Under the pieces are notes generated by a model, which searched no databases, was not told the DNA's origin, and saw only the letters and a list, made by a program, of their open reading frames with translations. A stretch of DNA of 64,000 bases from the NCBI GenBank assembly GCA_031382385.1, contig JANMYS010000174.1:10568-74567 (forward strand), given 5' to 3'. Numbering within the stretch: the first letter of the stretch is position 1; the number at the start of each line of letters is the position of its first letter. The translations under genes and the position numbers were made by a program. The DNA comes from Gemmatimonadota bacterium (GTDB lineage Bacteria > Gemmatimonadota > Gemmatimonadetes > Gemmatimonadales > GWC2-71-9). This document shows positions 1 to 64,000 of the stretch, in pieces.

Positions 1-1479
1 CGAGTCATCATTCCGGGCGACACCGCCCTGCGGATCCGACAGGGCGATACGCTCCAGCTCGCCGCCGTGGCGCTGGACGCGCGGGGGCACCGGATTATCG
101 GTTCCGCGCCGCTCTGGCGCAGCGCCGACTCGGCGCTGGTCAGGGTTGATTCGTTCGGCACCGCGATTGGCGTTGGCGCCGGAATCACCCGGCTCCGCGC
201 GGCGGCCGGGGAGGGGAACGCGGAGGTGACTGTGCGAGTCGATCTCGCACCAACGGGGCTCGTCCTCGTGGGCGGGGCTGGCCAGCACGTCCCCGCCGGA
301 CACCGCCTGCCGGAACCGATCGTGTTGCGGGCCCATGCCGCTCAGGGGCAGCCGGTCTCGGGGATCGTCGTCCGCTTCACCCTGCCGGAAGGCGAGGGGC
401 GGGTCGAGCCCGATACTGCCGTCACCGACCGGGAGGGGCGGGTGTCGGTGACTTGGGAGCTCAGCCACAGGGCCGGGGTGCAGCGCTTGACGGCTCGCGT
501 TGCTCAAATCGACAGCCCCCTCCTCGTCAGCGCCGAAGCCGACCCGGTTCCGGGGAACATCAGGATGGAAATCCTCGACGGCGACACGACCGGTACGGCG
601 GGTGTCGCCCTGGGAAGTCCGATCAGGATGCGGCTTACGGATTCCTCGGGCGTCGCACTGGATGGCGTGCCGGTGCGCTGGACCGCGCTGGACGGCGGCA
701 GCGCAACCGGCGACGCACGCACCGACTCGCTCGGCGTCGCGCTGGCGCGCTGGACCTTCGGCCCGCGTGCGGGGCGGCAGCAGCTCCTGGCACAGGTGGG
801 CAACCCGCGCGCCATCCCGGCGCTCCGGATCGGCGGGTACGCACTGGCCGGTGACCCCGCCGCGCTCACGCTCGATGGAGGCCAGGGCCAGCGGGGGAGG
901 GCAGGGAAACCGTTAGCCAAAGCCGTCGTGGTCACGGTACGGGACCGGCAGGGGAATCCGGTCGCCGGCGTCACCGTTCTCCCGGTGCCTGACAAACGCA
1001 GCGGGAGTGCCGACTCGGTGGTCACCGATCTCCGGGGTCGTGCGGCTCTCCGCTGGATCCTGGGAACGACGGCGGGTGCGCAATCGCTGCGGCTCCGCAT
1101 CGCAGAGGTGGACAGCGGCCTGTCCGTTCATGCGAATGCCGGTCCGGCGGAGCCGGTGAGCATCACCATCCGGGAACTGCCAGGGAGGAAGCCCGCGGGA
1201 GTTGCCCAGCAGCGGCTGCAGGCGAGTGTCCTGGATGCCTATGGCAACGCCGTCGGGGGCGTAGCGCTCGCGATCACCGCATCGGGCGGCCGACTGGCGG
1301 CGAGCCGGGTCCGGAGCGACGACTCGGGGCGGGCTGCCATCGGCTGGACACCCGCGCGCTCAGTTGCGGAGCAGCGACTGACCGTGCGGGTGGTCGGCGG
1401 GAGCGTCCTGGCCACGCATACGGTTCGCCCCAATCCCAGCACACCCGTGGCAGCTGCTCCAGCGAAGCGCAGGGGCTGA
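1..1479 (+). CDS. Surface/secreted protein with bacterial Ig-like domains (one Big_2-like, then four Big_1/invasin-like repeats); the 5' end lies outside the window
   Basis: Frame 1 is open from base 1, with no stop before the listed ORF 67..1479. 'GDTLQLAAVALDARGHRI...WRSADSALVRVDSFGTAIGVGAGITRLRA' is Big_2-like. Four ~95-aa repeats follow with the pattern 'G.PV.GV.V.......G......TD..G.A...W..G...G.Q.L...V'. Confidence 0.7.
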   Translation, partial: RVIIPGDTALRIRQGDTLQLAAVALDARGHRIIGSAPLWRSADSALVRVDSFGTAIGVGAGITRLRAAAGEGNAEVTVRVDLAPTGLVLVGGAGQHVPAGHRLPEPIVLRAHAAQGQPVSGIVVRFTLPEGEGRVEPDTAVTDREGRVSVTWELSHRAGVQRLTARVAQIDSPLLVSAEADPVPGNIRMEILDGDTTGTAGVALGSPIRMRLTDSSGVALDGVPVRWTALDGGSATGDARTDSLGVALARWTFGPRAGRQQLLAQVGNPRAIPALRIGGYALAGDPAALTLDGGQGQRGRAGKPLAKAVVVTVRDRQGNPVAGVTVLPVPDKRSGSADSVVTDLRGRAALRWILGTTAGAQSLRLRIAEVDSGLSVHANAGPAEPVSITIRELPGRKPAGVAQQRLQASVLDAYGNAVGGVALAITASGGRLAASRVRSDDSGRAAIGWTPARSVAEQRLTVRVVGGSVLATHTVRPNPSTPVAAAPAKRRG

Positions 1480-1693
1480 TCGGACAACGCGATACCGGCA
1501 GCCCGCATGGCCGCCGGATGGAGCATCCGCCAGTGTTCCGGGTGGGTTCCCTGGTCGACGCCCAGAGTGTCACGGCGGGAGCCGGGGGTGGAACGCGCGT
1601 CCCCGCCCGCCGCTGTGCGGACAGCATGCTATCATTGTGAGGGGGTCTGCCAGGAGTCGGGACTCCCAGCAACGATGGCACCAGGGGGAAACA

Positions 1694-1933
1694 ATGACAA
1701 AGGCAACCAGGAAGCTGCTGGTGCGGAGCAAGACTGCCGCACGGGGAGCCTATGATCGACTGGAAACAAAGGTGATGGCGGCCGCAGGTCGCAGAGTGGT
1801 GAAGGCGAAGGTCAAATCGGCGAAGAAGGTGGGTGGGCAGGCCGCCCGAGCCGCTCTGGTCGCTGGCGCTCTGGCGGCGGCAGGCGTGGTGATTCAGGAA
1901 ATCCGGAAGCGGCGGAAATCCAGCAGCGACTGA
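1694..1933 (+). CDS. Small Lys/Arg-rich hypothetical protein with one C-terminal hydrophobic helix
   Basis: An ATG at 1694 is preceded by GGGGGA. The 79-aa product 'MTKATRKLLVRSK...' contains the hydrophobic stretch 'AARAALVAGALAAAGVVI'. I recognise no family. Confidence 0.4.
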   Translation: MTKATRKLLVRSKTAARGAYDRLETKVMAAAGRRVVKAKVKSAKKVGGQAARAALVAGALAAAGVVIQEIRKRRKSSSD

Positions 1934-2020
1934 TCAGCCGGTTCGGGTCGGTACGCACAACCCTCCCCGCCACCTGGTCGTGGCGAGGAGGGTTTCTGCT
2001 GCCGGAGGCGTGGCGAACGA

Positions 2021-2476
2021 CTACGCTGCCTTGACCTCCGACGTGCAATGCCCGCAGCGGGTGGCCTTGAGCGGCATCGCCATCAGGCAGTACGGGCAGT
2101 CGCGCGTGGTGGGTGCGGGCGGGGCCGCCGGGGCCTGTTTCATCTTGTTGACCGCGCGAACCATCATGAAGATGACGAACGCCAGAATGATGAAGCTCAC
2201 CACGTGGGTGAGGAAGGAGCCGTAATTCAGCGTGACCGCACCTGCCGCCTGCGCATCCCCGATCGTGGCGTAGGGCGCGGGGGCCTTGGCCCCTTCCTTC
2301 ATGACCACAAACAGGTTCGAGAAGTCAACGTTGCCCAGCACCAGGCCGATCGGGGGCAGGATGATGTCGTTGACGAGGGAGTTGACGATCGTCCCGAACG
2401 CCGCGCCGATAATGACACCGACGGCAAGGTCCATGACGTTGCCACGCATTATGAACTCCCTGAATTCTTTTATCAT
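2021..2476 (-). CDS. mscL: Large-conductance mechanosensitive channel MscL with a C-terminal CxxC-x10-CxxC tail
   Basis: 'MIKEFREFIMRGNVMDLAVGVIIGAAFGTIVNSLVNDIILPPIG' is near-identical to the E. coli MscL N-terminus and TM1. The ATG at 2476 was verified in the sequence. The longer listed ORF (to 2818) is a spurious 5' extension. Confidence 0.95.
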   Translation of the reverse strand: MIKEFREFIMRGNVMDLAVGVIIGAAFGTIVNSLVNDIILPPIGLVLGNVDFSNLFVVMKEGAKAPAPYATIGDAQAAGAVTLNYGSFLTHVVSFIILAFVIFMMVRAVNKMKQAPAAPPAPTTRDCPYCLMAMPLKATRCGHCTSEVKAA

Positions 2477-2785
2477 ATCATCTCGCTCCTGGTGGAAGGC
2501 ACTGCAAGGAGTCGCCGTGCCCCGCTGGGCCGCGTGCGGGTGGCAACATGAGGTGCTCGAGTGAGTGCTCGAGGATCGATGGACGTTCCGCCGCCATCGA
2601 AGCCACAAGCTACGCTGCCGGCGACCGCGCGGCCAGAGCCCCAGTCGACCCACCCCGACCACCCCGCCTGACAGGGCCCATGATCGGGCAGCGCGGTACT
2701 GCTCGCGCGAGGTGTGGTCATGCAGCGCCGATGCGGCGGGGCGGTGGCCAGGTGGCAGGGGCGCGTGTCGTCTCAACACAGCAAT

Positions 2786-2808
2786 GGGGCAGCCGACCCG
2801 GCTGCCCC
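2786..2808 (-). terminator. Candidate hairpin downstream of the metallophosphoesterase gene
   Basis: GGGGCAGCC-GACCC-GGCTGCCCC forms a 9-bp stem with a 5-nt loop, about 70 nt after the stop at 2877. On the minus strand it is followed by ATTGCTGTGTTG, which is only weakly U-rich. Confidence 0.3.
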
Positions 2809-2876
2809 ACCCTGTCACGCTTTACTCACGGGTCTCCCGTCGCCCGCCCTGCGCGGGCACGGAGGCCCGCCCTGCA

Positions 2877-3839
2877 CTAGTGACACTTCCCACCGGTCTG
2901 ATCCCACAGTCGTCCGTCGACGTCCAGGAACGCAGAGCGCCACTCCGCGGCGCCGAGGGTAACCTTGAGGACGCCGAAGTGACCCTGGATGCGGCTGGCA
3001 CTGTGCGCGATGATCGGGCTCCGGAATCCGCGCAAGTCCCCGCCCCCCGTTCCCACGATGATCTGGGTGATTCCCTTGAGGGAATCGACCACAGCGTCCG
3101 GTGTCTGCGGGAGAAATCGTTCGTACTCGTGGTCGTGACCGTTGAGGACCAGCTCGACTCCCGCACCGTACAAGATGCGCCAGATGGCGTCGAGCCTGGT
3201 GTCCGATCCATGCCAGCCCGAGCTGAACCTCGGGTGGTGCCAGTACGCCACGGTGCACTGCGCCTTGTGGTCTTTCAGGTCCTGTGTAAGCCAGTCTTCC
3301 TGAGCCTGCTTGTCCGCCGCAGTGAACGCGGCGTTGACCAGCATCTCGCTGTTGAGGACAATCGCATGCCACACGCCCACGTCGTAGCTGTAGTAGCCCT
3401 TGCTCGACGAGCCGGCGTGGCTGCCAAAATACTTGTAGTACGCCGCCGCCATGTCGGACAGGTGCTCGTGATTGCCGGGCGAGGGGCGGATGTTCTTCAT
3501 GATGAGCTTGGCGGTATCCCCCCACGATGGCGTGAAGCACAGCGCAAAGTCACGTGCGGTGCCACCGGGATAGGCGTTGTCGCCCAGGGTGAAGACCTCG
3601 TCGTGGACCTTCGCCGCACTGTCGGCGCGCAGCACGCTGTCCACCAGCCTGGCCGTCGCCTCGTCCCCAGGCGAATCGCACCGCGCGATATCGCCGGCTC
3701 CGATGAGGACGGAGGCGCCGCTCAGCGCGACCTGCACGGCGGTTGCCCCCGCCACCGGGGGTGTCAGCTGCACCGCCGGTTTGCACGCGAGCACCATCAG
3801 GGGCAGGGTGAACAAGAAAGCCTGAAAACAGAGAGGCAT
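2877..3839 (-). CDS. Calcineurin-like metallophosphoesterase, probable lipoprotein
   Basis: Metallophosphoesterase motifs are present: 'GDIARC', 'TLGDNAY', 'GNHEH', 'WHHP' and 'LNGHDHEYERF'. The N-terminus 'MPLCFQAFLFTLPLMVLAC' is a signal sequence with a lipobox-like Cys. The start may be the ATG at 3839 or the TTG at 3854. Confidence 0.85.
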   Translation of the reverse strand: MPLCFQAFLFTLPLMVLACKPAVQLTPPVAGATAVQVALSGASVLIGAGDIARCDSPGDEATARLVDSVLRADSAAKVHDEVFTLGDNAYPGGTARDFALCFTPSWGDTAKLIMKNIRPSPGNHEHLSDMAAAYYKYFGSHAGSSSKGYYSYDVGVWHAIVLNSEMLVNAAFTAADKQAQEDWLTQDLKDHKAQCTVAYWHHPRFSSGWHGSDTRLDAIWRILYGAGVELVLNGHDHEYERFLPQTPDAVVDSLKGITQIIVGTGGGDLRGFRSPIIAHSASRIQGHFGVLKVTLGAAEWRSAFLDVDGRLWDQTGGKCH

Positions 3840-3893
3840 CGTCGTAACTCGCAATCGTTGAAGTGGATCAGGTTGCTTCGCGCCGTGGCGGCC

Positions 3894-6449
3894 CTAGAAA
3901 GTCATCCCGGTTCGGATGAGCATGCCCGTCCGCCCGGCACTGTTCGTCAGGGTGACGCTGATGGCCGCCGAAGGATCGAGGAAACCGACCCAGAGGCCAC
4001 CGCCTGCGGCGCGACGCCATCCACCGGGGGAGTCCCCGTGAACGTAGACCCGGCCGGCGTCCACGAATCCGAAAACGCCGACATCGAATGGGATGATGAG
4101 CGGGAACCGGGCCAGCGGGAGCCGGAGCTCGGCACTGCCGGCGAGCGAGGCGTCGCCGGCATAGCGCTGCCGCTCCAGCGTGCGCACGGTGCTGTCGCCG
4201 CCAAGGAAAGCTGCTTCGTGGAACGGATAGGTCCCGTAGACCTTCTGGGCCCCGGCACGCAGGGCCAGGATGGGCCGAGTCGGGAGTGGAAGGGTGAGGT
4301 AGGCCCTGGCATCGCCGGTCATCACGCCGAACGTGCTCTTCACATCCCAGACGGCGGGGAAGACGACGCCGCTGAGGTCGACCAGAACACCCCGACCCGG
4401 ATTTCTGGGTTGGTCGCGCCGGTCGTGGTGCAGTCGCAACTGCAGGCCGGCCTGGCCGAAGCGACCGAAGCCGTAGGGCCGGTTGGCCGCGATGAAGCGG
4501 TTGGGCGTGCTGTCGGTTGTCGAGTACTGGATCACGGGTCCGAGCGAGACGCTGCTCCGGGGGCCGTGGTCGAGCACCACGGCAGGCTGCAACAGCCACT
4601 GCCGCTGCCGTGCCGCGAAGAAATCCGCCATGGCTCCCGGAGTGGCGTTCCCGTAGCCGTGAAAGTTGCTGAGCTCAAGTTGGGACATCCGGAGCCTGAC
4701 CGTGAAATGGAGCGGTGAGCGCTCCATTCGGTGGTCGGCATTCATCCCGATGCTGAATCCGTCACTGATCGATGCGTACCTCGCCTCGACGCCGACCCGA
4801 TTGGCATATGGGCGGCGCCCGAAGCCATACCCGTCCCGGCTGATCCCGAGCCCGAACGTGACGCCCAGATCGCTGACGCCGAGCCCCATGCTGGGCGCGA
4901 TCCGGCTCCCGCGATCGGGACCCGGTGCCACCAGGACACCCTGCTCCCAGATCCAGGGCCGCCGGTTGTACAGGGTGTCCGGTCCATATCCGAACTTGCC
5001 CCCATGTCCGGATTCGTACAGGCGCGCCTGATGGGCATGACCATCGACCCGGGACGAGTCGATCAGCCGGTACGTGCCGTTGCCGCCGATGATCACGACC
5101 GGGATGCTCTGCTGGACATCGCCGGTGATGACGGCAATATCGTCCCCACCGTGGAGGTAGACCCGGATCTCCCGGGTTTCTCCCCCGTCGAACCGCCGCC
5201 GGAATGTCGGCGTGGCCGCCCCGGACTCCAGCCGCACATCGACGATTCGATGCGCGAGCCGCCTCACGGTGACGCGGTCGGCGGCGTCGGTTGCATGGAT
5301 GTCGGCCACCTCGGCGATGTAGCGATAGAACCGGTGTGCGGCGCCCGGCAGCCCGTCACGCCGCCGCTTGAGCCTCCGGGCGAGTGCCGGCGCAGTGGCC
5401 CGATACTCCTGGGGCAGCGCCTGCACCGCATCATCGATCACCGCATCGGTCACCCGTTGCACCAGTACGCCGACCACGGAATCCCACACCGACAGCTCCA
5501 GACCGCCCAGCAGCCGGCGGTCGAACTCCAGGCTGTTCCAGGTCAGCCCCCGGACGCTGGGGTACGAGTCCTTGAAGGACATCAGATTGGGAGAGGCGAG
5601 CCGGGCCAGCCCCGGAATCACTCCGCCATAGGAGATGAAGTCCTTGTCCCGATCCCGCGGAATGGGCACCCACGGCGATGGAGGGCTGCGGCGCATCCGG
5701 GCCCATTTCCACTGGCCTGCATGGCGGTCCCAGTCGTTGAGCATCATGTCCAGCAGCCGGGCGGCCAGCAGCGCGTGCGCGTCCACCCGTTCAGCGGGGT
5801 CGCTGTCCAGCAGCTTGAGCAGTTCATCGCTCGCAATAACCTCGACCGCCCCCGCGAATCCGACGCCGTCGTCCGGGGCGCTCGGATACTCTTCGATCAT
5901 GCCCAGCTGGCCGGTGAAGTCCGCACGGAACTCCCCGAGGAGCGGGTCGTCGGGCATGACGACCAGCGTCGGTGTGACATGCAGGATCCGCGCGGCGGCG
6001 AGGATCCGCGCGCTGACCACGGCGGCCGCCGGATGGTGGGCGCTGATCTGATCGCGCGCCAGCGTCTCGAACACGGTTCCCTTCAGGCCCAGTGGAAGCG
6101 TCACACCGGCCTTGGCGACACAGCGGAACACATATTCCACTCCCTCGGGCGTGCGGAACCGCAACGACTTCGTCTGGTTGCCTCCTCCCGTCTTGTATGG
6201 CCGAAGGCCACCGGCAAAGGAATGGAGGTCCAGCACCGGCACCCGGACCGGCATCGTCCATAGGTCCCGATAGTTCTGTCCGAAAAAGAACCGGTACAGG
6301 CCACCCGCCCTGTAGCCGGCCCCCGCCGTGACGGTGACGCTGTCGCCACCCCTGATCGTGGTTCCGGTGTCCTGTGCGAAGGCCACCGACGGCCAGAGCG
6401 TAAGCAGGAGCGCGATCCTGCCCCAACGCGCGCGGAGTGCAGCGGACAT
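3894..6449 (-). CDS. Omp85/bacterial-surface-antigen family outer-membrane protein with a ~550-aa uncharacterised N-terminal region
   Basis: The signal peptide is 'RIALLLTLWPSVAFAQD'. The C-terminal ~300 aa match the Omp85 barrel pattern ('FLGGDSTVRTLERQRYAGD...AELRLPL...GVFGFVDAGRVY...GGGLWVGF') and end in 'GMTF', with a terminal Phe. Confidence 0.8.
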   Translation of the reverse strand: MSAALRARWGRIALLLTLWPSVAFAQDTGTTIRGGDSVTVTAGAGYRAGGLYRFFFGQNYRDLWTMPVRVPVLDLHSFAGGLRPYKTGGGNQTKSLRFRTPEGVEYVFRCVAKAGVTLPLGLKGTVFETLARDQISAHHPAAAVVSARILAAARILHVTPTLVVMPDDPLLGEFRADFTGQLGMIEEYPSAPDDGVGFAGAVEVIASDELLKLLDSDPAERVDAHALLAARLLDMMLNDWDRHAGQWKWARMRRSPPSPWVPIPRDRDKDFISYGGVIPGLARLASPNLMSFKDSYPSVRGLTWNSLEFDRRLLGGLELSVWDSVVGVLVQRVTDAVIDDAVQALPQEYRATAPALARRLKRRRDGLPGAAHRFYRYIAEVADIHATDAADRVTVRRLAHRIVDVRLESGAATPTFRRRFDGGETREIRVYLHGGDDIAVITGDVQQSIPVVIIGGNGTYRLIDSSRVDGHAHQARLYESGHGGKFGYGPDTLYNRRPWIWEQGVLVAPGPDRGSRIAPSMGLGVSDLGVTFGLGISRDGYGFGRRPYANRVGVEARYASISDGFSIGMNADHRMERSPLHFTVRLRMSQLELSNFHGYGNATPGAMADFFAARQRQWLLQPAVVLDHGPRSSVSLGPVIQYSTTDSTPNRFIAANRPYGFGRFGQAGLQLRLHHDRRDQPRNPGRGVLVDLSGVVFPAVWDVKSTFGVMTGDARAYLTLPLPTRPILALRAGAQKVYGTYPFHEAAFLGGDSTVRTLERQRYAGDASLAGSAELRLPLARFPLIIPFDVGVFGFVDAGRVYVHGDSPGGWRRAAGGGLWVGFLDPSAAISVTLTNSAGRTGMLIRTGMTF

Positions 6450-6459
6450 CGGGGCTGCC

Positions 6460-7368
6460 TCAGCGCCAGCGGTACAGCGCGATGGCGGCGGGTCGGTTGC
6501 CGGCCTCGTCGCTGAGGATCAGGATACTGTCCGTCGTGATGGCCACTCCCTCGGTGTGCTCGAGGGCGTCCGGGAGCGCGCGCGCGAGGACCTTCGCTCC
6601 CGCTGGGGTAAGCGCGACCAGTGCCTGCTCCTGGGCGGAGATCAGCACGTAGTTCCCGCTCGCGGGATCGACCGTGATATCGGAGGGGTGGAAGTCCTTC
6701 AAGCTGGTGGACTCGATCACCCGCGCTATCGGCACCGTGAGCGGCACCAGCTCGGCTCCGCCGGCGCCGGGGAGCGGCCAGCGGTAGATCACCAGAAAGT
6801 CCTTGAGTGCCTTGGTTGTAACATGCTTGCAGGCGAGGAGCAGTGCATGGATGGCCGGGTCGTATGCCAGCCCCTCGAACTCGCATTCGTGCCCCAGCTT
6901 GGTGTCCAGGAGGGTGTAGTCGACCTCGTCCCGGCTCGCCCCCTCCTGGAACAGGTACAGCTTGCCGTCGCTGGCCAGCAGGTACATCGTGTCGCCGACG
7001 ACGGTGATCGCCTCGAAGTCCTCGTGCAGCGTATGCTTCCCGAGCGTGAACTGCTTGATCACCACGCCGCGGCGATAGTCGATCTCGGAGACCTGACCCC
7101 GTTCGTCGCCATGCGCAAACAGCCGGCCGTCGGCGGTGAGGGCGATTCCCGAAATCTCCGCGAGGCTGGCGGGCAGCACCCAGCGCGCCATCGCTTTCCC
7201 TCCCGCCGCGCCCGAATCCGGCCGGGCCAGCGCCTCGGCGAGATGGGATTCCCGTTTGGCCAGCACCGTGCTGTCGAGGGCTTCGGTCACGCCCGGCTTG
7301 CCGGAGCGGCAGGCCGCACCCGTGACCAGCGCGGCGACCAGCGCAGCAGCAACGTGAGGGCGTCTCAC
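6460..7368 (-). CDS. SdiA-regulated (YjiK-like) beta-propeller protein, secreted or lipoprotein
   Basis: Blade-like motifs recur: 'ISGIALTADGRLF', 'DFEAITVVGDTMY', 'FEGLAYDP', 'HPSDITVDP' and 'HTEGVAIT'. The N-terminus 'AAALVAALVTGAAC' looks like an export signal. Its GTG start overlaps the upstream stop (GTGA). Confidence 0.65.
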   Translation of the reverse strand: MRRPHVAAALVAALVTGAACRSGKPGVTEALDSTVLAKRESHLAEALARPDSGAAGGKAMARWVLPASLAEISGIALTADGRLFAHGDERGQVSEIDYRRGVVIKQFTLGKHTLHEDFEAITVVGDTMYLLASDGKLYLFQEGASRDEVDYTLLDTKLGHECEFEGLAYDPAIHALLLACKHVTTKALKDFLVIYRWPLPGAGGAELVPLTVPIARVIESTSLKDFHPSDITVDPASGNYVLISAQEQALVALTPAGAKVLARALPDALEHTEGVAITTDSILILSDEAGNRPAAIALYRWR

Positions 7369-8492
7369 ACCGGCGCTTCCTTCTCGGCCTTCTTCTCCGC
7401 CGACTCCTCCGCAGCCTCCAGCTCCTGGCCGAGTTCCAGTTCCGCCGCGTCGATCGTATCACCGGGCCGTGCATGAATCGCGGTCAGCAGCTCGCCCCGC
7501 GCGCCGGGCTTCCGGAGCCGCACCAGATAGTACAGCTCCGAAGGCTTCCCCTCGTTGGTCACGACTTCATCCAGCTTCCAGCGCCGGGTCAGGTTGTCAA
7601 GGACCTCTTCCACCCGCTGCTGCGACTCGTTGATCGCCCGGGTGGTGATCGTGAGGATGGCGTTGAATTTGGGCTTCTTCCCCTTGGGGCCCAGGATCTT
7701 GCGGACGCGGGTGAATCGCTCCGCCAGCGCGATCGCCTTTTCCTGGCTGAGTGCGATGACCAGATCACGATCCGGCAGGTTGCCTTCGTGCGGGGATTCG
7801 GCCAGCGTCCCGAGCGGCTCCGCCCACTTGGAGGATGCGCTCGGCTCCAGCGCGCTGCGGCCGAAATCATAGTGCCAGCTGAGCAGCACGACAAAGTTGA
7901 AGACGACGGAGACGACGACGGCGACGGTGAGCACCTGCACTCCGGCCGCGAAACCCACCGCAATCGCGAGAAAGACGAAGACGACATCCCGTGCGTCGCG
8001 GAGGGTGGTGCGGAACCGCACCGCTGCCACGACGCCCGCCAGGCTGAACGCCAGCGCGAGGCTGTTGCGCACGATCAGCACGATGCCGGCCACGACGATG
8101 GGCATGATGATGAGCGTCTGGACCAGCGCCTGACTATGCCCCGGGGTCTTCCGGGCCGACATGTACACCCAGGATACCGGCAGCATCAGGGCCAGGGTGA
8201 CGAACAGAATCATCGTGGTCGTCAGGGCGAGATCGAGACGGGGCGGAAGGCTGATGTCGGGGAACCCGGTGCGGTTCTCGGACAGGCCATCCTGGAGCAA
8301 TTGCGGTTCCGAGCTGCTCTCGGTCGAGGACTCGGTTGGCCGTTCACCCGAGAAGAGCCGGTCGGAGGCGGGGAAGCCGAAGTGGAGGAGGACGGTCAAC
8401 AGGCCGAGTGCGACATAGTAGCCCAGCAGACGCCGTATCGGCCGTTCCGAGCCCATCGTGATCAGGTCGATCAATCGCTTGAAGAATCCCAT
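7365..8492 (-). CDS. DUF4956-family membrane protein with a C-terminal soluble domain (paralog A)
   Basis: The core 'LAFSLAGVVAAVRFRTTLRDARDVVFVFLAIAVGFAAGV' matches the DUF4956 signature (G.....RFR......D..F.F.....G...G). The ATG at 8492 (MGFFKRL) was verified. The listed ORF extends to 8621. Confidence 0.75.
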   Translation of the reverse strand: MGFFKRLIDLITMGSERPIRRLLGYYVALGLLTVLLHFGFPASDRLFSGERPTESSTESSSEPQLLQDGLSENRTGFPDISLPPRLDLALTTTMILFVTLALMLPVSWVYMSARKTPGHSQALVQTLIIMPIVVAGIVLIVRNSLALAFSLAGVVAAVRFRTTLRDARDVVFVFLAIAVGFAAGVQVLTVAVVVSVVFNFVVLLSWHYDFGRSALEPSASSKWAEPLGTLAESPHEGNLPDRDLVIALSQEKAIALAERFTRVRKILGPKGKKPKFNAILTITTRAINESQQRVEEVLDNLTRRWKLDEVVTNEGKPSELYYLVRLRKPGARGELLTAIHARPGDTIDAAELELGQELEAAEESAEKKAEKEAPV

Positions 8493-8689
8493 GAGGGAAA
8501 GGTCAGGGGGGCCGCGGGTACGGGCTATCCCCCGAGGGGCTGAGGAAAGAGCTGGATCGAAGGATTGAGGGCCGGGGTGGCGATCCGCCGCATCGCCACT
8601 GGACCGGTGTGTACGGCGCAAGTCGCTCGAAAGAGTTAGGCGGCTCTCGTCCTACCTGCGCCGAACCGCCGCGCGCCTTATGATGCGGG

Positions 8690-9829
8690 TTGTGCACTTC
8701 AAAGGGCCACATGTTTGCATTGCTGACGACGCTGTTCCACGGTAACGGTACCTGGTCCACACCCCGTGTCATCGGGCGGGCCACTTGGCTGCCGCTCGGC
8801 GCGTTCTACCTGCTGGTGGGGGTCGCGGTTGCTGTGCTGCAGCTCACGACGCCACTCGCACCGGCTGGCGACGGGCGCACCATCGCGCCCTGGCTTGCCG
8901 ACCTGCTTGGCTACGCATCCAGCGCGGTGCCGATCCTGCCCCAGTGGCTCGTTGCTGCGCTGGCCATGATGGGAGCAATCCTGCTCGCCATTCCGCTCGG
9001 TTATGTGTACAGCCGAACCCGCACCCGGCAGGAGTATGACGGGGCGCTGGTCACCACCGTGATTGCGTTGCCATCCCTGATCACCTCCATCCTGGTGGTG
9101 GTGCAGGACAGCCTCGTGCTCGCCTTCTGTCTCGTCGGCCTCGTCGCGGCGGTGCGGTTCCGGAGCAGTCTCAAGGCGCCCCGCGATGCCGTCTATGTCC
9201 TGGCTGCCGTGGGGATCGGATTTGCGGCCGGGGTCCACGCGCTGGATGTCGCAATGGTGGTGTCCCTCGGATTCGTGGGGCTGGAACTTGCGACCTGGAA
9301 AGCGAATCTTGTCCGCGGTCACGAGGGCGTGATGGCAGCGCTGAGCCACCCGATGACGCCGCTCGGGCCGGTCGCCCCGCTCGAAACCGGTGTATCCGTA
9401 ACCGGCATCGACCACGGCACCGGAAACAGCAACGGCGATGGACACCGGCAGGGGAATGGGAACGGCCAGGGGCACGGTCACAGGAACGGCCATGGCACCA
9501 GCAACAGGAGAGGTGCCGCTGCGCGGCTCGCTGGACTGCCCGACTTCGGCGGTGATCACGACCGACGGGCACCAGCGAAACGGATCAGGCAGGCCACGCT
9601 TCGAGTCAGCGTCTCCGACATCGACGACGGCCGAGCCATGACCGAATCTGTCCTGGCCCGGATGACCAGGCATTGGGAGCTGCAGAAGACGACTGGCGGC
9701 GGCCGTACGCACCTGGTGCTCGACTACCAGGTGCGCCTGCGGAAGCGCTACCCGGTGCAGCAGGTGGTGGATGCCCTCAAGAAGGAAGGGTCGCCCTTCG
9801 TCGTGGAGGCGGAGCGCGCGTCCAGCTGA
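8690..9829 (+). CDS. DUF4956-family membrane protein with a His/Gly/Asn-rich linker and a C-terminal soluble domain (paralog B)
   Basis: The core 'LAFCLVGLVAAVRFRSSLKAPRDAVYVLAAVGIGFAAGV' matches the DUF4956 signature. The linker is 'GTGNSNGDGHRQGNGNGQGHGHRNGHGTSN'. The start is either the TTG at 8690 or the ATG at 8711. Confidence 0.75.
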   Translation: MCTSKGHMFALLTTLFHGNGTWSTPRVIGRATWLPLGAFYLLVGVAVAVLQLTTPLAPAGDGRTIAPWLADLLGYASSAVPILPQWLVAALAMMGAILLAIPLGYVYSRTRTRQEYDGALVTTVIALPSLITSILVVVQDSLVLAFCLVGLVAAVRFRSSLKAPRDAVYVLAAVGIGFAAGVHALDVAMVVSLGFVGLELATWKANLVRGHEGVMAALSHPMTPLGPVAPLETGVSVTGIDHGTGNSNGDGHRQGNGNGQGHGHRNGHGTSNRRGAAARLAGLPDFGGDHDRRAPAKRIRQATLRVSVSDIDDGRAMTESVLARMTRHWELQKTTGGGRTHLVLDYQVRLRKRYPVQQVVDALKKEGSPFVVEAERASS

Positions 9830-10087
9830 GGGTTACCCGCCTGCTCCGTGCGCTACGGGCCGGCATGAATCAGGTCATCCTTTCCCCTCGTCCGACCTCG
9901 GACCTCGAACATGCGCCGCGGGCGGACCGGTCATCGGTCAGCTGCCTGCAGATGCTCACTCCAGCTGCGCCGCGATCGCAATGGGGCCAAGGGCCTCCCT
10001 GCCGCCCTCGGGGCGTTCTCCCGCTACAGTCTCCCGCGCCACGGCCGATACTCATTCCGTCGGGAAGAGCCCGGGAGGGGTGCACCC

Positions 10088-11074
10088 ATGCTGGAACTTG
10101 GATTCACGAATTTCGAAGGGGCGGCCCAGGCCGCCCTCTCGTTTCTCCACCGGCGCACGGGGCTGCGCCTCTGGATGATCACCCGGGTCCAGGGCGACGA
10201 CTGGGTCGTGCTCAACGCCGAGGACCATGGCTACGATGTGAAGGACGGGACGGTGTTCCGCTGGACCGACTCCTTCTGCTCCCGCATGGTGCGGGGGGAA
10301 GGTCCGAGGATCGCGCCACGGTCGGAGGACGTCCCCGCCTATGCAGCGGCGCCCATCGGCCGCCAGGTCAAGATCGCGGCCTACATTGGCGTACCGTTGA
10401 TCGGTGTTGACGGGAGTCTGTTTGGCACGCTCTGCGCCATCGATCCCGAGGAGCAGCCCGCAGCGCTGGAGGATGAGCTTGAGCTGGTGGAGATGGTCGC
10501 CGGCCTGCTGGGTTCGCTGCTGCGGAGTGAAATGCAGTTCGCCGAAGAGATCCGGCATGCCGAGCGGGCTCAGGTGGAAGCCCTGAGCGATCCGCTGACG
10601 GGACTCGCCAACCGCAGGGCGTGGAGCCAGCTGCTCGCGCGTGAGGAAGAGCGGTGTCGCCGTCATGGGAATCCCGCCGCCATCCTGGCGGTCGATCTTG
10701 ACGACATGAAAACGGTCAACGATTCGCTCGGGCATTTCGAGGGAGACAAGCTGCTCCAGCGAGCGGCGCAGGTGTTCGGAACCGTAGTGCGTGGTCAGGA
10801 CGTCGCCGCTCGGGTGGGCGGCGACGAATTCGCCGTTCTGGCTGTGGAATGCGCGGCTCCCGCGGCGGAGATACTGCTCTCGCGCCTCCGTTCGGCCTTC
10901 GCTGAGGCAGGCGTCAATGCCTCGATCGGGATGGCCTTGCGGGATCCCGCGCGCACCCTGCAGCACGCCTGGGAAGCGGCAGACAGTGCCATGTACGTCG
11001 ACAAGACTCGGAAGTCGTCGAACTCGCGGTCGGGTGAGCCTGGGGTTATCGACCGGTTGTCAACCGCGGTGTAG
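10088..11074 (+). CDS. GAF-GGDEF diguanylate cyclase with an I-site
   Basis: The ATG at 10088 follows GGGAGGGG. The N-terminal half is GAF-like. The C-terminal half reads 'DPLTGLANRR...LAVDLDDMKTVNDSLGHFEGD...RGQDVAARVGGDEFAVL', giving RxxD five residues before an intact GGDEF. Confidence 0.9.
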   Translation: MLELGFTNFEGAAQAALSFLHRRTGLRLWMITRVQGDDWVVLNAEDHGYDVKDGTVFRWTDSFCSRMVRGEGPRIAPRSEDVPAYAAAPIGRQVKIAAYIGVPLIGVDGSLFGTLCAIDPEEQPAALEDELELVEMVAGLLGSLLRSEMQFAEEIRHAERAQVEALSDPLTGLANRRAWSQLLAREEERCRRHGNPAAILAVDLDDMKTVNDSLGHFEGDKLLQRAAQVFGTVVRGQDVAARVGGDEFAVLAVECAAPAAEILLSRLRSAFAEAGVNASIGMALRDPARTLQHAWEAADSAMYVDKTRKSSNSRSGEPGVIDRLSTAV

Positions 11075-11114
11075 TGCACCGCATGGGGCTGGGTGAACGC
11101 AATCCGGTCGAGCA

Positions 11115-11136
11115 GGGCGGGCCTCGGTGCCCGCCC
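11115..11136 (+). terminator. GC hairpin after the GGDEF gene
   Basis: GGGCGGG-CCTCGGTG-CCCGCCC forms a 7-bp stem 40 nt after the stop. There is no clear U-tract. It abuts repeat element copy A. Confidence 0.3.
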
Positions 11137-11176
11137 GCTGTCATTCCGAGGAGCGCAGCGATGAGGAATCCCTTCA
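11137..11176 (+). repeat. Short intergenic repeat element, copy A (degenerate)
   Basis: GCTGTCATTCCGAGGAGCGCAGCGATGAGGAATCCC aligns with the reverse complement of 44642..44679 (GCTGTCATCCTGAGCCCGCGCAGCGGGCGAAGGATCTC). Confidence 0.5.
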
Positions 11177-11220
11177 GCCTGGCGCCGGAATCGGAGTGGT
11201 GAGTGGGGTGGCAGGCGTGA

Positions 11221-11715
11221 TCAACGGAGCAGCGGCACCACCTCCCGCTCGATCTGCTCCGGCGTGTCCGTCGGTGCGAAACGCTGCACCACCTCGCCGT
11301 CCGGGCCCACCAGGAACTTGGTGAAGTTCCACTTGACGGCCGTCGTGCCGAGCAGGCCGGGCTGCGCCGCCTTGAGGTGCTCGTACAGCGGGTGCGTCCC
11401 CGGCCCGTTCACCTCCAGCTTGGCGAACATCGGAAAGGTCACGTCGTACTCCAGGCTGCAGAACCGCTGGATCTCCGCCGCATCCCCCGGCTCCTGGTGA
11501 CCGAACTGGTCGCAGGGAAATCCCAGCACCACGAGGCCCTTGGCCTTGTGCCGGCGGTAGAGCGCCTCGAGCCCGGCATACTGTGGGGTGAAGCCGCACT
11601 GACTGGCAACATTCACGATGAGCAGGGTCTTCCCCCGGTACGGTTTGAGGGACGTCGGCGTGCCGTCCAGGGTGTGGATCGGGATGTCGTAGAGCGAGGT
11701 GGTGCGTGCGGGCAT
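11221..11715 (-). CDS. gpx: Glutathione peroxidase (Cys type)
   Basis: 'LLIVNVASQCGFTPQYAGLEALY...GLVVLGFPCDQFGHQEPG...KWNFTKFLV' is the canonical GPx signature, with Cys (not Sec) at the active site. Confidence 0.95.
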   Translation of the reverse strand: MPARTTSLYDIPIHTLDGTPTSLKPYRGKTLLIVNVASQCGFTPQYAGLEALYRRHKAKGLVVLGFPCDQFGHQEPGDAAEIQRFCSLEYDVTFPMFAKLEVNGPGTHPLYEHLKAAQPGLLGTTAVKWNFTKFLVGPDGEVVQRFAPTDTPEQIEREVVPLLR

Positions 11716-11889
11716 GGCCTGGTCCGAAAGGGTCGGGGCAATCTACCCCGCCGAGAGTATGCGGACGACACCGAGGATTGTCAGTCAGTGGTCTTGTCGA
11801 GCACCAACCGCACTCGCTGAGTCAGCGTGGCGATAGAGCAGGGCTTGGGGAGGAACTCCACCCCCTCCTTCAGTACCCCTCCTGCATAA

Positions 11890-14595
11890 TCACGTCCCCG
11901 CCCTCACCTTCCGCCGCAACTCCTCGAACCAGTTGTCCACCACCACGATCTGCCCCGCGCCAGGGGCCTGATCCGCCCCTGTCAGCCGCACCATCAGGAA
12001 GTGCTTGTCATCCGGGCTCCCGTCCCAGTAGGGCACCACATTCGATGGCATGAGTTGCGAGAGGGCGGTGAACAGTCGGCGCGGCTCGCCCGGCAGGAAG
12101 GTGGGGGATCCCCTCACGGGCGCCACCATCAGGTCGTTGCCCGGATTCTGAAAGAACAACTCGCTGCCGCTGTGCGACCAGCGGGGGCTGTTGCCTCCGG
12201 TGGTGGAGATCTGCCAGCGGCCAGAAGCCACGTCGGGGAATGGACGGACGTAGACCTCCGCCTGTCCGGACTCGTCGGAAACGTACGCCAGCCACCGGCC
12301 ATCGGGAGAGAGCGAGATCCCTGTCTCCTGGAACCGACTGGTGAGAATCGGGATCGGCGCGGTGTCGCGGCCGGGCCGGACGGCGTACACGTTCCGGTTG
12401 GCCTGGTCGGTCGTCCGATACACCAGCCATTGGCCGTCGCGCGAGAGCTGCGCCTCCTGAATCCCTCCGGCTGGAGCACGCAACAGCAATTCGGCGGGGC
12501 GAGCGCCGTCGGCCTGCTGCCGCCAGAGGCTGCCCAGGCTGCTATCCCGGTTGGAGATGTAGATCACCGACCTGCCGTCGGCGGTCCAGGTCGGCCTGGT
12601 GTTGTTGGTGCCCTCGAAGCTGAGCCGGGAAAAGGGGCCCGATGGCAGTTGTTTCACCCAGATGTCGACGGACCTGGTACCGAGCACATCGATCGCCAGT
12701 CGGGTCCCATCAGGGGAGAGGGAAAGTCCCCGGTTGGCCGAACCGGTGAACTTGAGGGGCGGATCGAGCGATTTCGCCGAGCCATCTCTCCCGACCCAGA
12801 CCGCCTCGACTGAACCGTCGCCGCCGGTCGCCCGGCCCGGAATGTAGGCCAGGGTCCCCTCCCGGGAGATGGCGAGGTCCGCCGCCCCGAAGTTCTTGGT
12901 GGCTATTCCTTCCACCAGCGGCACCGCTGGTCCGGTGAGCTTGAGCTTATCGACATCAAAGGGGGCGGCGACGAGGGTACCATCGGCGCGCAGGTAGACC
13001 AGGAGGCCGGGGGCGACATAGCGCGCCATCAGCCCCTTGGTGAGGACGTGCCGCCGACGGCTGGCAATCTCGACTGCCACGATGTCGAAGTCCTCGGGGT
13101 CAAGGTTGCGGCGAGAGCGGAGCAGCAGCGCCTTGCCACCTGGGAGAGCCTCCGGCCAGGCGTGACCCACCTCCGCCGAGGCACTGTCCAGCGGGAGGAA
13201 CGGCTCCGGAGTGCCACCACCCTCGGGGATTCGGTGGAGTCCAGCCTGGGTGTCAAAGTAGATCCAGCCGTCCGAGCTCCACGCCGCACCGCCACCACCT
13301 CCCGTGCCGGCCTGGAAGAGCGTCACCGCCGGGCCACCTGAGACCGGGATGACCTTGAGGTCAAAGAGGGTGCCGGCCGAGAAACCGATCTGCTTTCCGT
13401 CGGGGGAGAAGAACAGGTTGAGCGCGCCGCTGGTTCCCGCGAGCGGAGTGGCATCCAGTTGGTCTCGCTCGCGGAGCCACAGTTGGCCTCCGCCGTCGCC
13501 CGGGCCAACGTAGACCATCAGGTTGCCATCGGGCGACAGCGCGATATTGCTGCCCGCCGCGAGCCGCTGCATCGCCGCATTGGGCGCAATCCCCATGCTG
13601 TAGCGGCGCACCGGGCGGGGTGGTTCGGGCCGGAGCCATCCCCATGCTGCCACGACGGCAACGAGAACCAGCAGTGCCCCCAGCACCGGCACGAGATAGC
13701 GCCGAGTCCCCGTGGCCGCTGGCAGCCGAGCGGTCGCCGCGCCAAGGCGTCGCGTGGCCGGACCGCCGCCGGTCAGCGCCGCCGCAAATTCCGCCGCACT
13801 CGCATACCGATCCGCCGGCAGCTTCTCCAGCGCGGTGAGGACGGCGGCTTCGAGTTCCGGCGGAACGGTATGCCGCTGCGCCGTGAGGTTGCGCGGCTGT
13901 TCCGTCACCACCCTGGCCACGATGGCCTGCGCCGTGGCCCCGGTGAACGGCGGCTCGCCGGTGAGCATCTCGTACACCACGCAGCCCAGCGCGTAGACGT
14001 CGGAGCGGGCGGTGATCTCCCGCTCGCCCATCGCCTGCTCCGGGCTCATGTAGTGCGGCGTACCGAGACTCATGCCGGTCTCGGTCATCCGGCTGCCACC
14101 GTCGCTCCGGCTCACCGCCAGCGCAATGCCGAAGTCCGCCACCAGGGCGTGCCCGCCGTGCAGCAGGATGTTCTCCGGCTTGATGTCACGGTGGATGACG
14201 CCGTGCTCGTGGGCATACTGCAGCGCGTCGGCCACCTCGCGGGCGATCTGCACCGCTTCGTTCACCGGGAGCTGGTGCTCCCGCTTGATCCGGTCGCGGA
14301 GATTCTCCCCCTCCACGTAGGGCATGACGTAGAACACCGTGCCGGCGGCCTCGCCAGAATCGAACAACGAGAGGATATGGGGGTGCTGCAGGTTGGCGGT
14401 GGTCTTGATCTCGGCGAGGAAGCGCTCGGCCCCGATGACGGCGGCCAGTTCGGGACGGAGGACCTTCACCGCCACGCGGCGGTCGTGCCGGATGTCCTCG
14501 GCCAGGTAGACGGTGGCCATGCCGCCCTGGCCCAACTCGCGTTCCAGCCGGTAGCGGTCCGCGAGCGATTCGGTGAGCTTCGGCGGTGGATTCAT
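11890..14595 (-). CDS. Ser/Thr protein kinase, one TM segment, C-terminal TolB-like (PD40/WD40-like) beta-propeller
   Basis: The ATG at 14595 was verified. Kinase motifs are 'LGQGGMATVYLAEDIRHDRRVAVKVL', 'HRDIKPENILL', 'DFGIA' and 'GTPHYMSPEQ'. The TM segment is 'YLVPVLGALLVLVAVVAAWGW'. Repeated 'SPDG..LAY/IAF' propeller blades follow. Confidence 0.9.
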   Translation of the reverse strand: MNPPPKLTESLADRYRLERELGQGGMATVYLAEDIRHDRRVAVKVLRPELAAVIGAERFLAEIKTTANLQHPHILSLFDSGEAAGTVFYVMPYVEGENLRDRIKREHQLPVNEAVQIAREVADALQYAHEHGVIHRDIKPENILLHGGHALVADFGIALAVSRSDGGSRMTETGMSLGTPHYMSPEQAMGEREITARSDVYALGCVVYEMLTGEPPFTGATAQAIVARVVTEQPRNLTAQRHTVPPELEAAVLTALEKLPADRYASAAEFAAALTGGGPATRRLGAATARLPAATGTRRYLVPVLGALLVLVAVVAAWGWLRPEPPRPVRRYSMGIAPNAAMQRLAAGSNIALSPDGNLMVYVGPGDGGGQLWLRERDQLDATPLAGTSGALNLFFSPDGKQIGFSAGTLFDLKVIPVSGGPAVTLFQAGTGGGGGAAWSSDGWIYFDTQAGLHRIPEGGGTPEPFLPLDSASAEVGHAWPEALPGGKALLLRSRRNLDPEDFDIVAVEIASRRRHVLTKGLMARYVAPGLLVYLRADGTLVAAPFDVDKLKLTGPAVPLVEGIATKNFGAADLAISREGTLAYIPGRATGGDGSVEAVWVGRDGSAKSLDPPLKFTGSANRGLSLSPDGTRLAIDVLGTRSVDIWVKQLPSGPFSRLSFEGTNNTRPTWTADGRSVIYISNRDSSLGSLWRQQADGARPAELLLRAPAGGIQEAQLSRDGQWLVYRTTDQANRNVYAVRPGRDTAPIPILTSRFQETGISLSPDGRWLAYVSDESGQAEVYVRPFPDVASGRWQISTTGGNSPRWSHSGSELFFQNPGNDLMVAPVRGSPTFLPGEPRRLFTALSQLMPSNVVPYWDGSPDDKHFLMVRLTGADQAPGAGQIVVVDNWFEELRRKVRAGT

Positions 14596-14639
14596 CGGGT
14601 CAAGATGCAGCCCGATGCGGCCGGGCGGTAGGGGCGGCG

Positions 14640-15245
14640 TTACTCCACCCGCACCGCCTCGAGCGCGATCGTGATCTCCACGTCGTTGCCGATCAGCGTG
14701 TTGGCGCCGACGATGCTGTTCCACTCCATCCCGTAGTCGCGCCGGTCGATCGTCGTCGTCGCGTCGAACGCGATTCGCTCGCGGCCGTCGCTGTCCTTCG
14801 CGATGCCGCGGTACTGGCCGGTGAAGCTGGCCGGGTGCGCGTGGCCCTTGATGGTCAGCAGGCCCACGATTTCGGTGGTGGTGTCGCTCCGGGCCAGGCT
14901 GGAACCGCGGAAGCTCAGCTCCGGAAAGCTGTCCACCGCGAAGAACCGCTCGCCGCGCAGGTCGGCGTCGCGGACCGCGTTCCCGGTGTTGAGGCTTGCC
15001 GTCTGCACCGTCACGTCGACCCGCCCGCTCCGGACCCCCCGGTTATCGGTGGTGATGACGGCGTACCAGTTGGTGAAGGTGCCACGCACCCGGCCCACCA
15101 GGTGGCGGACCCGGAAATCCACCTGCGAATGGACGATGTCCACGATCCAGCGGCCGGCCTTCGGCACCCCGGACCCCTGCGCGGCCAGGCTCCCTGAAAG
15201 GCCGGCCAGCAGCATGCCGACCAGCACCAGCGTCCGACGGTTCAT
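14640..15245 (-). CDS. YceI-family periplasmic protein
   Basis: The signal peptide is 'LVLVGMLLAGLSGSLAAQ'. 'VDIVHSQVDFRVRHLVGRVRGTFT' and 'LLTIKGHAHPASF' are typical YceI patterns. The ATG at 15245 was verified. Confidence 0.88.
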   Translation of the reverse strand: MNRRTLVLVGMLLAGLSGSLAAQGSGVPKAGRWIVDIVHSQVDFRVRHLVGRVRGTFTNWYAVITTDNRGVRSGRVDVTVQTASLNTGNAVRDADLRGERFFAVDSFPELSFRGSSLARSDTTTEIVGLLTIKGHAHPASFTGQYRGIAKDSDGRERIAFDATTTIDRRDYGMEWNSIVGANTLIGNDVEITIALEAVRVE

Positions 15246-15413
15246 GGCGCGCTCCCTTGTTGGGTTCCTCATGAAGGATATGCCGCGAAGGTGAAGGAGC
15301 CGTGAGGATTGGCGGAATGAGGGGTTGCGCCAAAATCACGCAAGCCGCACACTCTCCCCCGGCAGCTTCATCCACCCCATTATCGTTCCCCCTCCACGCT
15401 CGGAGTATCGCCC

Positions 15414-18275
15414 TTGGCTGCACCGCACGACCCTAAGGCTGCGATTCAGGCCGCCTTGGCGGATCGGTACGAGCTGCTCGACGAGATCGGCCGGGGGGGA
15501 ATGGCCACCGTGTATCTCGCCCGCGACCGGCGGCACGGCGCGCGGGTCGCCATCAAGGTCCTGCGCCCCGAACTCCTGTTCGCCATGGGCGGCGAGCGCT
15601 TTCTCCGCGAAATCCACATCAGCGCCAGTCTGCAGCATCCCAACATCCTCCCGGTCCTCGACTCGGGCGAAGCCGCCGGCACATCCTATTTCGTCATGCC
15701 ATTCGTCGAAGGGGAATCGCTGCAGCAGCGGCTCCAGCGGGAGACCCGGCTGCCGGTGGACGAGGCGGTGCGCCTGACCGCCGAGGTGGCCGACGGGCTC
15801 GCGCACGCTCACACCGCCGGGTTCATCCATCGCGACATCAAGCCCGGCAACATCCTGCTGTCCCACGGGCATGCGGTGCTCGCGGACTTCGGGGTGGCCC
15901 GTGCGCTGGATGCATCAGGGGCCGATCGTCTCACCGAGACCGGGTTGTCGGTGGGCACCGTGGCGTACATGAGCCCGGAGCAGGCCGGTGCGGGCCGCCT
16001 CGACGGGCGGAGCGACATCTACTCACTGGGATGCGTGCTCTACGAGATGCTGGCCGGCACACCGCCCTTCACCGGCCCGAGCGCCCAGGCCATCATGGCC
16101 CGGAATGCCATCGACCCGGTGCCGAGCATTCGCACCGTGCGGCAGGGCGTGCCCCAGGCACTCGAGGCTGCGATCAACCGGGCGCTCGCCAAGGTGCCGG
16201 AGGATCGCTTCGCTACCGTGGCGGAGTTCCGGGATGAGATCATCCGGGCCGCCGCGACTCCGATTATCACCACGGCAACACCGCCGGCGACCCGGCCCTG
16301 GTGGCGTCGGCGCCAGGCGCTGCTCGCGGCGGCGATTGTCGGGCTCGGCGCGATCATCCTTCTGTGGCGGGGGACCGCGGTTCGTCCGTCGCTCGATCCC
16401 AATCGGGTGATGGTGTACCCCTTCGTGCTCCCCAGCGACTGGCCCGGTGCCCGCACCTCGGGCGAGGATATCGCCACCGTCATCGGGAGTGCGATGGACG
16501 GCGCTGGATCCCTCCGCTGGGTGGATGGCTGGCAACTCCTCCAGCCGGCGCAGCGGGAGAACATCCGCCTGCTGGCGGTGCAGGAGGCGATGGAAATCGC
16601 TCGCGCCCAGCGCTGTGCCTATGCCATCACCGGCCGGCTGGTGGCGCGGGGTGATTCCGCCGACGTCTTCCTCGAACTCTACGACGTGCGCGGTGACTCG
16701 GTCATCGCCCGCACCCCGGGGCAGTCCGCGAGCATCAGCGAAAGCTGGCGCGGGGGCATGCGGGCGGTCACCACCATTCTTCCCCGGCTCATCCCGACCG
16801 CCGTGCCCGATGTCGAGGCCGAATGGAAAGCGCGGCCGCCGCAGGCGGTGGCCCATTTCCTCCTGGGCGAGGCCGCGTTCCGGCGGGTGCAATTGGCCGA
16901 CGCACTGGCGGAGTTCCGCAAGGCGATCGCTGCGGATTCGACCTTCGGGATCGCGGCAGTGCGGGGGGCGCAGGCCGCCGCCTGGAACCATCAGCCCCGT
17001 CAGGCGGCGTCGCTGATTCGCATCGCGACGGGTCAGGAGCTCTCGCCGCGCTACCAGCTTTTCGCCCGTGGCGTCGCATCCTACCTCGATGGTCGTGCCG
17101 ACTCGGCGGTCGCGCAGTTGCGTGCCGCGCTGGAGCTGGACCCGTCCATGGTGGTCGCCTGGATGCAGCTGGGCGAGGTGTACATGCATCTCCTCCCGGT
17201 CGAGGGGAACACCGATAGCCTCGCCGAGGCAGCCTTCGGACGAGCGCGCGCGCTCGACTCGACCGCGACCACCGTGCGATTCCACCTGGTGGAGATTCTC
17301 GCCCGTCGGGGTGATCGGGCCGGATCCGCTCTCCTGGCCCGGCAGTTCGCCCGGCTGGCGGCGGACACCCAGCTCGCCCGCCAGGTCGAACTGGTCTCGG
17401 CCTGTGGACCCACCGGGTTTGAGGGCATGGATCTCCGGGCCACTGCGGTGCGCAGCCCGCTGCCGCTGAGCCTCGCCGCTATGTCGTTAGGTGCATCCAC
17501 CGTCACTTCGAAGTGTGCACTGGCCGGATACGCCATGCTGCTGCAGGAAGACACCGCCCGGACCGAGGCGGCGGAGGGCCGTCGCTTCTTTGCGCTGCTC
17601 GGCCTGGTCAACGCGCTGCTGGGCCGGGGACGGACCGATGAAGCCGCGACTGCCATCGAACAGTTCCGCCAGCGGTGGGGATCCGGCGCGTCGCTCTACC
17701 TGCTGGCAGCACCGGTGGAGCCGGCGTTCGCCGATCGGGCCCGTGCCCTCGCCCGACAGGATTCCGTTGATTACGGCCCGACCTACGCCCGTGTCCCCTA
17801 TCCGGTGCGCCTGTGGGAACTGGGGGTCTGGGCGGCGGACGAGGGAAAGGCGCCCCTCGCCCGCGCGGTCGCCCGCGACCTCGCCACCCGGGCCATGCGC
17901 GGTGCGCGGATCGATACCCTGCTGGCCTCTTCCATGGCAGCACACGCGACACTGGCGGAGGGCGACTCCCTGCTGGCGCTCCAGCTGTTTGAACGGTTGA
18001 TTGGAGGAGCCTCCCCAGCCGACGAGCTGACCTGGAACGAAGTCGCCTCGCTCGGGCTCGATCGGTTGATGCTGGGGCGGCTGCTCATCTGGCATCGGGA
18101 GTACGCCCGCGCCTTTGGAGTGCTGGCGGTGCACGACTCGGCGCTGCCCGCGGTGTACCCGCTCTATCTGCGGGCCAGCCTGCTGCTCCGGGCGGACGCG
18201 GCCACTGCGCTTAACGAAACACCGCTGGCGGCTTCGCTGCGGGCCCGCGTGGCGGCGCTGTCCAGCGGCTCATGA
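15414..18275 (+). CDS. Ser/Thr protein kinase, one TM segment, large helical (TPR-like) C-terminal region
   Basis: The start is TTG. Kinase motifs are 'IGRGGMATVYLARDRRHGARVAIKVL', 'HRDIKPGNILL', 'DFGVA' and 'GTVAYMSPEQ'. The TM segment is 'ALLAAAIVGLGAIILLW'. About 600 aa of Ala/Leu/Arg-rich helical repeats follow. Confidence 0.9.
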   Translation: MAAPHDPKAAIQAALADRYELLDEIGRGGMATVYLARDRRHGARVAIKVLRPELLFAMGGERFLREIHISASLQHPNILPVLDSGEAAGTSYFVMPFVEGESLQQRLQRETRLPVDEAVRLTAEVADGLAHAHTAGFIHRDIKPGNILLSHGHAVLADFGVARALDASGADRLTETGLSVGTVAYMSPEQAGAGRLDGRSDIYSLGCVLYEMLAGTPPFTGPSAQAIMARNAIDPVPSIRTVRQGVPQALEAAINRALAKVPEDRFATVAEFRDEIIRAAATPIITTATPPATRPWWRRRQALLAAAIVGLGAIILLWRGTAVRPSLDPNRVMVYPFVLPSDWPGARTSGEDIATVIGSAMDGAGSLRWVDGWQLLQPAQRENIRLLAVQEAMEIARAQRCAYAITGRLVARGDSADVFLELYDVRGDSVIARTPGQSASISESWRGGMRAVTTILPRLIPTAVPDVEAEWKARPPQAVAHFLLGEAAFRRVQLADALAEFRKAIAADSTFGIAAVRGAQAAAWNHQPRQAASLIRIATGQELSPRYQLFARGVASYLDGRADSAVAQLRAALELDPSMVVAWMQLGEVYMHLLPVEGNTDSLAEAAFGRARALDSTATTVRFHLVEILARRGDRAGSALLARQFARLAADTQLARQVELVSACGPTGFEGMDLRATAVRSPLPLSLAAMSLGASTVTSKCALAGYAMLLQEDTARTEAAEGRRFFALLGLVNALLGRGRTDEAATAIEQFRQRWGSGASLYLLAAPVEPAFADRARALARQDSVDYGPTYARVPYPVRLWELGVWAADEGKAPLARAVARDLATRAMRGARIDTLLASSMAAHATLAEGDSLLALQLFERLIGGASPADELTWNEVASLGLDRLMLGRLLIWHREYARAFGVLAVHDSALPAVYPLYLRASLLLRADAATALNETPLAASLRARVAALSSGS

Positions 18276-18321
18276 GGTGTCCCCGAAGGCCGGATTCAAC
18301 ATGCGTACTCGGAGGGAACCG

Positions 18322-18600
18322 ATGACGGATAGCTCCAGGAAGGACGACGTACCACGCGGGCGCGAAGGCGCACCGCCTCCCCCTCCGCCTGGTGGTGGCC
18401 GCGAAGGCGCGCCGCCGCCGCCCCCGCCCGGCAAGGGCCGCGAAGGAGCCCCACCTCCGCCGCCACCCGGTGGTGGCCGTGAGGGAGCGCCGCCTCCTCC
18501 CCCGCCGGGTAAGGGCCGTGAGGGAGCCCCACCACCACCGCCGCCCGGCAAGGGCCGCGACGGAGCACCGCCGCCGCCACCGGCCAAGCCGGCCAAGTAG
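18322..18600 (+). CDS. 92-aa polyproline tandem-repeat miniprotein, (REGAPPPPPPG[G/K]G)x5 plus one degenerate unit
   Basis: GGAGGG lies 5 nt before the ATG at 18322; an alternative ATG is at 18301. The five 13-aa units are protein-identical except for a G/K position, yet use different Pro/Ala/Gly/Arg codons. There is no signal peptide. Confidence 0.6.
   Translation: MTDSSRKDDVPRGREGAPPPPPPGGGREGAPPPPPPGKGREGAPPPPPPGGGREGAPPPPPPGKGREGAPPPPPPGKGRDGAPPPPPAKPAK
18361..18555 (+). repeat. Five tandem 39-bp coding repeats (a sixth, degenerate unit runs to 18597)
   Basis: The units start at 18361, 18400, 18439, 18478 and 18517. I read this directly from the sequence. Confidence 0.9.
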
Positions 18601-18685
18601 TTGAACTGAAGCAGGCCCGCGCCGCGCCAGACGTCGGTCTGGCGCGGAACGGGCATGCGCTCGCCGACCGTTCCCCTCTCTCGAG

Positions 18686-21600
18686 ATGCAGACCATGTCC
18701 GACCTCCCTGCAGGTACCGCACGCCGGGCGCTGCTCATCGGCATCGATGCCTATCCCAAGATTCGGCAGTTGTCGGGCTGCGTGAACGACGTGCGCCTCA
18801 TGCGCACGATCCTGCAGGACAACTTCGGCTTCGCGCCCGACACGATCACGGTGCTGGAGAACGGTGAGGCGACCCGAGCCGCCATTCTCGCCGCGTTCGA
18901 TGCGCTCATTGCCGCGACCGGACGCGACGACATCGTGGTGATCCACTTCGCCGGGCACGGGTCGCAGATGACCGACCTCGAGGGCGACGAGCCGAGCGGC
19001 CTGGACAGCACGATCATGCCGTTCGACACCGAGGGGTGGCAGGGGGACAACCGCGACATCACCGACGACGAGATCGGCCTGATGCTCGACGCGCTTGGAG
19101 CGCGGACCTCGTACATCACCCTCATCTTCGACTCGTGCCATTCGGGGACCATCACCCGCGACGCGGTCGGCGCCAATGGCCGCTCGGTCCAGGCGGACAC
19201 CCGCCCGGCGAGCGAGTTGAAGCGGCAGCCGGTCGCCGGCGTGGCGAGGGCGACGACGCGGTCGGCCGGTCCCAGCGGCTGGATGCCGATGACCGAGAAG
19301 TACGTGCTTATCTCCGGCTGCCGGGACGAGGAGACCTCATTTGAGTACCAGCCCCCCGAAGGCGAGGGCAAGGTCTCGCATGGGGCGCTCACCTACTTCC
19401 TCTCGCAGCAGCTGCGACAGGCGACCCCCGGGACGACCTACCGCGACATCTTCGAGCGCGCCGCCGCCCGGGTGAACGCGGTCAACAACGCCCAGCATCC
19501 GCAGATGGAGGGCAAGGCCGACCGCGAAATCTTCGGGGTCCGCGAGGTGACGCCGACGAAGTTCCTCCGCGTCACCGCCCGTGACGGCGGCACGGTGACA
19601 CTCTCGGCTGGCGCGGCACAGGGGGTCACCACCGGCTCGGTCTACGCCATCCACCCGCAGGGCACGAAGGACCCCGCCTCATCCTTTGCCCAGGGCGAAG
19701 CCGAGGTCACGGAAGTCGGTGTCGTCTCGTCCCAGGCCCGCATCACGAGCGAGGCCTCGGCGGGGACTATCACGCCGGATGCACGCGCCTTCGAGACCCG
19801 CCATGCCTTCGGGGACTTCCGGCTCGGCATCACCGTTCTCGATACCCCGGGCGCCGAGGCAGCCATGCTCCGCGCCCTGCTCGACGGCTCGACCCTGCTC
19901 AAGGTGCTCTCGGGTGGTGAGCCGGGGGCGGTCACCGTCCGGCTGCTGCCTGCCCGGGAACAGGTGGTGCAGACCGACCCGGTACCGCGGGCGGGAGCGC
20001 TCCGCGCCCCGATGTGGGCCAGCTTCGGCGAGACCGGTGACCTGCTCATGCCGCTCAAGGCGCTGGGCGATGAGAAGACGATCCGCGAAAACCTCGAAAC
20101 CCTCGCCCGCTTTCGTCAGGCGCTGGCACTGGAGAACCCCGATCCGGACAGCAAGCTCCGCGGGAAGTTCACCCTCGACCTCCTCAAGCAGGACGCGCAG
20201 GGGAAGTGGGTGGTGGCCGAGCCCGAAACGGCGGGAGGACAGATCGTCTACACCGAGGGCGACGCGATCGGCTTCCAGGTCAGCAGCCAGCACGACAGTC
20301 CGGTGTACACCGCTCTGGTGGATTTCGAGGTGACCGGCGCGGTGACCCCGCTCCGGCCGCCACGCCGGGCACCGGCGGCGCAGGAGAAACTCGGCGCCGG
20401 CATCACCTACAAGATCGGGCCGGAACTCAAGCAGGCGCCGCGCGTCACCTGGGACGCCGGCTTTCCCTTCATTGACAGCATCGATCACAGCCGGGAAGCC
20501 GAGGCGATCGAGACGGTGAAGCTGTTCATCACCGAGCAGCCCGCCGACTTCTCGGTGCTCGAGCAGAAGGGTGTGCGCGGCGACTCGGCGGGCAAGCCCA
20601 CGCCGCTCGGCAACCTGCTGCAGCGCGCCTTTCAGGGCAGCCCCACCCGGGGCATCGAGATGGCGCCCGCCGCCGAGGAGGACTGGACCACGGTCGCACG
20701 GTCGTTCGTAGTGCGGCGGCGAACCAGCGCGCCACTGCGCGAGGACGGGGCCGAGCTGGTGATCGGCGGGGCGACGCTCGCCACCAAGGGGCTCAGCGGC
20801 ACGGTCAGCACCTATTTCGGGAAGAAGGGGCGGGAGGAGGCGGAGCTGCTGGTCGGCAGTCCGCTGACCGCGGCACTGGCCGGCGCGGGCATCGACGTGC
20901 GCCAGACCGTCGCGATCGCGGGAGCGAAGGAGACCGGAGCGCCTACCCGGAGCGCCGGGGTGCAGCCGGCCTTCGAACTCAAGCTGTCCCACCCGGGCGA
21001 GGGCTTTGGCCAGATGGTCATGTCGGCCGATGAGCTGGGCGTCGTGTCGTGGCACTTCGCGCCGCCGGCTGCCGCCGCAGGAACCCGAGGCGGGGCGGGA
21101 TCGCCTTCGGCAACGCGAACCTATGTGATTCCTCGCGGGGTACCGGCGGAGCAGGCAGGGGGCGCCGCCACTCGCGGAATCGTCACGGCGATCGGCACCA
21201 AGCTGCTCAAGGAGATGGTCTTTCCGCTCATTGATCCGATCATCGGTGAGGTGAGCGCCACCTTCGTCAATCGGCTGGAACAGCATCGCTGGCCCTACCG
21301 TATCCGGGCCTTCGGCCCCGGCGACTTCACCACCGACACCGCCGCTCCGCTCGACGGCGAGGGCTGGTCCCGGCTGGCCGGCGGCCGGGCGCTCCTGATG
21401 GTGCACGGCACCTTCAGCCGGTCGCATCTTGCCTTCGGGCACCTGCCCGCGCCATACATGGAAGAACTGCACCGCCGCTACGGAGGGCGGGTCTTCGCCT
21501 TTGATCATTTCACGCTGTCGCATGATCCGCGGGAGAACGTGCGCCGGCTCCTGGCTGTGGTGCCCGAGGCCGCCTCGCTCGATCTCGACATCATCTGTCA

Positions 21601-22207
21601 CTCGCGTGGTGGCCTGGTGAGCCGGATGCTGAGCGAGAAGCAGAGCGAGTTCTCGCTGGGCAGCCGAAAGCTGCGGGTGGGTAAGGTCGTGTTCGTGGGC
21701 GCGCCGAACGCCGGGACCAGTCTGGCCGACCCGGCAAACCTGAACAACGTGCTCGACGTCTTCACCAACCTGCTCAATTTTCTGCCGGACAACGGCGTCA
21801 CCGATGTGATGACGATGATCGTCAGTGTGCTGAAGCAGGTCGCGACCGGCGCCATGGCGGGTCTCGAGGGGTTGCAGTCGATGCGCCCCGATGGCGAGTT
21901 CGCCAAGTGGATGAATACCGGGGCCCGCGTGGGCGACACGAAGTACTTCGCGCTGGCGGCCAACGTGACCCCAAAGGACCCGGGCCTGAAGCACTTCGTC
22001 CTCTCGCGCGGACTGAACTTGCTGATCAAGGGCGACAACGACCTGGTGGTGCCGACCAGGGGGGTCTTCGCCGAGAACGGGTCGGGCTTCTTCCCGATCG
22101 AGGAGAAGCTCGTGCTGGAGGGAGATGAGGCGGTGTCGCACACGAAGTATTTCGAGAATGCGGCGGTGCAGGGGAAGATCCTGGAATGGCTGGGCAGCGG
22201 TGCCTGA
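18686..22207 (+). CDS. Caspase-like (peptidase C14) protease fused to beta-rich middle modules and a C-terminal Ser-Asp-His alpha/beta-hydrolase (lipase/esterase-like)
   Basis: The N-terminus reads 'RRALLIGIDAY...CVNDV...VVIHFAGHGS' (His91, codon 18956) and 'LIFDSCHSG' (Cys151, codon 19136). The C-terminus reads 'LLMVHGTFS', 'DIICHSRGG' (Ser973, codon 21602), 'GDNDLVVP' (Asp1119) and 'VSHTKYF' (His1152). There is no signal peptide or TM segment. Confidence 0.9.
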   Translation: MQTMSDLPAGTARRALLIGIDAYPKIRQLSGCVNDVRLMRTILQDNFGFAPDTITVLENGEATRAAILAAFDALIAATGRDDIVVIHFAGHGSQMTDLEGDEPSGLDSTIMPFDTEGWQGDNRDITDDEIGLMLDALGARTSYITLIFDSCHSGTITRDAVGANGRSVQADTRPASELKRQPVAGVARATTRSAGPSGWMPMTEKYVLISGCRDEETSFEYQPPEGEGKVSHGALTYFLSQQLRQATPGTTYRDIFERAAARVNAVNNAQHPQMEGKADREIFGVREVTPTKFLRVTARDGGTVTLSAGAAQGVTTGSVYAIHPQGTKDPASSFAQGEAEVTEVGVVSSQARITSEASAGTITPDARAFETRHAFGDFRLGITVLDTPGAEAAMLRALLDGSTLLKVLSGGEPGAVTVRLLPAREQVVQTDPVPRAGALRAPMWASFGETGDLLMPLKALGDEKTIRENLETLARFRQALALENPDPDSKLRGKFTLDLLKQDAQGKWVVAEPETAGGQIVYTEGDAIGFQVSSQHDSPVYTALVDFEVTGAVTPLRPPRRAPAAQEKLGAGITYKIGPELKQAPRVTWDAGFPFIDSIDHSREAEAIETVKLFITEQPADFSVLEQKGVRGDSAGKPTPLGNLLQRAFQGSPTRGIEMAPAAEEDWTTVARSFVVRRRTSAPLREDGAELVIGGATLATKGLSGTVSTYFGKKGREEAELLVGSPLTAALAGAGIDVRQTVAIAGAKETGAPTRSAGVQPAFELKLSHPGEGFGQMVMSADELGVVSWHFAPPAAAAGTRGGAGSPSATRTYVIPRGVPAEQAGGAATRGIVTAIGTKLLKEMVFPLIDPIIGEVSATFVNRLEQHRWPYRIRAFGPGDFTTDTAAPLDGEGWSRLAGGRALLMVHGTFSRSHLAFGHLPAPYMEELHRRYGGRVFAFDHFTLSHDPRENVRRLLAVVPEAASLDLDIICHSRGGLVSRMLSEKQSEFSLGSRKLRVGKVVFVGAPNAGTSLADPANLNNVLDVFTNLLNFLPDNGVTDVMTMIVSVLKQVATGAMAGLEGLQSMRPDGEFAKWMNTGARVGDTKYFALAANVTPKDPGLKHFVLSRGLNLLIKGDNDLVVPTRGVFAENGSGFFPIEEKLVLEGDEAVSHTKYFENAAVQGKILEWLGSGA

Positions 22208-22452
22208 GCCGCTGGTAGCCGCCAAACCGACGGGGGGAAGCCGGTCAGGGGAGACGGGCGAGGCTGAACCCACCATGATCTGACCGGCGGCCGTGGCCGC
22301 GGACCACGCCCCCGACCTCTCTCCGGAGGCCGGGGGCTTCTATTTCCACCCGGCCGAGCGAACTCGCACGGGCCGACCGAAGGATGACGTGGGTTCGGGG
22401 TCCTGCCGGGCTCCCGATCCCGCTCTGCCGGTCGCCACCTCCCCCGGTCTGC

Positions 22453-22502
22453 TTGACAGGTCCGTGACTTTGGCGCATACTTTGTTCGCATACCGAACAA
22501 AG
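22453..22502 (+). promoter_or_regulatory. Candidate promoter (TTGACA-N17-CATACT) overlapping palindromic operator CTTTGTTC-N7-GAACAAAG (site 1)
   Basis: TTGACA is at 22453-22458, CATACT at 22476-22481, and the palindrome at 22480-22502. This is an AT-rich island about 75 bp upstream of the ATG at 22576. The same palindrome recurs at 37840-37862. Confidence 0.5.
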
Positions 22503-22575
22503 ATCAGGGTGCCGCCCGGCATCCTCGACCGCGCCCATGTCGGGATCTCCGCAGCCAACCTGGAGTAAAGAGAAG

Positions 22576-25500
22576 ATGCCCCCGAGAATCTCGTCAATTC
22601 GCGTCCTGGCGCTCGTCGGGATCGTCGCAGTGGGTGGTTGTACCCGGGATCTCGATACCCTTGGGCCGGCCCAGTTCCCGACCGATGCCGGCGTCTTCGC
22701 TGAGGGCCTGGCCTCGGGCGTCCGCTTCGAGGCGTTCAGCGGCGCGAAGCCCGATGCCATCAGTGACGACCCCAGCAACGCGCACAGCGGAGCGCTTGGG
22801 CTCAAGTTGACCGTCCCGGCGCCGGGGGATCCCTCCGGGAGCTACGCCGGCGGTGCCTTCATCGCCAATGTCCCTCGCGATCTCTCCGGCTACAACGCCC
22901 TGACCTTCTGGGCCAAGGCGAGCATCGCCGCCAGTCTCGATGTGGCTGGTCTGGGCAACGACAACACCGGCACCTCCAAGTACACCGCCCAGCAAACCGC
23001 CATCGCGCTGACGACCAGCTGGAAGAAATACACCATCCCGATTCCGCTCGCGGCCAAGCTCACCAAGGAAGGAGGGCTTTTCTTCTTTGCCGAGGGGCCG
23101 GAGAACGGGGCCGGGTACAGCATCTGGCTGGACGACATGCAGTTCGAGACGGTCACCACGATCACCAATCCCCGCCCCGTGATTGCGCCCGCGACGGTCT
23201 CCGATGAAGTCGGCGCCAGCCTGCGGGTGGGGGGCACCTCGGTGACCTTTGCGGTGGAAGGGGTTGACCAGACCCTGGTGGCCGCCCCGGCGTACTTCAC
23301 CTTTGTCTCTTCTGACGTGGCGGTGGCTACCGTGGCGCCGGACGGGCTGATCACGCTGGTCGGGTCCGGCAGCGCCTCCATCACTGCGCAGCTGGGCACG
23401 ACCCCGGCGACCGGTACCGTGACGCTGCTCTCTGTCGCTCCGCCGGCCGTGGCCGCGCCGGTGCCGACCGACTCCGCCGTCAACGTGATTTCCCTCTACA
23501 GCAACGCATACACCAACAACACGGTGGACACCTGGTCGGCCGGCTTTGACCAGGCCGACGTGGCCGATGTGCAGATCGCCGGCGACGACGCGAAGAAGTA
23601 CACCAATCTGGTCTTTGCCGGGATCGAGTTCATCACCCAGCAGGTCAATGCCACCGCGATGACCGGGTTCCACCTTGATCTCTTCGTCCAGAACGCCGGC
23701 CAGTTCAAGGTCAAGCTGGTGGACTTCGGCGCCAATGGCGCCTTTGGCGGTGGCGACGACTCCGAGCATGAGGTCACGCTGACGACGAGTTCCACGCCTG
23801 CCATCACCTCCGGGAGCTGGAGCAGTCTGGATATTCCCTTCTCCTCCTTTCCCGGCCTGACCTCGAGGGCGCATCTCGCCCAGATCATCATCTCCGGCTC
23901 GAGCAGCACGTTGTACCTGGATAACGTCTACTTCTTCAAGGGTTCCACGCCGCCGCCGCCGACCGGACCGACAGTCGCGGCGCCCACGCCGACTGTGGCC
24001 TCGGGCAGCGTGATCTCGCTGTTTAGCAACGCCTACACCAACGTCACCGTGGATACCTGGTCGGCGGTGTGGGACAACGCGGACGTGGCTGACGTCCAGG
24101 TGGCAGGCAACGACACCAAGAACTACACCAACCTGGTCTTCGCTGGCATCGAGTTCACCTCGGCGCCGGTGGATGCCTCGACGATGACCGCCTTCCACAT
24201 GGACATCTGGACCCCGGATCCGACCGCGGCACCGGCGGTGTTCAAGGTCAAGCTGGTGGACTTCGGGGCGAACGGCACCTTCGGCGGCGGTGACGACGTC
24301 GAGCACGAGCTCGCCTTTGACGCCACCACCACCCCGGCGCTTGCCACCGGCAACTGGGTGGGGATCGACGTCCCCCTGTCAGCCTTCACCGGCCTCACCA
24401 CCCGTGGCCACCTGGCTCAGATCGTCATCTCGGGTACGCTGGGCACGCTGTACATGGACAACGTCTACTTCTACGCCGGCGGAAGCCCGCCGACTTCTCC
24501 GCCCACCCCGGCGCCCACGCCCACGAAGCCGGCGGGCAACGTGATCTCGCTGTACAGCAACGCCTACACCAACGTCACCGTGGACACCTGGTCGGCGGTG
24601 TGGGACGTGGCCGACGTCGCGGATGTGCTGGTCGTTGGCAATGACGTGAAGCAGTACACCAACATGGTCTTTGCCGGCATCGAGTTCACCTCGGCGCCAG
24701 TGGATGCCTCGACCATGACCGGCTTCCACATGGACATCTGGACGCCAGATCCCACGACGACGGGTGCGGCGTTCAAGGTCAAGCTGGTGGACTTCGGGGC
24801 CGACGGTAGCTTCGGCGGTGGCGACGATGTGGAGCAGGAGCTGATGTTCACCAACGCGTCCACTCCGCCGCTCGCCACCGGCAGCTGGGTGGGGATCGAC
24901 GTTCCCCTGTCGGCCTTCACCGGCCTGGTGACCAGGGCCCACCTGGCCCAGATGGTCATCTCGGGAACGCTGAGCACGGTCTACGTCGACAACGTCTACT
25001 TCTATAACAGCGGCGGGGCACCGACGCTCTCGTCGATTGCCATCACGCCAAACCCGGTCAACCTCGTCCCGGCAGGGACCCAGCAGCTGACGGTGACCGG
25101 CACCTACAGCGACGCGTCGACCGCAAACCTCACTTCCGGTTCGACCTTCGGCTCCAGCGCGACGGGCGTCGCGACGGTCAGCAACGGGGGGCTTGTCACC
25201 GCGGTCGCCGTCGGCACGGCAACGATCACCGCCACCCACACGGCGTCCGGCCTGACGAACACCGTGACGGTGAACGTGGCGACCGGCAGCAGCGGCGGGC
25301 TGGTCTTCTTCGGCGGCTATGATCCCGGGGTGAGTTTCGTCGATTTCGGCGGGGCCACGAACAATGTCTCGATCGATGCGACGACGCCGAACAACGGCCG
25401 CTCCTCCTTGAAGGCCGTCATCACCGGGTCGGGCGGATACTCGGGCGGCGCCTTCGTGGCGTCCCTGCCGCGCAACCTCTCCTCCTTCAATGCCCTGACC

Positions 25501-26556
25501 TTCTGGGCCAGGGGGAGCACTACCAACGCCAGCCTCAAGGTCGGCATCGGCAACAACGGGACCAGTAACCTGCTCAACGCCGAAGCGATCGGCATTGCGC
25601 TCACGACGACCTTCACCAAGTACATCATCCCGCTGCCGGACCCCAGCAAGTTCACCAGCTACGACGGGCTGTTCCATTTCGCCGACGGGCCCAACAACTA
25701 CACCGTCTGGTTCAACGACGTGCAGTACGAGAACCTGCCTTCCAACCTTGTGGCACCGCCCACCGCTGCCCTGGCCGCCTGGCCGAGCCTGACGGTCGCG
25801 GTCGGTACGCCGGCGCAGATGAACCCGGCACCGAACACGGTCAACTGGACCGTGCCGGCGCTGCCCAACGGTGGCAAGCTGACCGATGTAGCCTGGCGCT
25901 GGTACACCCTCACCTCCAGCAACCCCAGCGTTGCCACGGTCAGCGCCGACGGACTGGTCACCGGCGTCTCGGGCGGAACGGCGAACATCACTGCCACCAT
26001 GAACGGCATCGTGGTCTCGGGGAACGCGCCCATCACGGTGACCGCGCCGCTGGGCGTGCCGACCACGATTGCCCCCACGCCGACGGTGAATCCGGCCAAC
26101 GTGATCTCGCTGTTCAGCAGCGCCTACACCAACGTGGGCGTGGACACCTGGCGGACCGGCTGGAGCAGCTGCTGCAACCAACTGGTCGACCCCTACGTGA
26201 TCAGCGGCCATGATGTGAAGCAGTACACCCTGGCCAATTTCGTCGGCGTCGAATTCGGGGTCACCCCCCTGGGGCTCAACACGGTGAACGCGACGACGAT
26301 GACCCACTTCCACGTGGACGTCTGGTCACCCAACCCGTCCAGCAATCTCGAGATCCAGCTCGTCAATGACGCAACCGGGTCAGCGGCGATCGGCCGCTAT
26401 CAGGCGGGGGCCACGGCGAGCGGCAGCTGGGTTTCCCTGGACATCCCGCTGTCGAGTTTCGCCGGGCTGAGCGCCAAGGACAAGCTGCAGCAGCTGCTCT
26501 TCGTCGCGGCGGGACCGACGGTGCTGTACATCGACAACGTCTACTTCCACAACTAG
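22576..26556 (+). CDS. Large surface lipoprotein with repeated putative carbohydrate-binding modules and Big_2 domains
   Basis: GGAG lies 10 nt before the ATG at 22576. The lipobox is 'LVGIVAVGGC'. There are two type-A jelly-roll-like modules ('YSGGAF.A..PR.LS..NALTFWA'). Four type-B modules run from 'VISL[YF]S.AYTN..VDTW' to 'LY.DNVYF'. Three Big_2-like segments are also present ('VAT V..DGL.T.V..G.A.ITA'). Confidence 0.85.
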   Translation: MPPRISSIRVLALVGIVAVGGCTRDLDTLGPAQFPTDAGVFAEGLASGVRFEAFSGAKPDAISDDPSNAHSGALGLKLTVPAPGDPSGSYAGGAFIANVPRDLSGYNALTFWAKASIAASLDVAGLGNDNTGTSKYTAQQTAIALTTSWKKYTIPIPLAAKLTKEGGLFFFAEGPENGAGYSIWLDDMQFETVTTITNPRPVIAPATVSDEVGASLRVGGTSVTFAVEGVDQTLVAAPAYFTFVSSDVAVATVAPDGLITLVGSGSASITAQLGTTPATGTVTLLSVAPPAVAAPVPTDSAVNVISLYSNAYTNNTVDTWSAGFDQADVADVQIAGDDAKKYTNLVFAGIEFITQQVNATAMTGFHLDLFVQNAGQFKVKLVDFGANGAFGGGDDSEHEVTLTTSSTPAITSGSWSSLDIPFSSFPGLTSRAHLAQIIISGSSSTLYLDNVYFFKGSTPPPPTGPTVAAPTPTVASGSVISLFSNAYTNVTVDTWSAVWDNADVADVQVAGNDTKNYTNLVFAGIEFTSAPVDASTMTAFHMDIWTPDPTAAPAVFKVKLVDFGANGTFGGGDDVEHELAFDATTTPALATGNWVGIDVPLSAFTGLTTRGHLAQIVISGTLGTLYMDNVYFYAGGSPPTSPPTPAPTPTKPAGNVISLYSNAYTNVTVDTWSAVWDVADVADVLVVGNDVKQYTNMVFAGIEFTSAPVDASTMTGFHMDIWTPDPTTTGAAFKVKLVDFGADGSFGGGDDVEQELMFTNASTPPLATGSWVGIDVPLSAFTGLVTRAHLAQMVISGTLSTVYVDNVYFYNSGGAPTLSSIAITPNPVNLVPAGTQQLTVTGTYSDASTANLTSGSTFGSSATGVATVSNGGLVTAVAVGTATITATHTASGLTNTVTVNVATGSSGGLVFFGGYDPGVSFVDFGGATNNVSIDATTPNNGRSSLKAVITGSGGYSGGAFVASLPRNLSSFNALTFWARGSTTNASLKVGIGNNGTSNLLNAEAIGIALTTTFTKYIIPLPDPSKFTSYDGLFHFADGPNNYTVWFNDVQYENLPSNLVAPPTAALAAWPSLTVAVGTPAQMNPAPNTVNWTVPALPNGGKLTDVAWRWYTLTSSNPSVATVSADGLVTGVSGGTANITATMNGIVVSGNAPITVTAPLGVPTTIAPTPTVNPANVISLFSSAYTNVGVDTWRTGWSSCCNQLVDPYVISGHDVKQYTLANFVGVEFGVTPLGLNTVNATTMTHFHVDVWSPNPSSNLEIQLVNDATGSAAIGRYQAGATASGSWVSLDIPLSSFAGLSAKDKLQQLLFVAAGPTVLYIDNVYFHN
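23485..25008 (+). repeat. Three tandem ~525-531-bp coding repeats (type-B modules B1-B3); a fourth dispersed copy starts at 26101
   Basis: The units start at 23485, 24010 and 24541. B2 and B3 are visibly about 85-90% identical at the DNA level over long stretches (by eye, not computed). Confidence 0.85.
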
Positions 26557-26790
26557 CCGGGAGGACGGCGCCGCCGCCGGCGGGTTCACGCGGGTCAAGG
26601 AGAGATGGCCGTCACCAGCGGCGCGGTCCCGGAGCTGGTGGCGGTAAACCGGGCCCCGGTCGATATCCCCTCCGGGTATTGACCGGCGTGACGAGATCAA
26701 GGCCTCTGTCGCCCAGTTGATCATTTGGGGCGACCCCAATACGGTCTACCGGGAGTACGTGCAGCTGCACAGGTAATCCTGACCGGGGGG

Positions 26791-26808
26791 ACGGCCCGAA
26801 AGGGCCGT
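26791..26808 (+). promoter_or_regulatory. Stable GNRA-tetraloop hairpin immediately 5' of the ROK gene's Shine-Dalgarno sequence
   Basis: ACGGCCC-GAAA-GGGCCGT forms a 7-bp stem, followed directly by GAGAGG and then the ATG at 26820. Confidence 0.4.
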
Positions 26809-26819
26809 GAGAGGCTACG

Positions 26820-28046
26820 ATGGCCGAATCGACGCTGGCGAAGGCCGGTACCATGCGACCGCGCTCGCTCGCCGATGCAGTGCTGCACCTCATCTGGGAG
26901 CAGCGTCGCATCTCGCGGGCGGAGATTGCCCGCCGTCTGGATCTCTCGCGCTCGACAGTGTCGGAAGTCGTCACCATGCTGCTGGCGACCCGGCTGGTCG
27001 CCGAGGCGGGTGTGGGAGCATCCCGGGGCGGACGCCGCCCGATCGTGCTGGAATTTCAGGACGACGCCTGCCCCATTCTGGGTGTGGATATCGGGGCGTC
27101 GCATGTGTCGGTCGTCCTGACCGATCTCCGCGGCCAGGTGCTCCATTGGGAGCATCGTGACCACCCGGTCCGGGCTGACCCCGATGGGACGCTGGCCCTC
27201 GTCGCCGAGTTCTGCCGGTCCTGTCTGGCAAGCTGGAAGGGACGCCGGCGGCAACTGGTGGGCATCGGTGTCGCGGTGCCGAGTCCGGTGGATATCCGGT
27301 ACCCGGATCGGCTCTCTGCCGTCGCGCTCCCGGCCTGGCAGGGACGCAGCTGGCAGAAGGAACTGGTGGCCCAGTTCGACGTGCCGGTGCTGGTGGACAA
27401 CGATGCGAATCTCGGCGCGCTGGCCGAGCACTGGTGGGGCGCCGGACGCGGGCTGGACGATTTCGCCTACATCAAGATGGCCACCGGCATCGGGTCGGGG
27501 CATTTCGTCGGCGGCCGGATCTATCGCGGTGCGAGCGGGGTGGCGGGGGAGATCGGCCACCTGACCATCGATCCTCGAGGAGAGCTGTGCGGCTGCGGCA
27601 ATCGCGGGTGCCTGACAACGTTCGTCGGCACCCAGGCGCTGGTGACGCTTGCCACGAAGCTGCTGCCTGATTTTCCCGAGAGCACGCTCCACGGCACCAG
27701 GCTGACCATCACCGCCATTGAGGACGCGGCCCTCGCCGACGACCCGCTGGCCCTGCAGGTCGCACATACGGCGGCGCAGCACCTCGGGACCGCGGTGGCC
27801 GGTCTGCTCAACCTGATGAACCCCTCTGCCGTCATCCTGGGCGGAGGATTCACCCGGCTCGGGGAGCGACTGATCGGCCCGCTCCGGGAGACGGTGTACC
27901 GGCGCACCTTCGTGGGCTCGCTGGCCGCCTCCGGGATCCGGACCAGCCAGCTGGGGCCCCAGGATATCGCCATCGGGGCAGCGACCATGGTGCTCGATGC
28001 CGCCCTGACCGATCCGACCCTGTTTCCGACCGCTGGAGCGCGTTAG
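26820..28046 (+). CDS. ROK-family transcriptional regulator (NagC/XylR-like)
   Basis: The N-terminal wHTH is 'ISRAEIARRLDLSRSTVSEVVTMLL'. The ROK sugar-kinase-like core includes 'GVDIGASHVSVVL', 'DNDANLGALAE' and the Zn motif 'GHLTIDPRGELCGCGNRGCL'. Confidence 0.9.
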   Translation: MAESTLAKAGTMRPRSLADAVLHLIWEQRRISRAEIARRLDLSRSTVSEVVTMLLATRLVAEAGVGASRGGRRPIVLEFQDDACPILGVDIGASHVSVVLTDLRGQVLHWEHRDHPVRADPDGTLALVAEFCRSCLASWKGRRRQLVGIGVAVPSPVDIRYPDRLSAVALPAWQGRSWQKELVAQFDVPVLVDNDANLGALAEHWWGAGRGLDDFAYIKMATGIGSGHFVGGRIYRGASGVAGEIGHLTIDPRGELCGCGNRGCLTTFVGTQALVTLATKLLPDFPESTLHGTRLTITAIEDAALADDPLALQVAHTAAQHLGTAVAGLLNLMNPSAVILGGGFTRLGERLIGPLRETVYRRTFVGSLAASGIRTSQLGPQDIAIGAATMVLDAALTDPTLFPTAGAR

Positions 28047-28068
28047 TCACCCTTTCACCCACCGGGCC

Positions 28069-28896
28069 ATGAAGCAACACATCCTGATCCTCGCGGCGGC
28101 AATCGTCGGCATGAACAGTTGCCTCACCGAGCCGAAGCCATTTGCTGTTCTCGATCTGGCCTGGGAAGACAATTTTGATGGGCAGGCAGGGGATCTGCCG
28201 AACCCCGCCAACTGGAAGTTCCAGCTCGGGACTGACTGGGGCAATCAGGAACTCCAGTGCTACACCGACCGGTCGACCAACGCCGCGCTGGACGGCGCCG
28301 GCAATCTGGTGATCACGGCCCGTGCGGAGTCCTATTCCGGACCTGCGTCAGGGATTAGCGGCATTCCCTGTACAGCGAACGGCTACACCTCGGCCCGGCT
28401 GACCACCGAGGGCATCCACGAACAGCAGTACGGGCGGTTCGAGGCGCGGATCAAGATCCCGACCAGCACCGGCATCTGGCCCGCCTTCTGGATGCTTGGC
28501 GCGAATCTGCCCACGGTGAGCTGGCCCAGGGCGGGCGAAATCGACATCCTGGAGAACTTCGGCCGGACACCCAGCTCGGTGTTTGCCTGCCTGCACGGAC
28601 CACGGTATTCGGGGTCGAATTGCCTCACCCGGCGGTATGACCTGCCGTCCGGCCGGTTCGACGCCGACTTCCACATCTTTGCCGTGGAGTGGACCAAGGA
28701 CCGGATCAACTGGTTCGTGGACAGCACGCTGTACCATTCCATCAAGCCGACCTACGCCCCGGGCGAGTGGGTCTTCGATCGTCCGTTCTATCTGATTCTC
28801 AACCTCGCCGTCGGCGGCGGCCCACCGGGCCCGCCGAACGGCACCGCCTTCCCGCAGCAGATGGTTGTTGACTGGGTCCGGGTGTACAAGCCGTGA
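28069..28896 (+). CDS. GH16 endo-beta-1,3(4)-glucanase (laminarinase-like), lipoprotein
   Basis: The lipobox is 'AAAIVGMNSC'. The GH16 catalytic motif is 'GEIDILE' (ExDxxE). 'WPAFWMLG' and 'FAVEW..DRI.WFVD' are also present. Confidence 0.92.
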   Translation: MKQHILILAAAIVGMNSCLTEPKPFAVLDLAWEDNFDGQAGDLPNPANWKFQLGTDWGNQELQCYTDRSTNAALDGAGNLVITARAESYSGPASGISGIPCTANGYTSARLTTEGIHEQQYGRFEARIKIPTSTGIWPAFWMLGANLPTVSWPRAGEIDILENFGRTPSSVFACLHGPRYSGSNCLTRRYDLPSGRFDADFHIFAVEWTKDRINWFVDSTLYHSIKPTYAPGEWVFDRPFYLILNLAVGGGPPGPPNGTAFPQQMVVDWVRVYKP

Positions 28897-30443
28897 GCCT
28901 CCGCTCCCGCCTGAGCGGCGTCGCCCGGCTGGCCCTGGCCGCCTGGCATTCGCGGATCCCGCCGCTTACCGGCGAGAACCGCATCGCCCACTACCAGACT
29001 GCGCCGGAAGACCGCATCTCCTTCCCGCGCAAGCTGGCCTACGGGATGGGCGCCTTTGTGAACAACCTGCTGGCGGCGGCGATCGGGGGGATGATCGTCA
29101 TCCTGAACCTCGGGCTGGGAATGAACCCCGCCCTGGTCGGCCTGCTCGGGGCCATTCCCCGGGTCACTGATGCGCTGATCGATCCGCTGATGGGTTACAT
29201 CTCGGACAATACCCGGTCGCGCTGGGGCCGCCGCCGGCCCTACATCTTCGTCGGCGCCATCCTCTGCGGAATCACCTACGTCATTCTCTGGCACCTGCCG
29301 CCCGGGCGGAGCGAGAGTTTCTACGCCTGGTATTTCCTGGGCTTCTCGATGCTGTTTTATGTGGCGTACACGATCTTCGCCGCGCCGTGGGTCGCCCTGG
29401 GCTACGAACTCACCCCCGACTACCATGAGCGCACCCGGCTCATGGGCGTCCAGAACTTCATCGGTCAGCTGGCGTATGTGGTGTCGCCCTGGTTCCTCTG
29501 GATCATGACCCACAAGGCCTGGTTTCCCGATCCGGCGACCGGGGCGCGCGGATTGTCGATCGCCATCGCCATCGTGACCGTCGGCGTCGGGGTACTCCCG
29601 GCGATCTTCCTCCGGGAACGGTTCAAGCATATCGCGGAAGCGGAACGGGCCGGGGTCGCCCGGGAGTCGGGCGCGGCAGCGCTGCGGCGGAACCTGGCTG
29701 AGTTCTTTCACGGATTCGCCACCACGCTCCGCTCGAAGCCGTTTCGCAAGCTGTGCACCGCGACCTTCCTGGTGTTCAACGGCTTCATCATGATCTCGTC
29801 GTTCCAGCTCTACGTGATCATCTATTACGTCTTCCGCGGCGACAAGGAGCTGGGCGCGAAGTACGCCGGCTACGCCGGCACGCTCGGCGCCGTCTCCACT
29901 TTCGGGGTGATCTACTTCATCACCTGGCTGGGGTGCCAGATCGGCAAGCGGCGCGCCTTTATCGTCTCGACCTCGATCTCGATTATCGGATACGGGCTGA
30001 AATGGTTCTGCTACAGTCCCGAGCACCCGATGCTGCTCCTCCTGCCCGTGCCCCTTATGGCCTTCGGGCTCGGCGGGCTGTTCACGCTGATGGGCTCGAT
30101 GATCGCCGACGTGGTGGACGTCGACGAACTGGAAACCAGGCAGCGACGTGAAGGGATGTTCGGGGCGATCTACTGGTGGGTCGTCAAGCTCGGCATGGCA
30201 GCCGCGCTGGCCGGCGGCGGGTTCCTGCTCAACGCCACCGGGTTCGACGTTGCGCTGGTCGGGGAACAGACGGCCCGGACGATCATCCTGCTGCGGTTGT
30301 CTGACGCGTTGATCCCGATGATCGCGTCGGGAGTCGCGATCTGGGTCTTCTCCACGTATCACATCACGGAGGAGCGGGCCCACGAGGTCCGCCAGGAGCT
30401 CGAACGTCGGCGGGGCAAGCCGGCTGAGGCGCTGGCGACGTAG
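28893..30443 (+). CDS. GPH-family (MelB/GusB-like) glycoside:cation symporter
   Basis: The GTG start overlaps the GH16 stop (GTGA). 'RVTDALIDPLMGYISDNTRSRWGRRRPYI' is the GPH signature. About 12 hydrophobic segments are present. Confidence 0.9.
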   Translation: MSLRSRLSGVARLALAAWHSRIPPLTGENRIAHYQTAPEDRISFPRKLAYGMGAFVNNLLAAAIGGMIVILNLGLGMNPALVGLLGAIPRVTDALIDPLMGYISDNTRSRWGRRRPYIFVGAILCGITYVILWHLPPGRSESFYAWYFLGFSMLFYVAYTIFAAPWVALGYELTPDYHERTRLMGVQNFIGQLAYVVSPWFLWIMTHKAWFPDPATGARGLSIAIAIVTVGVGVLPAIFLRERFKHIAEAERAGVARESGAAALRRNLAEFFHGFATTLRSKPFRKLCTATFLVFNGFIMISSFQLYVIIYYVFRGDKELGAKYAGYAGTLGAVSTFGVIYFITWLGCQIGKRRAFIVSTSISIIGYGLKWFCYSPEHPMLLLLPVPLMAFGLGGLFTLMGSMIADVVDVDELETRQRREGMFGAIYWWVVKLGMAAALAGGGFLLNATGFDVALVGEQTARTIILLRLSDALIPMIASGVAIWVFSTYHITEERAHEVRQELERRRGKPAEALAT

Positions 30444-30460
30444 TCCGCCGGAGGGAAATG

Positions 30461-30492
30461 AAAAAAACCGCCGCGATTACGGCGGTTTTTTT
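30461..30492. terminator. Bidirectional intrinsic terminator between convergent genes
   Basis: AAAAAAA-CCGCCG-CGATTA-CGGCGG-TTTTTTT is a perfect 6-bp stem flanked by an A7 tract and a T7 tract. It lies between the stops at 30443 (+) and 30515 (-). Confidence 0.8.
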
Positions 30493-30514
30493 CTTTGCCT
30501 GTGGCCGCCCGGCT

Positions 30515-32311
30515 CTACCCGATCTTGAGCCCGAAGCCGAGCGGGAAGAGCGGGGTCTTCGGCTCGCTGACGCTGGTGGGCCAGGCGAATGAGAGCGTGC
30601 CCTGGAAATCGTGGTCGCCGAACAGCACGTCGGCCACCCCCTGGCCCTCCGAACCCGGAAGCCAGGCGGCCACGAAGGCCGCGGCCTCGGCGAGTTCCTG
30701 GTTGATCACGAGCGGCCGGCCCGAGACCAGCACGACCACCACGGGAATCTTCCGGGCGGTGATGGTCCGGATGGTCGCCAGGTCTTCCGGATGCAGCTCG
30801 GCTAGCTCGAATGTCGTCCCGTAGGCCGGCAGCTTGGCCGTGCGGCCGCCACCTCCCGAGCCCGCTCCCACCAGATCCGAGGACCGGATGTCGCCGAAGC
30901 CCTCCGCGTACGGCTTCTCCCCGATCACCACGATTGCGACGTCATGCTCTGTCCGATCTGCGGCGGTGCCGTCGACGCTCAGGACCGCGCCGGGAGCCGC
31001 CGCGCGGATCCCTTCCCAGATCGACGTGCCGCCGATGATGAAGTCGTTGCCCGAGGTCCCCTGCCACGCCACGGTGAAGCCGCCGCACTGGTGCCCCCGG
31101 TTGTCCGCGTTCTTGCCGGCGACCAGGATGCGCGCGTTGCGCTTCAGCGGCAGGAGACCGCCGGTGTGCTTGAGCAATACCAGTGATTTGCGGACTGCCT
31201 CTCGTGCCACCTCCCGATGCTCCTTTGCCCCGAGACAGTCACGACGGGACCAGTACCGCTCCGCCGGCCGGGGCCGGTCAAACAGGCCGTACTGGAATTT
31301 CACCCGGAGTATCCGCCGGACCGCATCGTCGATCCGCTCCAGCGGCACCACTCCACTGGCGACGTGCGCCATCAGCTGCTTGAGGCAGCGGCGCCAGTCC
31401 ATCGACACCATGAACATGTCGATCCCGGCGTTGGCGGCCATTGCCACCGCCTCGGCGTAGTCCTCGGAGAGATAGTCAGCGCCGTCCCAGTCGGAGATCA
31501 CGAACCCGGTGAAGCCCAGCCGGTCTTTCAGGACGTCGGTGAGCAGGTAGCGGTGGCCGTGGCACTTCTTGCTGTTCCAGCTGTTGAACGAGGCCATCAC
31601 AGTCAGCACACCCTCGGCCAGCGCGGGGAGGTAAGGCGCGATGTGGACGCGCGACAGCTCCTCCTCCGGCAGGATGGTGTTGCCCTGGTCCTTCCCGCCG
31701 TCGGTGCCGCCGTCACCGACCCAGTGCTTGACGCAGGCGACCACGCTGTCGCGGCCGAGGTCGCCCTGGAGGCCGCGAACGAAGCGGCCGGCGTACGACC
31801 TGACCAGCGCAGTTTCCTCCGAGTAGCTCTCGTAGGTCCGGCCCCAGCGGATGTCGCGGGCCACGGCCAGGGTGGGCGCGAAGGTCCACTCTACCCCGGT
31901 CGCGAGAATCTCGCGGGCGGTCGCCTGGCCGATGCGTTCCACAAGATCGGGGTCGTGCGCCGCGCCGAGGCCGATGTTGTGGGGGAAGACCGTCGCCCCC
32001 AGCACATTGGCGTGCCCGTGGATGGCGTCGACACCATAGAGCAGCGGAATCGCCAGCCGGCCGCCGTCGGTGCTCATCGATGCGAGCCAGTACGCATCAT
32101 TCATGGCGATCCAGTCGGCCGGCCGGTTCTGCCCCGGGGTGGACCCGCCGCCGCTCAGGATCGAGCCGAGGTGATGGGCCTTCAGATCGTCCGGAGTGGC
32201 GGCCATCCGTTCGGTCTGGATCATCTGGCCGACCTTCTGGTCCAGGGACATCCGGGCCAGCAGCTGCTCGACCTTGTGCGAGATCGCGTTGTCGTCGGTA
32301 GATGCGCTCAT
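30515..32311 (-). CDS. GH3 beta-glucosidase / exo-beta-glucanase, cytoplasmic (no signal peptide)
   Basis: The ATG at 32311 was verified. Motifs are 'SLDQKVGQM', 'LLYGVDAIHGH', 'RWGRTYESYSE', 'KHWVGDGGT' and 'GFVISDWDG' (nucleophile Asp). Confidence 0.92.
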   Translation of the reverse strand: MSASTDDNAISHKVEQLLARMSLDQKVGQMIQTERMAATPDDLKAHHLGSILSGGGSTPGQNRPADWIAMNDAYWLASMSTDGGRLAIPLLYGVDAIHGHANVLGATVFPHNIGLGAAHDPDLVERIGQATAREILATGVEWTFAPTLAVARDIRWGRTYESYSEETALVRSYAGRFVRGLQGDLGRDSVVACVKHWVGDGGTDGGKDQGNTILPEEELSRVHIAPYLPALAEGVLTVMASFNSWNSKKCHGHRYLLTDVLKDRLGFTGFVISDWDGADYLSEDYAEAVAMAANAGIDMFMVSMDWRRCLKQLMAHVASGVVPLERIDDAVRRILRVKFQYGLFDRPRPAERYWSRRDCLGAKEHREVAREAVRKSLVLLKHTGGLLPLKRNARILVAGKNADNRGHQCGGFTVAWQGTSGNDFIIGGTSIWEGIRAAAPGAVLSVDGTAADRTEHDVAIVVIGEKPYAEGFGDIRSSDLVGAGSGGGGRTAKLPAYGTTFELAELHPEDLATIRTITARKIPVVVVLVSGRPLVINQELAEAAAFVAAWLPGSEGQGVADVLFGDHDFQGTLSFAWPTSVSEPKTPLFPLGFGLKIG

Positions 32312-32328
32312 GGTGGCGTCTTGGGGTT

Positions 32329-34569
32329 TCACGAAGAGTGGGAGTTGGTGAGGACAAAGTCGGTGCGCAGGTCCGCGGTGGAATTCCCGCCGATCCATGC
32401 ATGGAACTGCCCGGGTTCGATCGTGAGCCGCATGGTGCGGCCGTAGAATGCGAGGTCGCTGGCCGTCAGGCGAAAAGATATTGTCCGCTGCTCTCCCGGA
32501 GCGAGGCGCACCTTCTCGAAGGCCTTGAGCTCGCGCACTGGCCGGGTCACGCTGGCGGCCAGGTCCCGCAGGTAGAGCTGGACCACTTCCTCGGCCTCCC
32601 GTTCACCGCGGTTGGTGACATCGGCGGTGAGGACGATGGTATCGTCCATGGTCATCACCGGATTGCTGACCCGGATGTTCGCGTACTCGAAGACCGTGTA
32701 GGAGAGACCGAATCCGAACGGGAACAGGGGGGTGTAACTCACATCGAGATGAAACGAGGTGTTCCCGACCGAGAGCTGTGGGGCCCGGGCCTCGATGTCA
32801 TCGATGTGGGCAAAGGTCTCCGGCGTCGGTGGTTTGCCGGTGTGCTTGTGAGCGTAGTAGATCGGGATCTGTCCCGTGACTCGCGGGAAGGTGACGGGGA
32901 GCCTGCCCGAGGGCACGGCGATGCCGAAGAGAAGGTCGGCGATTGCCGGTCCACCCATGGTGCCAGGGTGCCAGGCATAGAGCAGCGCCTGGACGTGGCC
33001 CAGAATGCGCTCCAGCGCGAGTGGCCGGCCGGCCATCAGGACGAGGACGATAGGCTTGCCCGTAGCGGCGACGGCGGCGATCAGCTCCTCCTGCGCACCG
33101 GGCAGCCCGATGTCGGCGCGGCAGTGGGCCTCGCCCGACAGGATGGCTTCCTCGCCCAGGAACAGAATGACCGCGTCGGACCGTTCCGCCAGTGCGACGG
33201 CATCGGAGAAGCCGGACCGGTCCCGGCTGCGCGTCGTCTCGAGCCCCCGGACATGCTCGACGCTGACCCGGTCGCCCAGCAGTTCTCGGATCGATTGCAG
33301 CGCGGTCCGGCTGTGCCGTGCGTCGCCGTCAAAGATCCAGGTCCCCAACTGCTCATGCGGATCGTCGGCCAGCGGCCCGATCACGGCCAGGGTCTGCAGC
33401 GACTCGGCGGACAGCGGCAGGGTGCCATGGTCATTCTTGAGCAGCACCATGCTTTCGACGGCGGCTTCACGCGCGGCCCGGAGGTGTTCGGGATTGGCGG
33501 CGACCGGAAACTGGCCGGGATCGGTATACGGGCTGTCGAAGAGCCCGAGGCGCAACTTGGTGCGGAGCACATTCCCCGCCATGGTGTCGAGCTGCACGGA
33601 TGAAATGCGCCCCTCCTGGACCAGCGACAGGAGGTGGTCGGCGTAGGTGGTGCTGTTCATCTCCACGTCGCACCCGGCGTTGGCCGCCTCGTAGGCGGAC
33701 TCCCGATCGTCAGCGGTCAGGCCATGCACGGCCAGCTGACGAACCGAATCCCAGTCGCTCACCACGAAGCCGTCGTAGTGCCACTCGTCGCGCAGGATGC
33801 CCTTGAGCAGCATCTCGTTGCCGGTGGCGGGCACGCCGTTGAGATCGCTGAACGAAGTCATGATGCTCGCTGCCCCGGCATCCACCGCCGCCTTGAACGG
33901 CGGGAGGTGGACGTTGCGCAACTCATGCTCGGGAATGTTCGTCGTGTTGTAGTCCTTGCCGCTTTCGCATGCACCATAGCCCGCGAAGTGCTTGGCACAG
34001 GCGGCAATGCTGCCGGGCTCGGAGAGCCGCTCGCCCTGGAAGCCGGAGACCATCGCGGCACCGAGCAGGCTGGTCAGCCAGGGGTCCTCCCCCAGCGACT
34101 CCGCCACCCGCCCCCAGCGGGGGTCGCGAGCGATATCGATCATCGGGGCGAAGGTCCAGTTCACCCCCGAGGCGGCGGCCTCGAGCGCGGCGATCCGTGC
34201 TCCGCGCGCGATGAGATCGGGATTCCAGGATGCGGCCTGACCCAGCGGGATGGGAAAGACGGTGGTGAAGCCGTGAATGACGTCCCGGCCGATCAGGAGG
34301 GGAATCCCGAGCCGGCTCTCTTCCACCGCGATGCGCTGCAGCTCGTTGACCGTCTCCACCTGAACTTCGTTCAGGATGGCCCCGACCCGCCCCTCACGCA
34401 GGGCCTGGTGCAGGTGATCGGGCACCGCTCCCCCCGCCGCCGGCACCAGCGCCAGCTGGCCGATCTTCTCCTCCAGCGTCATCTGTCGCAGCAGCTCGTC
34501 GATCCGCTGCTCGAGGAGTGCCGGATCGTCCGCCGGCTCGCTCAGGTCGGTAACCGGGCCCGTTGCCAT
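32329..34569 (-). CDS. bglX: GH3 beta-glucosidase BglX-like with a C-terminal Fn3-like domain, cytoplasmic
   Basis: The ATG at 34569 was verified. Motifs are 'TLEEKIGQL', 'IGRDVIHG', 'DPRWGRVAESLGEDP', 'KHFAGYG', 'GFVVSDWDS' and 'VVQLYLRD...ELKAFEKV.L.PGE'. Confidence 0.92.
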   Translation of the reverse strand: MATGPVTDLSEPADDPALLEQRIDELLRQMTLEEKIGQLALVPAAGGAVPDHLHQALREGRVGAILNEVQVETVNELQRIAVEESRLGIPLLIGRDVIHGFTTVFPIPLGQAASWNPDLIARGARIAALEAAASGVNWTFAPMIDIARDPRWGRVAESLGEDPWLTSLLGAAMVSGFQGERLSEPGSIAACAKHFAGYGACESGKDYNTTNIPEHELRNVHLPPFKAAVDAGAASIMTSFSDLNGVPATGNEMLLKGILRDEWHYDGFVVSDWDSVRQLAVHGLTADDRESAYEAANAGCDVEMNSTTYADHLLSLVQEGRISSVQLDTMAGNVLRTKLRLGLFDSPYTDPGQFPVAANPEHLRAAREAAVESMVLLKNDHGTLPLSAESLQTLAVIGPLADDPHEQLGTWIFDGDARHSRTALQSIRELLGDRVSVEHVRGLETTRSRDRSGFSDAVALAERSDAVILFLGEEAILSGEAHCRADIGLPGAQEELIAAVAATGKPIVLVLMAGRPLALERILGHVQALLYAWHPGTMGGPAIADLLFGIAVPSGRLPVTFPRVTGQIPIYYAHKHTGKPPTPETFAHIDDIEARAPQLSVGNTSFHLDVSYTPLFPFGFGLSYTVFEYANIRVSNPVMTMDDTIVLTADVTNRGEREAEEVVQLYLRDLAASVTRPVRELKAFEKVRLAPGEQRTISFRLTASDLAFYGRTMRLTIEPGQFHAWIGGNSTADLRTDFVLTNSHSS

Positions 34570-34618
34570 GGCAGAAATTGGTCGGGATTCTCGGCGGCTG
34601 GACCGAGCCGCCGGTGTC

Positions 34619-42680: not shown

Positions 42681-42733
42681 GGGAGTCGGGGGTGGGTGTT
42701 GAGGAGTTGCGATCACTTTCGCGGCTCTGATTC

Positions 42734-42838
42734 ACCGATTCCCCGTTCGTCTCACCAGTCGGGCACGGGGGCCCGAGCCGCCCTTTACCGGTTTCCATTC
42801 CTCTCACCAGTCGGGCACGGAGGCCCGACCCACCCTTT
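42734..42838 (+). repeat. Tandem 52/53-bp direct repeat x2, each unit carrying a TCGGGC-N6-GCCCGA hairpin
   Basis: Unit 1 spans 42734-42786 and unit 2 spans 42787-42838. The 37-bp cores 'TCTCACCAGTCGGGCACGG[G/A]GGCCCGA[G/C]CC[G/A]CCCTTT' differ at three positions. Confidence 0.85.
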
Positions 42839-42864
42839 CGCTTTTCCCCTTTCCGCTGCTCCTT

Positions 42865-44565
42865 ATGTCCATGCCATTCACTCCATCCGGTCCCATGCGC
42901 CTCCTCGCCCTGCTGCTTCTCACAACTCCGATCACGGCCATGGCCCAGCGCCCACTCTCACTCGCCGGCCGCTCCGTCGTCTACGCCCCGCACGGCATCA
43001 TCGCCACCAGCCAGCCACTGGCCACGACCGCGGGCCTGGCGGTGCTGCAGCGCGGGGGCAACGCGATCGACGCCGCGGTTACCGCGGCGGCGGTCCTCTC
43101 GGTGACCGAGCCGATGATGACCGGCATCGGCGGCGACATGTTCGCCATGGTCTGGCTCGGGAAGGAACACCGGCTGGTGGCGCTCAACGCGAGTGGCAGG
43201 GCGGGTGCCCTGATGACCCGGGAGGAGCTGCTGCGACGCGGGCACACGGCGATGCCGACGAGCGGGATCGAGACGGTGACGGTGCCCGGCGCTCTCGCGG
43301 GATGGGATGCCCTGCTCAAGCAGTACGGCACGATCTCCCTCGCCGAGGCGCTGGCGCCCGCGATTCGCTATGCGGAAGAGGGCTTCCCCCTCACGCCGAT
43401 CATCGCCGCCGACTGGGCCGCCCAGAAGGAACTGCTGCAGCGCGACGCCGGCGCACGGGCCACCTTCCTGATCGATGGCCACACGCCGGCGGCGGGGGAG
43501 TGGTTTCGGAATCCCGACTATGCCCGTACCCTGCGGGAGCTCGCCAAGGGAGGCGCGGCCACGCTGTACGGTGGTCCACTGGGTCAGCAGATCCTCCAGC
43601 GGCTTCAGGAGCTTGGCGGATTTCTCACCCTCGGGGATCTCCGGAGCAATCAGCCGACCTGGGTCACTCCGATCTCGGTGACGTTCAAGGGGTACCGCGT
43701 CTGGGAGCTCCCGCCCAACAATCAGGGCATTGCCGCGCTCGAGATGCTCCGGATCCTCGAGCCATACGACCTGAAGTCGATGGGGCACAACTCGGCCCCG
43801 TATCTCCATCTTCTGATCGAGGCGAAGAAGCTGGCCTACGCCGATCTCGCGCGGTACGTGGGCGACGCCGATCATCTGACCATCCCCGCGAGTCAGATGC
43901 TCTCCGATCCGTTCATCAACCAGCGCCGTGGTCAGCTGGACCCCGCGCGCGCCCAGGTCCAGGTCGACCCCGGCCCGGCGCGCGTCTCGAGCGAGACCAT
44001 CTACCTCACCACCGCCGACAGCGCGGGCAACATGGTCTCCTTCATCAACAGCATCTACGATCTGTTTGGCTCCGGTATCGTGGTGCCCGGCACCGGCTTC
44101 GCACTGCACAATCGCGGCGCCGGGTTCACCCTGGAGCCGGGACTGCCCAACACCGTCGCGCCGGGGAAGCGCCCCTTCCATACGCTCATTCCAGCCTTCG
44201 TTTCGAAGCCGGGGACACCGCAGCAGGCGGATGGCGCCACCGACACGCCGTACCTGAGCTTCGGACTGATGGGCGGCGGGATGCAGGCGCAGGGACATGT
44301 GCAGTTCCTGCTGAATCACCTGGTCTTCGGCATGAATCTCCAGCAGGCGATCGACGCCGCCCGCTTCCGCCATCTCGACGGCGCCCGGGTCGCGCTCGAG
44401 TCGCCCATCCCCGACGACGTCCGGGCGGCGCTCCGGGCGATGGGGCACGACATCACCGACGAACGGCTGAGCTCCTTTGGCGGGTCGCAGGCAATTGTCC
44501 GGCTGCCGCAGGGGTATGCGGCGGGATCGGATCCGCGGAAGGATGGGAGCGCGGCGGGGTGGTAG
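42865..44565 (+). CDS. ggt: Gamma-glutamyltranspeptidase
   Basis: The signal peptide is 'LLALLLLTTPITAMAQ'. Motifs are 'ATSQPLATTAGLAVLQRGGNAIDAAV', 'GIGGDMF', the nucleophile region 'TIYLTTADSAGNMVSFINSIY', and 'PGKRPFHTLIP'. Confidence 0.95.
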   Translation: MSMPFTPSGPMRLLALLLLTTPITAMAQRPLSLAGRSVVYAPHGIIATSQPLATTAGLAVLQRGGNAIDAAVTAAAVLSVTEPMMTGIGGDMFAMVWLGKEHRLVALNASGRAGALMTREELLRRGHTAMPTSGIETVTVPGALAGWDALLKQYGTISLAEALAPAIRYAEEGFPLTPIIAADWAAQKELLQRDAGARATFLIDGHTPAAGEWFRNPDYARTLRELAKGGAATLYGGPLGQQILQRLQELGGFLTLGDLRSNQPTWVTPISVTFKGYRVWELPPNNQGIAALEMLRILEPYDLKSMGHNSAPYLHLLIEAKKLAYADLARYVGDADHLTIPASQMLSDPFINQRRGQLDPARAQVQVDPGPARVSSETIYLTTADSAGNMVSFINSIYDLFGSGIVVPGTGFALHNRGAGFTLEPGLPNTVAPGKRPFHTLIPAFVSKPGTPQQADGATDTPYLSFGLMGGGMQAQGHVQFLLNHLVFGMNLQQAIDAARFRHLDGARVALESPIPDDVRAALRAMGHDITDERLSSFGGSQAIVRLPQGYAAGSDPRKDGSAAGW

Positions 44566-44641
44566 TCGCGGCACTATTGCTCTACCCCACATGATGTCCT
44601 CCTGAGGCCGGAGCCGAGACAGGAGTACGCTTTCAGGGCAA

Positions 44642-44679
44642 AGAGATCCTTCGCCCGCTGCGCGGGCTCAGGATGACAG
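44642..44679 (-). repeat. Short intergenic repeat element, copy B (intact hairpin)
   Basis: The minus strand reads GCTGTCATCCTGAGCCCGCGCAGCGGGCGAAGGATCTC. It has an outer stem ATCCT/AGGAT, symmetric GA bulges, and an inner stem GCCCGC-GCA-GCGGGC. Confidence 0.55.
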
Positions 44680-44916
44680 CCGATAGCTTCGGTCCGCCCG
44701 CCCGCCCGTCGTCCCGCTCTCCAGTTGCGCATTGCACCAATCGGGGGGAACATTGGGTAGTTGTCGGCCAATGATGAAACGCGGAGCCCGGCTTCTGCGT
44801 CTTCCGTCCCTACGCGGGGCTTCAGGCCCGCGGTCCAGCGCTTCCATGCTTCCAGCAGTACCGCACTGCGTTCATCGCCATCCGATGCAGGTCCGACTTT
44901 CACGTTGGAACGCTTA

Positions 44917-46542
44917 ATGACCGATCGCCGAGAATTCTTGAAAGTCGCCGGCCTCGCGGCCGGTGCGCTCGCCGCCGATCCGCGGCTCACCCAGGCGGTT
45001 GCGGCCGCCACGAAGCCCGGGCTGCCGAACGCCGGCCCGCCGATGGATGCCGCCGTCAGGGAACTGCTCATGGAGGCGCTGAACGCCGCGAAGCTGAGCG
45101 GCGCCGGCTATGCCGACGTGCGGGTCGGGCGCCAGCGCCGGAACTTCGTCTTCACCCGGGAGCACCAGATCCAGAACGTGGTCGATACCGACACGATGGG
45201 CTGCGGGGTGCGGGCCTTGGTGGACGGGACGTGGGGCTTCGCGGCGACGCAGACGCTGACCAAGGCCGGGGTGGCGGGAGCGGCGCGGGAAGCGGTGGCG
45301 ATCGCCAAGGCCAATCGGATTGCCCGGGACCGGGCCGTCGAGCTGCTGCCGTCGCCCGCATACAAGGACGTGAGCTGGCAGAGCGCGTTCACCGTCGATC
45401 CGTGGAGCATCTCGGTCGAGGAGAAAGCCGACCTGCTGCTCCGGGCCAACGCCGAGGCGCTCAAGGTCAAGCATGTGCAGTTCGTCAACAGCGCGCTGTT
45501 CCTGGTGAAGGACGAGCGGAACTTCGCCTCGACGGATGGCTCGGTGATCGCGCAGGTTTTTATCCGCAGCTATCCCACGCTGACCGCGACCGCCGTCGCC
45601 CCCGACCGCTCCGACTTCCAGAACCGCGACGCGGATATCGCGCCGATGGGACGGGGCTGGGAGTACGTGCTGTCGAGCGACCTGGTGGGCCGCGCCGGAG
45701 GGTGGGCCGAGCAGGCGGCCCAGAAGCTCAGCGCCAAGCCGGTCGAGGTGGGCCGCTACGACCTGGTGCTCCATCCGTCGCACCTCTGGCTCACGATTCA
45801 TGAGTCGATCGGGCATCCGACCGAGCTCGACCGGGCCATGGGCTACGAGGCGAACTACGCCGGCACCAGCTTCATCGCCCCACCCGAGCAGATGCTGGGC
45901 AAGCTCAAGTACGGGCCGGCGATGATGAACGTCCAGGGCGATCGCTCCCAGGAGGGCGCACTCGCGACGATCGGCTATGATGACGAGGGGGTGAAGCCGG
46001 AGGACTTCCTCATCATCAAGGGCGGGATCTTCAACGACTACCAGACGACGCGGGAGCAGGCCGGCTGGCTCAAGTGGTGGTATGACCAGCAGAAGCGGCC
46101 GACCCGCTCGCATGGCTGTTCGTATTCCCAGGGCTGGAGCGATGTGCAGTTCCAGCGGATGCCCAATGTGTCGCTGTTGCCCGGTCCCAAGGAGCAGAGC
46201 TTTCAGGACCTGATCGCCGCCACCGACCGCGGCATCGCCATCGAGGGCGACGGCTCGTTCTCGATCGACCAGCAGCGCTATAACGCCCAGTTCGGCGGCC
46301 AGGTCTTTCACGAGATCAGGGGCGGCAAGGTCGTCGGCATGCTGAAGGACGTGGCCTATCAGATCCGCACCCCCGACTTCTGGAACAGCATGGACCTGAT
46401 CGGCGGCAAGGCGAGCTACCAGCTCGGCGGCAGCTTCTTCGATGGCAAGGGCCAGCCGGGCCAGAGCAATGGCGTGAGTCACGGGTCGGTACCCGCGCGC
46501 TTCCGGCAGATCAATGTGATCAACACCGGGAGGAAGGCATGA
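44917..46542 (+). CDS. tldD: TldD-family metallopeptidase with a Tat signal
   Basis: The ATG at 44917 was verified. The Tat motif is 'MTDRREFLKVAGLAAGALAA'. TldD/PmbA core motifs include 'HESIGHPTELDR' and 'GTSF'. Confidence 0.88.
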   Translation: MTDRREFLKVAGLAAGALAADPRLTQAVAAATKPGLPNAGPPMDAAVRELLMEALNAAKLSGAGYADVRVGRQRRNFVFTREHQIQNVVDTDTMGCGVRALVDGTWGFAATQTLTKAGVAGAAREAVAIAKANRIARDRAVELLPSPAYKDVSWQSAFTVDPWSISVEEKADLLLRANAEALKVKHVQFVNSALFLVKDERNFASTDGSVIAQVFIRSYPTLTATAVAPDRSDFQNRDADIAPMGRGWEYVLSSDLVGRAGGWAEQAAQKLSAKPVEVGRYDLVLHPSHLWLTIHESIGHPTELDRAMGYEANYAGTSFIAPPEQMLGKLKYGPAMMNVQGDRSQEGALATIGYDDEGVKPEDFLIIKGGIFNDYQTTREQAGWLKWWYDQQKRPTRSHGCSYSQGWSDVQFQRMPNVSLLPGPKEQSFQDLIAATDRGIAIEGDGSFSIDQQRYNAQFGGQVFHEIRGGKVVGMLKDVAYQIRTPDFWNSMDLIGGKASYQLGGSFFDGKGQPGQSNGVSHGSVPARFRQINVINTGRKA

Positions 46543-47882
46543 GCGCCCCCATTCTCTCGCGCGAGGCGAGCCAGGCGCTGCTCCAGCGGATCATCGGCTT
46601 CTCGAAGGCGGAGCGGATCCAGATTGCGCTCAACAGCAGCCATCAGGCCAATACCCGCTTCGCAGCCAACCAGCTCTCGACCTCCGGCAGCGTGGATGAC
46701 ACGAGCATTGTGGTGCAGAGCTGGTACGGCCCGAAGCACGCGGTGACCACGACCAACGACCTGTCGGACGAGTCGCTGCGCCGGGTCGTGAGCCAGTCGG
46801 AGGCGCTCGCCCGGCTCGCGCCCGATGATCCGGAGGACATGCCGCTGCTCGGTCCGCAGACCTATGACACCGTCGATGCCTATTTCGACGGCACCGCGGA
46901 GCTCTCCCCGGCCGATCGCGCGACCGCCGCCATGACGGCCCTTGGTACGGCGCGCGCCTCAGCGGACCTGCGTGCCGCCGGATTCATCACCACCGGCGCC
47001 TCCTCCAATGCCCTCGCCAACAGCGCCGGCCTCTTCGCCTTTCACCGCGCCACCAGCGCGAATTACACGGTGACCGTCCGCACCGCGGACGGGACCGGCT
47101 CCGGCTGGGCCGGCGCAGATCATCCCGACTGGTCCAAACTCGACTATCGCGCGGTGAGCGAGCGCGCCATCGACAAGGCCAAGGCCTCGCGCACACCGGT
47201 CGCGATCGAGCCGGGCCGGTACACCGTGATCCTTGAGCCGCAGGCCACCGGCGACCTGGTGCAGCTGATGCTGTTCTACCTCGATGCCCGACAGGCCGAT
47301 GAAGGGCGCAGTCCGTTCGTGAAGGAGAGCGGTGGCAGCAAGGTCGGCGAGAAGCTGCTGGATGCCAGGGTCAATTTCACCTCCGACCCGCGGGACCCCG
47401 ATCTCCTCTCCCAGCCGTTCGACGGCCAGGGGCTTCCGGTGGGCCGCCAGGTCTGGTTCGAGAACGGTGTCCTGAAGCAGCTGCTGTACAGCCGCTACTG
47501 GGCCAAGAAGCAGGGCAAGGAGCCGACCAGCTTTCCCGGCTCGGTGAAGCTGGCGGGCGGGTCGGACTCGCTGGACCAGATCATTGCCTCGACCGAACGC
47601 GGCATATTGCTCACCCGGCTCTGGTACCTGCGCGAAGTCGACCCGCGGACCATTCTCTATACCGGGCTCACGCGGGACGGCACGTTCCTCATCGAGAATG
47701 GCAAGGTGAGCAAGGCGCTGCGGAATTTCCGGTTCAACGAATCGCCGCTCTTCATCCTCAATAACATCGAGGCGCTGGGGCGGGGCGAGCGGCTGGCCGG
47801 CACCGAAGCCGGCGGCGATGTCGTGATGCCGTCGATCAAGGTGCGGGACTTCAACTTCACCAGTCTCTCCGAGGCGGTCTGA
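46539..47882 (+). CDS. pmbA: PmbA/TldE-family metallopeptidase partner
   Basis: Its start overlaps the tldD stop (ATGA). The sequence follows the TldD/PmbA fold pattern without the HExxxH motif ('RFAANQ...TSGS', 'YWAKK.G...TSFPG', 'TERGILLTRLWY'). Confidence 0.85.
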   Translation: MSAPILSREASQALLQRIIGFSKAERIQIALNSSHQANTRFAANQLSTSGSVDDTSIVVQSWYGPKHAVTTTNDLSDESLRRVVSQSEALARLAPDDPEDMPLLGPQTYDTVDAYFDGTAELSPADRATAAMTALGTARASADLRAAGFITTGASSNALANSAGLFAFHRATSANYTVTVRTADGTGSGWAGADHPDWSKLDYRAVSERAIDKAKASRTPVAIEPGRYTVILEPQATGDLVQLMLFYLDARQADEGRSPFVKESGGSKVGEKLLDARVNFTSDPRDPDLLSQPFDGQGLPVGRQVWFENGVLKQLLYSRYWAKKQGKEPTSFPGSVKLAGGSDSLDQIIASTERGILLTRLWYLREVDPRTILYTGLTRDGTFLIENGKVSKALRNFRFNESPLFILNNIEALGRGERLAGTEAGGDVVMPSIKVRDFNFTSLSEAV

Positions 47883-47886
47883 GCGC

Positions 47887-48900
47887 GTGACGGCACGGGC
47901 GCCGGCGCCGCTGGCCGAACCGGGACTGCTCGCGGGCGTCGAGCGGCTGCGGAGCGAACTGTGCCGCCGGATCATCGGCCAGGACGCGGTCATCGATGAA
48001 GTCCTGATGGCGCTGCTGGCCGGTGGTCATGCCCTGCTGGTGGGCGTGCCCGGCCTGGCCAAGACGCTGCTCATCCGCTCGCTCGCGGAGGCGATGGAGC
48101 TGGAGTTCCGCCGCATCCAGTTCACGCCGGACCTGGTGCCGAGCGATATCACCGGCACCGAGATCATGGAGGAGGAGGTGGGTTCGGGGTCGCGGAGTTT
48201 CCGTTTTGTCCGCGGCCCGGTCTTCGCCAACATCCTGCTGGCGGATGAAATCAACCGCACACCGCCGCGCACCCAGGCCGCGCTGCTGGAGGCGATGCAG
48301 GAGCACCGCGTCACCGCGGCCGGCGTCTCCATGCAGCTGCCGGAGCCGTTCTTCGTGCTGGCGACCCAGAATCCGATCGAGCAGGAGGGGACCTATCCGC
48401 TCCCCGAAGCGCAGCTCGATCGTTTCCTCTTCGACATCCGGATCGGCTATCCGGGGGAGGAGGATGAAGTCACAATCCTGCGCGCCACCACCGGAGCGGA
48501 TGCGGCGCCGCTCCGGCCGATGCTCAACGTCGCACAGGTGATCGCACTGCAGCACGCCACGCGTGCCGTGCCCGCCGCTGATCCCGCCCTTCGCTACGCC
48601 GCCGCCCTCGCCCGCGCGACGCGCCCCGGTCCCGATGCCCTGCCGCTGGTTCAGCACGCGGTTCGCTGGGGCGCCGGGCCGCGCGCCGGGCAGGCCCTGG
48701 TGCTCGGCGCCAAGGCCCACGCGTTGCTCCGCGGGCGCCCCGTCGTGTCACCAGAGGACATCCGCCGGGTGGCGCTCCCGGTGCTGCGCCATCGTATCCT
48801 CCCCAATTTCACCGCCGAGGCGGAGGGGATCACCGCCGAGCGGATTATCGAGGAAGTATTGAAGGCAGTGGCGCCGCCGCGGGGGGAGATCCGACTGTGA
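47887..48900 (+). CDS. MoxR-family AAA+ ATPase
   Basis: 'IIGQDAVIDEVLMALLAGGHALLVGVPGLAKT' contains the Walker A motif. 'ILLADEINR' is Walker B. 'ATQNPIEQEGTYPLPEAQLDRF' is also present. Confidence 0.95.
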   Translation: MTARAPAPLAEPGLLAGVERLRSELCRRIIGQDAVIDEVLMALLAGGHALLVGVPGLAKTLLIRSLAEAMELEFRRIQFTPDLVPSDITGTEIMEEEVGSGSRSFRFVRGPVFANILLADEINRTPPRTQAALLEAMQEHRVTAAGVSMQLPEPFFVLATQNPIEQEGTYPLPEAQLDRFLFDIRIGYPGEEDEVTILRATTGADAAPLRPMLNVAQVIALQHATRAVPAADPALRYAAALARATRPGPDALPLVQHAVRWGAGPRAGQALVLGAKAHALLRGRPVVSPEDIRRVALPVLRHRILPNFTAEAEGITAERIIEEVLKAVAPPRGEIRL

Positions 48901-48980
48901 GGAGTGAGGAGTAAGGAGGAATTCCGAGCACCCCAGGCTCAGCCCTCATCCTTCACCCCTCACCCCATGCCCCTCACCCC

Positions 48981-49859
48981 ATGCCCCTCCACCCCTCCTT
49001 CGGCCCTCTGCTCGATGCCCTCGTCGGTGTGACGTGGCCGGCACGGAGATCGTCCGGCACCGGGGCGGCGGGGAGCCATCCCTCGCGGTTGCGGGGACTC
49101 ACCGCGGAATTCACCGAGTATCGCCCCTACCGCCAGGGCGATGATGCGCGGCGGCTCGACTGGAAACTGCTGGCGCGGACCGATCGCGCCTTTCTCCGCA
49201 TCACCGATGATCACGCGATCCGCCCCACGCTGCTGCTGCTCGACGCCTCGGCGTCGCTCGCCTTTCCCGAAACCACGCATGCGAAGTGGATCCAGGCCTG
49301 CCGTCTGGCGGTCGGTCTCGCCGCGGTGGCGCGGAGCGATGGCGACCCCGTCGGCCTCATCATCCCCGGGCCCGATGGCGTCCTTCGCCTTGCGCCCCGC
49401 GCCCATCGCCTCGCGATCGCCGACATCGCTCGTACGCTCAACGACACCTCGCCCGCCGGCTCGGCATCGCTGGTTGCAGGAATGGAAGGGCTGCGGCCCG
49501 GCTCACGTCTCGTGATCATCTCGGACTTTCTGGCGGAGGAAGCGGCGCTGCTCGCGCGGGCCCGCGAGCTGATCGTCACCGGCGTTGAGGTCTTCGCCCT
49601 GCACGTTATCGCCGAGGAGGAGCGGGTTCCGCCTGACGTCACCCGGCTGGCGGTCGATCCCGAGTCTCCGCTCCGCCGGCCGCTGCACGACGAGGTGCGC
49701 GACCACTACATGACGACCTACGCGACCTGGCGGAGCGCGCTGGCCGAGTCCTGGCGCCGGGCCGGTGCCGAGTACACTGAAGTGCGCGCGGAGGAGGACG
49801 CCGCGCCGGTCATCCGCCGGCTGGTGCGGGGCACTGCAGTCGTGGAGAAGCGGTGGTGA
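48981..49859 (+). CDS. DUF58 (vWA-like) protein, MoxR partner
   Basis: 'EFTEYRPYRQGDDARRLDWKLLARTDRAFLR' is the DUF58 signature. Confidence 0.9.
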   Translation: MPLHPSFGPLLDALVGVTWPARRSSGTGAAGSHPSRLRGLTAEFTEYRPYRQGDDARRLDWKLLARTDRAFLRITDDHAIRPTLLLLDASASLAFPETTHAKWIQACRLAVGLAAVARSDGDPVGLIIPGPDGVLRLAPRAHRLAIADIARTLNDTSPAGSASLVAGMEGLRPGSRLVIISDFLAEEAALLARARELIVTGVEVFALHVIAEEERVPPDVTRLAVDPESPLRRPLHDEVRDHYMTTYATWRSALAESWRRAGAEYTEVRAEEDAAPVIRRLVRGTAVVEKRW

Positions 49860-51097
49860 CCTTCGCGGCCCCCCTCTGGATCGGTGGGGCGGCGGCGCTC
49901 TCGCTCCTGGTCGTCGCACTGCACCTCCTCGCGCGACGGCGCCCGCGGCCACTCATCTATCCCACCGCCCGCTTCCTTCCCGATCAGCCCGCGAGCGCCC
50001 CCGCAGCCGCTCGGCGCCCCTCCGATCTCCTGCTGCTCCTGCTGCGGGTTGCGATCATCCTGCTCATCGGTGCGGCGTTTGCGCGGCCGCTCCGCGCGCC
50101 GCCTCGTCGCACGGCGCATCTCGTCCTGATCGACCGGTCCCGCGCCGCCCCGCGCATCCTCGACGACAGCGTCCGCGCACTAGTCCGCCAGGCCAGCCTC
50201 GTCATCGCGTTCGACACCACAGGCCGCGAAGTGCCGGAGGCCACCGATGCGGGCGACATCATCCGCTCCTCACCGCGAGGATCGCTCTCGGCAGCGCTCC
50301 TCGCCGCGGTGCGCCGCGCCCCGACCCTCGCGGCCGAGGGCGATTCACTTGCACTGCATGTTGTCTCGCCGTTCGCCGTCGAGGAGTGGGACGAGGCGAC
50401 GCTCGCCATTCGGCGACTGTGGTCTGGCAGGATCGACTTGCACGTTGTGGAGCCTGCGGCACCGGCAATCCGGCCAGATGGCGGCAGCAGCCTGAGGGCC
50501 GATGATCCCCTGGGGGCGACGCTCGGGTTGATCGGCCGCGAATCGCAGGCTGGCGCACGGGTGGTCCGCAGCGTTCCAATCGCCGCGGACTCAAACTGGG
50601 CAACCGCAGGCGGTGCGCTGGTGTACTGGCCGCGTGTGCCAGTGGAGGCGCCGTGGGCGACGCTGGGCCGCGATACCGTCGGCGGAGTGTTCAGCGGAGG
50701 TCAGGTCGTCGTCGCGCCATTCACACGGGTGGTGCGTCCCCCCGAGGGTGTCGTGATTGCCCGCTGGGCGGACGGGACCGCCGCCGCGACCGAACGGCCA
50801 CTCGGCACAGGCTGCGAGCGCGACGTGGCGATTCCCACCGACATGGCGGGTGATGTCATGCTCCGCCCGGGCATGCTGGCGCTCGTACGCGCATTGACCG
50901 CCCCGTGCGGTGGCCGACGCGACTTCGTGCGTGTGGCCGACGCGCTGCTCGACAGCCTCCGTGGGCCATCAATGCTGGTCGCTGCCTCACAGCTGGCTCG
51001 GCCGGTGACGGGGAAGGTGCCGGCCAATGGCTGGTATCTCGCCGCCGCGTTCCTGCTGCTTGCCGGTGAGCCGTTGGTTCGGCGTGGGAGGCGATAG
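49853..51097 (+). CDS. BatA_N (aerotolerance-regulator N-terminal) domain membrane protein
   Basis: 'FAAPLWIGGAAALSLLVVALHLLARRRPRPLIYPTARFL' matches the BatA N-terminal double-TM pattern. There is a C-terminal TM segment. The gene overlaps the DUF58 stop. Confidence 0.7.
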   Translation: MVTFAAPLWIGGAAALSLLVVALHLLARRRPRPLIYPTARFLPDQPASAPAAARRPSDLLLLLLRVAIILLIGAAFARPLRAPPRRTAHLVLIDRSRAAPRILDDSVRALVRQASLVIAFDTTGREVPEATDAGDIIRSSPRGSLSAALLAAVRRAPTLAAEGDSLALHVVSPFAVEEWDEATLAIRRLWSGRIDLHVVEPAAPAIRPDGGSSLRADDPLGATLGLIGRESQAGARVVRSVPIAADSNWATAGGALVYWPRVPVEAPWATLGRDTVGGVFSGGQVVVAPFTRVVRPPEGVVIARWADGTAAATERPLGTGCERDVAIPTDMAGDVMLRPGMLALVRALTAPCGGRRDFVRVADALLDSLRGPSMLVAASQLARPVTGKVPANGWYLAAAFLLLAGEPLVRRGRR

Positions 51098-51100
51098 CGC

Positions 51101-53146
51101 ATGAAGGCGAAGACCAGACTGCGCCGTGCCAGAGCCATTCTTTTCGCTGGTGCGCTGGTCTCCGCCGCTGGATGGGGCATCGCCTGCGGCGCCGTTCTGC
51201 TGTTCCTGCTCGCACTCCTCGACCTCCGTGTCCCGCTGCCGCTGTTTGTGCGGCAACTCGGGCTGGTGGCGAGCGTCGTTGTGGCAGGTGGCGCCTGCAT
51301 CGCCGCGCTCTGGCGGAACCGGGGTGTGCGTGCCCTCAGTACGGTCGCCCTGTGGCTCGAGCACCGCGTCCCCGCGATGCGCTATGCACTGGTGACGCTG
51401 ACTGACGAGCGCTTCGCGTCGTCCGGTCCCGCCCTTGAGGCGGCTGTCGCGACCACGGATTGGAGCGGACCGCTGCGCCGCGCGCTCATCCGTGCCGCTC
51501 TGCCGTTGCTGTTCGCCGCACTGCTGGTGGCATCGCTCCGTGTTCTTCCCGCCACGAGCGTGAGCCGCATCACCACACCGCGCCGCGGGGACATCCTTGG
51601 CCGTGCCGCAACAGCGCCTCGGGCGGATCCATTGCACCCGCTGGTAGTTACGGTGACGCCGCCGGCCTACTCTGGACTCCGGCCGTCCATCCAGGAGGAT
51701 CCGCAGTCCGTGCAGGGCCTCATCGGGAGTGCGCTGGTGGTGGGGGGTCCGACCACCGGCGCCGGTGTCGTCGCCACCCTCGGTGCCCAGGCGCTGCCGG
51801 TGACCAGCATGGCGGATCGCTGGCGCGTGACGCTCTCCATGCCCGACACCGCGGCACCGCTCTGGTTCACCGCCAGCGGGGAGCGGGTACTGATGGTGCT
51901 CGAGCCCCGCATCGATAGCGTTCCGATGGTCGAGCTGCTCGCCCCGGTGCGCGACACGGTGCAGCGGGCGGTGAGCGGCAGTCTCAGGCTGCAGGCGCAG
52001 CTGCGCGATGACTTCGGGCTGAACGATGGGTGGTTCGAATACATCGTCAGCTCCGGGGCCGGCGAGAACTTCAGCTTCCGCTCAGGCGTCATCGGCCGCC
52101 GCAGACTGGCTGCGGCCCGGACCGGTGAGCTGGATGCGACCCTGCAGCTCGAGGCGCTCCACCTTGCTCCCGGCAACGTCGTGCACCTGCGGGCGGTTGC
52201 TCGCGACCGCAACACCGTCACAGGTCCTGGCTCGGGCGTCTCCGAGACCCGCACCATCCGCATCCCGCGCGCCGATGAAGGCGACTCGGTACAGATCGAC
52301 CCGGCCGCGCCGGCCCAGGGCGATTCCGCGCTGCTCTCCCAGCGCATGCTCATCATGCTCACCGAGGCGCTTGAGCGGCGACGGTCCCGATTGCGCCGGG
52401 ATACCGTCGTGGCCGAGTCCCGCGCCATCGCCCGCGATCAGGCGAGCCTCAGGCGCCGTGTCGCCGACATTCTCTTTCTCCGCCTCGGCGGCGAGGCGTC
52501 GGCGGAGGAAGCGGGCGACACCGGCAGCACCACCGGTCTCTCTCCCGAGGCCCTGCTGCGCGCGGCGGAACAGGCTACGGTCATCAACGGCGGCGAGGCG
52601 CTGGATTTTGCCGAGGACGAGACGCCGGTCGTGGCACTGAACAAGCCGCTGCTCGAGGCCTACAATGCCATGTGGGACGCCGGCCGGGCGCTGGAGATCG
52701 GAGAGCCCGGCCGCGCCCTCCCGCCGATGCGACTCGCGCTCGCCGCCATCCAGCGGGCCCGTCAGGCTGAACGCCTCTACCTCCGCGGCCGCGCTGCGCC
52801 GATCACCCTCGACCTTGTCCGGGTGCGCCTGACAGGGAAGCGCGCCGATGTGTTCCCCGCCCCCACCACCGGGCGGCCGCCCGATCCGCTTTCTGCGGAG
52901 GCGTTGCTGGCCCGTTTCACTCGTGCGGTGGCGCTGTTGCCGGAGGCTGCCGGCGTCGACTCGCTGCTGCTGCTCCGGCTGGCAGCGCTGGAGGCGGCGC
53001 CCGGATTCGCCGGCGGGCTGGACGAGCCGCTGGCGGCACTCCGGGCAGGGCGGGATGCCACGCAGCCGCTGCTCCGTGCCCGCGGCCTGCTGCTCCCGTC
53101 GCCGGCGTCGGTTCCGGAGCTCGCCCCCTGGGGGCTGCTGCCATGA
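51101..53146 (+). CDS. Membrane protein of the MoxR/Bat-like operon (possibly DUF4175-like)
   Basis: Two N-terminal TM helices are followed by a large Ala/Arg/Leu-rich region. The spacing to both neighbours is tight (a 3-nt gap, then an ATGA overlap). The family call is uncertain. Confidence 0.6.
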   Translation: MKAKTRLRRARAILFAGALVSAAGWGIACGAVLLFLLALLDLRVPLPLFVRQLGLVASVVVAGGACIAALWRNRGVRALSTVALWLEHRVPAMRYALVTLTDERFASSGPALEAAVATTDWSGPLRRALIRAALPLLFAALLVASLRVLPATSVSRITTPRRGDILGRAATAPRADPLHPLVVTVTPPAYSGLRPSIQEDPQSVQGLIGSALVVGGPTTGAGVVATLGAQALPVTSMADRWRVTLSMPDTAAPLWFTASGERVLMVLEPRIDSVPMVELLAPVRDTVQRAVSGSLRLQAQLRDDFGLNDGWFEYIVSSGAGENFSFRSGVIGRRRLAAARTGELDATLQLEALHLAPGNVVHLRAVARDRNTVTGPGSGVSETRTIRIPRADEGDSVQIDPAAPAQGDSALLSQRMLIMLTEALERRRSRLRRDTVVAESRAIARDQASLRRRVADILFLRLGGEASAEEAGDTGSTTGLSPEALLRAAEQATVINGGEALDFAEDETPVVALNKPLLEAYNAMWDAGRALEIGEPGRALPPMRLALAAIQRARQAERLYLRGRAAPITLDLVRVRLTGKRADVFPAPTTGRPPDPLSAEALLARFTRAVALLPEAAGVDSLLLLRLAALEAAPGFAGGLDEPLAALRAGRDATQPLLRARGLLLPSPASVPELAPWGLLP

Positions 53147-53754
53147 GCGAATTCGTCTTCGCCACCGCCGAGTACGCCTCGGGCGACTGGGAATCGGCGC
53201 CACTGGTCCCCGCCAACCTGATCGACTCGCTCGCGCGGTACACCTCACTCTCCGTCGCACCGCAAGGCGTGGTCGTCTCGCTCGGCTCGGCCGATCTGCT
53301 CCGCTATCCGCTGGTGTATCTCACCGGGCACCTGCCGGTGCGCTTCACTGCGGCGGAGCGTGCGATGGTCCGGACGTTTGTCGATCGTGGGGGCATGCTC
53401 TTCGTCGATGATCACAACCACGATATCGACGGCGTGTTTCACCGCACCGCCATCGAGGAGATCGCCCGGGCCGCGGGTGTGCTGCGTGAGCTGCCCAATG
53501 ACCATGCGCTCTATTCGGCGTTCTTCAACTTTCCCGACGGCCCGCCGACCACGAGCCAGGAGCTGAACGGCTGGGGCGACAACCTGGTTCACAAGCATCT
53601 GCTCGCCGTCGAGCGAGCCGGGCGGATTGCGGTGCTCTACAGCAGCAAGGACTACAGCTCGGAGTGGAACTATCATCCCGAGACCAAGCGCTTCTACGCG
53701 GTCGACAACACCCGCTTCGGCGTCAACATCGTGGTTTATGCGCTCACACGTTGA
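53143..53754 (+). CDS. DUF4159-domain protein
   Basis: 'ATAEYASGDWESAP.VPANL...LLRYPLVYLTGH.PVRFTAAERAMVRTFVDRGGMLFVDD' matches the DUF4159 pattern. Confidence 0.8.
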   Translation: MSEFVFATAEYASGDWESAPLVPANLIDSLARYTSLSVAPQGVVVSLGSADLLRYPLVYLTGHLPVRFTAAERAMVRTFVDRGGMLFVDDHNHDIDGVFHRTAIEEIARAAGVLRELPNDHALYSAFFNFPDGPPTTSQELNGWGDNLVHKHLLAVERAGRIAVLYSSKDYSSEWNYHPETKRFYAVDNTRFGVNIVVYALTR

Positions 53755-55024
53755 CCGGCCGCGGCTGGAGCTGCTGCTCCGGGGCATCGCGCTGGCTGCG
53801 CTGCTCTGGCTCACCGTGGAGGCGCTGTCCCAGCGGTCGGCCGGGACCAGCGTGGCGCTGACGGAAGCGCTCACGGAGACTGTTCTCGCCGACTGGTCAA
53901 CCATTCCCCCGGCCGATACGCTGAACCTGTCACTACGGGCTGCCCCCGCTCCGCTGCTTCGCGACTGGCTCGTCGCGCTGCGGCGGGCGGAGATCGGCGT
54001 CCGCTGGTCGGACGGCGGAATTCCTTCGCTCATGATCGAAACGGAGCGTCGCCCCGATCCCGCGGGGGTGGTGAACCTCCGCGTCACTGGGCCCGTCGGT
54101 GCGGCGGTGCTGGTGAGCGATAATCTCGGCCCGCTCGACAGTCTCCGCTTCGGCGCGCTTGGAGTTTCAGTGCGACTGGCAGCTGTCGCTGGCCGAGTGC
54201 GCGCGGCGGTCGGCCGCGGGGAGGCTCGAGTCGTGGCAACCTCCACCCCTCCACCAATTGTGAACCAACGGCACGTCGTGCTGCTCGGCGCGGCGGGGTG
54301 GGAGTCGAAGTTCGTGGCGACGGCGCTGGAGGAGCGGGGCTGGGCGGTCGATTCTCGTCTGGCCGTCGCGCCGGACATCGCCGTGATTCAGGGAAAGCCG
54401 TTTCCCCTCGACACAGCACGCCATGCGGCGGTCATCGCGCTCGACTCTACCGCGGCCGCCTATGCCGGCGCGATCGTGAACTTTGTTCGCCAGGGTGGTG
54501 GTCTCCTGCTTGGCCCCGATGGGGCCAGCGGCGCCGCGCCACTTGGGGCGCTGGCGCCGGGCCGGGGCGGAGTGATGGCACGCCCCGCACTCCCGTCGGG
54601 GAGACCGGCATCGCGGGAGTTCCTCGGGCTGCACGATCTGGCGCCGTTGGTCGCCGATGCGATACCGCTCGAGCGGCGTGGCGATCACGTCGCCGTGGCC
54701 GTGCGTCGCGCAGGTGCGGGGCGTGTCGGGCAGGTCGGCTACCTCGAGACCTGGCGCTGGCGGATGGAAGGCGGCGCCGACGGCGTCTCGGCCCATCGGG
54801 CCTGGTGGGCCGCCGTGGTGGCTTCGGTGGCCTACGGCAGCGAATCCGACGCTGGCGGGGCGGGTGGGGATCCCGCTCCCCGTGCCGCGTTGTTCAGCGC
54901 GCTGGGTGAGCCAGGGACACCTGCCTCCCATTCGCCGCGCACGCTCTTTCCGGTCGTACTGGCGGTGCTGGGCTTCTGCCTGTTCGGGGAGTGGCTCTCG
55001 CGGCGGTTGCGCGGGGCCCGATGA
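53738..55024 (+). CDS. Hypothetical membrane protein, last gene of the MoxR/Bat-like operon
   Basis: The ATG at 53738 overlaps the previous gene by 17 nt. The N-terminal TM segment is 'LLLRGIALAALLWLTV' and the C-terminal TM segment is 'LFPVVLAVLGFCLFGEW'. Confidence 0.55.
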   Translation: MRSHVDRPRLELLLRGIALAALLWLTVEALSQRSAGTSVALTEALTETVLADWSTIPPADTLNLSLRAAPAPLLRDWLVALRRAEIGVRWSDGGIPSLMIETERRPDPAGVVNLRVTGPVGAAVLVSDNLGPLDSLRFGALGVSVRLAAVAGRVRAAVGRGEARVVATSTPPPIVNQRHVVLLGAAGWESKFVATALEERGWAVDSRLAVAPDIAVIQGKPFPLDTARHAAVIALDSTAAAYAGAIVNFVRQGGGLLLGPDGASGAAPLGALAPGRGGVMARPALPSGRPASREFLGLHDLAPLVADAIPLERRGDHVAVAVRRAGAGRVGQVGYLETWRWRMEGGADGVSAHRAWWAAVVASVAYGSESDAGGAGGDPAPRAALFSALGEPGTPASHSPRTLFPVVLAVLGFCLFGEWLSRRLRGAR

Positions 55025-55493
55025 AGCTGGCAGCCGGCAGTGAGCAGGGTCCAGGACGGCAAGCGGATGAGGACCCCAGAGCGGGCGTTGCGTCCGCCCA
55101 TCCCACTGACGACGGTGGCCTTGAGCGCGGGAGCCGAGCCCGCGGCGGAGTCCTCAGTCCGCGTAGCCGCCAATGACACCGTAGCCCGCGGAGAGGTCCT
55201 CAATCCGCGTGGCCGCGGAACGCGCCACGGTCAGCCCGGTCGGTGAACCAGCTTCTTCGGCGCAGTGAAGCGCCAGGAATCCTCGAGCAGGGTCCGGAGT
55301 TGCGCGTCCGAGGCCTGCGGCAGGTGTCGGGCCGCACGCCGCGCCCGGGAGAACGAGCCGGCCCGGGGCTTCAGGGGAGGAAGAGGTTTCCTGCGAGGCA
55401 TCGATCTGGAGTTGGAGTTGGGAGATGCCGACGCGCGGCGGAACATCCAAAGTGGTGTGAACGCTGACGCACGGTGCTGGGTCAGGTGCCCGG

Positions 55494-55709
55494 CTAGTCG
55501 CCCAGTTCGGCCAGCAGCGCACCACCGTCGGGGGCGTCGAGCTTCCGGAAGAGCGGATGCAGTGCCATCGGGAGCCAGACCTTGTTCCGCTGGTGGTAGA
55601 CCTCCCAGGCGGCGGTGATGCTGCCGAGGCGAACCACCTGCATGAACTCCTCGCCCATCGCGAAGGAGTATTCGACACCGGCCGGACAACGAACCTTGAT
55701 GCGCGCCAT
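55494..55709 (-). CDS. Small hypothetical protein (71 aa)
   Basis: 'MARIKVRCPAGVEYSFAMGEEFMQVVRLGSITAAWEVYHQRNKVWLPMALHPLFRKL' has a balanced, non-shadow-like composition and GC-rich third codon positions. I recognise no family. Confidence 0.5.
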   Translation of the reverse strand: MARIKVRCPAGVEYSFAMGEEFMQVVRLGSITAAWEVYHQRNKVWLPMALHPLFRKLDAPDGGALLAELGD

Positions 55710-55954
55710 GACTGCCACCTGGGTGACGGGGTCGCCGGTACAGCAAGGCAACTCCTGAGCCCGGCGGCCAAGCTGTTGGCCCGCAAGGCGCTCAGCGGTT
55801 TGTCACGAATCAAGGGCCGGCGCCGATGGCCCGTTCTGCTAGATCGAAATGTTGCAGGCACGGTTTCGGGCCGCCCGGGTGAGCCAGTTGATCGTGAGGT
55901 CGCTGCCCGCGACGATGTGGGCTGGATCACCAGCCGGACGGGTTGGCTACTGGG

Positions 55955-57262
55955 CTACTTGAAGAGCAGCGAGACCGAGTAGATGATGAGACCGGCCAGC
56001 CCACCCACCAGCGTGCCGTTCAGCCGGATGAACTGCAGGTCCCGCCCGACGGCGAGCTCCAGTCGCTGAGCGGCTGCCTCCGGGTCCCACTGGCGCACGG
56101 TGTCGGCGATCAGGTCGCCCACTTCCTGCCGGTGCCGTTCCAGCAGCGAGGCGAGGAAGGCCGTCAGGAACTCATCCAGCTCCGCCCGTCGCCCCGCGTC
56201 GGCGGCCAGCGACGCGCCAACGGCGTTGATGCCGCGCGCCAGCGGTGCCAGTGTCGGCTGATCGGCGTCGCCGGTAAACTGCTCCGCCGCCGATCGGGCC
56301 CGATCCCACAGCGTCGAGGCGAACTCCTCCACGGCCGGATGATCCAGCAGGTTCCCCTTGAGCGTCTCGGCGCGCGCCGCGATCTCCGGTGAGTTGCGCA
56401 GCCGATCGATGAAGTCGTGGAACTTGGCGTCGAATCGGAGCCGGAGCGGGTGCTGGGGATTCGCCTGCACCTCGTCGACGAGGCGCTGCGTGGCGGCCTC
56501 CAGCTTCCGCTGGAAGGCATGATCGACCGCGCCCGGCACCCACCACGGACTCTCTTCGTGGATCTTCCGCCGCAGCTCATCGCGATTCTGTTCCAGCGAA
56601 TCGCGCATCAGCTTGAGCGCCTCGTCCAGCAGCACCTGGTGCCGGTCGTCCGCCGCGACTACCGAGAGCAGGTTGCCCACCATCGGGGCGAGTGGCACCG
56701 CCTGCAGCCGGGTCACCGCGGTGTCGCGAATCAGGGTGCGGATTTCCGCCTCGGGCATGGCCTGCACCGCCTGGGCGACACCGGCCGCGAGGTGCCGCGC
56801 GAGGCGTGCGCTCTCCTCCGGATCGCTGAGCCAGCGGGTGACCCGCTCGGAGAGGCGCATGGACGTGATCCGCGCGGCCAGGACATCGTGGGAGAGAAAG
56901 TGGTTCTGGACGAAGCTGCCGAGCACCCGGCCGATCCGCTCCTTCTGGGTCTGGATGATAGCGGTGTGCGGAATCGGGATGCCGAGGGGATGGCGGAAGA
57001 GCGCCGTCACGGCGAACCAGTCGGCGAGACCGCCGACCAGCGACGCCTCGGCGGTGGCCCGCACGAAGCCCAGCCAGGGGTGGGCCGATTCGAGCATGCG
57101 GGCCAGAACCAGAACGAGGAACGCGACGACGAGCAGGCCCGTCGCCATCCGCTTCATGGCCGCGAGCTCGGCACGACGCGTCGCCTCGTCGCGGATCGGC
57201 GGAGAGGACGGCCGGGGCGCCGGAGCCCTGGGGGATGCGTCGGGTGCGGACGAAGTGGTCAT
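55955..57262 (-). CDS. DUF445-family membrane protein
   Basis: The ATG at 57262 was verified. 'EASLVGGLADWFAVTALFRHPLGIPIPHTAII' is the DUF445 signature. There is a C-terminal TM segment, 'LVGGLAGLIIYSVSLLF'. Confidence 0.85.
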   Translation of the reverse strand: MTTSSAPDASPRAPAPRPSSPPIRDEATRRAELAAMKRMATGLLVVAFLVLVLARMLESAHPWLGFVRATAEASLVGGLADWFAVTALFRHPLGIPIPHTAIIQTQKERIGRVLGSFVQNHFLSHDVLAARITSMRLSERVTRWLSDPEESARLARHLAAGVAQAVQAMPEAEIRTLIRDTAVTRLQAVPLAPMVGNLLSVVAADDRHQVLLDEALKLMRDSLEQNRDELRRKIHEESPWWVPGAVDHAFQRKLEAATQRLVDEVQANPQHPLRLRFDAKFHDFIDRLRNSPEIAARAETLKGNLLDHPAVEEFASTLWDRARSAAEQFTGDADQPTLAPLARGINAVGASLAADAGRRAELDEFLTAFLASLLERHRQEVGDLIADTVRQWDPEAAAQRLELAVGRDLQFIRLNGTLVGGLAGLIIYSVSLLFK

Positions 57263-57416
57263 CGCGTCGGGGCTACTACGCTCAGGTGTCGCGGGAGATT
57301 CGCGGCATGGCCGTGAAGGTAACCGTATCCCGGCCGTTCCTGGATGGTGGCCGCGGCGGAGGGCGACACCGCTATCTTCGGTGGCTTCCGCTGCCCTCAC
57401 TCCCGCCGGTACCGCC

Positions 57417-57956
57417 GTGGCGATCTCCGCAACGATCTACAACTTCAATATCGAACTGGCCGACGTCGATCGCGGCGTCTACGAGTCCCTCGCCCTCCGG
57501 GTCGCGTGCCATCCGTCGGAAGCGCAGGACTACCTGTGCACCCGGGTGCTGGCCTACTGCCTGGAGTTTGCGGAGGGCATCAGTTTCGGCAAGGGGCTGG
57601 CGGAGCCGGATGAGCCGGCGCTGACGGTGCGGGATCTCACCGGCTCGCTCAAGCTCTGGGTGGAGGTCGGCTGGCCCGACGCGGCTCGGCTGCACAAGGC
57701 GAGCAAGGCGGCGCCTCGCCTGGCGATCTACACCCACAAGGACCCGGCGCAGCTGGTGCGAACCCTTGCCGGCGAGCGCATCCACCGCGCCGAGGCAGTC
57801 GAGCTGTATGCGGTGGATCGAGAGCTGCTGGCGGAGCTGGTGGCGCGGCTGGAGCGGAGGATGACGTTCAGTCTCTCGGTTATCGAGCGGCACCTCTTCA
57901 TCACGATCGGAGAGGTGACGCTGTCGGGAGGGGTGGAGCGGTATCCGCTGATGTGA
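57417..57956 (+). CDS. yaeQ: YaeQ-family protein
   Basis: The GTG at 57417 is in frame with listed ORF 56613..57956. 'VAISATIYNFNIELADVDRGVYESLALRVACHPSE...' parallels E. coli YaeQ 'MALKATIYKATVNVADLDRN...LTLARHPSE'. Confidence 0.88.
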   Translation: MAISATIYNFNIELADVDRGVYESLALRVACHPSEAQDYLCTRVLAYCLEFAEGISFGKGLAEPDEPALTVRDLTGSLKLWVEVGWPDAARLHKASKAAPRLAIYTHKDPAQLVRTLAGERIHRAEAVELYAVDRELLAELVARLERRMTFSLSVIERHLFITIGEVTLSGGVERYPLM

Positions 57957-57961
57957 CGGTC

Positions 57962-58894
57962 CTACCTCCCCGTCACGACACTCAGCCGGTCGATCGCGGC
58001 GATGACCTCGTGCGGCTGCTCCTCCTCGATGAACCGGCCGGCGCCCGCCACGCTGTCGATGGAAAAGTCGGGGAGCTGTTCCTGCAGCAGGGCGATTTCA
58101 TCGGGCTTGATGCCGCTGGGATGTTCGACCAGGCCGAGCAACAGCCGGACCGGGATGTGGATTTCATTCAGCCGCTCCCGCAGCGATTCCGGCTCCTTCG
58201 ATTTGGACATCCGGCGCAGCGCGTCAATCGACCCATGCACGTCAGCCGCTTGGCCGACGGTGTATTCGTCCACCACCGGCCCCGTGACCCAGGTGGTGTC
58301 GCCCGAATTCTCCACCAGGTCGTGCCACACCTTCTTGCGGATGGTGCCGGGTCCGACGAAGAGCTTGGTGAGGAAGCCGCCGAACCGCAGCGCATGCTTG
58401 AGCCCGGGTGTCGCCGCCGTCTCCGCCGGCCCCCCGTTGATGGACAGCAGCCCGCGCACCAGTTCCGGCCGGCGATACGCCAGCCGATAAGCCATCGCGG
58501 CCCCGCCGGCCTGTGCCACGACCAGCGCCTCACGAATGCCAAGGCTGTCGAGTACGCTGCCGATCCGATCGGCCTGGGCGGCGAAGGAATAGTCCGCCTT
58601 GCCGGGATGCGCCGAGGAGCCAAACGCCAGCGGCTCGATGACGATGCAGCGGAATCCCTGCTCGACCAGTGCGATGGTCACGTGGCGGAAGCTGTAGGCA
58701 CCGCCGAAGATGCCGGGGATGAACACCACCGGCGCGCCCGAGCCCATGCTCGTGGTGCGGAGCGTCTCCTCCGGTGCCACGGTGATATCGCGGACAATGG
58801 TGGAGTCGTGCAGGGCAAACAGCGAGACGAGAGCGAGAAACACGAGAACTCCCTTGAATGCGACTGGCGGCAATCCGCGCAGCACGCCGCGCAT
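57962..58894 (-). CDS. Alpha/beta-hydrolase-fold protein lacking the canonical catalytic Ser and His
   Basis: 'PVVFIPGIFGGAYSFRHV...GFRCIVIEPLAFGSS' is the usual fold-1 start. At the nucleophile elbow the sequence reads 'VVAQAGGAAMA' instead of G-H-S-x-G, and the His site reads 'AGAGRFIEEEQP'. Confidence 0.85.
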   Translation of the reverse strand: MRGVLRGLPPVAFKGVLVFLALVSLFALHDSTIVRDITVAPEETLRTTSMGSGAPVVFIPGIFGGAYSFRHVTIALVEQGFRCIVIEPLAFGSSAHPGKADYSFAAQADRIGSVLDSLGIREALVVAQAGGAAMAYRLAYRRPELVRGLLSINGGPAETAATPGLKHALRFGGFLTKLFVGPGTIRKKVWHDLVENSGDTTWVTGPVVDEYTVGQAADVHGSIDALRRMSKSKEPESLRERLNEIHIPVRLLLGLVEHPSGIKPDEIALLQEQLPDFSIDSVAGAGRFIEEEQPHEVIAAIDRLSVVTGR

Positions 58895-58957
58895 TGGGAT
58901 GGGAAGAATAATCCGGCGGACCGGTCGTGGCTACATTCCGTCAGCCGTCAGCTGCGA

Positions 58958-60625
58958 TCAGTTGCTCGCCGTGAGGAGCTGCTTGCTGAGCACGTAGTAG
59001 TTCGGGTCCACCTTGAAGTCCTCGGGGTTCCGCAGCGTGAGCGGCGCGGTCTGCCACGCCGCCGATGGCCGGACCTCGCTGTAGCCCGCATCCGTCAGTG
59101 TCACGCGGATGGGGAGCGTGAAGCCCGGCACCGCGTCGACCCAGCGATAGGTGAGGGTGGCGCCATCGATCCGGTACTCCAGGGTCGGGATCGTGACCGT
59201 GGTGAGATACTGCCGGAAGACCGTACTGAAGTCGATGCCGGACCGCCGGCTGATGTACTCCGCGACCTGCGCACCGGTGACGATCTGATGCCGGAAGTCG
59301 GTGTTGAGCCCCCGCAGGACGGCACGCCACGTCGCATCGTCGCCGATCACCTGCCGGATGGTGTGCAGCATGTTACCGCCCTTCGGGTACATGTCGCCCG
59401 ACCCCTCACGGTTGAGTCCGAAGGCCGGCACGATGGGCGCAGTGTTGCGGATGCCGCCGCGGTTGCCGATCACATAGGTCGATCCCGCTTTCGCATCGCG
59501 CAGGCACTCGACATACAGCCCCTCGGCGTAATTCGCGAAGCTCTCATGCACCCACATGTCGGCCAGGTCGGCGGTCGTGAGGTTGTTGCCCCACCATTCG
59601 TGCGCGCTTTCGTGCACGATGATGAAATCCCAGTCCAGCCCCTGGCCGGTGCCCGAGAGATCGCGGCCGAGGTAGCCGTTCAGGTACCGGTTGCCGTAGG
59701 CGATCGCGCTCTGGTGCTCCATCCCGAGGTGCGGTGTCTCGACCAGCTGATAGCCGTCGGCGTACCAGGGGTAGGGCCCGAACCACTTCTCGAAACAGCT
59801 GAGCATCGACTTGACCTGGACGAACTGTCGTTCCGCGATCGCCGAGTGATAGCGCAGCGGCCAGTAGTTGAGCGTGAGCCGGCCTCCCTCGCCATCATAG
59901 GCATCGGTCAGGTGCTCGTACACCCCGGCGTTCACCGCGACATCGTAGTTGTTGATCGGCTGGGTGACGAACCATTCGAAGGTCGTGGTGCCGTCGCCGT
60001 TCGGCGTGACTGACCGGAGCCGGCCGTTGGAGACATTGGTGAGGGGATCAGGGACGGTGATCGCCACCCGCTGGCTGTCCGGCTCGTCGGCCTGGGTGTC
60101 CTTGGTGGGCCACCAGACGCTCGCGCCGGTCCCCTGGCAGGCGGTGGCGATCCAGGTATTACCCAGGCTGTCACCGCGCCAGACGAAGCCGCCATCCCAT
60201 GGGGCGTTCAGCGCGGCTCGCGGATGTCCGTAGTAGTAGACTGAGAGGATCTGCTGCTCCCCCGCGCGCTGGGGAGCGATCAGATGCACGAAGAAGGCGT
60301 TGCCGTCCCGGCGGTACTCCAGCCGGCGTCCCTGCTGCACGAAGCTGTCCACCTGCAGCGGCCGCTGCAGATCCACCTGCAGCTCGGCGGCTGGCTGCAG
60401 CACACGGTAGCGGATGTGATTGACTCCGCGGATGGTGCTGTCGGCCGGCCGCACCGAAACATGCAGATCGTAGAAGGCGACATCCCACCAGGCGCGCTGG
60501 GGCGTGATGGCGCCACGCAGACTGTCGGCGTGCAGCACCGCCGCCGAGTCCTGGGCCTGGCTCGTCGCGAACGGAGCAGCGAGGAGCGCGGCCAGCCAGA
60601 GTGTCGTCCGCATGCCGGGAATCAT
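58958..60625 (-). CDS. M1-family zinc metallopeptidase (aminopeptidase N-like), secreted
   Basis: The signal peptide is 'LWLAALLAAPFATSQAQD'. The gluzincin motif is 'HESAHEWWGN...x18...WVHESFANY' (HExxH-x18-E). Confidence 0.9.
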   Translation of the reverse strand: MIPGMRTTLWLAALLAAPFATSQAQDSAAVLHADSLRGAITPQRAWWDVAFYDLHVSVRPADSTIRGVNHIRYRVLQPAAELQVDLQRPLQVDSFVQQGRRLEYRRDGNAFFVHLIAPQRAGEQQILSVYYYGHPRAALNAPWDGGFVWRGDSLGNTWIATACQGTGASVWWPTKDTQADEPDSQRVAITVPDPLTNVSNGRLRSVTPNGDGTTTFEWFVTQPINNYDVAVNAGVYEHLTDAYDGEGGRLTLNYWPLRYHSAIAERQFVQVKSMLSCFEKWFGPYPWYADGYQLVETPHLGMEHQSAIAYGNRYLNGYLGRDLSGTGQGLDWDFIIVHESAHEWWGNNLTTADLADMWVHESFANYAEGLYVECLRDAKAGSTYVIGNRGGIRNTAPIVPAFGLNREGSGDMYPKGGNMLHTIRQVIGDDATWRAVLRGLNTDFRHQIVTGAQVAEYISRRSGIDFSTVFRQYLTTVTIPTLEYRIDGATLTYRWVDAVPGFTLPIRVTLTDAGYSEVRPSAAWQTAPLTLRNPEDFKVDPNYYVLSKQLLTASN

Positions 60626-60897
60626 CCGTGAGGGTGAGCAGCGAAGTTACTCGCACCGAGGTGGACGGCAAATCCTTGCTGCCTGGCAGGTAATCATTTC
60701 GATCTGAATCCCGCGGTAGCGCAGCGGGCGCCCCTCGCCTATACTTGTCCCAGATCTGGACCGGGAGAGACAACCCGGCCAGCCTTGTCGCGCGGAGCCT
60801 GATCCGCGAGTCGAAGGCGTGCATCAGCCATCCCTTGGGGATGCTGGTCGCGCCTTTTGTGTTTCACGATGTATTTTCCCCGCACGCTGGAGGTTGT

Positions 60898-61119
60898 ATG
60901 CGTCCCCTCGTCCTTATCGGCATCATCGTCGCCATCATCGGCGGCATCGTCATGTACAACGGTGGCAGTTTCACGACGCGGAAGAAACTTGTCGAGATCG
61001 GCGATGTGAAGATCACCGGCCCGGAGGAGCACTCGATTCCGCAGTGGGCCGCCGGCGTCGCGATCCTCGCGGGCCTCGGTCTCGTCGTTGTCGGTTCACA
61101 ACGGCGCGGCTCGACCTGA
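60898..61119 (+). CDS. Small two-TM membrane protein (73 aa)
   Basis: GGAGG lies 5 nt before the ATG at 60898. The two hydrophobic helices are 'PLVLIGIIVAIIGGIVM' and 'WAAGVAILAGLGLVVVG'. Confidence 0.55.
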   Translation: MRPLVLIGIIVAIIGGIVMYNGGSFTTRKKLVEIGDVKITGPEEHSIPQWAAGVAILAGLGLVVVGSQRRGST

Positions 61120-61180
61120 ACCGGCCGGTGGCGCCGCACGCTGTGTGCGGGCATCCTGCATCATGAATGGGGGAATTCAC

Positions 61181-61462
61181 ATGCCGCTGAAGAGCATCGG
61201 GAACTTCGAGAAACGGTGGGTCTCGCTCCGCAAGCTGCTGGCCGCGCAGCTCAAGGACTTGAAGGCCGATCAGAAGGCGATCGCCAAGCAGGTCCGGCAG
61301 TACAAGGTGATGAAGGACGCCGCGCGCCTGCGCGGCGCCATCGCCCACTCGCGGCAGGTCGAGCGCGCACTGGCGGCCACCACCCGCTTCATCGCCACGA
61401 AGGACCGGCTGGTGAAGGAAGCCGCCAGGCGGGGCAAGCTGCTGAAGCGCGCCCTGCGCTGA
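61181..61462 (+). CDS. Small basic, predicted all-helical hypothetical protein (93 aa)
   Basis: An ATG at 61181 opens the ORF. Third codon positions are strongly GC-rich. The sequence is Lys/Arg/Ala-rich and heptad-like. Confidence 0.5.
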   Translation: MPLKSIGNFEKRWVSLRKLLAAQLKDLKADQKAIAKQVRQYKVMKDAARLRGAIAHSRQVERALAATTRFIATKDRLVKEAARRGKLLKRALR

Positions 61463-61528
61463 AGGCTGACTGGCACCGCCCTCCGGTCCGGCGTCGGGCC
61501 GGGGGCGCGGACCATTCCTCCCGCCGGG

Positions 61529-62089
61529 ATGGGCATGACCGCTCCACCGTTCGGCACGATTCGCCGCTGCGCTCCCGCCGAGGCTGCGGTGCTCGCGGAA
61601 CTCGGCGCGCGTCTTTTCCGGGAGGCGTACGGCGACAGCCATCCCGAGCCCGATCTCACACCCTACCTCGCGCAAACCTTTGACCCCGTGCGCCTCGCCG
61701 ATGAACTGGCGCAGCCGGAGGTCCTCGTATGCTTCGCCGAGGATCAGGCCGGCGTGCCCATCGGGTACGGCTATGTGCGGGCATCGGGTCCTGAGCGGCC
61801 GGTGGGCGTGCCGGGCCTTCGGCCCTGGGAAGTCCTGCGTTTCTACGTCGACGGACGCTGGCATGGCCGGGGCGTGGCTGCCGCGCTTTTTGCCGCCTGC
61901 AGTCACGGGGCACGGCGGCGGGGAGCCGATGCGCTCTGGCTCGCGGTCTGGCAGGAGGCCAGGCGTCCGCAGGCCTTCTACCGTCGCATGGGGCTCGAGA
62001 TTGTCGGGACGGCGGTGTTTCACTTCGGGCAACGGCGGGATGCCGACTTCGTGATGGCGGCGGCACTCCCGGAAGCGCGCGAGGGGTGA
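61529..62089 (+). CDS. GNAT-family N-acetyltransferase
   Basis: 'LRFYVDGRWHGRGVAAALF' is the Q/RxxGxG/A acetyl-CoA motif. 'LWLAVWQEARRPQAFYRRMGLEIVG' is also present. Confidence 0.85.
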   Translation: MGMTAPPFGTIRRCAPAEAAVLAELGARLFREAYGDSHPEPDLTPYLAQTFDPVRLADELAQPEVLVCFAEDQAGVPIGYGYVRASGPERPVGVPGLRPWEVLRFYVDGRWHGRGVAAALFAACSHGARRRGADALWLAVWQEARRPQAFYRRMGLEIVGTAVFHFGQRRDADFVMAAALPEAREG

Positions 62090-62185
62090 CGGTCGCTGAC
62101 GCCCCCGCCCATTTGGGCGATACCAGCGCCGCACAACTTCCGGCACCTTCCCCTCCAGCTCGCATGCCACCACCCGGAGGAACTC

Positions 62186-63097
62186 ATGTCCGACCCTCTT
62201 CTTGCCCTCTCTGAGTCTCTCGCCAGCGCGGTGGATCGCGCCGCGCCGGCGATTGTCTCCGTCCACGCGCGCCCGCGGCTCCCCTCGACCGGGGTTCACT
62301 GGCGCGATGGCCTGATCGTCACCACCGACGGCACCATCCGGCGAACCGAAGGGATCACCATCACCCTGCCTGATGGCCGCTCGATTCCCGCGACGCTGAA
62401 GGGTCGCGACCCCGGCACCGACCTCGCGGTCCTGGCCATTCCGCCCGGTCTGCTCCCGGTCGCTTCGCTGGCCACGACCCGGCTCCGGCCGGGCCACCTG
62501 GTGCTGGCCATCGGTCGGGTGGATGAGAGCGGCCCCTGGACCAGCTTCGGGGCGGTCAGCACGATCGGAGGGACCTGGCGCACCTGGAAGGGCGGGGAGG
62601 TGGATTGGCGGCTCCAATCGGGGCTGACGATCTATCCCGGCATGGGAGGCGGCCCGCTGATCGATGCGGCGGGGCTGGTGCATGGGATCAATTCGGGCGG
62701 GTTCAGCCGCCCGCTGGCGACGACGATCCCGGTACAGACCGTGGAGCGGGTGCTTAACGCGCTGCTCAGCAGCGGGTACGTCGCCCGCGGCTACGTCGGC
62801 GCTGCGCTCCAGGCGGCGCGCTTCTCCGATGCGGCCCGAGCTCGGATGAACCTGACCCGGGAGGGTGGGCTCGTCATTCTCGAGGTGGATGCCGACGGAC
62901 CAGCCGGCGCCGCCGGGCTGTTGCTGGGCGACGTCCTGCTCACCGCGAATGATGTCGTGCTGGAGACGCCGGACGACCTGCTGAATCTGCTGGGACCGAC
63001 AATGGTGGGCCGCACCATTCGACTGGAGATCGTGCGTGGCGGCAGCCCGACCACCGCGGAGTTGCTGGTGGGGGAACGCCCACGGAAGCGCGCCTGA
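62186..63097 (+). CDS. HtrA/DegP-like (S1C fold) protein with a PDZ domain, catalytic His and Ser replaced
   Basis: The fold markers 'GTDLAVLAI' and 'G..GGPLID..G.V.GINS' are conserved. However, 'VTTDGTI' replaces 'TNxHVV' and 'PGMGGGPL' replaces 'GNSGGPL'. The C-terminal PDZ reads 'GLVILEVDADGPAGAAGLLLGDVLL..ND'. Confidence 0.85.
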   Translation: MSDPLLALSESLASAVDRAAPAIVSVHARPRLPSTGVHWRDGLIVTTDGTIRRTEGITITLPDGRSIPATLKGRDPGTDLAVLAIPPGLLPVASLATTRLRPGHLVLAIGRVDESGPWTSFGAVSTIGGTWRTWKGGEVDWRLQSGLTIYPGMGGGPLIDAAGLVHGINSGGFSRPLATTIPVQTVERVLNALLSSGYVARGYVGAALQAARFSDAARARMNLTREGGLVILEVDADGPAGAAGLLLGDVLLTANDVVLETPDDLLNLLGPTMVGRTIRLEIVRGGSPTTAELLVGERPRKRA

Positions 63098-63103
63098 TCG
63101 CGG

Positions 63104-63694
63104 ATGGCCCCTCTTCGTGTCCTGATCGTCGCCACCACGCCGCGGGCGCTCGCCAACGATCGCGCCCTGCTTGCGGCCGACCCCGAGATCGCACTGGTCA
63201 CCGATGCCGACGACGCTGATGTGACGCTGCTCGATCTCACCGAGGCGGTGGCCGACGAGTTGCCCGCCGGTGCCGGTGACCTGGGCCGCACCCTCTTCCT
63301 GCTGTCCGATGCCGGCCAGGACCGCCTGATGAACGCCGCCCGGGCGCGCGGCGCCAGCGTCGTGACCGACGATATCTCCCGGGCACAGCTGCTGCTCGCG
63401 CTACGCACCGTGGCGAGCGGCCTGCGGGTCCAGATGGCACGGCCGGCATCCCGCGGCAGTGAGTCCCGGTCCCGGCCCGGTACCGCTGTGCCGACCGATG
63501 ATCTCACGCCCCGGGAACGCGAGATCCTGCGGCTGCTCGCCGAAGGGCTGGCCAATCGGGAAATCGCGGCCCAGCTCGGTCTGTCCGATCACACGGTGAA
63601 GTTCCACCTGCGCGCCGTCTTCACCAAACTCGGGGCCCACTCCCGGACCGAGGCCGTCAGCCTGGCCGTGCGTCGCGGGTTGCTCATGCTTTGA
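63104..63694 (+). CDS. LuxR-family DNA-binding protein with an atypical receiver-like N-terminal domain
   Basis: The C-terminal HTH is 'LTPREREILRLLAEGLANREIAAQLGLSDHTVKFHLRAVFTKLG'. The N-terminus 'RVLIVATTP' lacks the acidic DD pair. It starts 6 nt after the upstream stop. Confidence 0.88.
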   Translation: MAPLRVLIVATTPRALANDRALLAADPEIALVTDADDADVTLLDLTEAVADELPAGAGDLGRTLFLLSDAGQDRLMNAARARGASVVTDDISRAQLLLALRTVASGLRVQMARPASRGSESRSRPGTAVPTDDLTPREREILRLLAEGLANREIAAQLGLSDHTVKFHLRAVFTKLGAHSRTEAVSLAVRRGLLML

Positions 63695-63727
63695 GCCTGC
63701 GGACGCGTGCGTCAGAAATGACCGGGT

Positions 63728-63755
63728 GCCGCATCACGCTGTGGCATGATGCGGC
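63728..63755. terminator. Hairpin between convergent genes
   Basis: GCCGCATCA-N10-TGATGCGGC forms a 9-bp stem. There is no U-tract. Confidence 0.35.
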
Positions 63756-63774
63756 GGCGGACGAGTTGCAGCGA

Positions 63775-64000
63775 TCAGCCGGCGACGTTCAGTTGCGTGC
63801 CAGTGGTCGGCGCCGAGCTGCTGGCGTAGCTGAAGCTCACGCTGACGTAGGTGAACGTCATCGAGATGCTCATTCCGGGCTGCGGCATCACGTCCGCGCT
63901 CACGTCGGCGTTCTCCCTCGCCTCACGCGCTGCGCGGAACATCTGGAGGTGCTCCTGCAGCACGCCGAAGGCGGCCTTGGCGTTCTCCATGTCGCCGGCA
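63775..64000 (-). CDS. Hypothetical protein; the 5' end probably lies outside the window
   Basis: The frame stays open to the window edge beyond the ATG at 63990. Third codon positions are strongly GC-rich. I recognise no family. Confidence 0.4.
   Translation of the reverse strand, partial: AGDMENAKAAFGVLQEHLQMFRAAREARENADVSADVMPQPGMSISMTFTYVSVSFSYASSSAPTTGTQLNVAG

What the first reader, a model, noticed from the sequence alone, without database searches (positions are those of the whole stretch)
15414..22207. Candidate three-gene module: membrane Ser/Thr kinase (TPR-like sensor), polyproline miniprotein, caspase/hydrolase
Seen: the three genes are co-directional with short gaps (18275 to 18322, and 18600 to 18686). 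I could find no hairpin terminator between them. A ~330-bp gap follows the third gene before the unrelated glucan locus. Inference: the kinase has an extracytoplasmic or helical-repeat sensor region and could gate the effector by phosphorylation. The disordered Pro-repeat protein, or the Ser/Thr-rich loops of the large protein, would be plausible substrates. This would form a signal-to-effector cassette. Caveat: kinases are abundant in this genome, so the adjacency could be coincidental.
Basis: inference. Interest (0 to 1): 0.55.

Follow-up and report, generated by a model that had tools for sequence, protein, structure and literature searches.

The report
Kinase, arginine-repeat miniprotein, caspase-hydrolase cassette
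The three neighbouring genes are a real unit, conserved across Gemmatimonadota: a membrane sensor kinase, a fast-evolving small repeat protein with one arginine per repeat, and an arginine-cutting caspase-like protease fused to a lipase-like enzyme that resembles known protease-triggered bacterial suicide effectors.

Summary
The three ORFs exist as described: kinase 15414-18275, 92-aa repeat miniprotein 18322-18600, metacaspase + DUF7379 hydrolase 18686-22207. One detail is wrong. A strong GC-rich hairpin (18615-18654) lies between genes 2 and 3.

The adjacency is not chance:
- The orthologous kinase sits directly upstream of the caspase-hydrolase in 17 of 20 evaluable Gemmatimonadota species, and in 0 of 8 from other phyla.
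- Starting from the kinase sensor domain alone, 47 of 69 metagenomic kinases are followed at once by a tandem-repeat mini-ORF.
- Repeats and a caspase gene co-occur (19 both, 5 repeats only, 1 caspase only, 10 neither).

"Polyproline" is a local feature. The conserved motif is G-R-(E/D/G)-(G/P)-x3-P, with a period of 12-13 aa.

The protease is metacaspase-like, with an acidic S1 pocket, so it should cut after Arg. The hydrolase carries three invariant R-(G/S) sites in disordered loops. This matches the published caspase/alpha-beta-hydrolase zymogen logic.

Best reading: a periplasmic-sensor kinase controls a self-licensing death effector, and the miniprotein is a multi-site protease target or decoy. 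Phosphotransfer, cleavage and the trigger are untested. I rate it a new variant of a known kind.

The parts
15414..18275 (+). Gene 1: single-pass membrane Hanks-type Ser/Thr kinase, 953 aa (TTG start)
   Evidence: Pkinase E 1.5e-50. The VAIK, HRDIKPGN, DFG and SPEQ motifs can be read in the translation. The 92%-identical database orthologue P0121 has the same length.
15468..16211 (+). Cytoplasmic kinase domain (aa 19-266)
16317..16373 (+). Single predicted transmembrane helix (aa 302-320, ALLAAAIVGLGAIILLWRG), preceded by RRRQ
   Evidence: Kyte-Doolittle 2.06, the only peak. 85 of 109 orthologues show one such peak.
16404..18272 (+). Extracytoplasmic sensor: alpha/beta domain (aa 331-460) plus TPR-like solenoid of about 24 helices (aa 467-950)
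   Evidence: AF2 pLDDT 91.9, pTM 0.89. Foldseek matches TPR superhelices and the CadC periplasmic domain (TMt 0.54-0.57). Two invariant Cys. TPR_2 scores 28.5 bits against a cut-off of 27.
18311..18316 (+). Shine-Dalgarno GGAGGG, 5 nt before the miniprotein ATG
   Evidence: Conserved in close relatives, where it reads as '..RREPM..'.
18322..18600 (+). Gene 2: 92-aa repeat miniprotein. Six units of REGAPPPPPPG(G/K)G (repeats 18361-18582). No signal peptide and no TM segment.
   Evidence: 73 synonymous vs 6 non-synonymous codon differences between units. Positional homologues in more than 60 loci. No Pfam, NCBIfam or PADLOC family.
18615..18654 (+). G+C-rich stem-loop between gene 2 and gene 3, without a U-tail. 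Candidate attenuator, partial terminator or 3' stabiliser.
   Evidence: -37.7 kcal/mol for 44 nt. Equivalent hairpins of different sequence in about 21 of 38 related loci.
18686..22207 (+). Gene 3: cytoplasmic metacaspase-like protease fused to a DUF7379 alpha/beta hydrolase, 1173 aa. The start may be ATG 18695, because the 100%-identical database protein has 1170 aa.
18722..19513 (+). Peptidase_C14 domain (aa 13-276). Catalytic H91 and C151 (FDSCHSG). Acidic S1 residues D149 and E220.
   Evidence: invariant in 32 sequences; AtMC4 1.3e-23; Foldseek 2.4e-15. S1 residues mapped from PMC7206013.
19565..21133 (+). Beta-rich middle region (aa 294-816), including a weak DUF4384 match at aa 521-593
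20939..21196 (+). Low-confidence loops carrying three invariant Arg-(Gly/Ser) sites: R755 (20948-20950), R801 (21086-21088), R830 (21173-21175). Candidate licensing cleavage sites.
   Evidence: 29, 32 and 32 of 32 fused proteins. (26/26, 25/26 and 26/26 when stand-alone DUF7379 proteins are included). (pLDDT below 50 at 752-759, 796-806 and 819-837).
21182..22204 (+). Alpha/beta-hydrolase domain (long helix 833-868, then the core). Nucleophile elbow HSRGG (S973). D1119 and H1152.
   Evidence: elbow aligns with that of palmitoyl-protein thioesterase 2; S973, D1119 and H1152 in 26/26.
22320..22346 (+). Terminator-like hairpin with a T-rich tail that ends the cassette

Best explanation
The region is a conserved three-gene signal-to-effector cassette specific to Gemmatimonadota.

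Shown:
1. Gene order kinase, then repeat miniprotein, then caspase-hydrolase is kept across lineages whose proteins have diverged to 36-40% identity.
2. The kinase is a single-pass membrane protein. It has an intact cytoplasmic Hanks kinase domain and a large extracytoplasmic CadC/TPR-like sensor.
3. The miniprotein is translated under purifying selection. It evolves by concerted change of its repeat unit. It always keeps one Arg per unit of about 12-13 aa, in the motif G-R-(E/D/G)-(G/P)-x3-P.
4. The effector is a cytoplasmic metacaspase-type protease with an intact His/Cys dyad and acidic S1 residues. It is fused to a Ser-Asp-His alpha/beta hydrolase.
5. Three invariant Arg-(Gly/Ser) sites lie in disordered loops just before the hydrolase. 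They are also invariant in stand-alone DUF7379 hydrolases, three of which were checked and are encoded next to CHAT proteases.

Inferred mechanism:
- The protease cuts after Arg.
- It licenses its own hydrolase domain, in cis or in trans, by cutting at R755, R801 and R830. This converts a latent zymogen into a toxic lipase- or esterase-like effector, as shown experimentally for the separate LcCaspase/LcHydrolase pair (cut at two R|G sites).
- The miniprotein offers 2-12 Arg sites per chain and acts in the cytoplasm as a multi-site competing substrate or pseudosubstrate. It buffers the protease and sets a threshold or delay.
- The kinase senses an envelope or periplasmic signal and tips this balance by phosphorylating the effector, or the N-terminus of the miniprotein.
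- The hairpin after the miniprotein gene keeps kinase and miniprotein in excess over the effector.

The likely outcome is regulated cell death or growth arrest, of the abortive-infection or conflict-system type.
For: Conservation:
- 17/20 Gemmatimonadota species representatives have the orthologous kinase directly upstream, against 0/8 in other phyla.
- Reciprocal search from the sensor domain: 47/69 kinases are followed by a tandem-repeat ORF. Among 35 loci with at least 1.5 kb downstream, the counts are 19 repeats + caspase, 5 repeats only, 1 caspase only, 10 neither.

Miniprotein motif: across 63 loci, Arg 100% (alignment anchor), Gly at -1 78%, E/D/G at +1 96%, G/P at +2 91%, Pro at +6 97%.

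Coding status: 73 synonymous vs 6 non-synonymous differences between units.

Protease class:
- Best sequence and fold matches are all Arg/Lys-specific clan-CD enzymes: AtMC4, AtMC9, Yca1, TbMCA2, MALT1.
- D149 and E220 align with AtMC4 S1 residues D137 and D352 and are invariant.

Cleavage-site candidates.

Protease/hydrolase pairing:
- CHAT genes directly precede stand-alone DUF7379 genes in Pseudomonadota, Acidobacteriota and Planctomycetota.
- The pairing and the R|G double cleavage are published (PMC7159879; PMC12642450).

Conflict-system context in relatives:
- Kinase-mini-TPR-TIR-caspase with Trypco1.
- CHAT, then caspase-DUF7379, then Peptidase_C11, then caspase-STAND, plus TIR.

Clan-CD proteases accompany the miniprotein even when the order changes: CHAT or a caspase lies upstream of the kinase in L083, L105 and L124.
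Against: - No biochemical step was tested.
- The miniprotein travels with the kinase rather than with the protease. It is absent from all 11 evaluable caspase-DUF7379 loci that lack the kinase. It persists next to the kinase where no caspase-DUF7379 is adjacent (L081, L092, L130, L146/147). That fits a kinase partner at least as well as a protease substrate.
- P1' in the miniprotein is mostly Glu or Asp, with Pro at P2' in one class. The conserved sites in the hydrolase have Gly or Ser, so the repeats may be poor substrates.
- Homology between DUF7379 and the published LcHydrolase could not be checked, because no sequence was available.
- The window's surroundings are not a typical defence island: YceI, another kinase, a glucan-utilisation locus.
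- About a third of kinases of this family have neither miniprotein nor caspase.
- Several metagenomic loci are near-duplicates, so the counts overstate the number of independent observations.
Confidence: 0.45

Rival explanations
1. Danger-peptide loop, analogous to plant PROPEP1 / metacaspase 4 / PEPR receptor kinase. The miniprotein is a leaderless multi-copy propeptide. On activation the Arg-specific protease chops it into identical 11-14-residue peptides. These escape when the hydrolase damages the cell. The periplasmic TPR sensor of the kinase on the same or neighbouring cells binds them and spreads an alarm.
For: - The tightest gene pair is sensor kinase plus mini-ORF, the layout of receptor and propeptide gene pairs.
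- One Arg per unit would give uniform peptides.
- The unit sequence diversifies quickly and in concert while the sensor domain diverges faster than the kinase domain, for example 47% against 68% identity in L007.
- TPR solenoids are peptide binders, and the sensor is extracytoplasmic.
- The closest solved relative of the protease is AtMC4, which releases Pep1 from the leaderless PROPEP1 by cutting after Arg69.
Against: - The miniprotein has no export signal, and no transporter is conserved in the cassette.
- Peptides of about 1.2 kDa would have to cross the outer membrane of a diderm.
- There is no evidence of binding.
- Single-motif variants carry a folded N-terminal part and only one Arg motif, which fits a repeated-peptide precursor poorly.
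- The sensor fold also resembles CadC, a pH and small-molecule sensor.
Confidence: 0.15
2. The miniprotein is a cytoplasmic partner of the kinase, as substrate, docking scaffold or regulator, and is not a protease target. Kinase and miniprotein form an input module that can be coupled to different outputs: caspase-hydrolase, TPR-TIR-caspase or CHAT.
For: - The miniprotein always lies immediately downstream of the kinase. It stays there when the output genes differ or are placed upstream.
- It is absent wherever the kinase is absent.
- A defined short linear motif, GR(E/D)G-x3-PP, recurs at fixed spacing, as in multivalent docking ligands.
Against: - Ser/Thr is not conserved in the repeats and is absent from the window's repeats.
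- Only the kinase domain and a short juxtamembrane stretch are on the same side of the membrane as the miniprotein.
- The invariant residue is Arg, which is the expected P1 residue of the associated proteases.
- In most loci with enough sequence a clan-CD protease is nearby (19 of 24).
Confidence: 0.2
3. This is not a death or conflict system. The caspase-hydrolase is a regulated housekeeping protease and esterase, for example for envelope or lipid remodelling under kinase control. The miniprotein is an accessory factor.
For: - The window's neighbourhood is ordinary metabolism.
- The cassette looks vertically inherited within one phylum, and its base composition is not atypical.
- No tRNA gene lies nearby.
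- PADLOC hits are only generic domain matches.
Against: - Relatives sit among TIR, STAND, CHAT, Peptidase_C11 and Trypco1 genes.
- The protease/alpha-beta-hydrolase pairing is a published conflict-system theme with demonstrated toxicity.
- The rapid, concerted diversification of the repeat resembles arms-race or specificity evolution.
Confidence: 0.12
4. The mini-ORF is not a functional protein. It would be a translated leader whose poly-proline stretches stall ribosomes (EF-P dependence) and, with the downstream hairpin, attenuate expression of the caspase gene.
For: - There are six PPPPPP runs in the window.
- A strong hairpin lies 15 nt after the stop, with no room for a promoter before gene 3.
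- Pro at +6 is nearly universal and Pro at +7 is common.
Against: - Many relatives have no poly-proline run (KGREDSVAPVTG, KREGVAAP, RGGDAAPQAVKG).
- Arg and its neighbours, which are irrelevant to stalling, are the most conserved positions.
- The protein sequence of the repeats is under purifying selection.
- About 17 of 38 loci lack the hairpin.
- The ORF persists next to the kinase where no caspase gene follows.
Confidence: 0.04
5. The adjacency is coincidental, in a kinase-rich genome.
For: At least three kinases lie in this 64-kb window. Some members of this kinase family stand alone.
Against: The specific orthologous kinase (sensor-domain identity 36-92%) keeps the same position and strand in 17/20 species. 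The reciprocal test gives the same answer.
Confidence: 0.02

Closest known systems
Caspase-like protease + alpha/beta-hydrolase zymogen modules of prokaryotic conflict and defence systems (LcCaspase/LcHydrolase of Lysobacter capsici, Evans et al. bioRxiv 2025, PMC12642450; 'alpha/beta hydrolase-CASPASE pairing', Kaur et al. eLife 2020, PMC7159879)
   Same: - A clan-CD protease is obligatorily linked to an alpha/beta hydrolase.
- The hydrolase carries conserved Arg-Gly sites: two in LcHydrolase, three R-(G/S) sites here.
- Stand-alone DUF7379 genes lie next to CHAT genes.
- Relatives sit among TIR, STAND and Trypco genes.
   Different: - Here protease and hydrolase are fused in one 1173-aa chain, with about 520 aa of beta-rich domains between them.
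- The candidate sites lie before the hydrolase core rather than inside a hydrolase of about 300 aa.
- The input is a membrane Ser/Thr kinase plus a repeat miniprotein, not a STAND, WD40 or vWA-MoxR sensor.
- Homology of DUF7379 to LcHydrolase was not testable. Toxicity and cleavage are not shown.
Arabidopsis METACASPASE 4 / PROPEP1 / PEPR receptor-kinase damage signalling (PMC7206013)
   Same: - An Arg-specific metacaspase, the closest solved relative by sequence and fold.
- A small leaderless precursor. PROPEP1 is also 92 aa.
- A single-pass receptor Ser/Thr kinase with an extracellular solenoid-repeat domain.
   Different: - The resemblance is one of parts only.
- The sensor is TPR/CadC-like, not LRR.
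- The precursor is a tandem repeat.
- No evidence of release or perception.
- The bacterial protease is fused to a hydrolase.
Orthocaspase MaOC1 of Microcystis, encoded next to a toxin-antitoxin pair whose antitoxin it cleaves (PMC7935541, title and abstract)
   Same: A bacterial Arg-specific caspase homologue acts on a small protein encoded beside it and releases a toxic activity.
   Different: - There the small protein is a folded type II antitoxin of a separate toxin.
- Here it is a disordered Arg-periodic repeat, the toxic candidate is fused to the protease, and a kinase is part of the unit.
Receptor and propeptide gene pairs of peptide quorum sensing (RRNPP family: Rap-Phr, NprR-NprX, PlcR-PapR, AimR-AimP). 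From my own knowledge, not tested here.
   Same: A TPR-type receptor gene is followed at once by a small ORF whose sequence diversifies with the receptor.
   Different: - RRNPP receptors are cytoplasmic, and their propeptides carry secretion signals and are imported by Opp.
- Here the TPR domain is periplasmic on a kinase, and the mini-ORF has no signal peptide and is a tandem repeat.
Membrane Hanks-type kinases with a TolB_N/CadC-like domain plus a TPR ectodomain, common in Gemmatimonadota, Acidobacteriota and Rhodothermales
   Same: The same overall architecture. The Rubrivirga kinase L164 shows Pkinase, a weak TolB_N match and strong TPR matches.
   Different: This particular sensor-domain family was found only in Gemmatimonadota. 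About two-thirds of its members are tied to the repeat mini-ORF.

Membership tests
Hanks-type Ser/Thr protein kinase (Pfam PF00069) | Profile match above the curated cut-off | tested here: met
   172.5 bits against a cut-off of 31.7, aa 19-266
Hanks-type Ser/Thr protein kinase (Pfam PF00069) | Catalytic motifs: VAIK Lys, HRD catalytic loop, DFG, APE-like | tested here: met
   VAIKVL, IHRDIKPGN, ADFGVA and MSPEQ are read directly in the translation and are nearly invariant in 38 sequences
Hanks-type Ser/Thr protein kinase (Pfam PF00069) | Phosphotransfer to a protein substrate | not testable with these tools
   Needs an in vitro kinase assay or phosphoproteomics
Peptidase C14 metacaspase/orthocaspase (Arg/Lys-specific clan CD) | Profile match above the cut-off and a caspase/hemoglobinase fold | tested here: met
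   108.2 bits against 21.4. AtMC4 1.3e-23 by sequence. Foldseek 2.4e-15, probability 1.00.
Peptidase C14 metacaspase/orthocaspase (Arg/Lys-specific clan CD) | His-Cys catalytic dyad | tested here: met
   H91 (AGHGS) and C151 (DSCHSG) are invariant in 32 sequences
Peptidase C14 metacaspase/orthocaspase (Arg/Lys-specific clan CD) | Acidic S1 pocket (AtMC4 D137, S84, S350, D352) | tested here: met
   These align to D149, A89, S218 and E220. Both acidic positions are kept and invariant. Ser84 is replaced by Ala.
Peptidase C14 metacaspase/orthocaspase (Arg/Lys-specific clan CD) | Cleavage after Arg/Lys | not testable with these tools
   Needs a peptide or protein cleavage assay
Protease-licensed alpha/beta-hydrolase death effector (Evans 2025; Kaur 2020) | Obligate linkage of a clan-CD protease with an alpha/beta hydrolase | tested here: met
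   Fused in more than 100 proteins. Stand-alone DUF7379 genes are directly preceded by CHAT genes in L054, L076 and L079.
Protease-licensed alpha/beta-hydrolase death effector (Evans 2025; Kaur 2020) | Intact Ser-Asp-His hydrolase triad | tested here: met
   S973 (HSRGG), D1119 and H1152 are present in 26/26 sequences, and invariant or nearly so in 32
Protease-licensed alpha/beta-hydrolase death effector (Evans 2025; Kaur 2020) | Conserved Arg-Gly cleavage sites in the hydrolase | tested here: inconclusive
   Three invariant R-(G/S) sites lie in low-pLDDT, gap-rich loops. Conservation fits, but cleavage itself was not tested.
Protease-licensed alpha/beta-hydrolase death effector (Evans 2025; Kaur 2020) | Sequence homology of the hydrolase to the characterised LcHydrolase family | not testable with these tools
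   No sequence or accession is in the held text and no supplement is held. No paper mentions DUF7379.
Protease-licensed alpha/beta-hydrolase death effector (Evans 2025; Kaur 2020) | Toxicity after cleavage, or anti-phage protection | not testable with these tools
   Needs expression and phage-challenge experiments
Secreted-peptide signalling pair (RRNPP-like or plant Pep-like) | Receptor gene adjacent to a small precursor gene | tested here: met
   47/69 kinases are followed by the mini-ORF within about 100 nt
Secreted-peptide signalling pair (RRNPP-like or plant Pep-like) | Export signal on the precursor (RRNPP type) | tested here: not met
   No hydrophobic N-terminus: MTDSSRKDDVPRG.... Plant PROPEP1 is likewise leaderless, so this excludes the RRNPP type only.
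Secreted-peptide signalling pair (RRNPP-like or plant Pep-like) | Binding of the processed peptide by the receptor ectodomain | not testable with these tools
Needs ITC, SPR or AF3.
Known single-gene kinase defence systems (PD-T4-6, MADS Mad6, BREX PglW) | Full-length match to the system's protein model | tested here: not met
   PADLOC and NCBIfam matches cover only the kinase domain (aa ~10-300) and fall below curated cut-offs. For example, MAD6 scores 154 bits against 460 and PglW 95 against 990.

The most novel reading that the evidence does not exclude
The cassette could be a bacterial counterpart of the plant metacaspase / PROPEP / receptor-kinase danger-signal pathway.
- A leaderless tandem-repeat precursor is cut after each Arg by the metacaspase-like protease into identical peptides of about 12-13 residues.
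- The peptides are released when the fused hydrolase damages the cell.
- The periplasmic TPR sensor of the kinase on sister cells perceives them.
- The repeat unit and the sensor co-diversify into 'pherotypes'.
Probability: 0.13. Interest if true: 0.9.

Novelty: new variant of a known kind. Interest (0 to 1): 0.66.

Why it matters
Protease-gated death effectors are emerging as a main logic of prokaryotic immunity. The known inputs are cytoplasmic sensors such as STAND NTPases, CRISPR effectors and vWA-MoxR systems.

This cassette would add two new elements:
- A transmembrane Hanks kinase with a periplasmic sensor as the input. That links events outside the cell or in the envelope to a caspase-type executioner.
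- A fast-evolving small protein that presents a periodic Arg motif. It is a candidate threshold-setting decoy, or a multi-copy peptide precursor.

The finding also gives a first functional context for DUF7379, including three candidate licensing sites. It shows the caspase/hydrolase pair as a single self-contained polypeptide.

All predictions can be tested with three recombinant proteins and a few point mutants.

The finding concerns Gemmatimonadota, an abundant and little-studied soil phylum.

Tried and rejected
- Family searches for the miniprotein (Pfam, NCBIfam, PADLOC) found nothing.
- PADLOC PD-T4-6, Mad6 and MkoA hits, and NCBIfam PknB, MAD6 and PglW hits for the kinase, cover only the generic kinase domain and fall below curated cut-offs. 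I rejected them as evidence of membership.
- The NCBIfam 'caspase, EACC1-associated' hit scores 48 bits against a cut-off of 140. Rejected.
- A literature search for DUF7379 gave 0 papers. Orthocaspase + kinase + operon gave 1 irrelevant paper. One search failed on syntax.
- I looked for the LcHydrolase sequence or accession in PMC12642450. None is in the text and no supplement is held.
- The sigma-70 promoter scan found no site upstream of the kinase or inside the cassette. This is uninformative for this phylum.
- Phospho-acceptor idea for the repeats: 11 of 53 unit types lack Ser/Thr, as expected by chance, and the window's units have none. Rejected as the conserved function.
- Poly-proline or EF-P stalling as the conserved property: rejected, because many relatives lack Pro runs.
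- Thr at P2 of the R-(G/S) sites as a kinase-specific gate: Thr is also frequent in stand-alone hydrolases not linked to kinases, so it gives no specific support.
- No tRNA genes lie in the window, and base composition shows no sign of a mobile island.
- The whole-protein Foldseek search gave only caspase-domain matches. The middle domains and the hydrolase were not resolved this way. Sequence search of the hydrolase against PDB gave only a marginal PPT2 hit (E 0.024).
- Not attempted: a formal co-evolution test (repeat unit against sensor against protease). All three are linked and inherited together, so it would not discriminate.

Full report
**1. What is in the sequence**

The window has about 68% G+C. 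Its closest relatives are all Gemmatimonadota. Three + strand ORFs lie at the coordinates given.

Gene 1 (15414-18275, 953 aa):
- It has a Pkinase domain at aa 19-266 (E 1.5e-50) with all catalytic motifs readable in the translation.
- It has one hydrophobic segment at aa 302-320, preceded by RRRQ. This is the only Kyte-Doolittle peak, and 85 of 109 orthologues show the same single peak.
- It has a 623-aa C-terminal region.

Gene 2 (18322-18600, 92 aa):
- It starts 5 nt after a GGAGGG Shine-Dalgarno.
- It consists of an N-terminal MTDSSRKDDVPRG, six units of REGAPPPPPPG(G/K)G, and a short tail.

Gene 3 (18686-22207, 1173 aa; possibly starting at 18695, because the identical database entry has 1170 aa):
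- It has Peptidase_C14 at aa 13-276 and DUF7379 at aa 903-1077.
- It has no signal peptide and no TM segment.

A terminator-like hairpin with a T-rich tail (22320-22336) and a sigma-70-like promoter (22453-22481) separate the cassette from the next gene, a 1339-aa Big_2 protein. Beyond that lies a glucan-utilisation cluster: ROK, GH16, MFS, two GH3 and a GH2-like gene.

**2. Correction to the observation**

A strong stem-loop lies between genes 2 and 3, at 18615-18654. It has an 11-bp inner stem and a 5-bp outer stem, all G+C-rich, a GTCG loop and no U-tail. The 95-nt spacer folds at -47.2 kcal/mol, z = -3.0.

About 21 of 38 related loci with both genes have an equally strong hairpin of different sequence at the same place. 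The others have spacers of 60 nt or less without one.

Only about 30 nt remain between the hairpin and the start of gene 3. So gene 3 is most likely expressed by read-through, with the hairpin acting as an attenuator or as a 3' stabiliser of the kinase-miniprotein message. This is an inference.

**3. The miniprotein is a real gene**

Among the first five repeat units, 79 of 91 nucleotide differences fall on third codon positions. 73 of 79 differing codons are synonymous. The protein sequence is therefore maintained by selection. It is not a recent DNA duplication or a shadow ORF of a high-GC genome.

**4. The trio is conserved: caspase-seeded test**

The caspase-DUF7379 architecture is widespread. 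There were 966 hits at E < 1e-10 among the scored candidates, from Gemmatimonadota, Acidobacteriota, Rhodothermales and others.

I took 80 loci from one-genome-per-species contigs. Of these, 28 have a full-length gene and at least 3.3 kb upstream.
- In 17 of 20 Gemmatimonadota loci, a kinase lies directly upstream on the same strand. Its sensor domain is orthologous to the window's (36-90% identity over about 620 aa).
- In 0 of 8 loci from other phyla is this so.
- The linkage persists where the caspase domain is only 36-47% identical (L064, L043, L032).

**5. The trio is conserved: kinase-seeded test**

The sensor domain defines a family of kinases of about 950 aa. Every member that carries a taxon name is from Gemmatimonadota. 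I scanned metagenomes with a sensor-domain alignment, which is blind to the caspase. This gave 80 loci.
- 69 loci have the kinase stop and at least 240 nt downstream. In 47 of them a tandem-repeat ORF begins within about 100 nt.
- 35 loci have at least 1.5 kb downstream. Of these, 19 have repeats and a caspase gene, 5 have repeats only (one of them a false positive), 1 has a caspase only, and 10 have neither.

Three long contigs show variations on the theme:
- Kinase, miniprotein, TPR, TIR, Peptidase_C14, with Trypco1 nearby (L081).
- CHAT, kinase, miniprotein, with a stand-alone DUF7379 2.7 kb further on (L083).
- A kinase alone (L082; also L167).

In L105 and L124/125 the caspase lies upstream of the kinase.

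Some metagenomic loci are near-duplicates, so the counts overstate independence. Even so, 53 distinct repeat-unit sequences were seen.

**6. What is conserved in the miniprotein**

The unit differs between lineages but is homogeneous within a gene, which indicates concerted evolution. Examples:
- REGATAPPPPGKG
- RGGETPPPPPGGG
- RTGDSPPPAAKG
- REDSVAPVTGKG
- REGVAAPK
- RGGDAAPQAVKG
- REGPPAPPIASDG
- RDPQPKPIEAID
- RDPVAKPVVSAP

The period is 12 or 13 aa in most cases (range 8-14, or doubled). Copy number is 2 to 12.

I aligned 63 loci on the Arg:

| Position | Residues | Frequency |
|---|---|---|
| -1 | Gly | 78% |
| 0 | Arg | 100% (alignment anchor) |
| +1 | Glu / Asp / Gly | 51% / 29% / 16% |
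| +2 | Gly / Pro | 70% / 21% |
| +6 | Pro | 97% |
| +7 | Pro | 57% |

Poly-proline is thus a local elaboration. Ser/Thr is missing from 11 of 53 unit types, including the window's. That is what chance predicts for a 12-mer.

Some distant loci have a non-repeated small protein instead. It has a helical N-terminal part and a single C-terminal ...G-R-(D/G)...PPPP or GGGG tail (L017, L020, L021, L022, L046, L160).

The miniprotein was never found upstream of a caspase-DUF7379 gene that lacks the kinase.

**7. The effector**

In an alignment of 32 full-length proteins (46-89% identity to the window's), the following are invariant or nearly so:
- The caspase dyad, H91 and C151 (DSCHSG).
- The hydrolase elbow HSRGG (S973), with D1119 and H1152.

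The protease domain is metacaspase-like:
- AtMC4 scores E 1.3e-23 by sequence. Yca1, AtMC9, TbMCA2 and GSU0716 follow.
- By fold the same set appears, plus MALT1.
- All characterised members of this set cut after Arg or Lys.
- The AtMC4 S1 pocket residues D137, S84, S350 and D352 (PMC7206013) align with D149, A89, S218 and E220. The two acidic positions are invariant here.

The AF2 model has mean pLDDT 72. It shows the caspase domain, about 520 aa of beta-rich domains, a long helix (833-868) and an alpha/beta core.

Conserved Arg residues followed by Gly or Ser occur at 631, 655, 755, 801 and 830. All five lie in, or directly beside, segments with pLDDT below 50.

I aligned the window's region 670-1173 with 25 stand-alone DUF7379 proteins of about 490-540 aa. 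They come from Acidobacteriota, Chloroflexota, Actinomycetota, Planctomycetota, Pseudomonadota and Gemmatimonadota. The counts below include the window sequence:
- R755 is present in 26/26 (next residue Ser, Ala or Gly).
- R801 is present in 25/26 (next residue Gly or Ser).
- R830 is present in 26/26 (next residue Gly or Ser).
- The surrounding loops are variable and gap-rich.

Three such stand-alone genes were checked, and a CHAT protease gene directly precedes each. In the Planctomycetota locus a Pkinase-TPR gene precedes the CHAT gene.

**8. Comparison with the literature**

- Kaur et al. (PMC7159879) noted that caspase domains in vWA-MoxR conflict systems are always accompanied by an alpha/beta hydrolase.
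- Evans et al. (PMC12642450) showed that LcCaspase cuts LcHydrolase at two conserved R|G sites. Fragments split exactly at those sites kill E. coli.
- The window's gene 3 looks like the same logic in a single chain, with three candidate sites.
- I could not test whether DUF7379 is homologous to LcHydrolase.
- No held paper mentions DUF7379.
- None of the orthocaspase papers I found describes a kinase or repeat-protein partner.

**9. The sensor**

The C-terminal 623 aa fold with high confidence (pLDDT 91.9, pTM 0.89) into an alpha/beta domain followed by about 24 paired helices.

Foldseek finds TPR superhelices (OGT, TTC7, Ski3, designed consensus TPRs). It also finds the periplasmic domain of CadC with the best target coverage (TMt 0.54-0.57, rmsd about 5.7 Å).

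Two Cys residues are invariant, consistent with a periplasmic disulfide, as in CadC. Together with the single TM helix, this places the sensor outside the cytoplasm. The kinase domain, the miniprotein and the effector are inside.

**10. Most likely mechanism, and how sure I am**

I put the probability that the three genes form one functional unit at about 0.9 or higher.

My preferred mechanism (0.45):
- The effector is a self-licensing zymogen that cuts after Arg at R755, R801 and R830.
- The miniprotein, with its periodic Arg motif, is a cytoplasmic multi-site substrate or pseudosubstrate that buffers the protease.
- The kinase relays a periplasmic or envelope signal that shifts the balance.
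- The result is hydrolase-mediated death or arrest.

Weak points:
- The miniprotein tracks the kinase, not the protease.
- Its P1' residue is usually acidic, unlike the Gly or Ser of the presumed licensing sites.

Rivals:
- A kinase-partner role for the miniprotein (0.20).
- A plant-like danger-peptide loop, in which cleaved units are sensed by the TPR ectodomain (0.15).
- A housekeeping role, not death (0.12).
- A translated leader (0.04).
- Coincidence (0.02).

**11. Verdict**

The miniprotein needs to be redefined as an Arg-periodic repeat, not a polyproline protein. The effector belongs to a recently characterised kind. The kinase-plus-repeat input and the fused architecture appear undescribed. 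Every mechanistic step beyond gene linkage and sequence features remains to be tested.

Noticed in passing
window 11890-14724 (-) and 14640-15272 (-): A second Ser/Thr kinase (944 aa) with a PD40/beta-propeller C-terminus, and a YceI-like gene, lie just upstream and are transcribed away from the cassette. The same kinase is seen upstream in close relatives (L003, L033), so this is local synteny and not part of the conserved module.
   Followed up: partly
window 39744-42646 (-): A third Ser/Thr kinase (524 aa, 41072-42646) lies directly upstream of an ECF-type sigma factor with DUF6596 (39744-41063). This may be a kinase/sigma regulatory pair.
   Followed up: no
window 26820-37834: Beta-glucan utilisation cluster: ROK regulator/kinase, GH16, MFS sugar transporter, two GH3 genes and a 1071-aa GH2-like protein.
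   Followed up: partly
window 47887-53146 (+): A MoxR-type AAA_3 ATPase (47887-48900) is followed by two or more co-directional ORFs (48981-49859; 51101-53146, the latter with no Pfam hit). The layout resembles MoxR-DUF58-vWA/Bat operons. Only the ATPase was checked.
   Followed up: partly
L165 (Vicinamibacterales) 3629-14964: Four clan-CD protease genes stand in a row: CHAT, caspase-DUF7379, Peptidase_C11 and caspase-nSTAND/NACHT. A TIR gene and a PD40 kinase lie beside them. This suggests a proteolytic cascade island.
   Followed up: no
L081 7001-14877: The same kinase + repeat miniprotein pair (REGGTAPPDKG x6) is coupled to a different output: TPR protein, TIR protein, a 328-aa caspase, and Trypco1 on the opposite strand. 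L092 and L130 also have a TPR protein after the miniprotein.
   Followed up: partly
L079 (Planctomycetota) 1706-9443: The order is Pkinase-TPR (1156 aa), RRM-CHAT (870 aa), stand-alone DUF7379 (492 aa). This is an independent kinase/clan-CD protease/DUF7379 association in another phylum, without a repeat miniprotein.
   Followed up: no
L032, L043, L044, L048, L064, L065 (just after the caspase-hydrolase gene): One subclade carries a second caspase-domain gene immediately downstream, about 27-33% identical to the window's caspase domain.
   Followed up: no
L164 (Rubrivirga marina) 11570-14833 (-): Convergent with caspase-DUF7379 and CHAT lies a Pkinase-TPR gene followed by a 101-aa beta-rich ORF. 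That ORF ends in ...CKGGRDKQYTGGGGGGGV. The tail resembles the single-motif miniproteins of distant Gemmatimonadota loci.
   Followed up: partly
L146/L147 (after the kinase stop): A miniprotein with RDPIPPPVESVD x6 follows the kinase, but no caspase homologue was detected in up to 8 kb downstream. The output of these loci is unknown.
   Followed up: no
window 18361-18582 and all related mini-ORFs: Pro at Arg+6 is 97% conserved and is usually followed by another Pro. Such X-P-P motifs commonly depend on EF-P for translation (from my own knowledge). Synthesis of the miniprotein might therefore report on translation capacity.
   Followed up: no
window 22537-26556 (+): The 1339-aa Big_2 / Ig-like repeat protein has a lipoprotein-like N-terminus and its own promoter-like site. 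Several long shadow ORFs lie on the opposite strand (for example 22594-24306 and 24379-26313).
   Followed up: no

What the first reader, a model, noticed from the sequence alone, without database searches (positions are those of the whole stretch)
22453..22502. Shared 23-bp palindromic operator CTTTGTTC-N7-GAACAAAG, site 1, overlapping a TTGACA-N17-CATACT promoter
Seen: 22480-22502 reads CTTTGTTC-GCATACC-GAACAAAG. The same perfect 8-bp arms with a 7-nt spacer recur at 37840-37862 (CTTTGTTC-GGGTAGA-GAACAAAG). By eye these are the only two such sites in the window. Both are AT-rich islands in GC-rich intergenic DNA. Each lies 60-75 bp upstream of the first gene of one arm of the glucan locus. 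Each is preceded, in the direction of transcription, by a perfect TTGACA hexamer 20-22 nt away, so the palindrome would cover the -10/+1 region. Established: ROK-family repressors (NagC, Mlc, XylR) bind ~23-25-bp AT-rich palindromes. As I recall, the B. subtilis XylR operator contains TTTGTT/AACAAA-type arms. Inference: these are the operators of the locus-encoded ROK regulator (26820-28046) and define a two-promoter regulon.
Basis: partly seen in the sequence, partly recalled or inferred. Interest (0 to 1): 0.55.

Follow-up and report, generated by a model that had tools for sequence, protein, structure and literature searches.

The report
ROK repressor operators, beta-glucan locus
Two identical 23-25 bp palindromes sit on the core promoters of two convergent beta-1,3-glucan utilisation operons in a Gemmatimonadota genome and are almost certainly the binding sites of the sugar-sensing ROK repressor encoded in the locus: a well-supported but ordinary kind of sugar-operon switch, described here in a little-studied phylum.

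Summary
CTTTGTTC-N7-GAACAAAG occurs at 22480-22502 and 37840-37862 and nowhere else in the window, even with 3 mismatches (0 expected). Comparison with more than 20 related Gemmatimonadota loci (ROK 60-77% identical) refines the motif to A-CTTTGTTCG-N5-CGAACAAAG-T. In otherwise diverged intergenic DNA, the palindrome, a CTTGACAG -35 box 19-22 nt upstream and an A/T-anchored -10 that overlaps the left arm are the only conserved blocks. They lie upstream of the same operons:
- lipoprotein-ROK-GH16-MFS
- GHx-GH3-GH3, or GH1-GHx in some relatives
- in one relative, SusC/SusD-like genes, a sugar transporter and the ROK gene itself.

About 70 Streptomyces ROK loci have no site. The seven hits in distant ROK loci all lie within 250 bp of the ROK gene, whatever the neighbouring genes. 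Changes in the two arms are independent, so this is a DNA site and not an RNA hairpin. The geometry matches validated ROK operators: 23 bp, TT/AA at +/-5,6, and C/G at +/-11 together with a GGRR linker. The best reading is a sugar-released ROK repressor that occludes -10/+1 of two strong promoters and is autoregulated. Binding, the effector and the transcription starts are inferred, not shown. This is a new member of a known kind, of modest interest.

The parts
22452..22459 (+). -35 box CTTGACAG of the plus-strand operon promoter
   Evidence: Perfect TTGACA. CTTGACAG is conserved 21 nt upstream of the palindrome in orthologous loci.
22476..22481 (+). -10 hexamer CATACT (17-nt spacer); its last two bases are the first two of the operator
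   Evidence: CAT(A/T)CT is conserved in 11 orthologous promoters.
22479..22503 (.). Operator 1: A-CTTTGTTCG-CATAC-CGAACAAAG-A. Predicted ROK dimer binding site, spanning about -9 to +15.
   Evidence: 39.9 bits.
22576..26556 (+). Lipoprotein with repeated Big_2 Ig-like modules (1326 aa), first gene of the plus-strand operon; probably a surface glycan-binding protein
   Evidence: Lipobox LVGIVAVGGC read from the sequence. Orthologues carry the same operator upstream.
26820..28046 (+). ROK-family transcriptional regulator (408 aa): winged HTH, SRGGRRP linker, ROK sugar-binding domain with the CxCGxxGC zinc motif
28069..28896 (+). GH16 endo-beta-1,3-glucanase (laminarinase type), with a lipoprotein signal
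28893..30443 (+). MFS_2 (glycoside-pentoside-hexuronide type) sugar transporter
30467..30486 (.). Bidirectional intrinsic terminator shared by the two convergent operons
   Evidence: hairpin with a T run on both strands.
30515..32398 (-). GH3 beta-glucosidase. ORF coordinates; the true start is probably the internal ATG.
32329..34629 (-). GH3 beta-glucosidase with Fn3-like domain. ORF coordinates; the true start is probably the ATG near 34569.
34619..37780 (-). GHx: secreted 1053-aa protein with a distant clan GH-A TIM barrel, first gene of the minus-strand operon
   Evidence: Conserved synteny.
37839..37863 (.). Operator 2: on the minus strand A-CTTTGTTCT-CTACC-CGAACAAAG-T. Predicted ROK binding site.
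   Evidence: 37.7 bits.
37859..37864 (-). Weak -10 hexamer CACTTT (17-nt spacer); four of its six bases are operator bases
   Evidence: (C/T)ACT(T/A)T is conserved in the 13 promoters that have a 19-nt gap.
37882..37888 (-). -35 box CTTGACA of the minus-strand operon promoter
   Evidence: Conserved 19 nt upstream of the palindrome in orthologous loci.

Best explanation
The two palindromes are operators of the locus-encoded ROK repressor. Each lies immediately downstream of a perfect sigma-70-type -35 box and overlaps the -10 hexamer and the predicted transcription start. A bound ROK dimer would therefore block RNA polymerase at both promoters.

One promoter drives lipoprotein-ROK-GH16-MFS, so the repressor would be negatively autoregulated by co-transcription. 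The other drives GHx-GH3-GH3. The predicted pathway is as follows. Secreted or lipid-anchored GH16, GHx and the Big_2 lipoprotein would cut beta-1,3-glucan. The MFS_2 carrier would import the oligosaccharides. The two GH3 enzymes, which lack signal peptides, would convert them to glucose. A cytoplasmic sugar (laminaribiose or another beta-glucoside, or glucose) would bind the ROK domain and release the repressor.

Shown: the motif, its uniqueness, its conservation at orthologous promoters, its linkage to ROK genes, its overlap with conserved promoter elements, and the absence of RNA-type covariation.

Inferred: binding by this protein, repression rather than activation, the effector, the transcription starts and the operon boundaries.
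For: 1. The motif is unique and far beyond chance.

2. It is a phylogenetic footprint. In Gemmatimonadota loci whose ROK is 60-77% identical, the palindrome is kept upstream of the orthologous first genes while the flanking DNA has diverged completely. Positions not used in the search (G9/C15 and the flanking A/T) are also conserved.

3. It is linked to the regulator. Of 34 hits at 12 bits or more in 2.26 Mb of ROK-centred loci, 27 are in orthologous loci. The other 7 lie within 250 bp of a distant ROK gene that sits next to different cargo genes (ABC sugar-binding proteins, a dehydrogenase). About 70 Streptomyces ROK loci have none. In L008 the ROK gene has its own perfect operator.

4. The targets form one coherent pathway: GH16 laminarinase, GH3 and GH1 beta-glucosidases, MFS, SSF and Sugar_tr transporters, and SusC/SusD-like proteins.

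5. Promoter overlap: TTGACA with at most 1 mismatch lies 19-22 nt upstream in 23 of 25 Gemmatimonadota sites, followed by an A2/T6-anchored -10 that ends inside the left arm. Only 3 CTTGACA occur in the window; two of them are these boxes.

6. Family geometry: validated ROK operators are 23-bp palindromes (PMC3553997). NagC/Mlc operators have invariant TT/AA at +/-5,6, and C/G at +/-11 is read by a GGRR linker (PMC4288165). This motif has TT/AA at +/-5,6 and C/G at +/-11, and the protein's linker is SRGGRRP.

7. There is no compensatory change between the arms: 84.6% of cells paired against 84.3% in shuffles.
Against: There is no experimental binding, footprint or transcription start for this system. 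The loci compared were chosen because they contain a ROK gene, so in the close relatives the motif is linked to the whole locus as well as to the regulator; only the distant loci separate the two. The -10 at site 2 is weak (CACTTT), and Gemmatimonadota promoter rules are not established. The 264-bp gap between the lipoprotein gene and the ROK gene could hold a separate promoter, so autoregulation by co-transcription is unproven. The rest of the genome could not be scanned.
Confidence: 0.85

Rival explanations
1. The palindrome is the operator of another transcription factor encoded elsewhere in the genome, for example a global carbon regulator. The ROK protein would act at a different, unrecognised site or only as a sugar sensor or kinase.
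For: Binding has not been shown. In close relatives the motif co-occurs with the whole glucan locus, not only with the ROK gene.
Against: In distant loci with unrelated cargo genes the motif still lies within 250 bp of the ROK gene. No other regulator gene lies between 22576 and 37780. The geometry fits ROK operators. The recognition helix LSRSTVSE and the SRGGRRP linker are conserved together with the motif.
Confidence: 0.07
2. The ROK protein binds these sites but acts as an activator or a dual regulator rather than a simple repressor.
For: NagC and Mlc relatives can activate some promoters (general knowledge of the family, not tested here). The -10 at site 2 is weak, which could call for help from an activator.
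Against: The sites lie downstream of the -35 box and cover -10/+1 in 23 of 25 cases, which is a repressor position. Both -35 boxes are perfect. The characterised sugar-catabolic ROK regulators XylR, BglR, ChiR and CsnR are repressors (PMC3553997).
Confidence: 0.05
3. The inverted repeat works at the RNA level, as a 5'-UTR hairpin that affects stability, attenuation or translation, and not as a DNA operator.
For: If transcription starts inside the left arm, part of the repeat is transcribed. The arms could form a 9-bp stem.
Against: There is no covariation: the arms change independently, and the paired fraction equals the shuffled control. The primary sequence itself is conserved across 60%-identical orthologues. 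The predicted start lies inside the left arm, so a full stem would not be transcribed. The site lies 59-73 nt from the start codon and is not followed by a T run.
Confidence: 0.03

Closest known systems
Thermotoga maritima BglR (TM0032), ROK repressor of laminarin/beta-glucoside utilisation (PMC3553997)
   Same: A ROK regulator encoded inside a beta-glucan locus that contains a GH16 laminarinase and a GH3 beta-glucosidase. It has a 23-bp palindromic operator in the promoter region. It is autoregulated and is released by glucose or cellobiose in EMSA.
   Different: The operator sequence is unrelated (AATTTCTTTCTGAGGAAGATAGA against ACTTTGTTCG-N5-CGAACAAAGT). The phylum differs, and BglR's locus uses an ABC transporter rather than an MFS carrier. 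Orthology was not tested. The effector of the present protein is unknown.
Escherichia coli NagC and Mlc operators (PMC4288165)
   Same: A 23-bp dyad with TT/AA at +/-5,6. As at high-affinity NagC sites, +/-11 is C/G and the linker carries GGRR. NagC is the best-scoring NCBIfam model for the protein.
   Different: The protein is far below the NagC and Mlc equivalog cut-offs (198 bits against 650; 161 against 530). It controls beta-glucan genes, not GlcNAc or PTS genes. There is no pair of operators placed for DNA looping: the two sites are 15 kb apart.
Firmicute XylR (ROK) operators, e.g. Anaerocellum bescii xylA TTAGTTTGTTTA-A-TAAACAAACTAA and the Bacillus-type xyl operator GTTAGTTTATTGGATAAACAAACTAA used in xylose-inducible expression cassettes (PMC12285236, PMC10486305)
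   Same: The half-site shares the core TTTGTT/AACAAA followed by (G/C)T. The repressor operator lies over a sugar-operon promoter.
   Different: Here the shared core lies 2 bp further from the dyad in each half, 4 bp overall. The inner positions are TCG/CGA instead of TTA/TAA. The targets are glucan genes, not xylose genes. Among solved structures, a chain named XylR (4ija) is only a weak, partial match (80 bits).

Membership tests
ROK-family sugar-responsive repressor with cognate operator | The regulator has an N-terminal winged HTH fused to a ROK (NBD/HSP70-fold) sugar-binding domain with the CxCGxxGC zinc motif. | tested here: met
   Pfam ROK 8.9e-54 plus HTH_24/MarR hits at residues 21-55. 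GHLTIDPRGELCGCGNRGCL is present. Full-length matches to the repressor structures Lmo0178, VC2007 and Mlc.
ROK-family sugar-responsive repressor with cognate operator | A Gly/Arg-rich linker (wing) with a GR pair follows the HTH. | tested here: met
   GVGASRGGRRPIVLE. It is conserved in all Gemmatimonadota orthologues. The rule comes from PMC4288165.
ROK-family sugar-responsive repressor with cognate operator | The operator is a palindrome of about 23 bp with TT/AA at +/-5,6 from the dyad. | tested here: met
   Matrix from 26 sites: T6, T7 / A17, A18 around the centre at position 12, with C1/G23 at +/-11. Compared with PMC3553997 Table 1 and PMC4288165.
ROK-family sugar-responsive repressor with cognate operator | The operator lies in the promoters of sugar-catabolic genes next to the regulator gene and co-evolves with the regulator. 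| tested here: met
ROK-family sugar-responsive repressor with cognate operator | The protein binds the operator specifically, and a sugar effector releases it. | not testable with these tools
   Needs EMSA, fluorescence polarisation or a footprint with purified protein, with and without sugars.
NagC or Mlc orthologue | Score above the NCBIfam equivalog cut-off. | tested here: not met
   NagC 198.2 bits against a cut-off of 650; Mlc 161.4 against 530.
Firmicute XylR-type operator | Half-sites GTTTGTTTA/TAAACAAAC placed symmetrically about a 1-3 nt centre; xylose genes as targets. | tested here: not met
   The same AACAAA core is offset 2 bp outward in each half. The targets are GH16, GH3 and MFS genes, not xylAB.
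Structured RNA hairpin (5'-UTR element or terminator) | Base pairing is maintained by compensatory changes. | tested here: not met
   Two cells with a change on both sides against 2.0 in shuffles; 84.6% of cells paired against 84.3%.
Sigma-70-type promoter | A -35 TTGACA and a -10 TAnnnT-like hexamer 16-18 nt apart, conserved in orthologues. | tested here: met
   Site 1 matches 10 of 12 positions. The -35 box is conserved in 23 of 25 sites, and A2/T6 of the -10 is conserved in both spacing classes. The transcription start has not been mapped.

The most novel reading that the evidence does not exclude
The outer half-site CTTTGT/ACAAAG at +/-6 to +/-11 may be an ancient recognition code shared by a cross-phylum clade of ROK regulators: Gemmatimonadota, at least one Anaerolineae MAG, and several unassigned metagenome contigs with 36-46% identical ROKs. 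Firmicute XylR would use the same AACAAA core set 2 bp closer to the dyad. If so, ROK dimers tolerate a 4-bp change in half-site spacing, and this family would be a natural system for studying how the wing/linker and the HTH divide recognition between them. In addition, the two promoter registers (19-nt and 21-nt gaps) show the operator's left arm doubling as the -10 element. In L087, L090 and L091 the arm deviates to CTATGTTC, which improves the -10 to CACTAT.
Probability: 0.3. Interest if true: 0.45.

Novelty: new member of a known kind. Interest (0 to 1): 0.33.

Why it matters
Gemmatimonadota are abundant in soil and hard to culture, and almost nothing is known about how they regulate transcription. 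This finding gives a concrete, testable regulator-operator-promoter set for a beta-1,3-glucan (laminarin or fungal-wall glucan) utilisation system. It also gives a first view of housekeeping-type promoter elements in the phylum. The resulting motif can be used to annotate the regulon in metagenome-assembled genomes and to flag co-regulated proteins of unknown function, namely the 1053-aa GHx and the Big_2 lipoprotein. Mechanistically it is a textbook repressor-over-promoter arrangement.

Tried and rejected
- LexA/SOS box: rejected. The Gram-positive-type box is GAAC-N4-GTTC (from my own knowledge). Here the arms are in the opposite order (GTTC-N7-GAAC) and the targets are sugar genes.
- RNA hairpin: tested by pair counting and rejected.
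- Weaker extra operators in the window, including the 264-bp gap upstream of the ROK gene (26557-26819): none found. The best other score was 2.8 bits.
- A third CTTGACA at 7595-7601 (-): it lies inside a coding ORF and is not a promoter.
- Literature search for the motif string together with ROK, and for Gemmatimonas glucan regulation: nothing relevant.
- A search for the Lmo0178-DNA structure paper found nothing usable.
- GHx family assignment: only weak clan GH-A hits from phmmer and a profile search against the PDB. Structure prediction was not run, because the orthologue alignment contains locus-derived sequences that the tool does not accept.
- Whole-genome regulon scan: not possible.

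Full report
**Observation**

The window reads CTTTGTTCGCATACCGAACAAAG at 22480-22502 and CTTTGTTCGGGTAGAGAACAAAG at 37840-37862. A search of both strands with up to three mismatches returns only these two, and none of 100 dinucleotide-preserving shuffles gave any match. From base composition (67% G+C) I estimate about 1e-6 exact matches per 64 kb.

Site 1 has 9-bp arms and a 5-nt spacer. At site 2 the ninth pair is broken.

The promoter claim holds in part:
- TTGACA-N17-CATACT at 22453-22481 matches 10 of 12 consensus positions.
- At site 2 the TTGACA is at 37887-37882 on the minus strand, 19 nt before the palindrome. With a 17-nt spacer the -10 is a weak CACTTT.

**Context**

Homologues of the regulator are named Gemmatimonadota. 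Pfam gives the following layout.

Plus strand:
- a Big_2 lipoprotein, 22576-26556
- a ROK regulator with an N-terminal winged HTH, 26820-28046
- a GH16 enzyme, 28069-28896
- an MFS_2 transporter, 28893-30443

Minus strand, converging on the plus-strand genes:
- a 1053-aa protein with a weak GH2_C TIM-barrel hit ('GHx'), 37780-34619
- two GH3 enzymes, 34629-32329 and 32398-30515

A bidirectional terminator lies between the two arms at 30467-30486. The GH16 enzyme is closest to solved beta-1,3-glucanases and laminarinases, and the GH3 enzyme to beta-glucosidases. 'Glucan locus' is therefore justified, and more precisely it is a beta-1,3-glucan locus. Each palindrome lies upstream of the first gene of one arm, by 73 and 59 nt.

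**Comparative test**

I fetched 160 loci centred on ROK homologues from genome and metagenome collections and three more through exact-protein look-ups.

In Gemmatimonadota loci whose ROK is 60-77% identical, the palindrome recurs with at most 3 mismatches. It lies upstream of the lipoprotein orthologue and upstream of the GHx arm. L004, L005, L007 and L163 have the same two-site architecture as the window.

Variants of the locus keep the same logic:
- In L087, L090 and L091 a GH1 beta-glucosidase precedes GHx and carries the site.
- In L090 a relocated MFS gene has its own site.
- In L006 a site lies between a sodium:solute symporter gene and a GH2_C-like gene.
- In L008 perfect sites precede a SusC-like/SusD pair, the ROK gene itself and a sugar transporter.

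A matrix built from 26 sites gives A-CTTTGTTCG-N5-CGAACAAAG-T. Positions 9/15 and the flanking A/T were not part of the search pattern, yet they are conserved.

With this matrix, only the two reported sites score in the window: 39.9 and 37.7 bits, against 2.8 for the next best position. Across 2.26 Mb of loci there are 34 hits at 12 bits or more:
- 27 are in orthologous loci.
- 7 are in distant ROK loci (31-47% identity), and every one lies within 250 bp of the ROK gene. There the neighbours are ABC sugar-binding proteins or a dehydrogenase, not glucan genes.
- About 70 Streptomyces ROK loci have none.

The motif therefore follows the regulator and not only the cargo genes. This is the strongest computational evidence available that the ROK protein is what binds it.

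**Promoter overlap**

I aligned the upstream regions on the palindrome. Only three conserved blocks appear in otherwise unalignable DNA: CTTGACAG, a short -10 element and the palindrome. TTGACA with at most 1 mismatch lies 19-22 nt upstream in 23 of 25 Gemmatimonadota sites.

There are two registers:
- With a 21-nt gap (mostly lipoprotein promoters) the -10 is CAT(A/T)CT in most, (C/G)AT(A/T)CT overall. It ends on operator bases 1-2.
- With a 19-nt gap (all GHx-arm promoters) the -10 is (C/T)ACT(T/A)T, whose last four bases are operator bases 1-4.

In L087, L090 and L091 the arm reads CTATGTTC. This weakens the operator but improves the -10 to CACTAT.

The window contains only three CTTGACA. 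Two are these -35 boxes and the third is intragenic.

The operator therefore spans roughly -9 to +15, which is a repressor position.

**DNA site or RNA structure**

Counting pairs over 28 aligned sites shows that the arms vary independently. 84.6% of cells are paired against 84.3% in shuffles, and there is no excess of double changes. This is what is expected of a protein-read palindrome and not of a hairpin under selection.

**Comparison with known systems**

- All seven Thermotoga maritima ROK regulators tested bind 23-bp palindromes near their target genes. BglR, the laminarin/beta-glucoside regulator, is released by glucose and cellobiose (PMC3553997).
- In NagC/Mlc operators the only invariant positions are TT/AA at +/-5,6. 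C/G at +/-11 is read by a linker with Gly at position 15, as in GGRR (PMC4288165). The present motif has TT/AA at +/-5,6 and C/G at +/-11, and the protein's linker is SRGGRRP. This is consistent with the rule but is not proof.
The Anaerocellum bescii XylR site is TTAGTTTGTTTA-A-TAAACAAACTAA, and the Bacillus-type xyl operator used in xylose-inducible expression cassettes is GTTAGTTTATTGGATAAACAAACTAA. The shared AACAAA core lies 2 bp closer to the dyad there.
- The protein is not a NagC or Mlc equivalog.

**Mechanism proposed**

Without inducer, a ROK dimer occupies both operators and blocks two promoters that have perfect -35 boxes. With beta-1,3-glucan present:
- Basal levels of secreted or lipid-anchored GH16, GHx and the Big_2 lipoprotein generate oligosaccharides.
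- The MFS_2 carrier imports them.
- The cytoplasmic GH3 enzymes hydrolyse them.
- A cytoplasmic sugar (laminaribiose or another beta-glucoside, or glucose) releases the repressor.

The ROK gene lies in the first operon and has no operator of its own in the 264-bp gap upstream. Autoregulation would therefore be through co-transcription. In L008 it is direct.

Binding, the effector, the transcription starts and the operon structure are all inferences.

**Verdict**

This is a new member of a known kind: a ROK repressor with its operator, in a phylum where I found no such regulon described. Interest is modest.

Noticed in passing
window 34619-37780 (-): GHx is a secreted 1053-aa protein and the first gene of the minus-strand operon. 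It has only a weak GH2_C TIM-barrel hit. phmmer finds no PDB relative, and a profile of 7 orthologues gives only weak clan GH-A matches (beta-galactosidase barrel 8e-6; GH158 6pal 0.009). The C-terminal part, about 650 aa, has no annotation. It is conserved in synteny across Gemmatimonadota glucan loci and may be an undescribed glycoside hydrolase family.
   Followed up: partly
window 22576-26556 (+); L161 6660-9851; L163 7531-9981; L008 4754-9638: The first gene of the plus-strand operon is a lipoprotein built of repeated Big_2 modules. Its length varies from about 650 to 1326 aa among orthologues. In L008 its position is taken by a SusC-like TonB-dependent receptor plus a SusD-like protein under the same operator. 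This suggests that it is the glycan-capture component.
   Followed up: partly
L038 9855-9887; L094 5076-5098; L108 9856-9878; L130 8232-8254; L133 4831-4853: ROK genes only 36-46% identical, one of them in an Anaerolineae MAG, carry CTTTGT-N11-ACAAAG-type palindromes 120-240 bp upstream of the ROK gene. They sit next to ABC sugar-binding protein genes or a dehydrogenase gene. The outer half-site appears to be shared by a wider ROK clade.
   Followed up: partly
L087 6741-6763, L090 18563-18585, L091 16775-16797: In the GH1-GHx promoters the promoter-proximal arm reads CTATGTTC instead of CTTTGTTC. This turns the overlapping -10 from CACTTT into CACTAT, an apparent trade-off between operator strength and promoter strength.
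   Followed up: no
window 30467-30486: A hairpin flanked by an A run and a T run lies between the MFS stop codon and the GH3 stop codon. It looks like a bidirectional terminator shared by the convergent operons.
   Followed up: no
window 18686-22207 (+) and 38244-39239 (+): The locus is flanked by a 1173-aa protein with a Peptidase_C14 (caspase) domain and DUF7379, and by a Ser/Thr protein kinase. Neither carries the operator.
   Followed up: no
window 26557-26819: The gap between the lipoprotein gene and the ROK gene is 264 bp, unusually long; the orthologous loci examined have about 100-150 bp. It contains no operator, no consensus promoter and no terminator hit. Whether it holds a weak constitutive promoter for the repressor is open.
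   Followed up: partly
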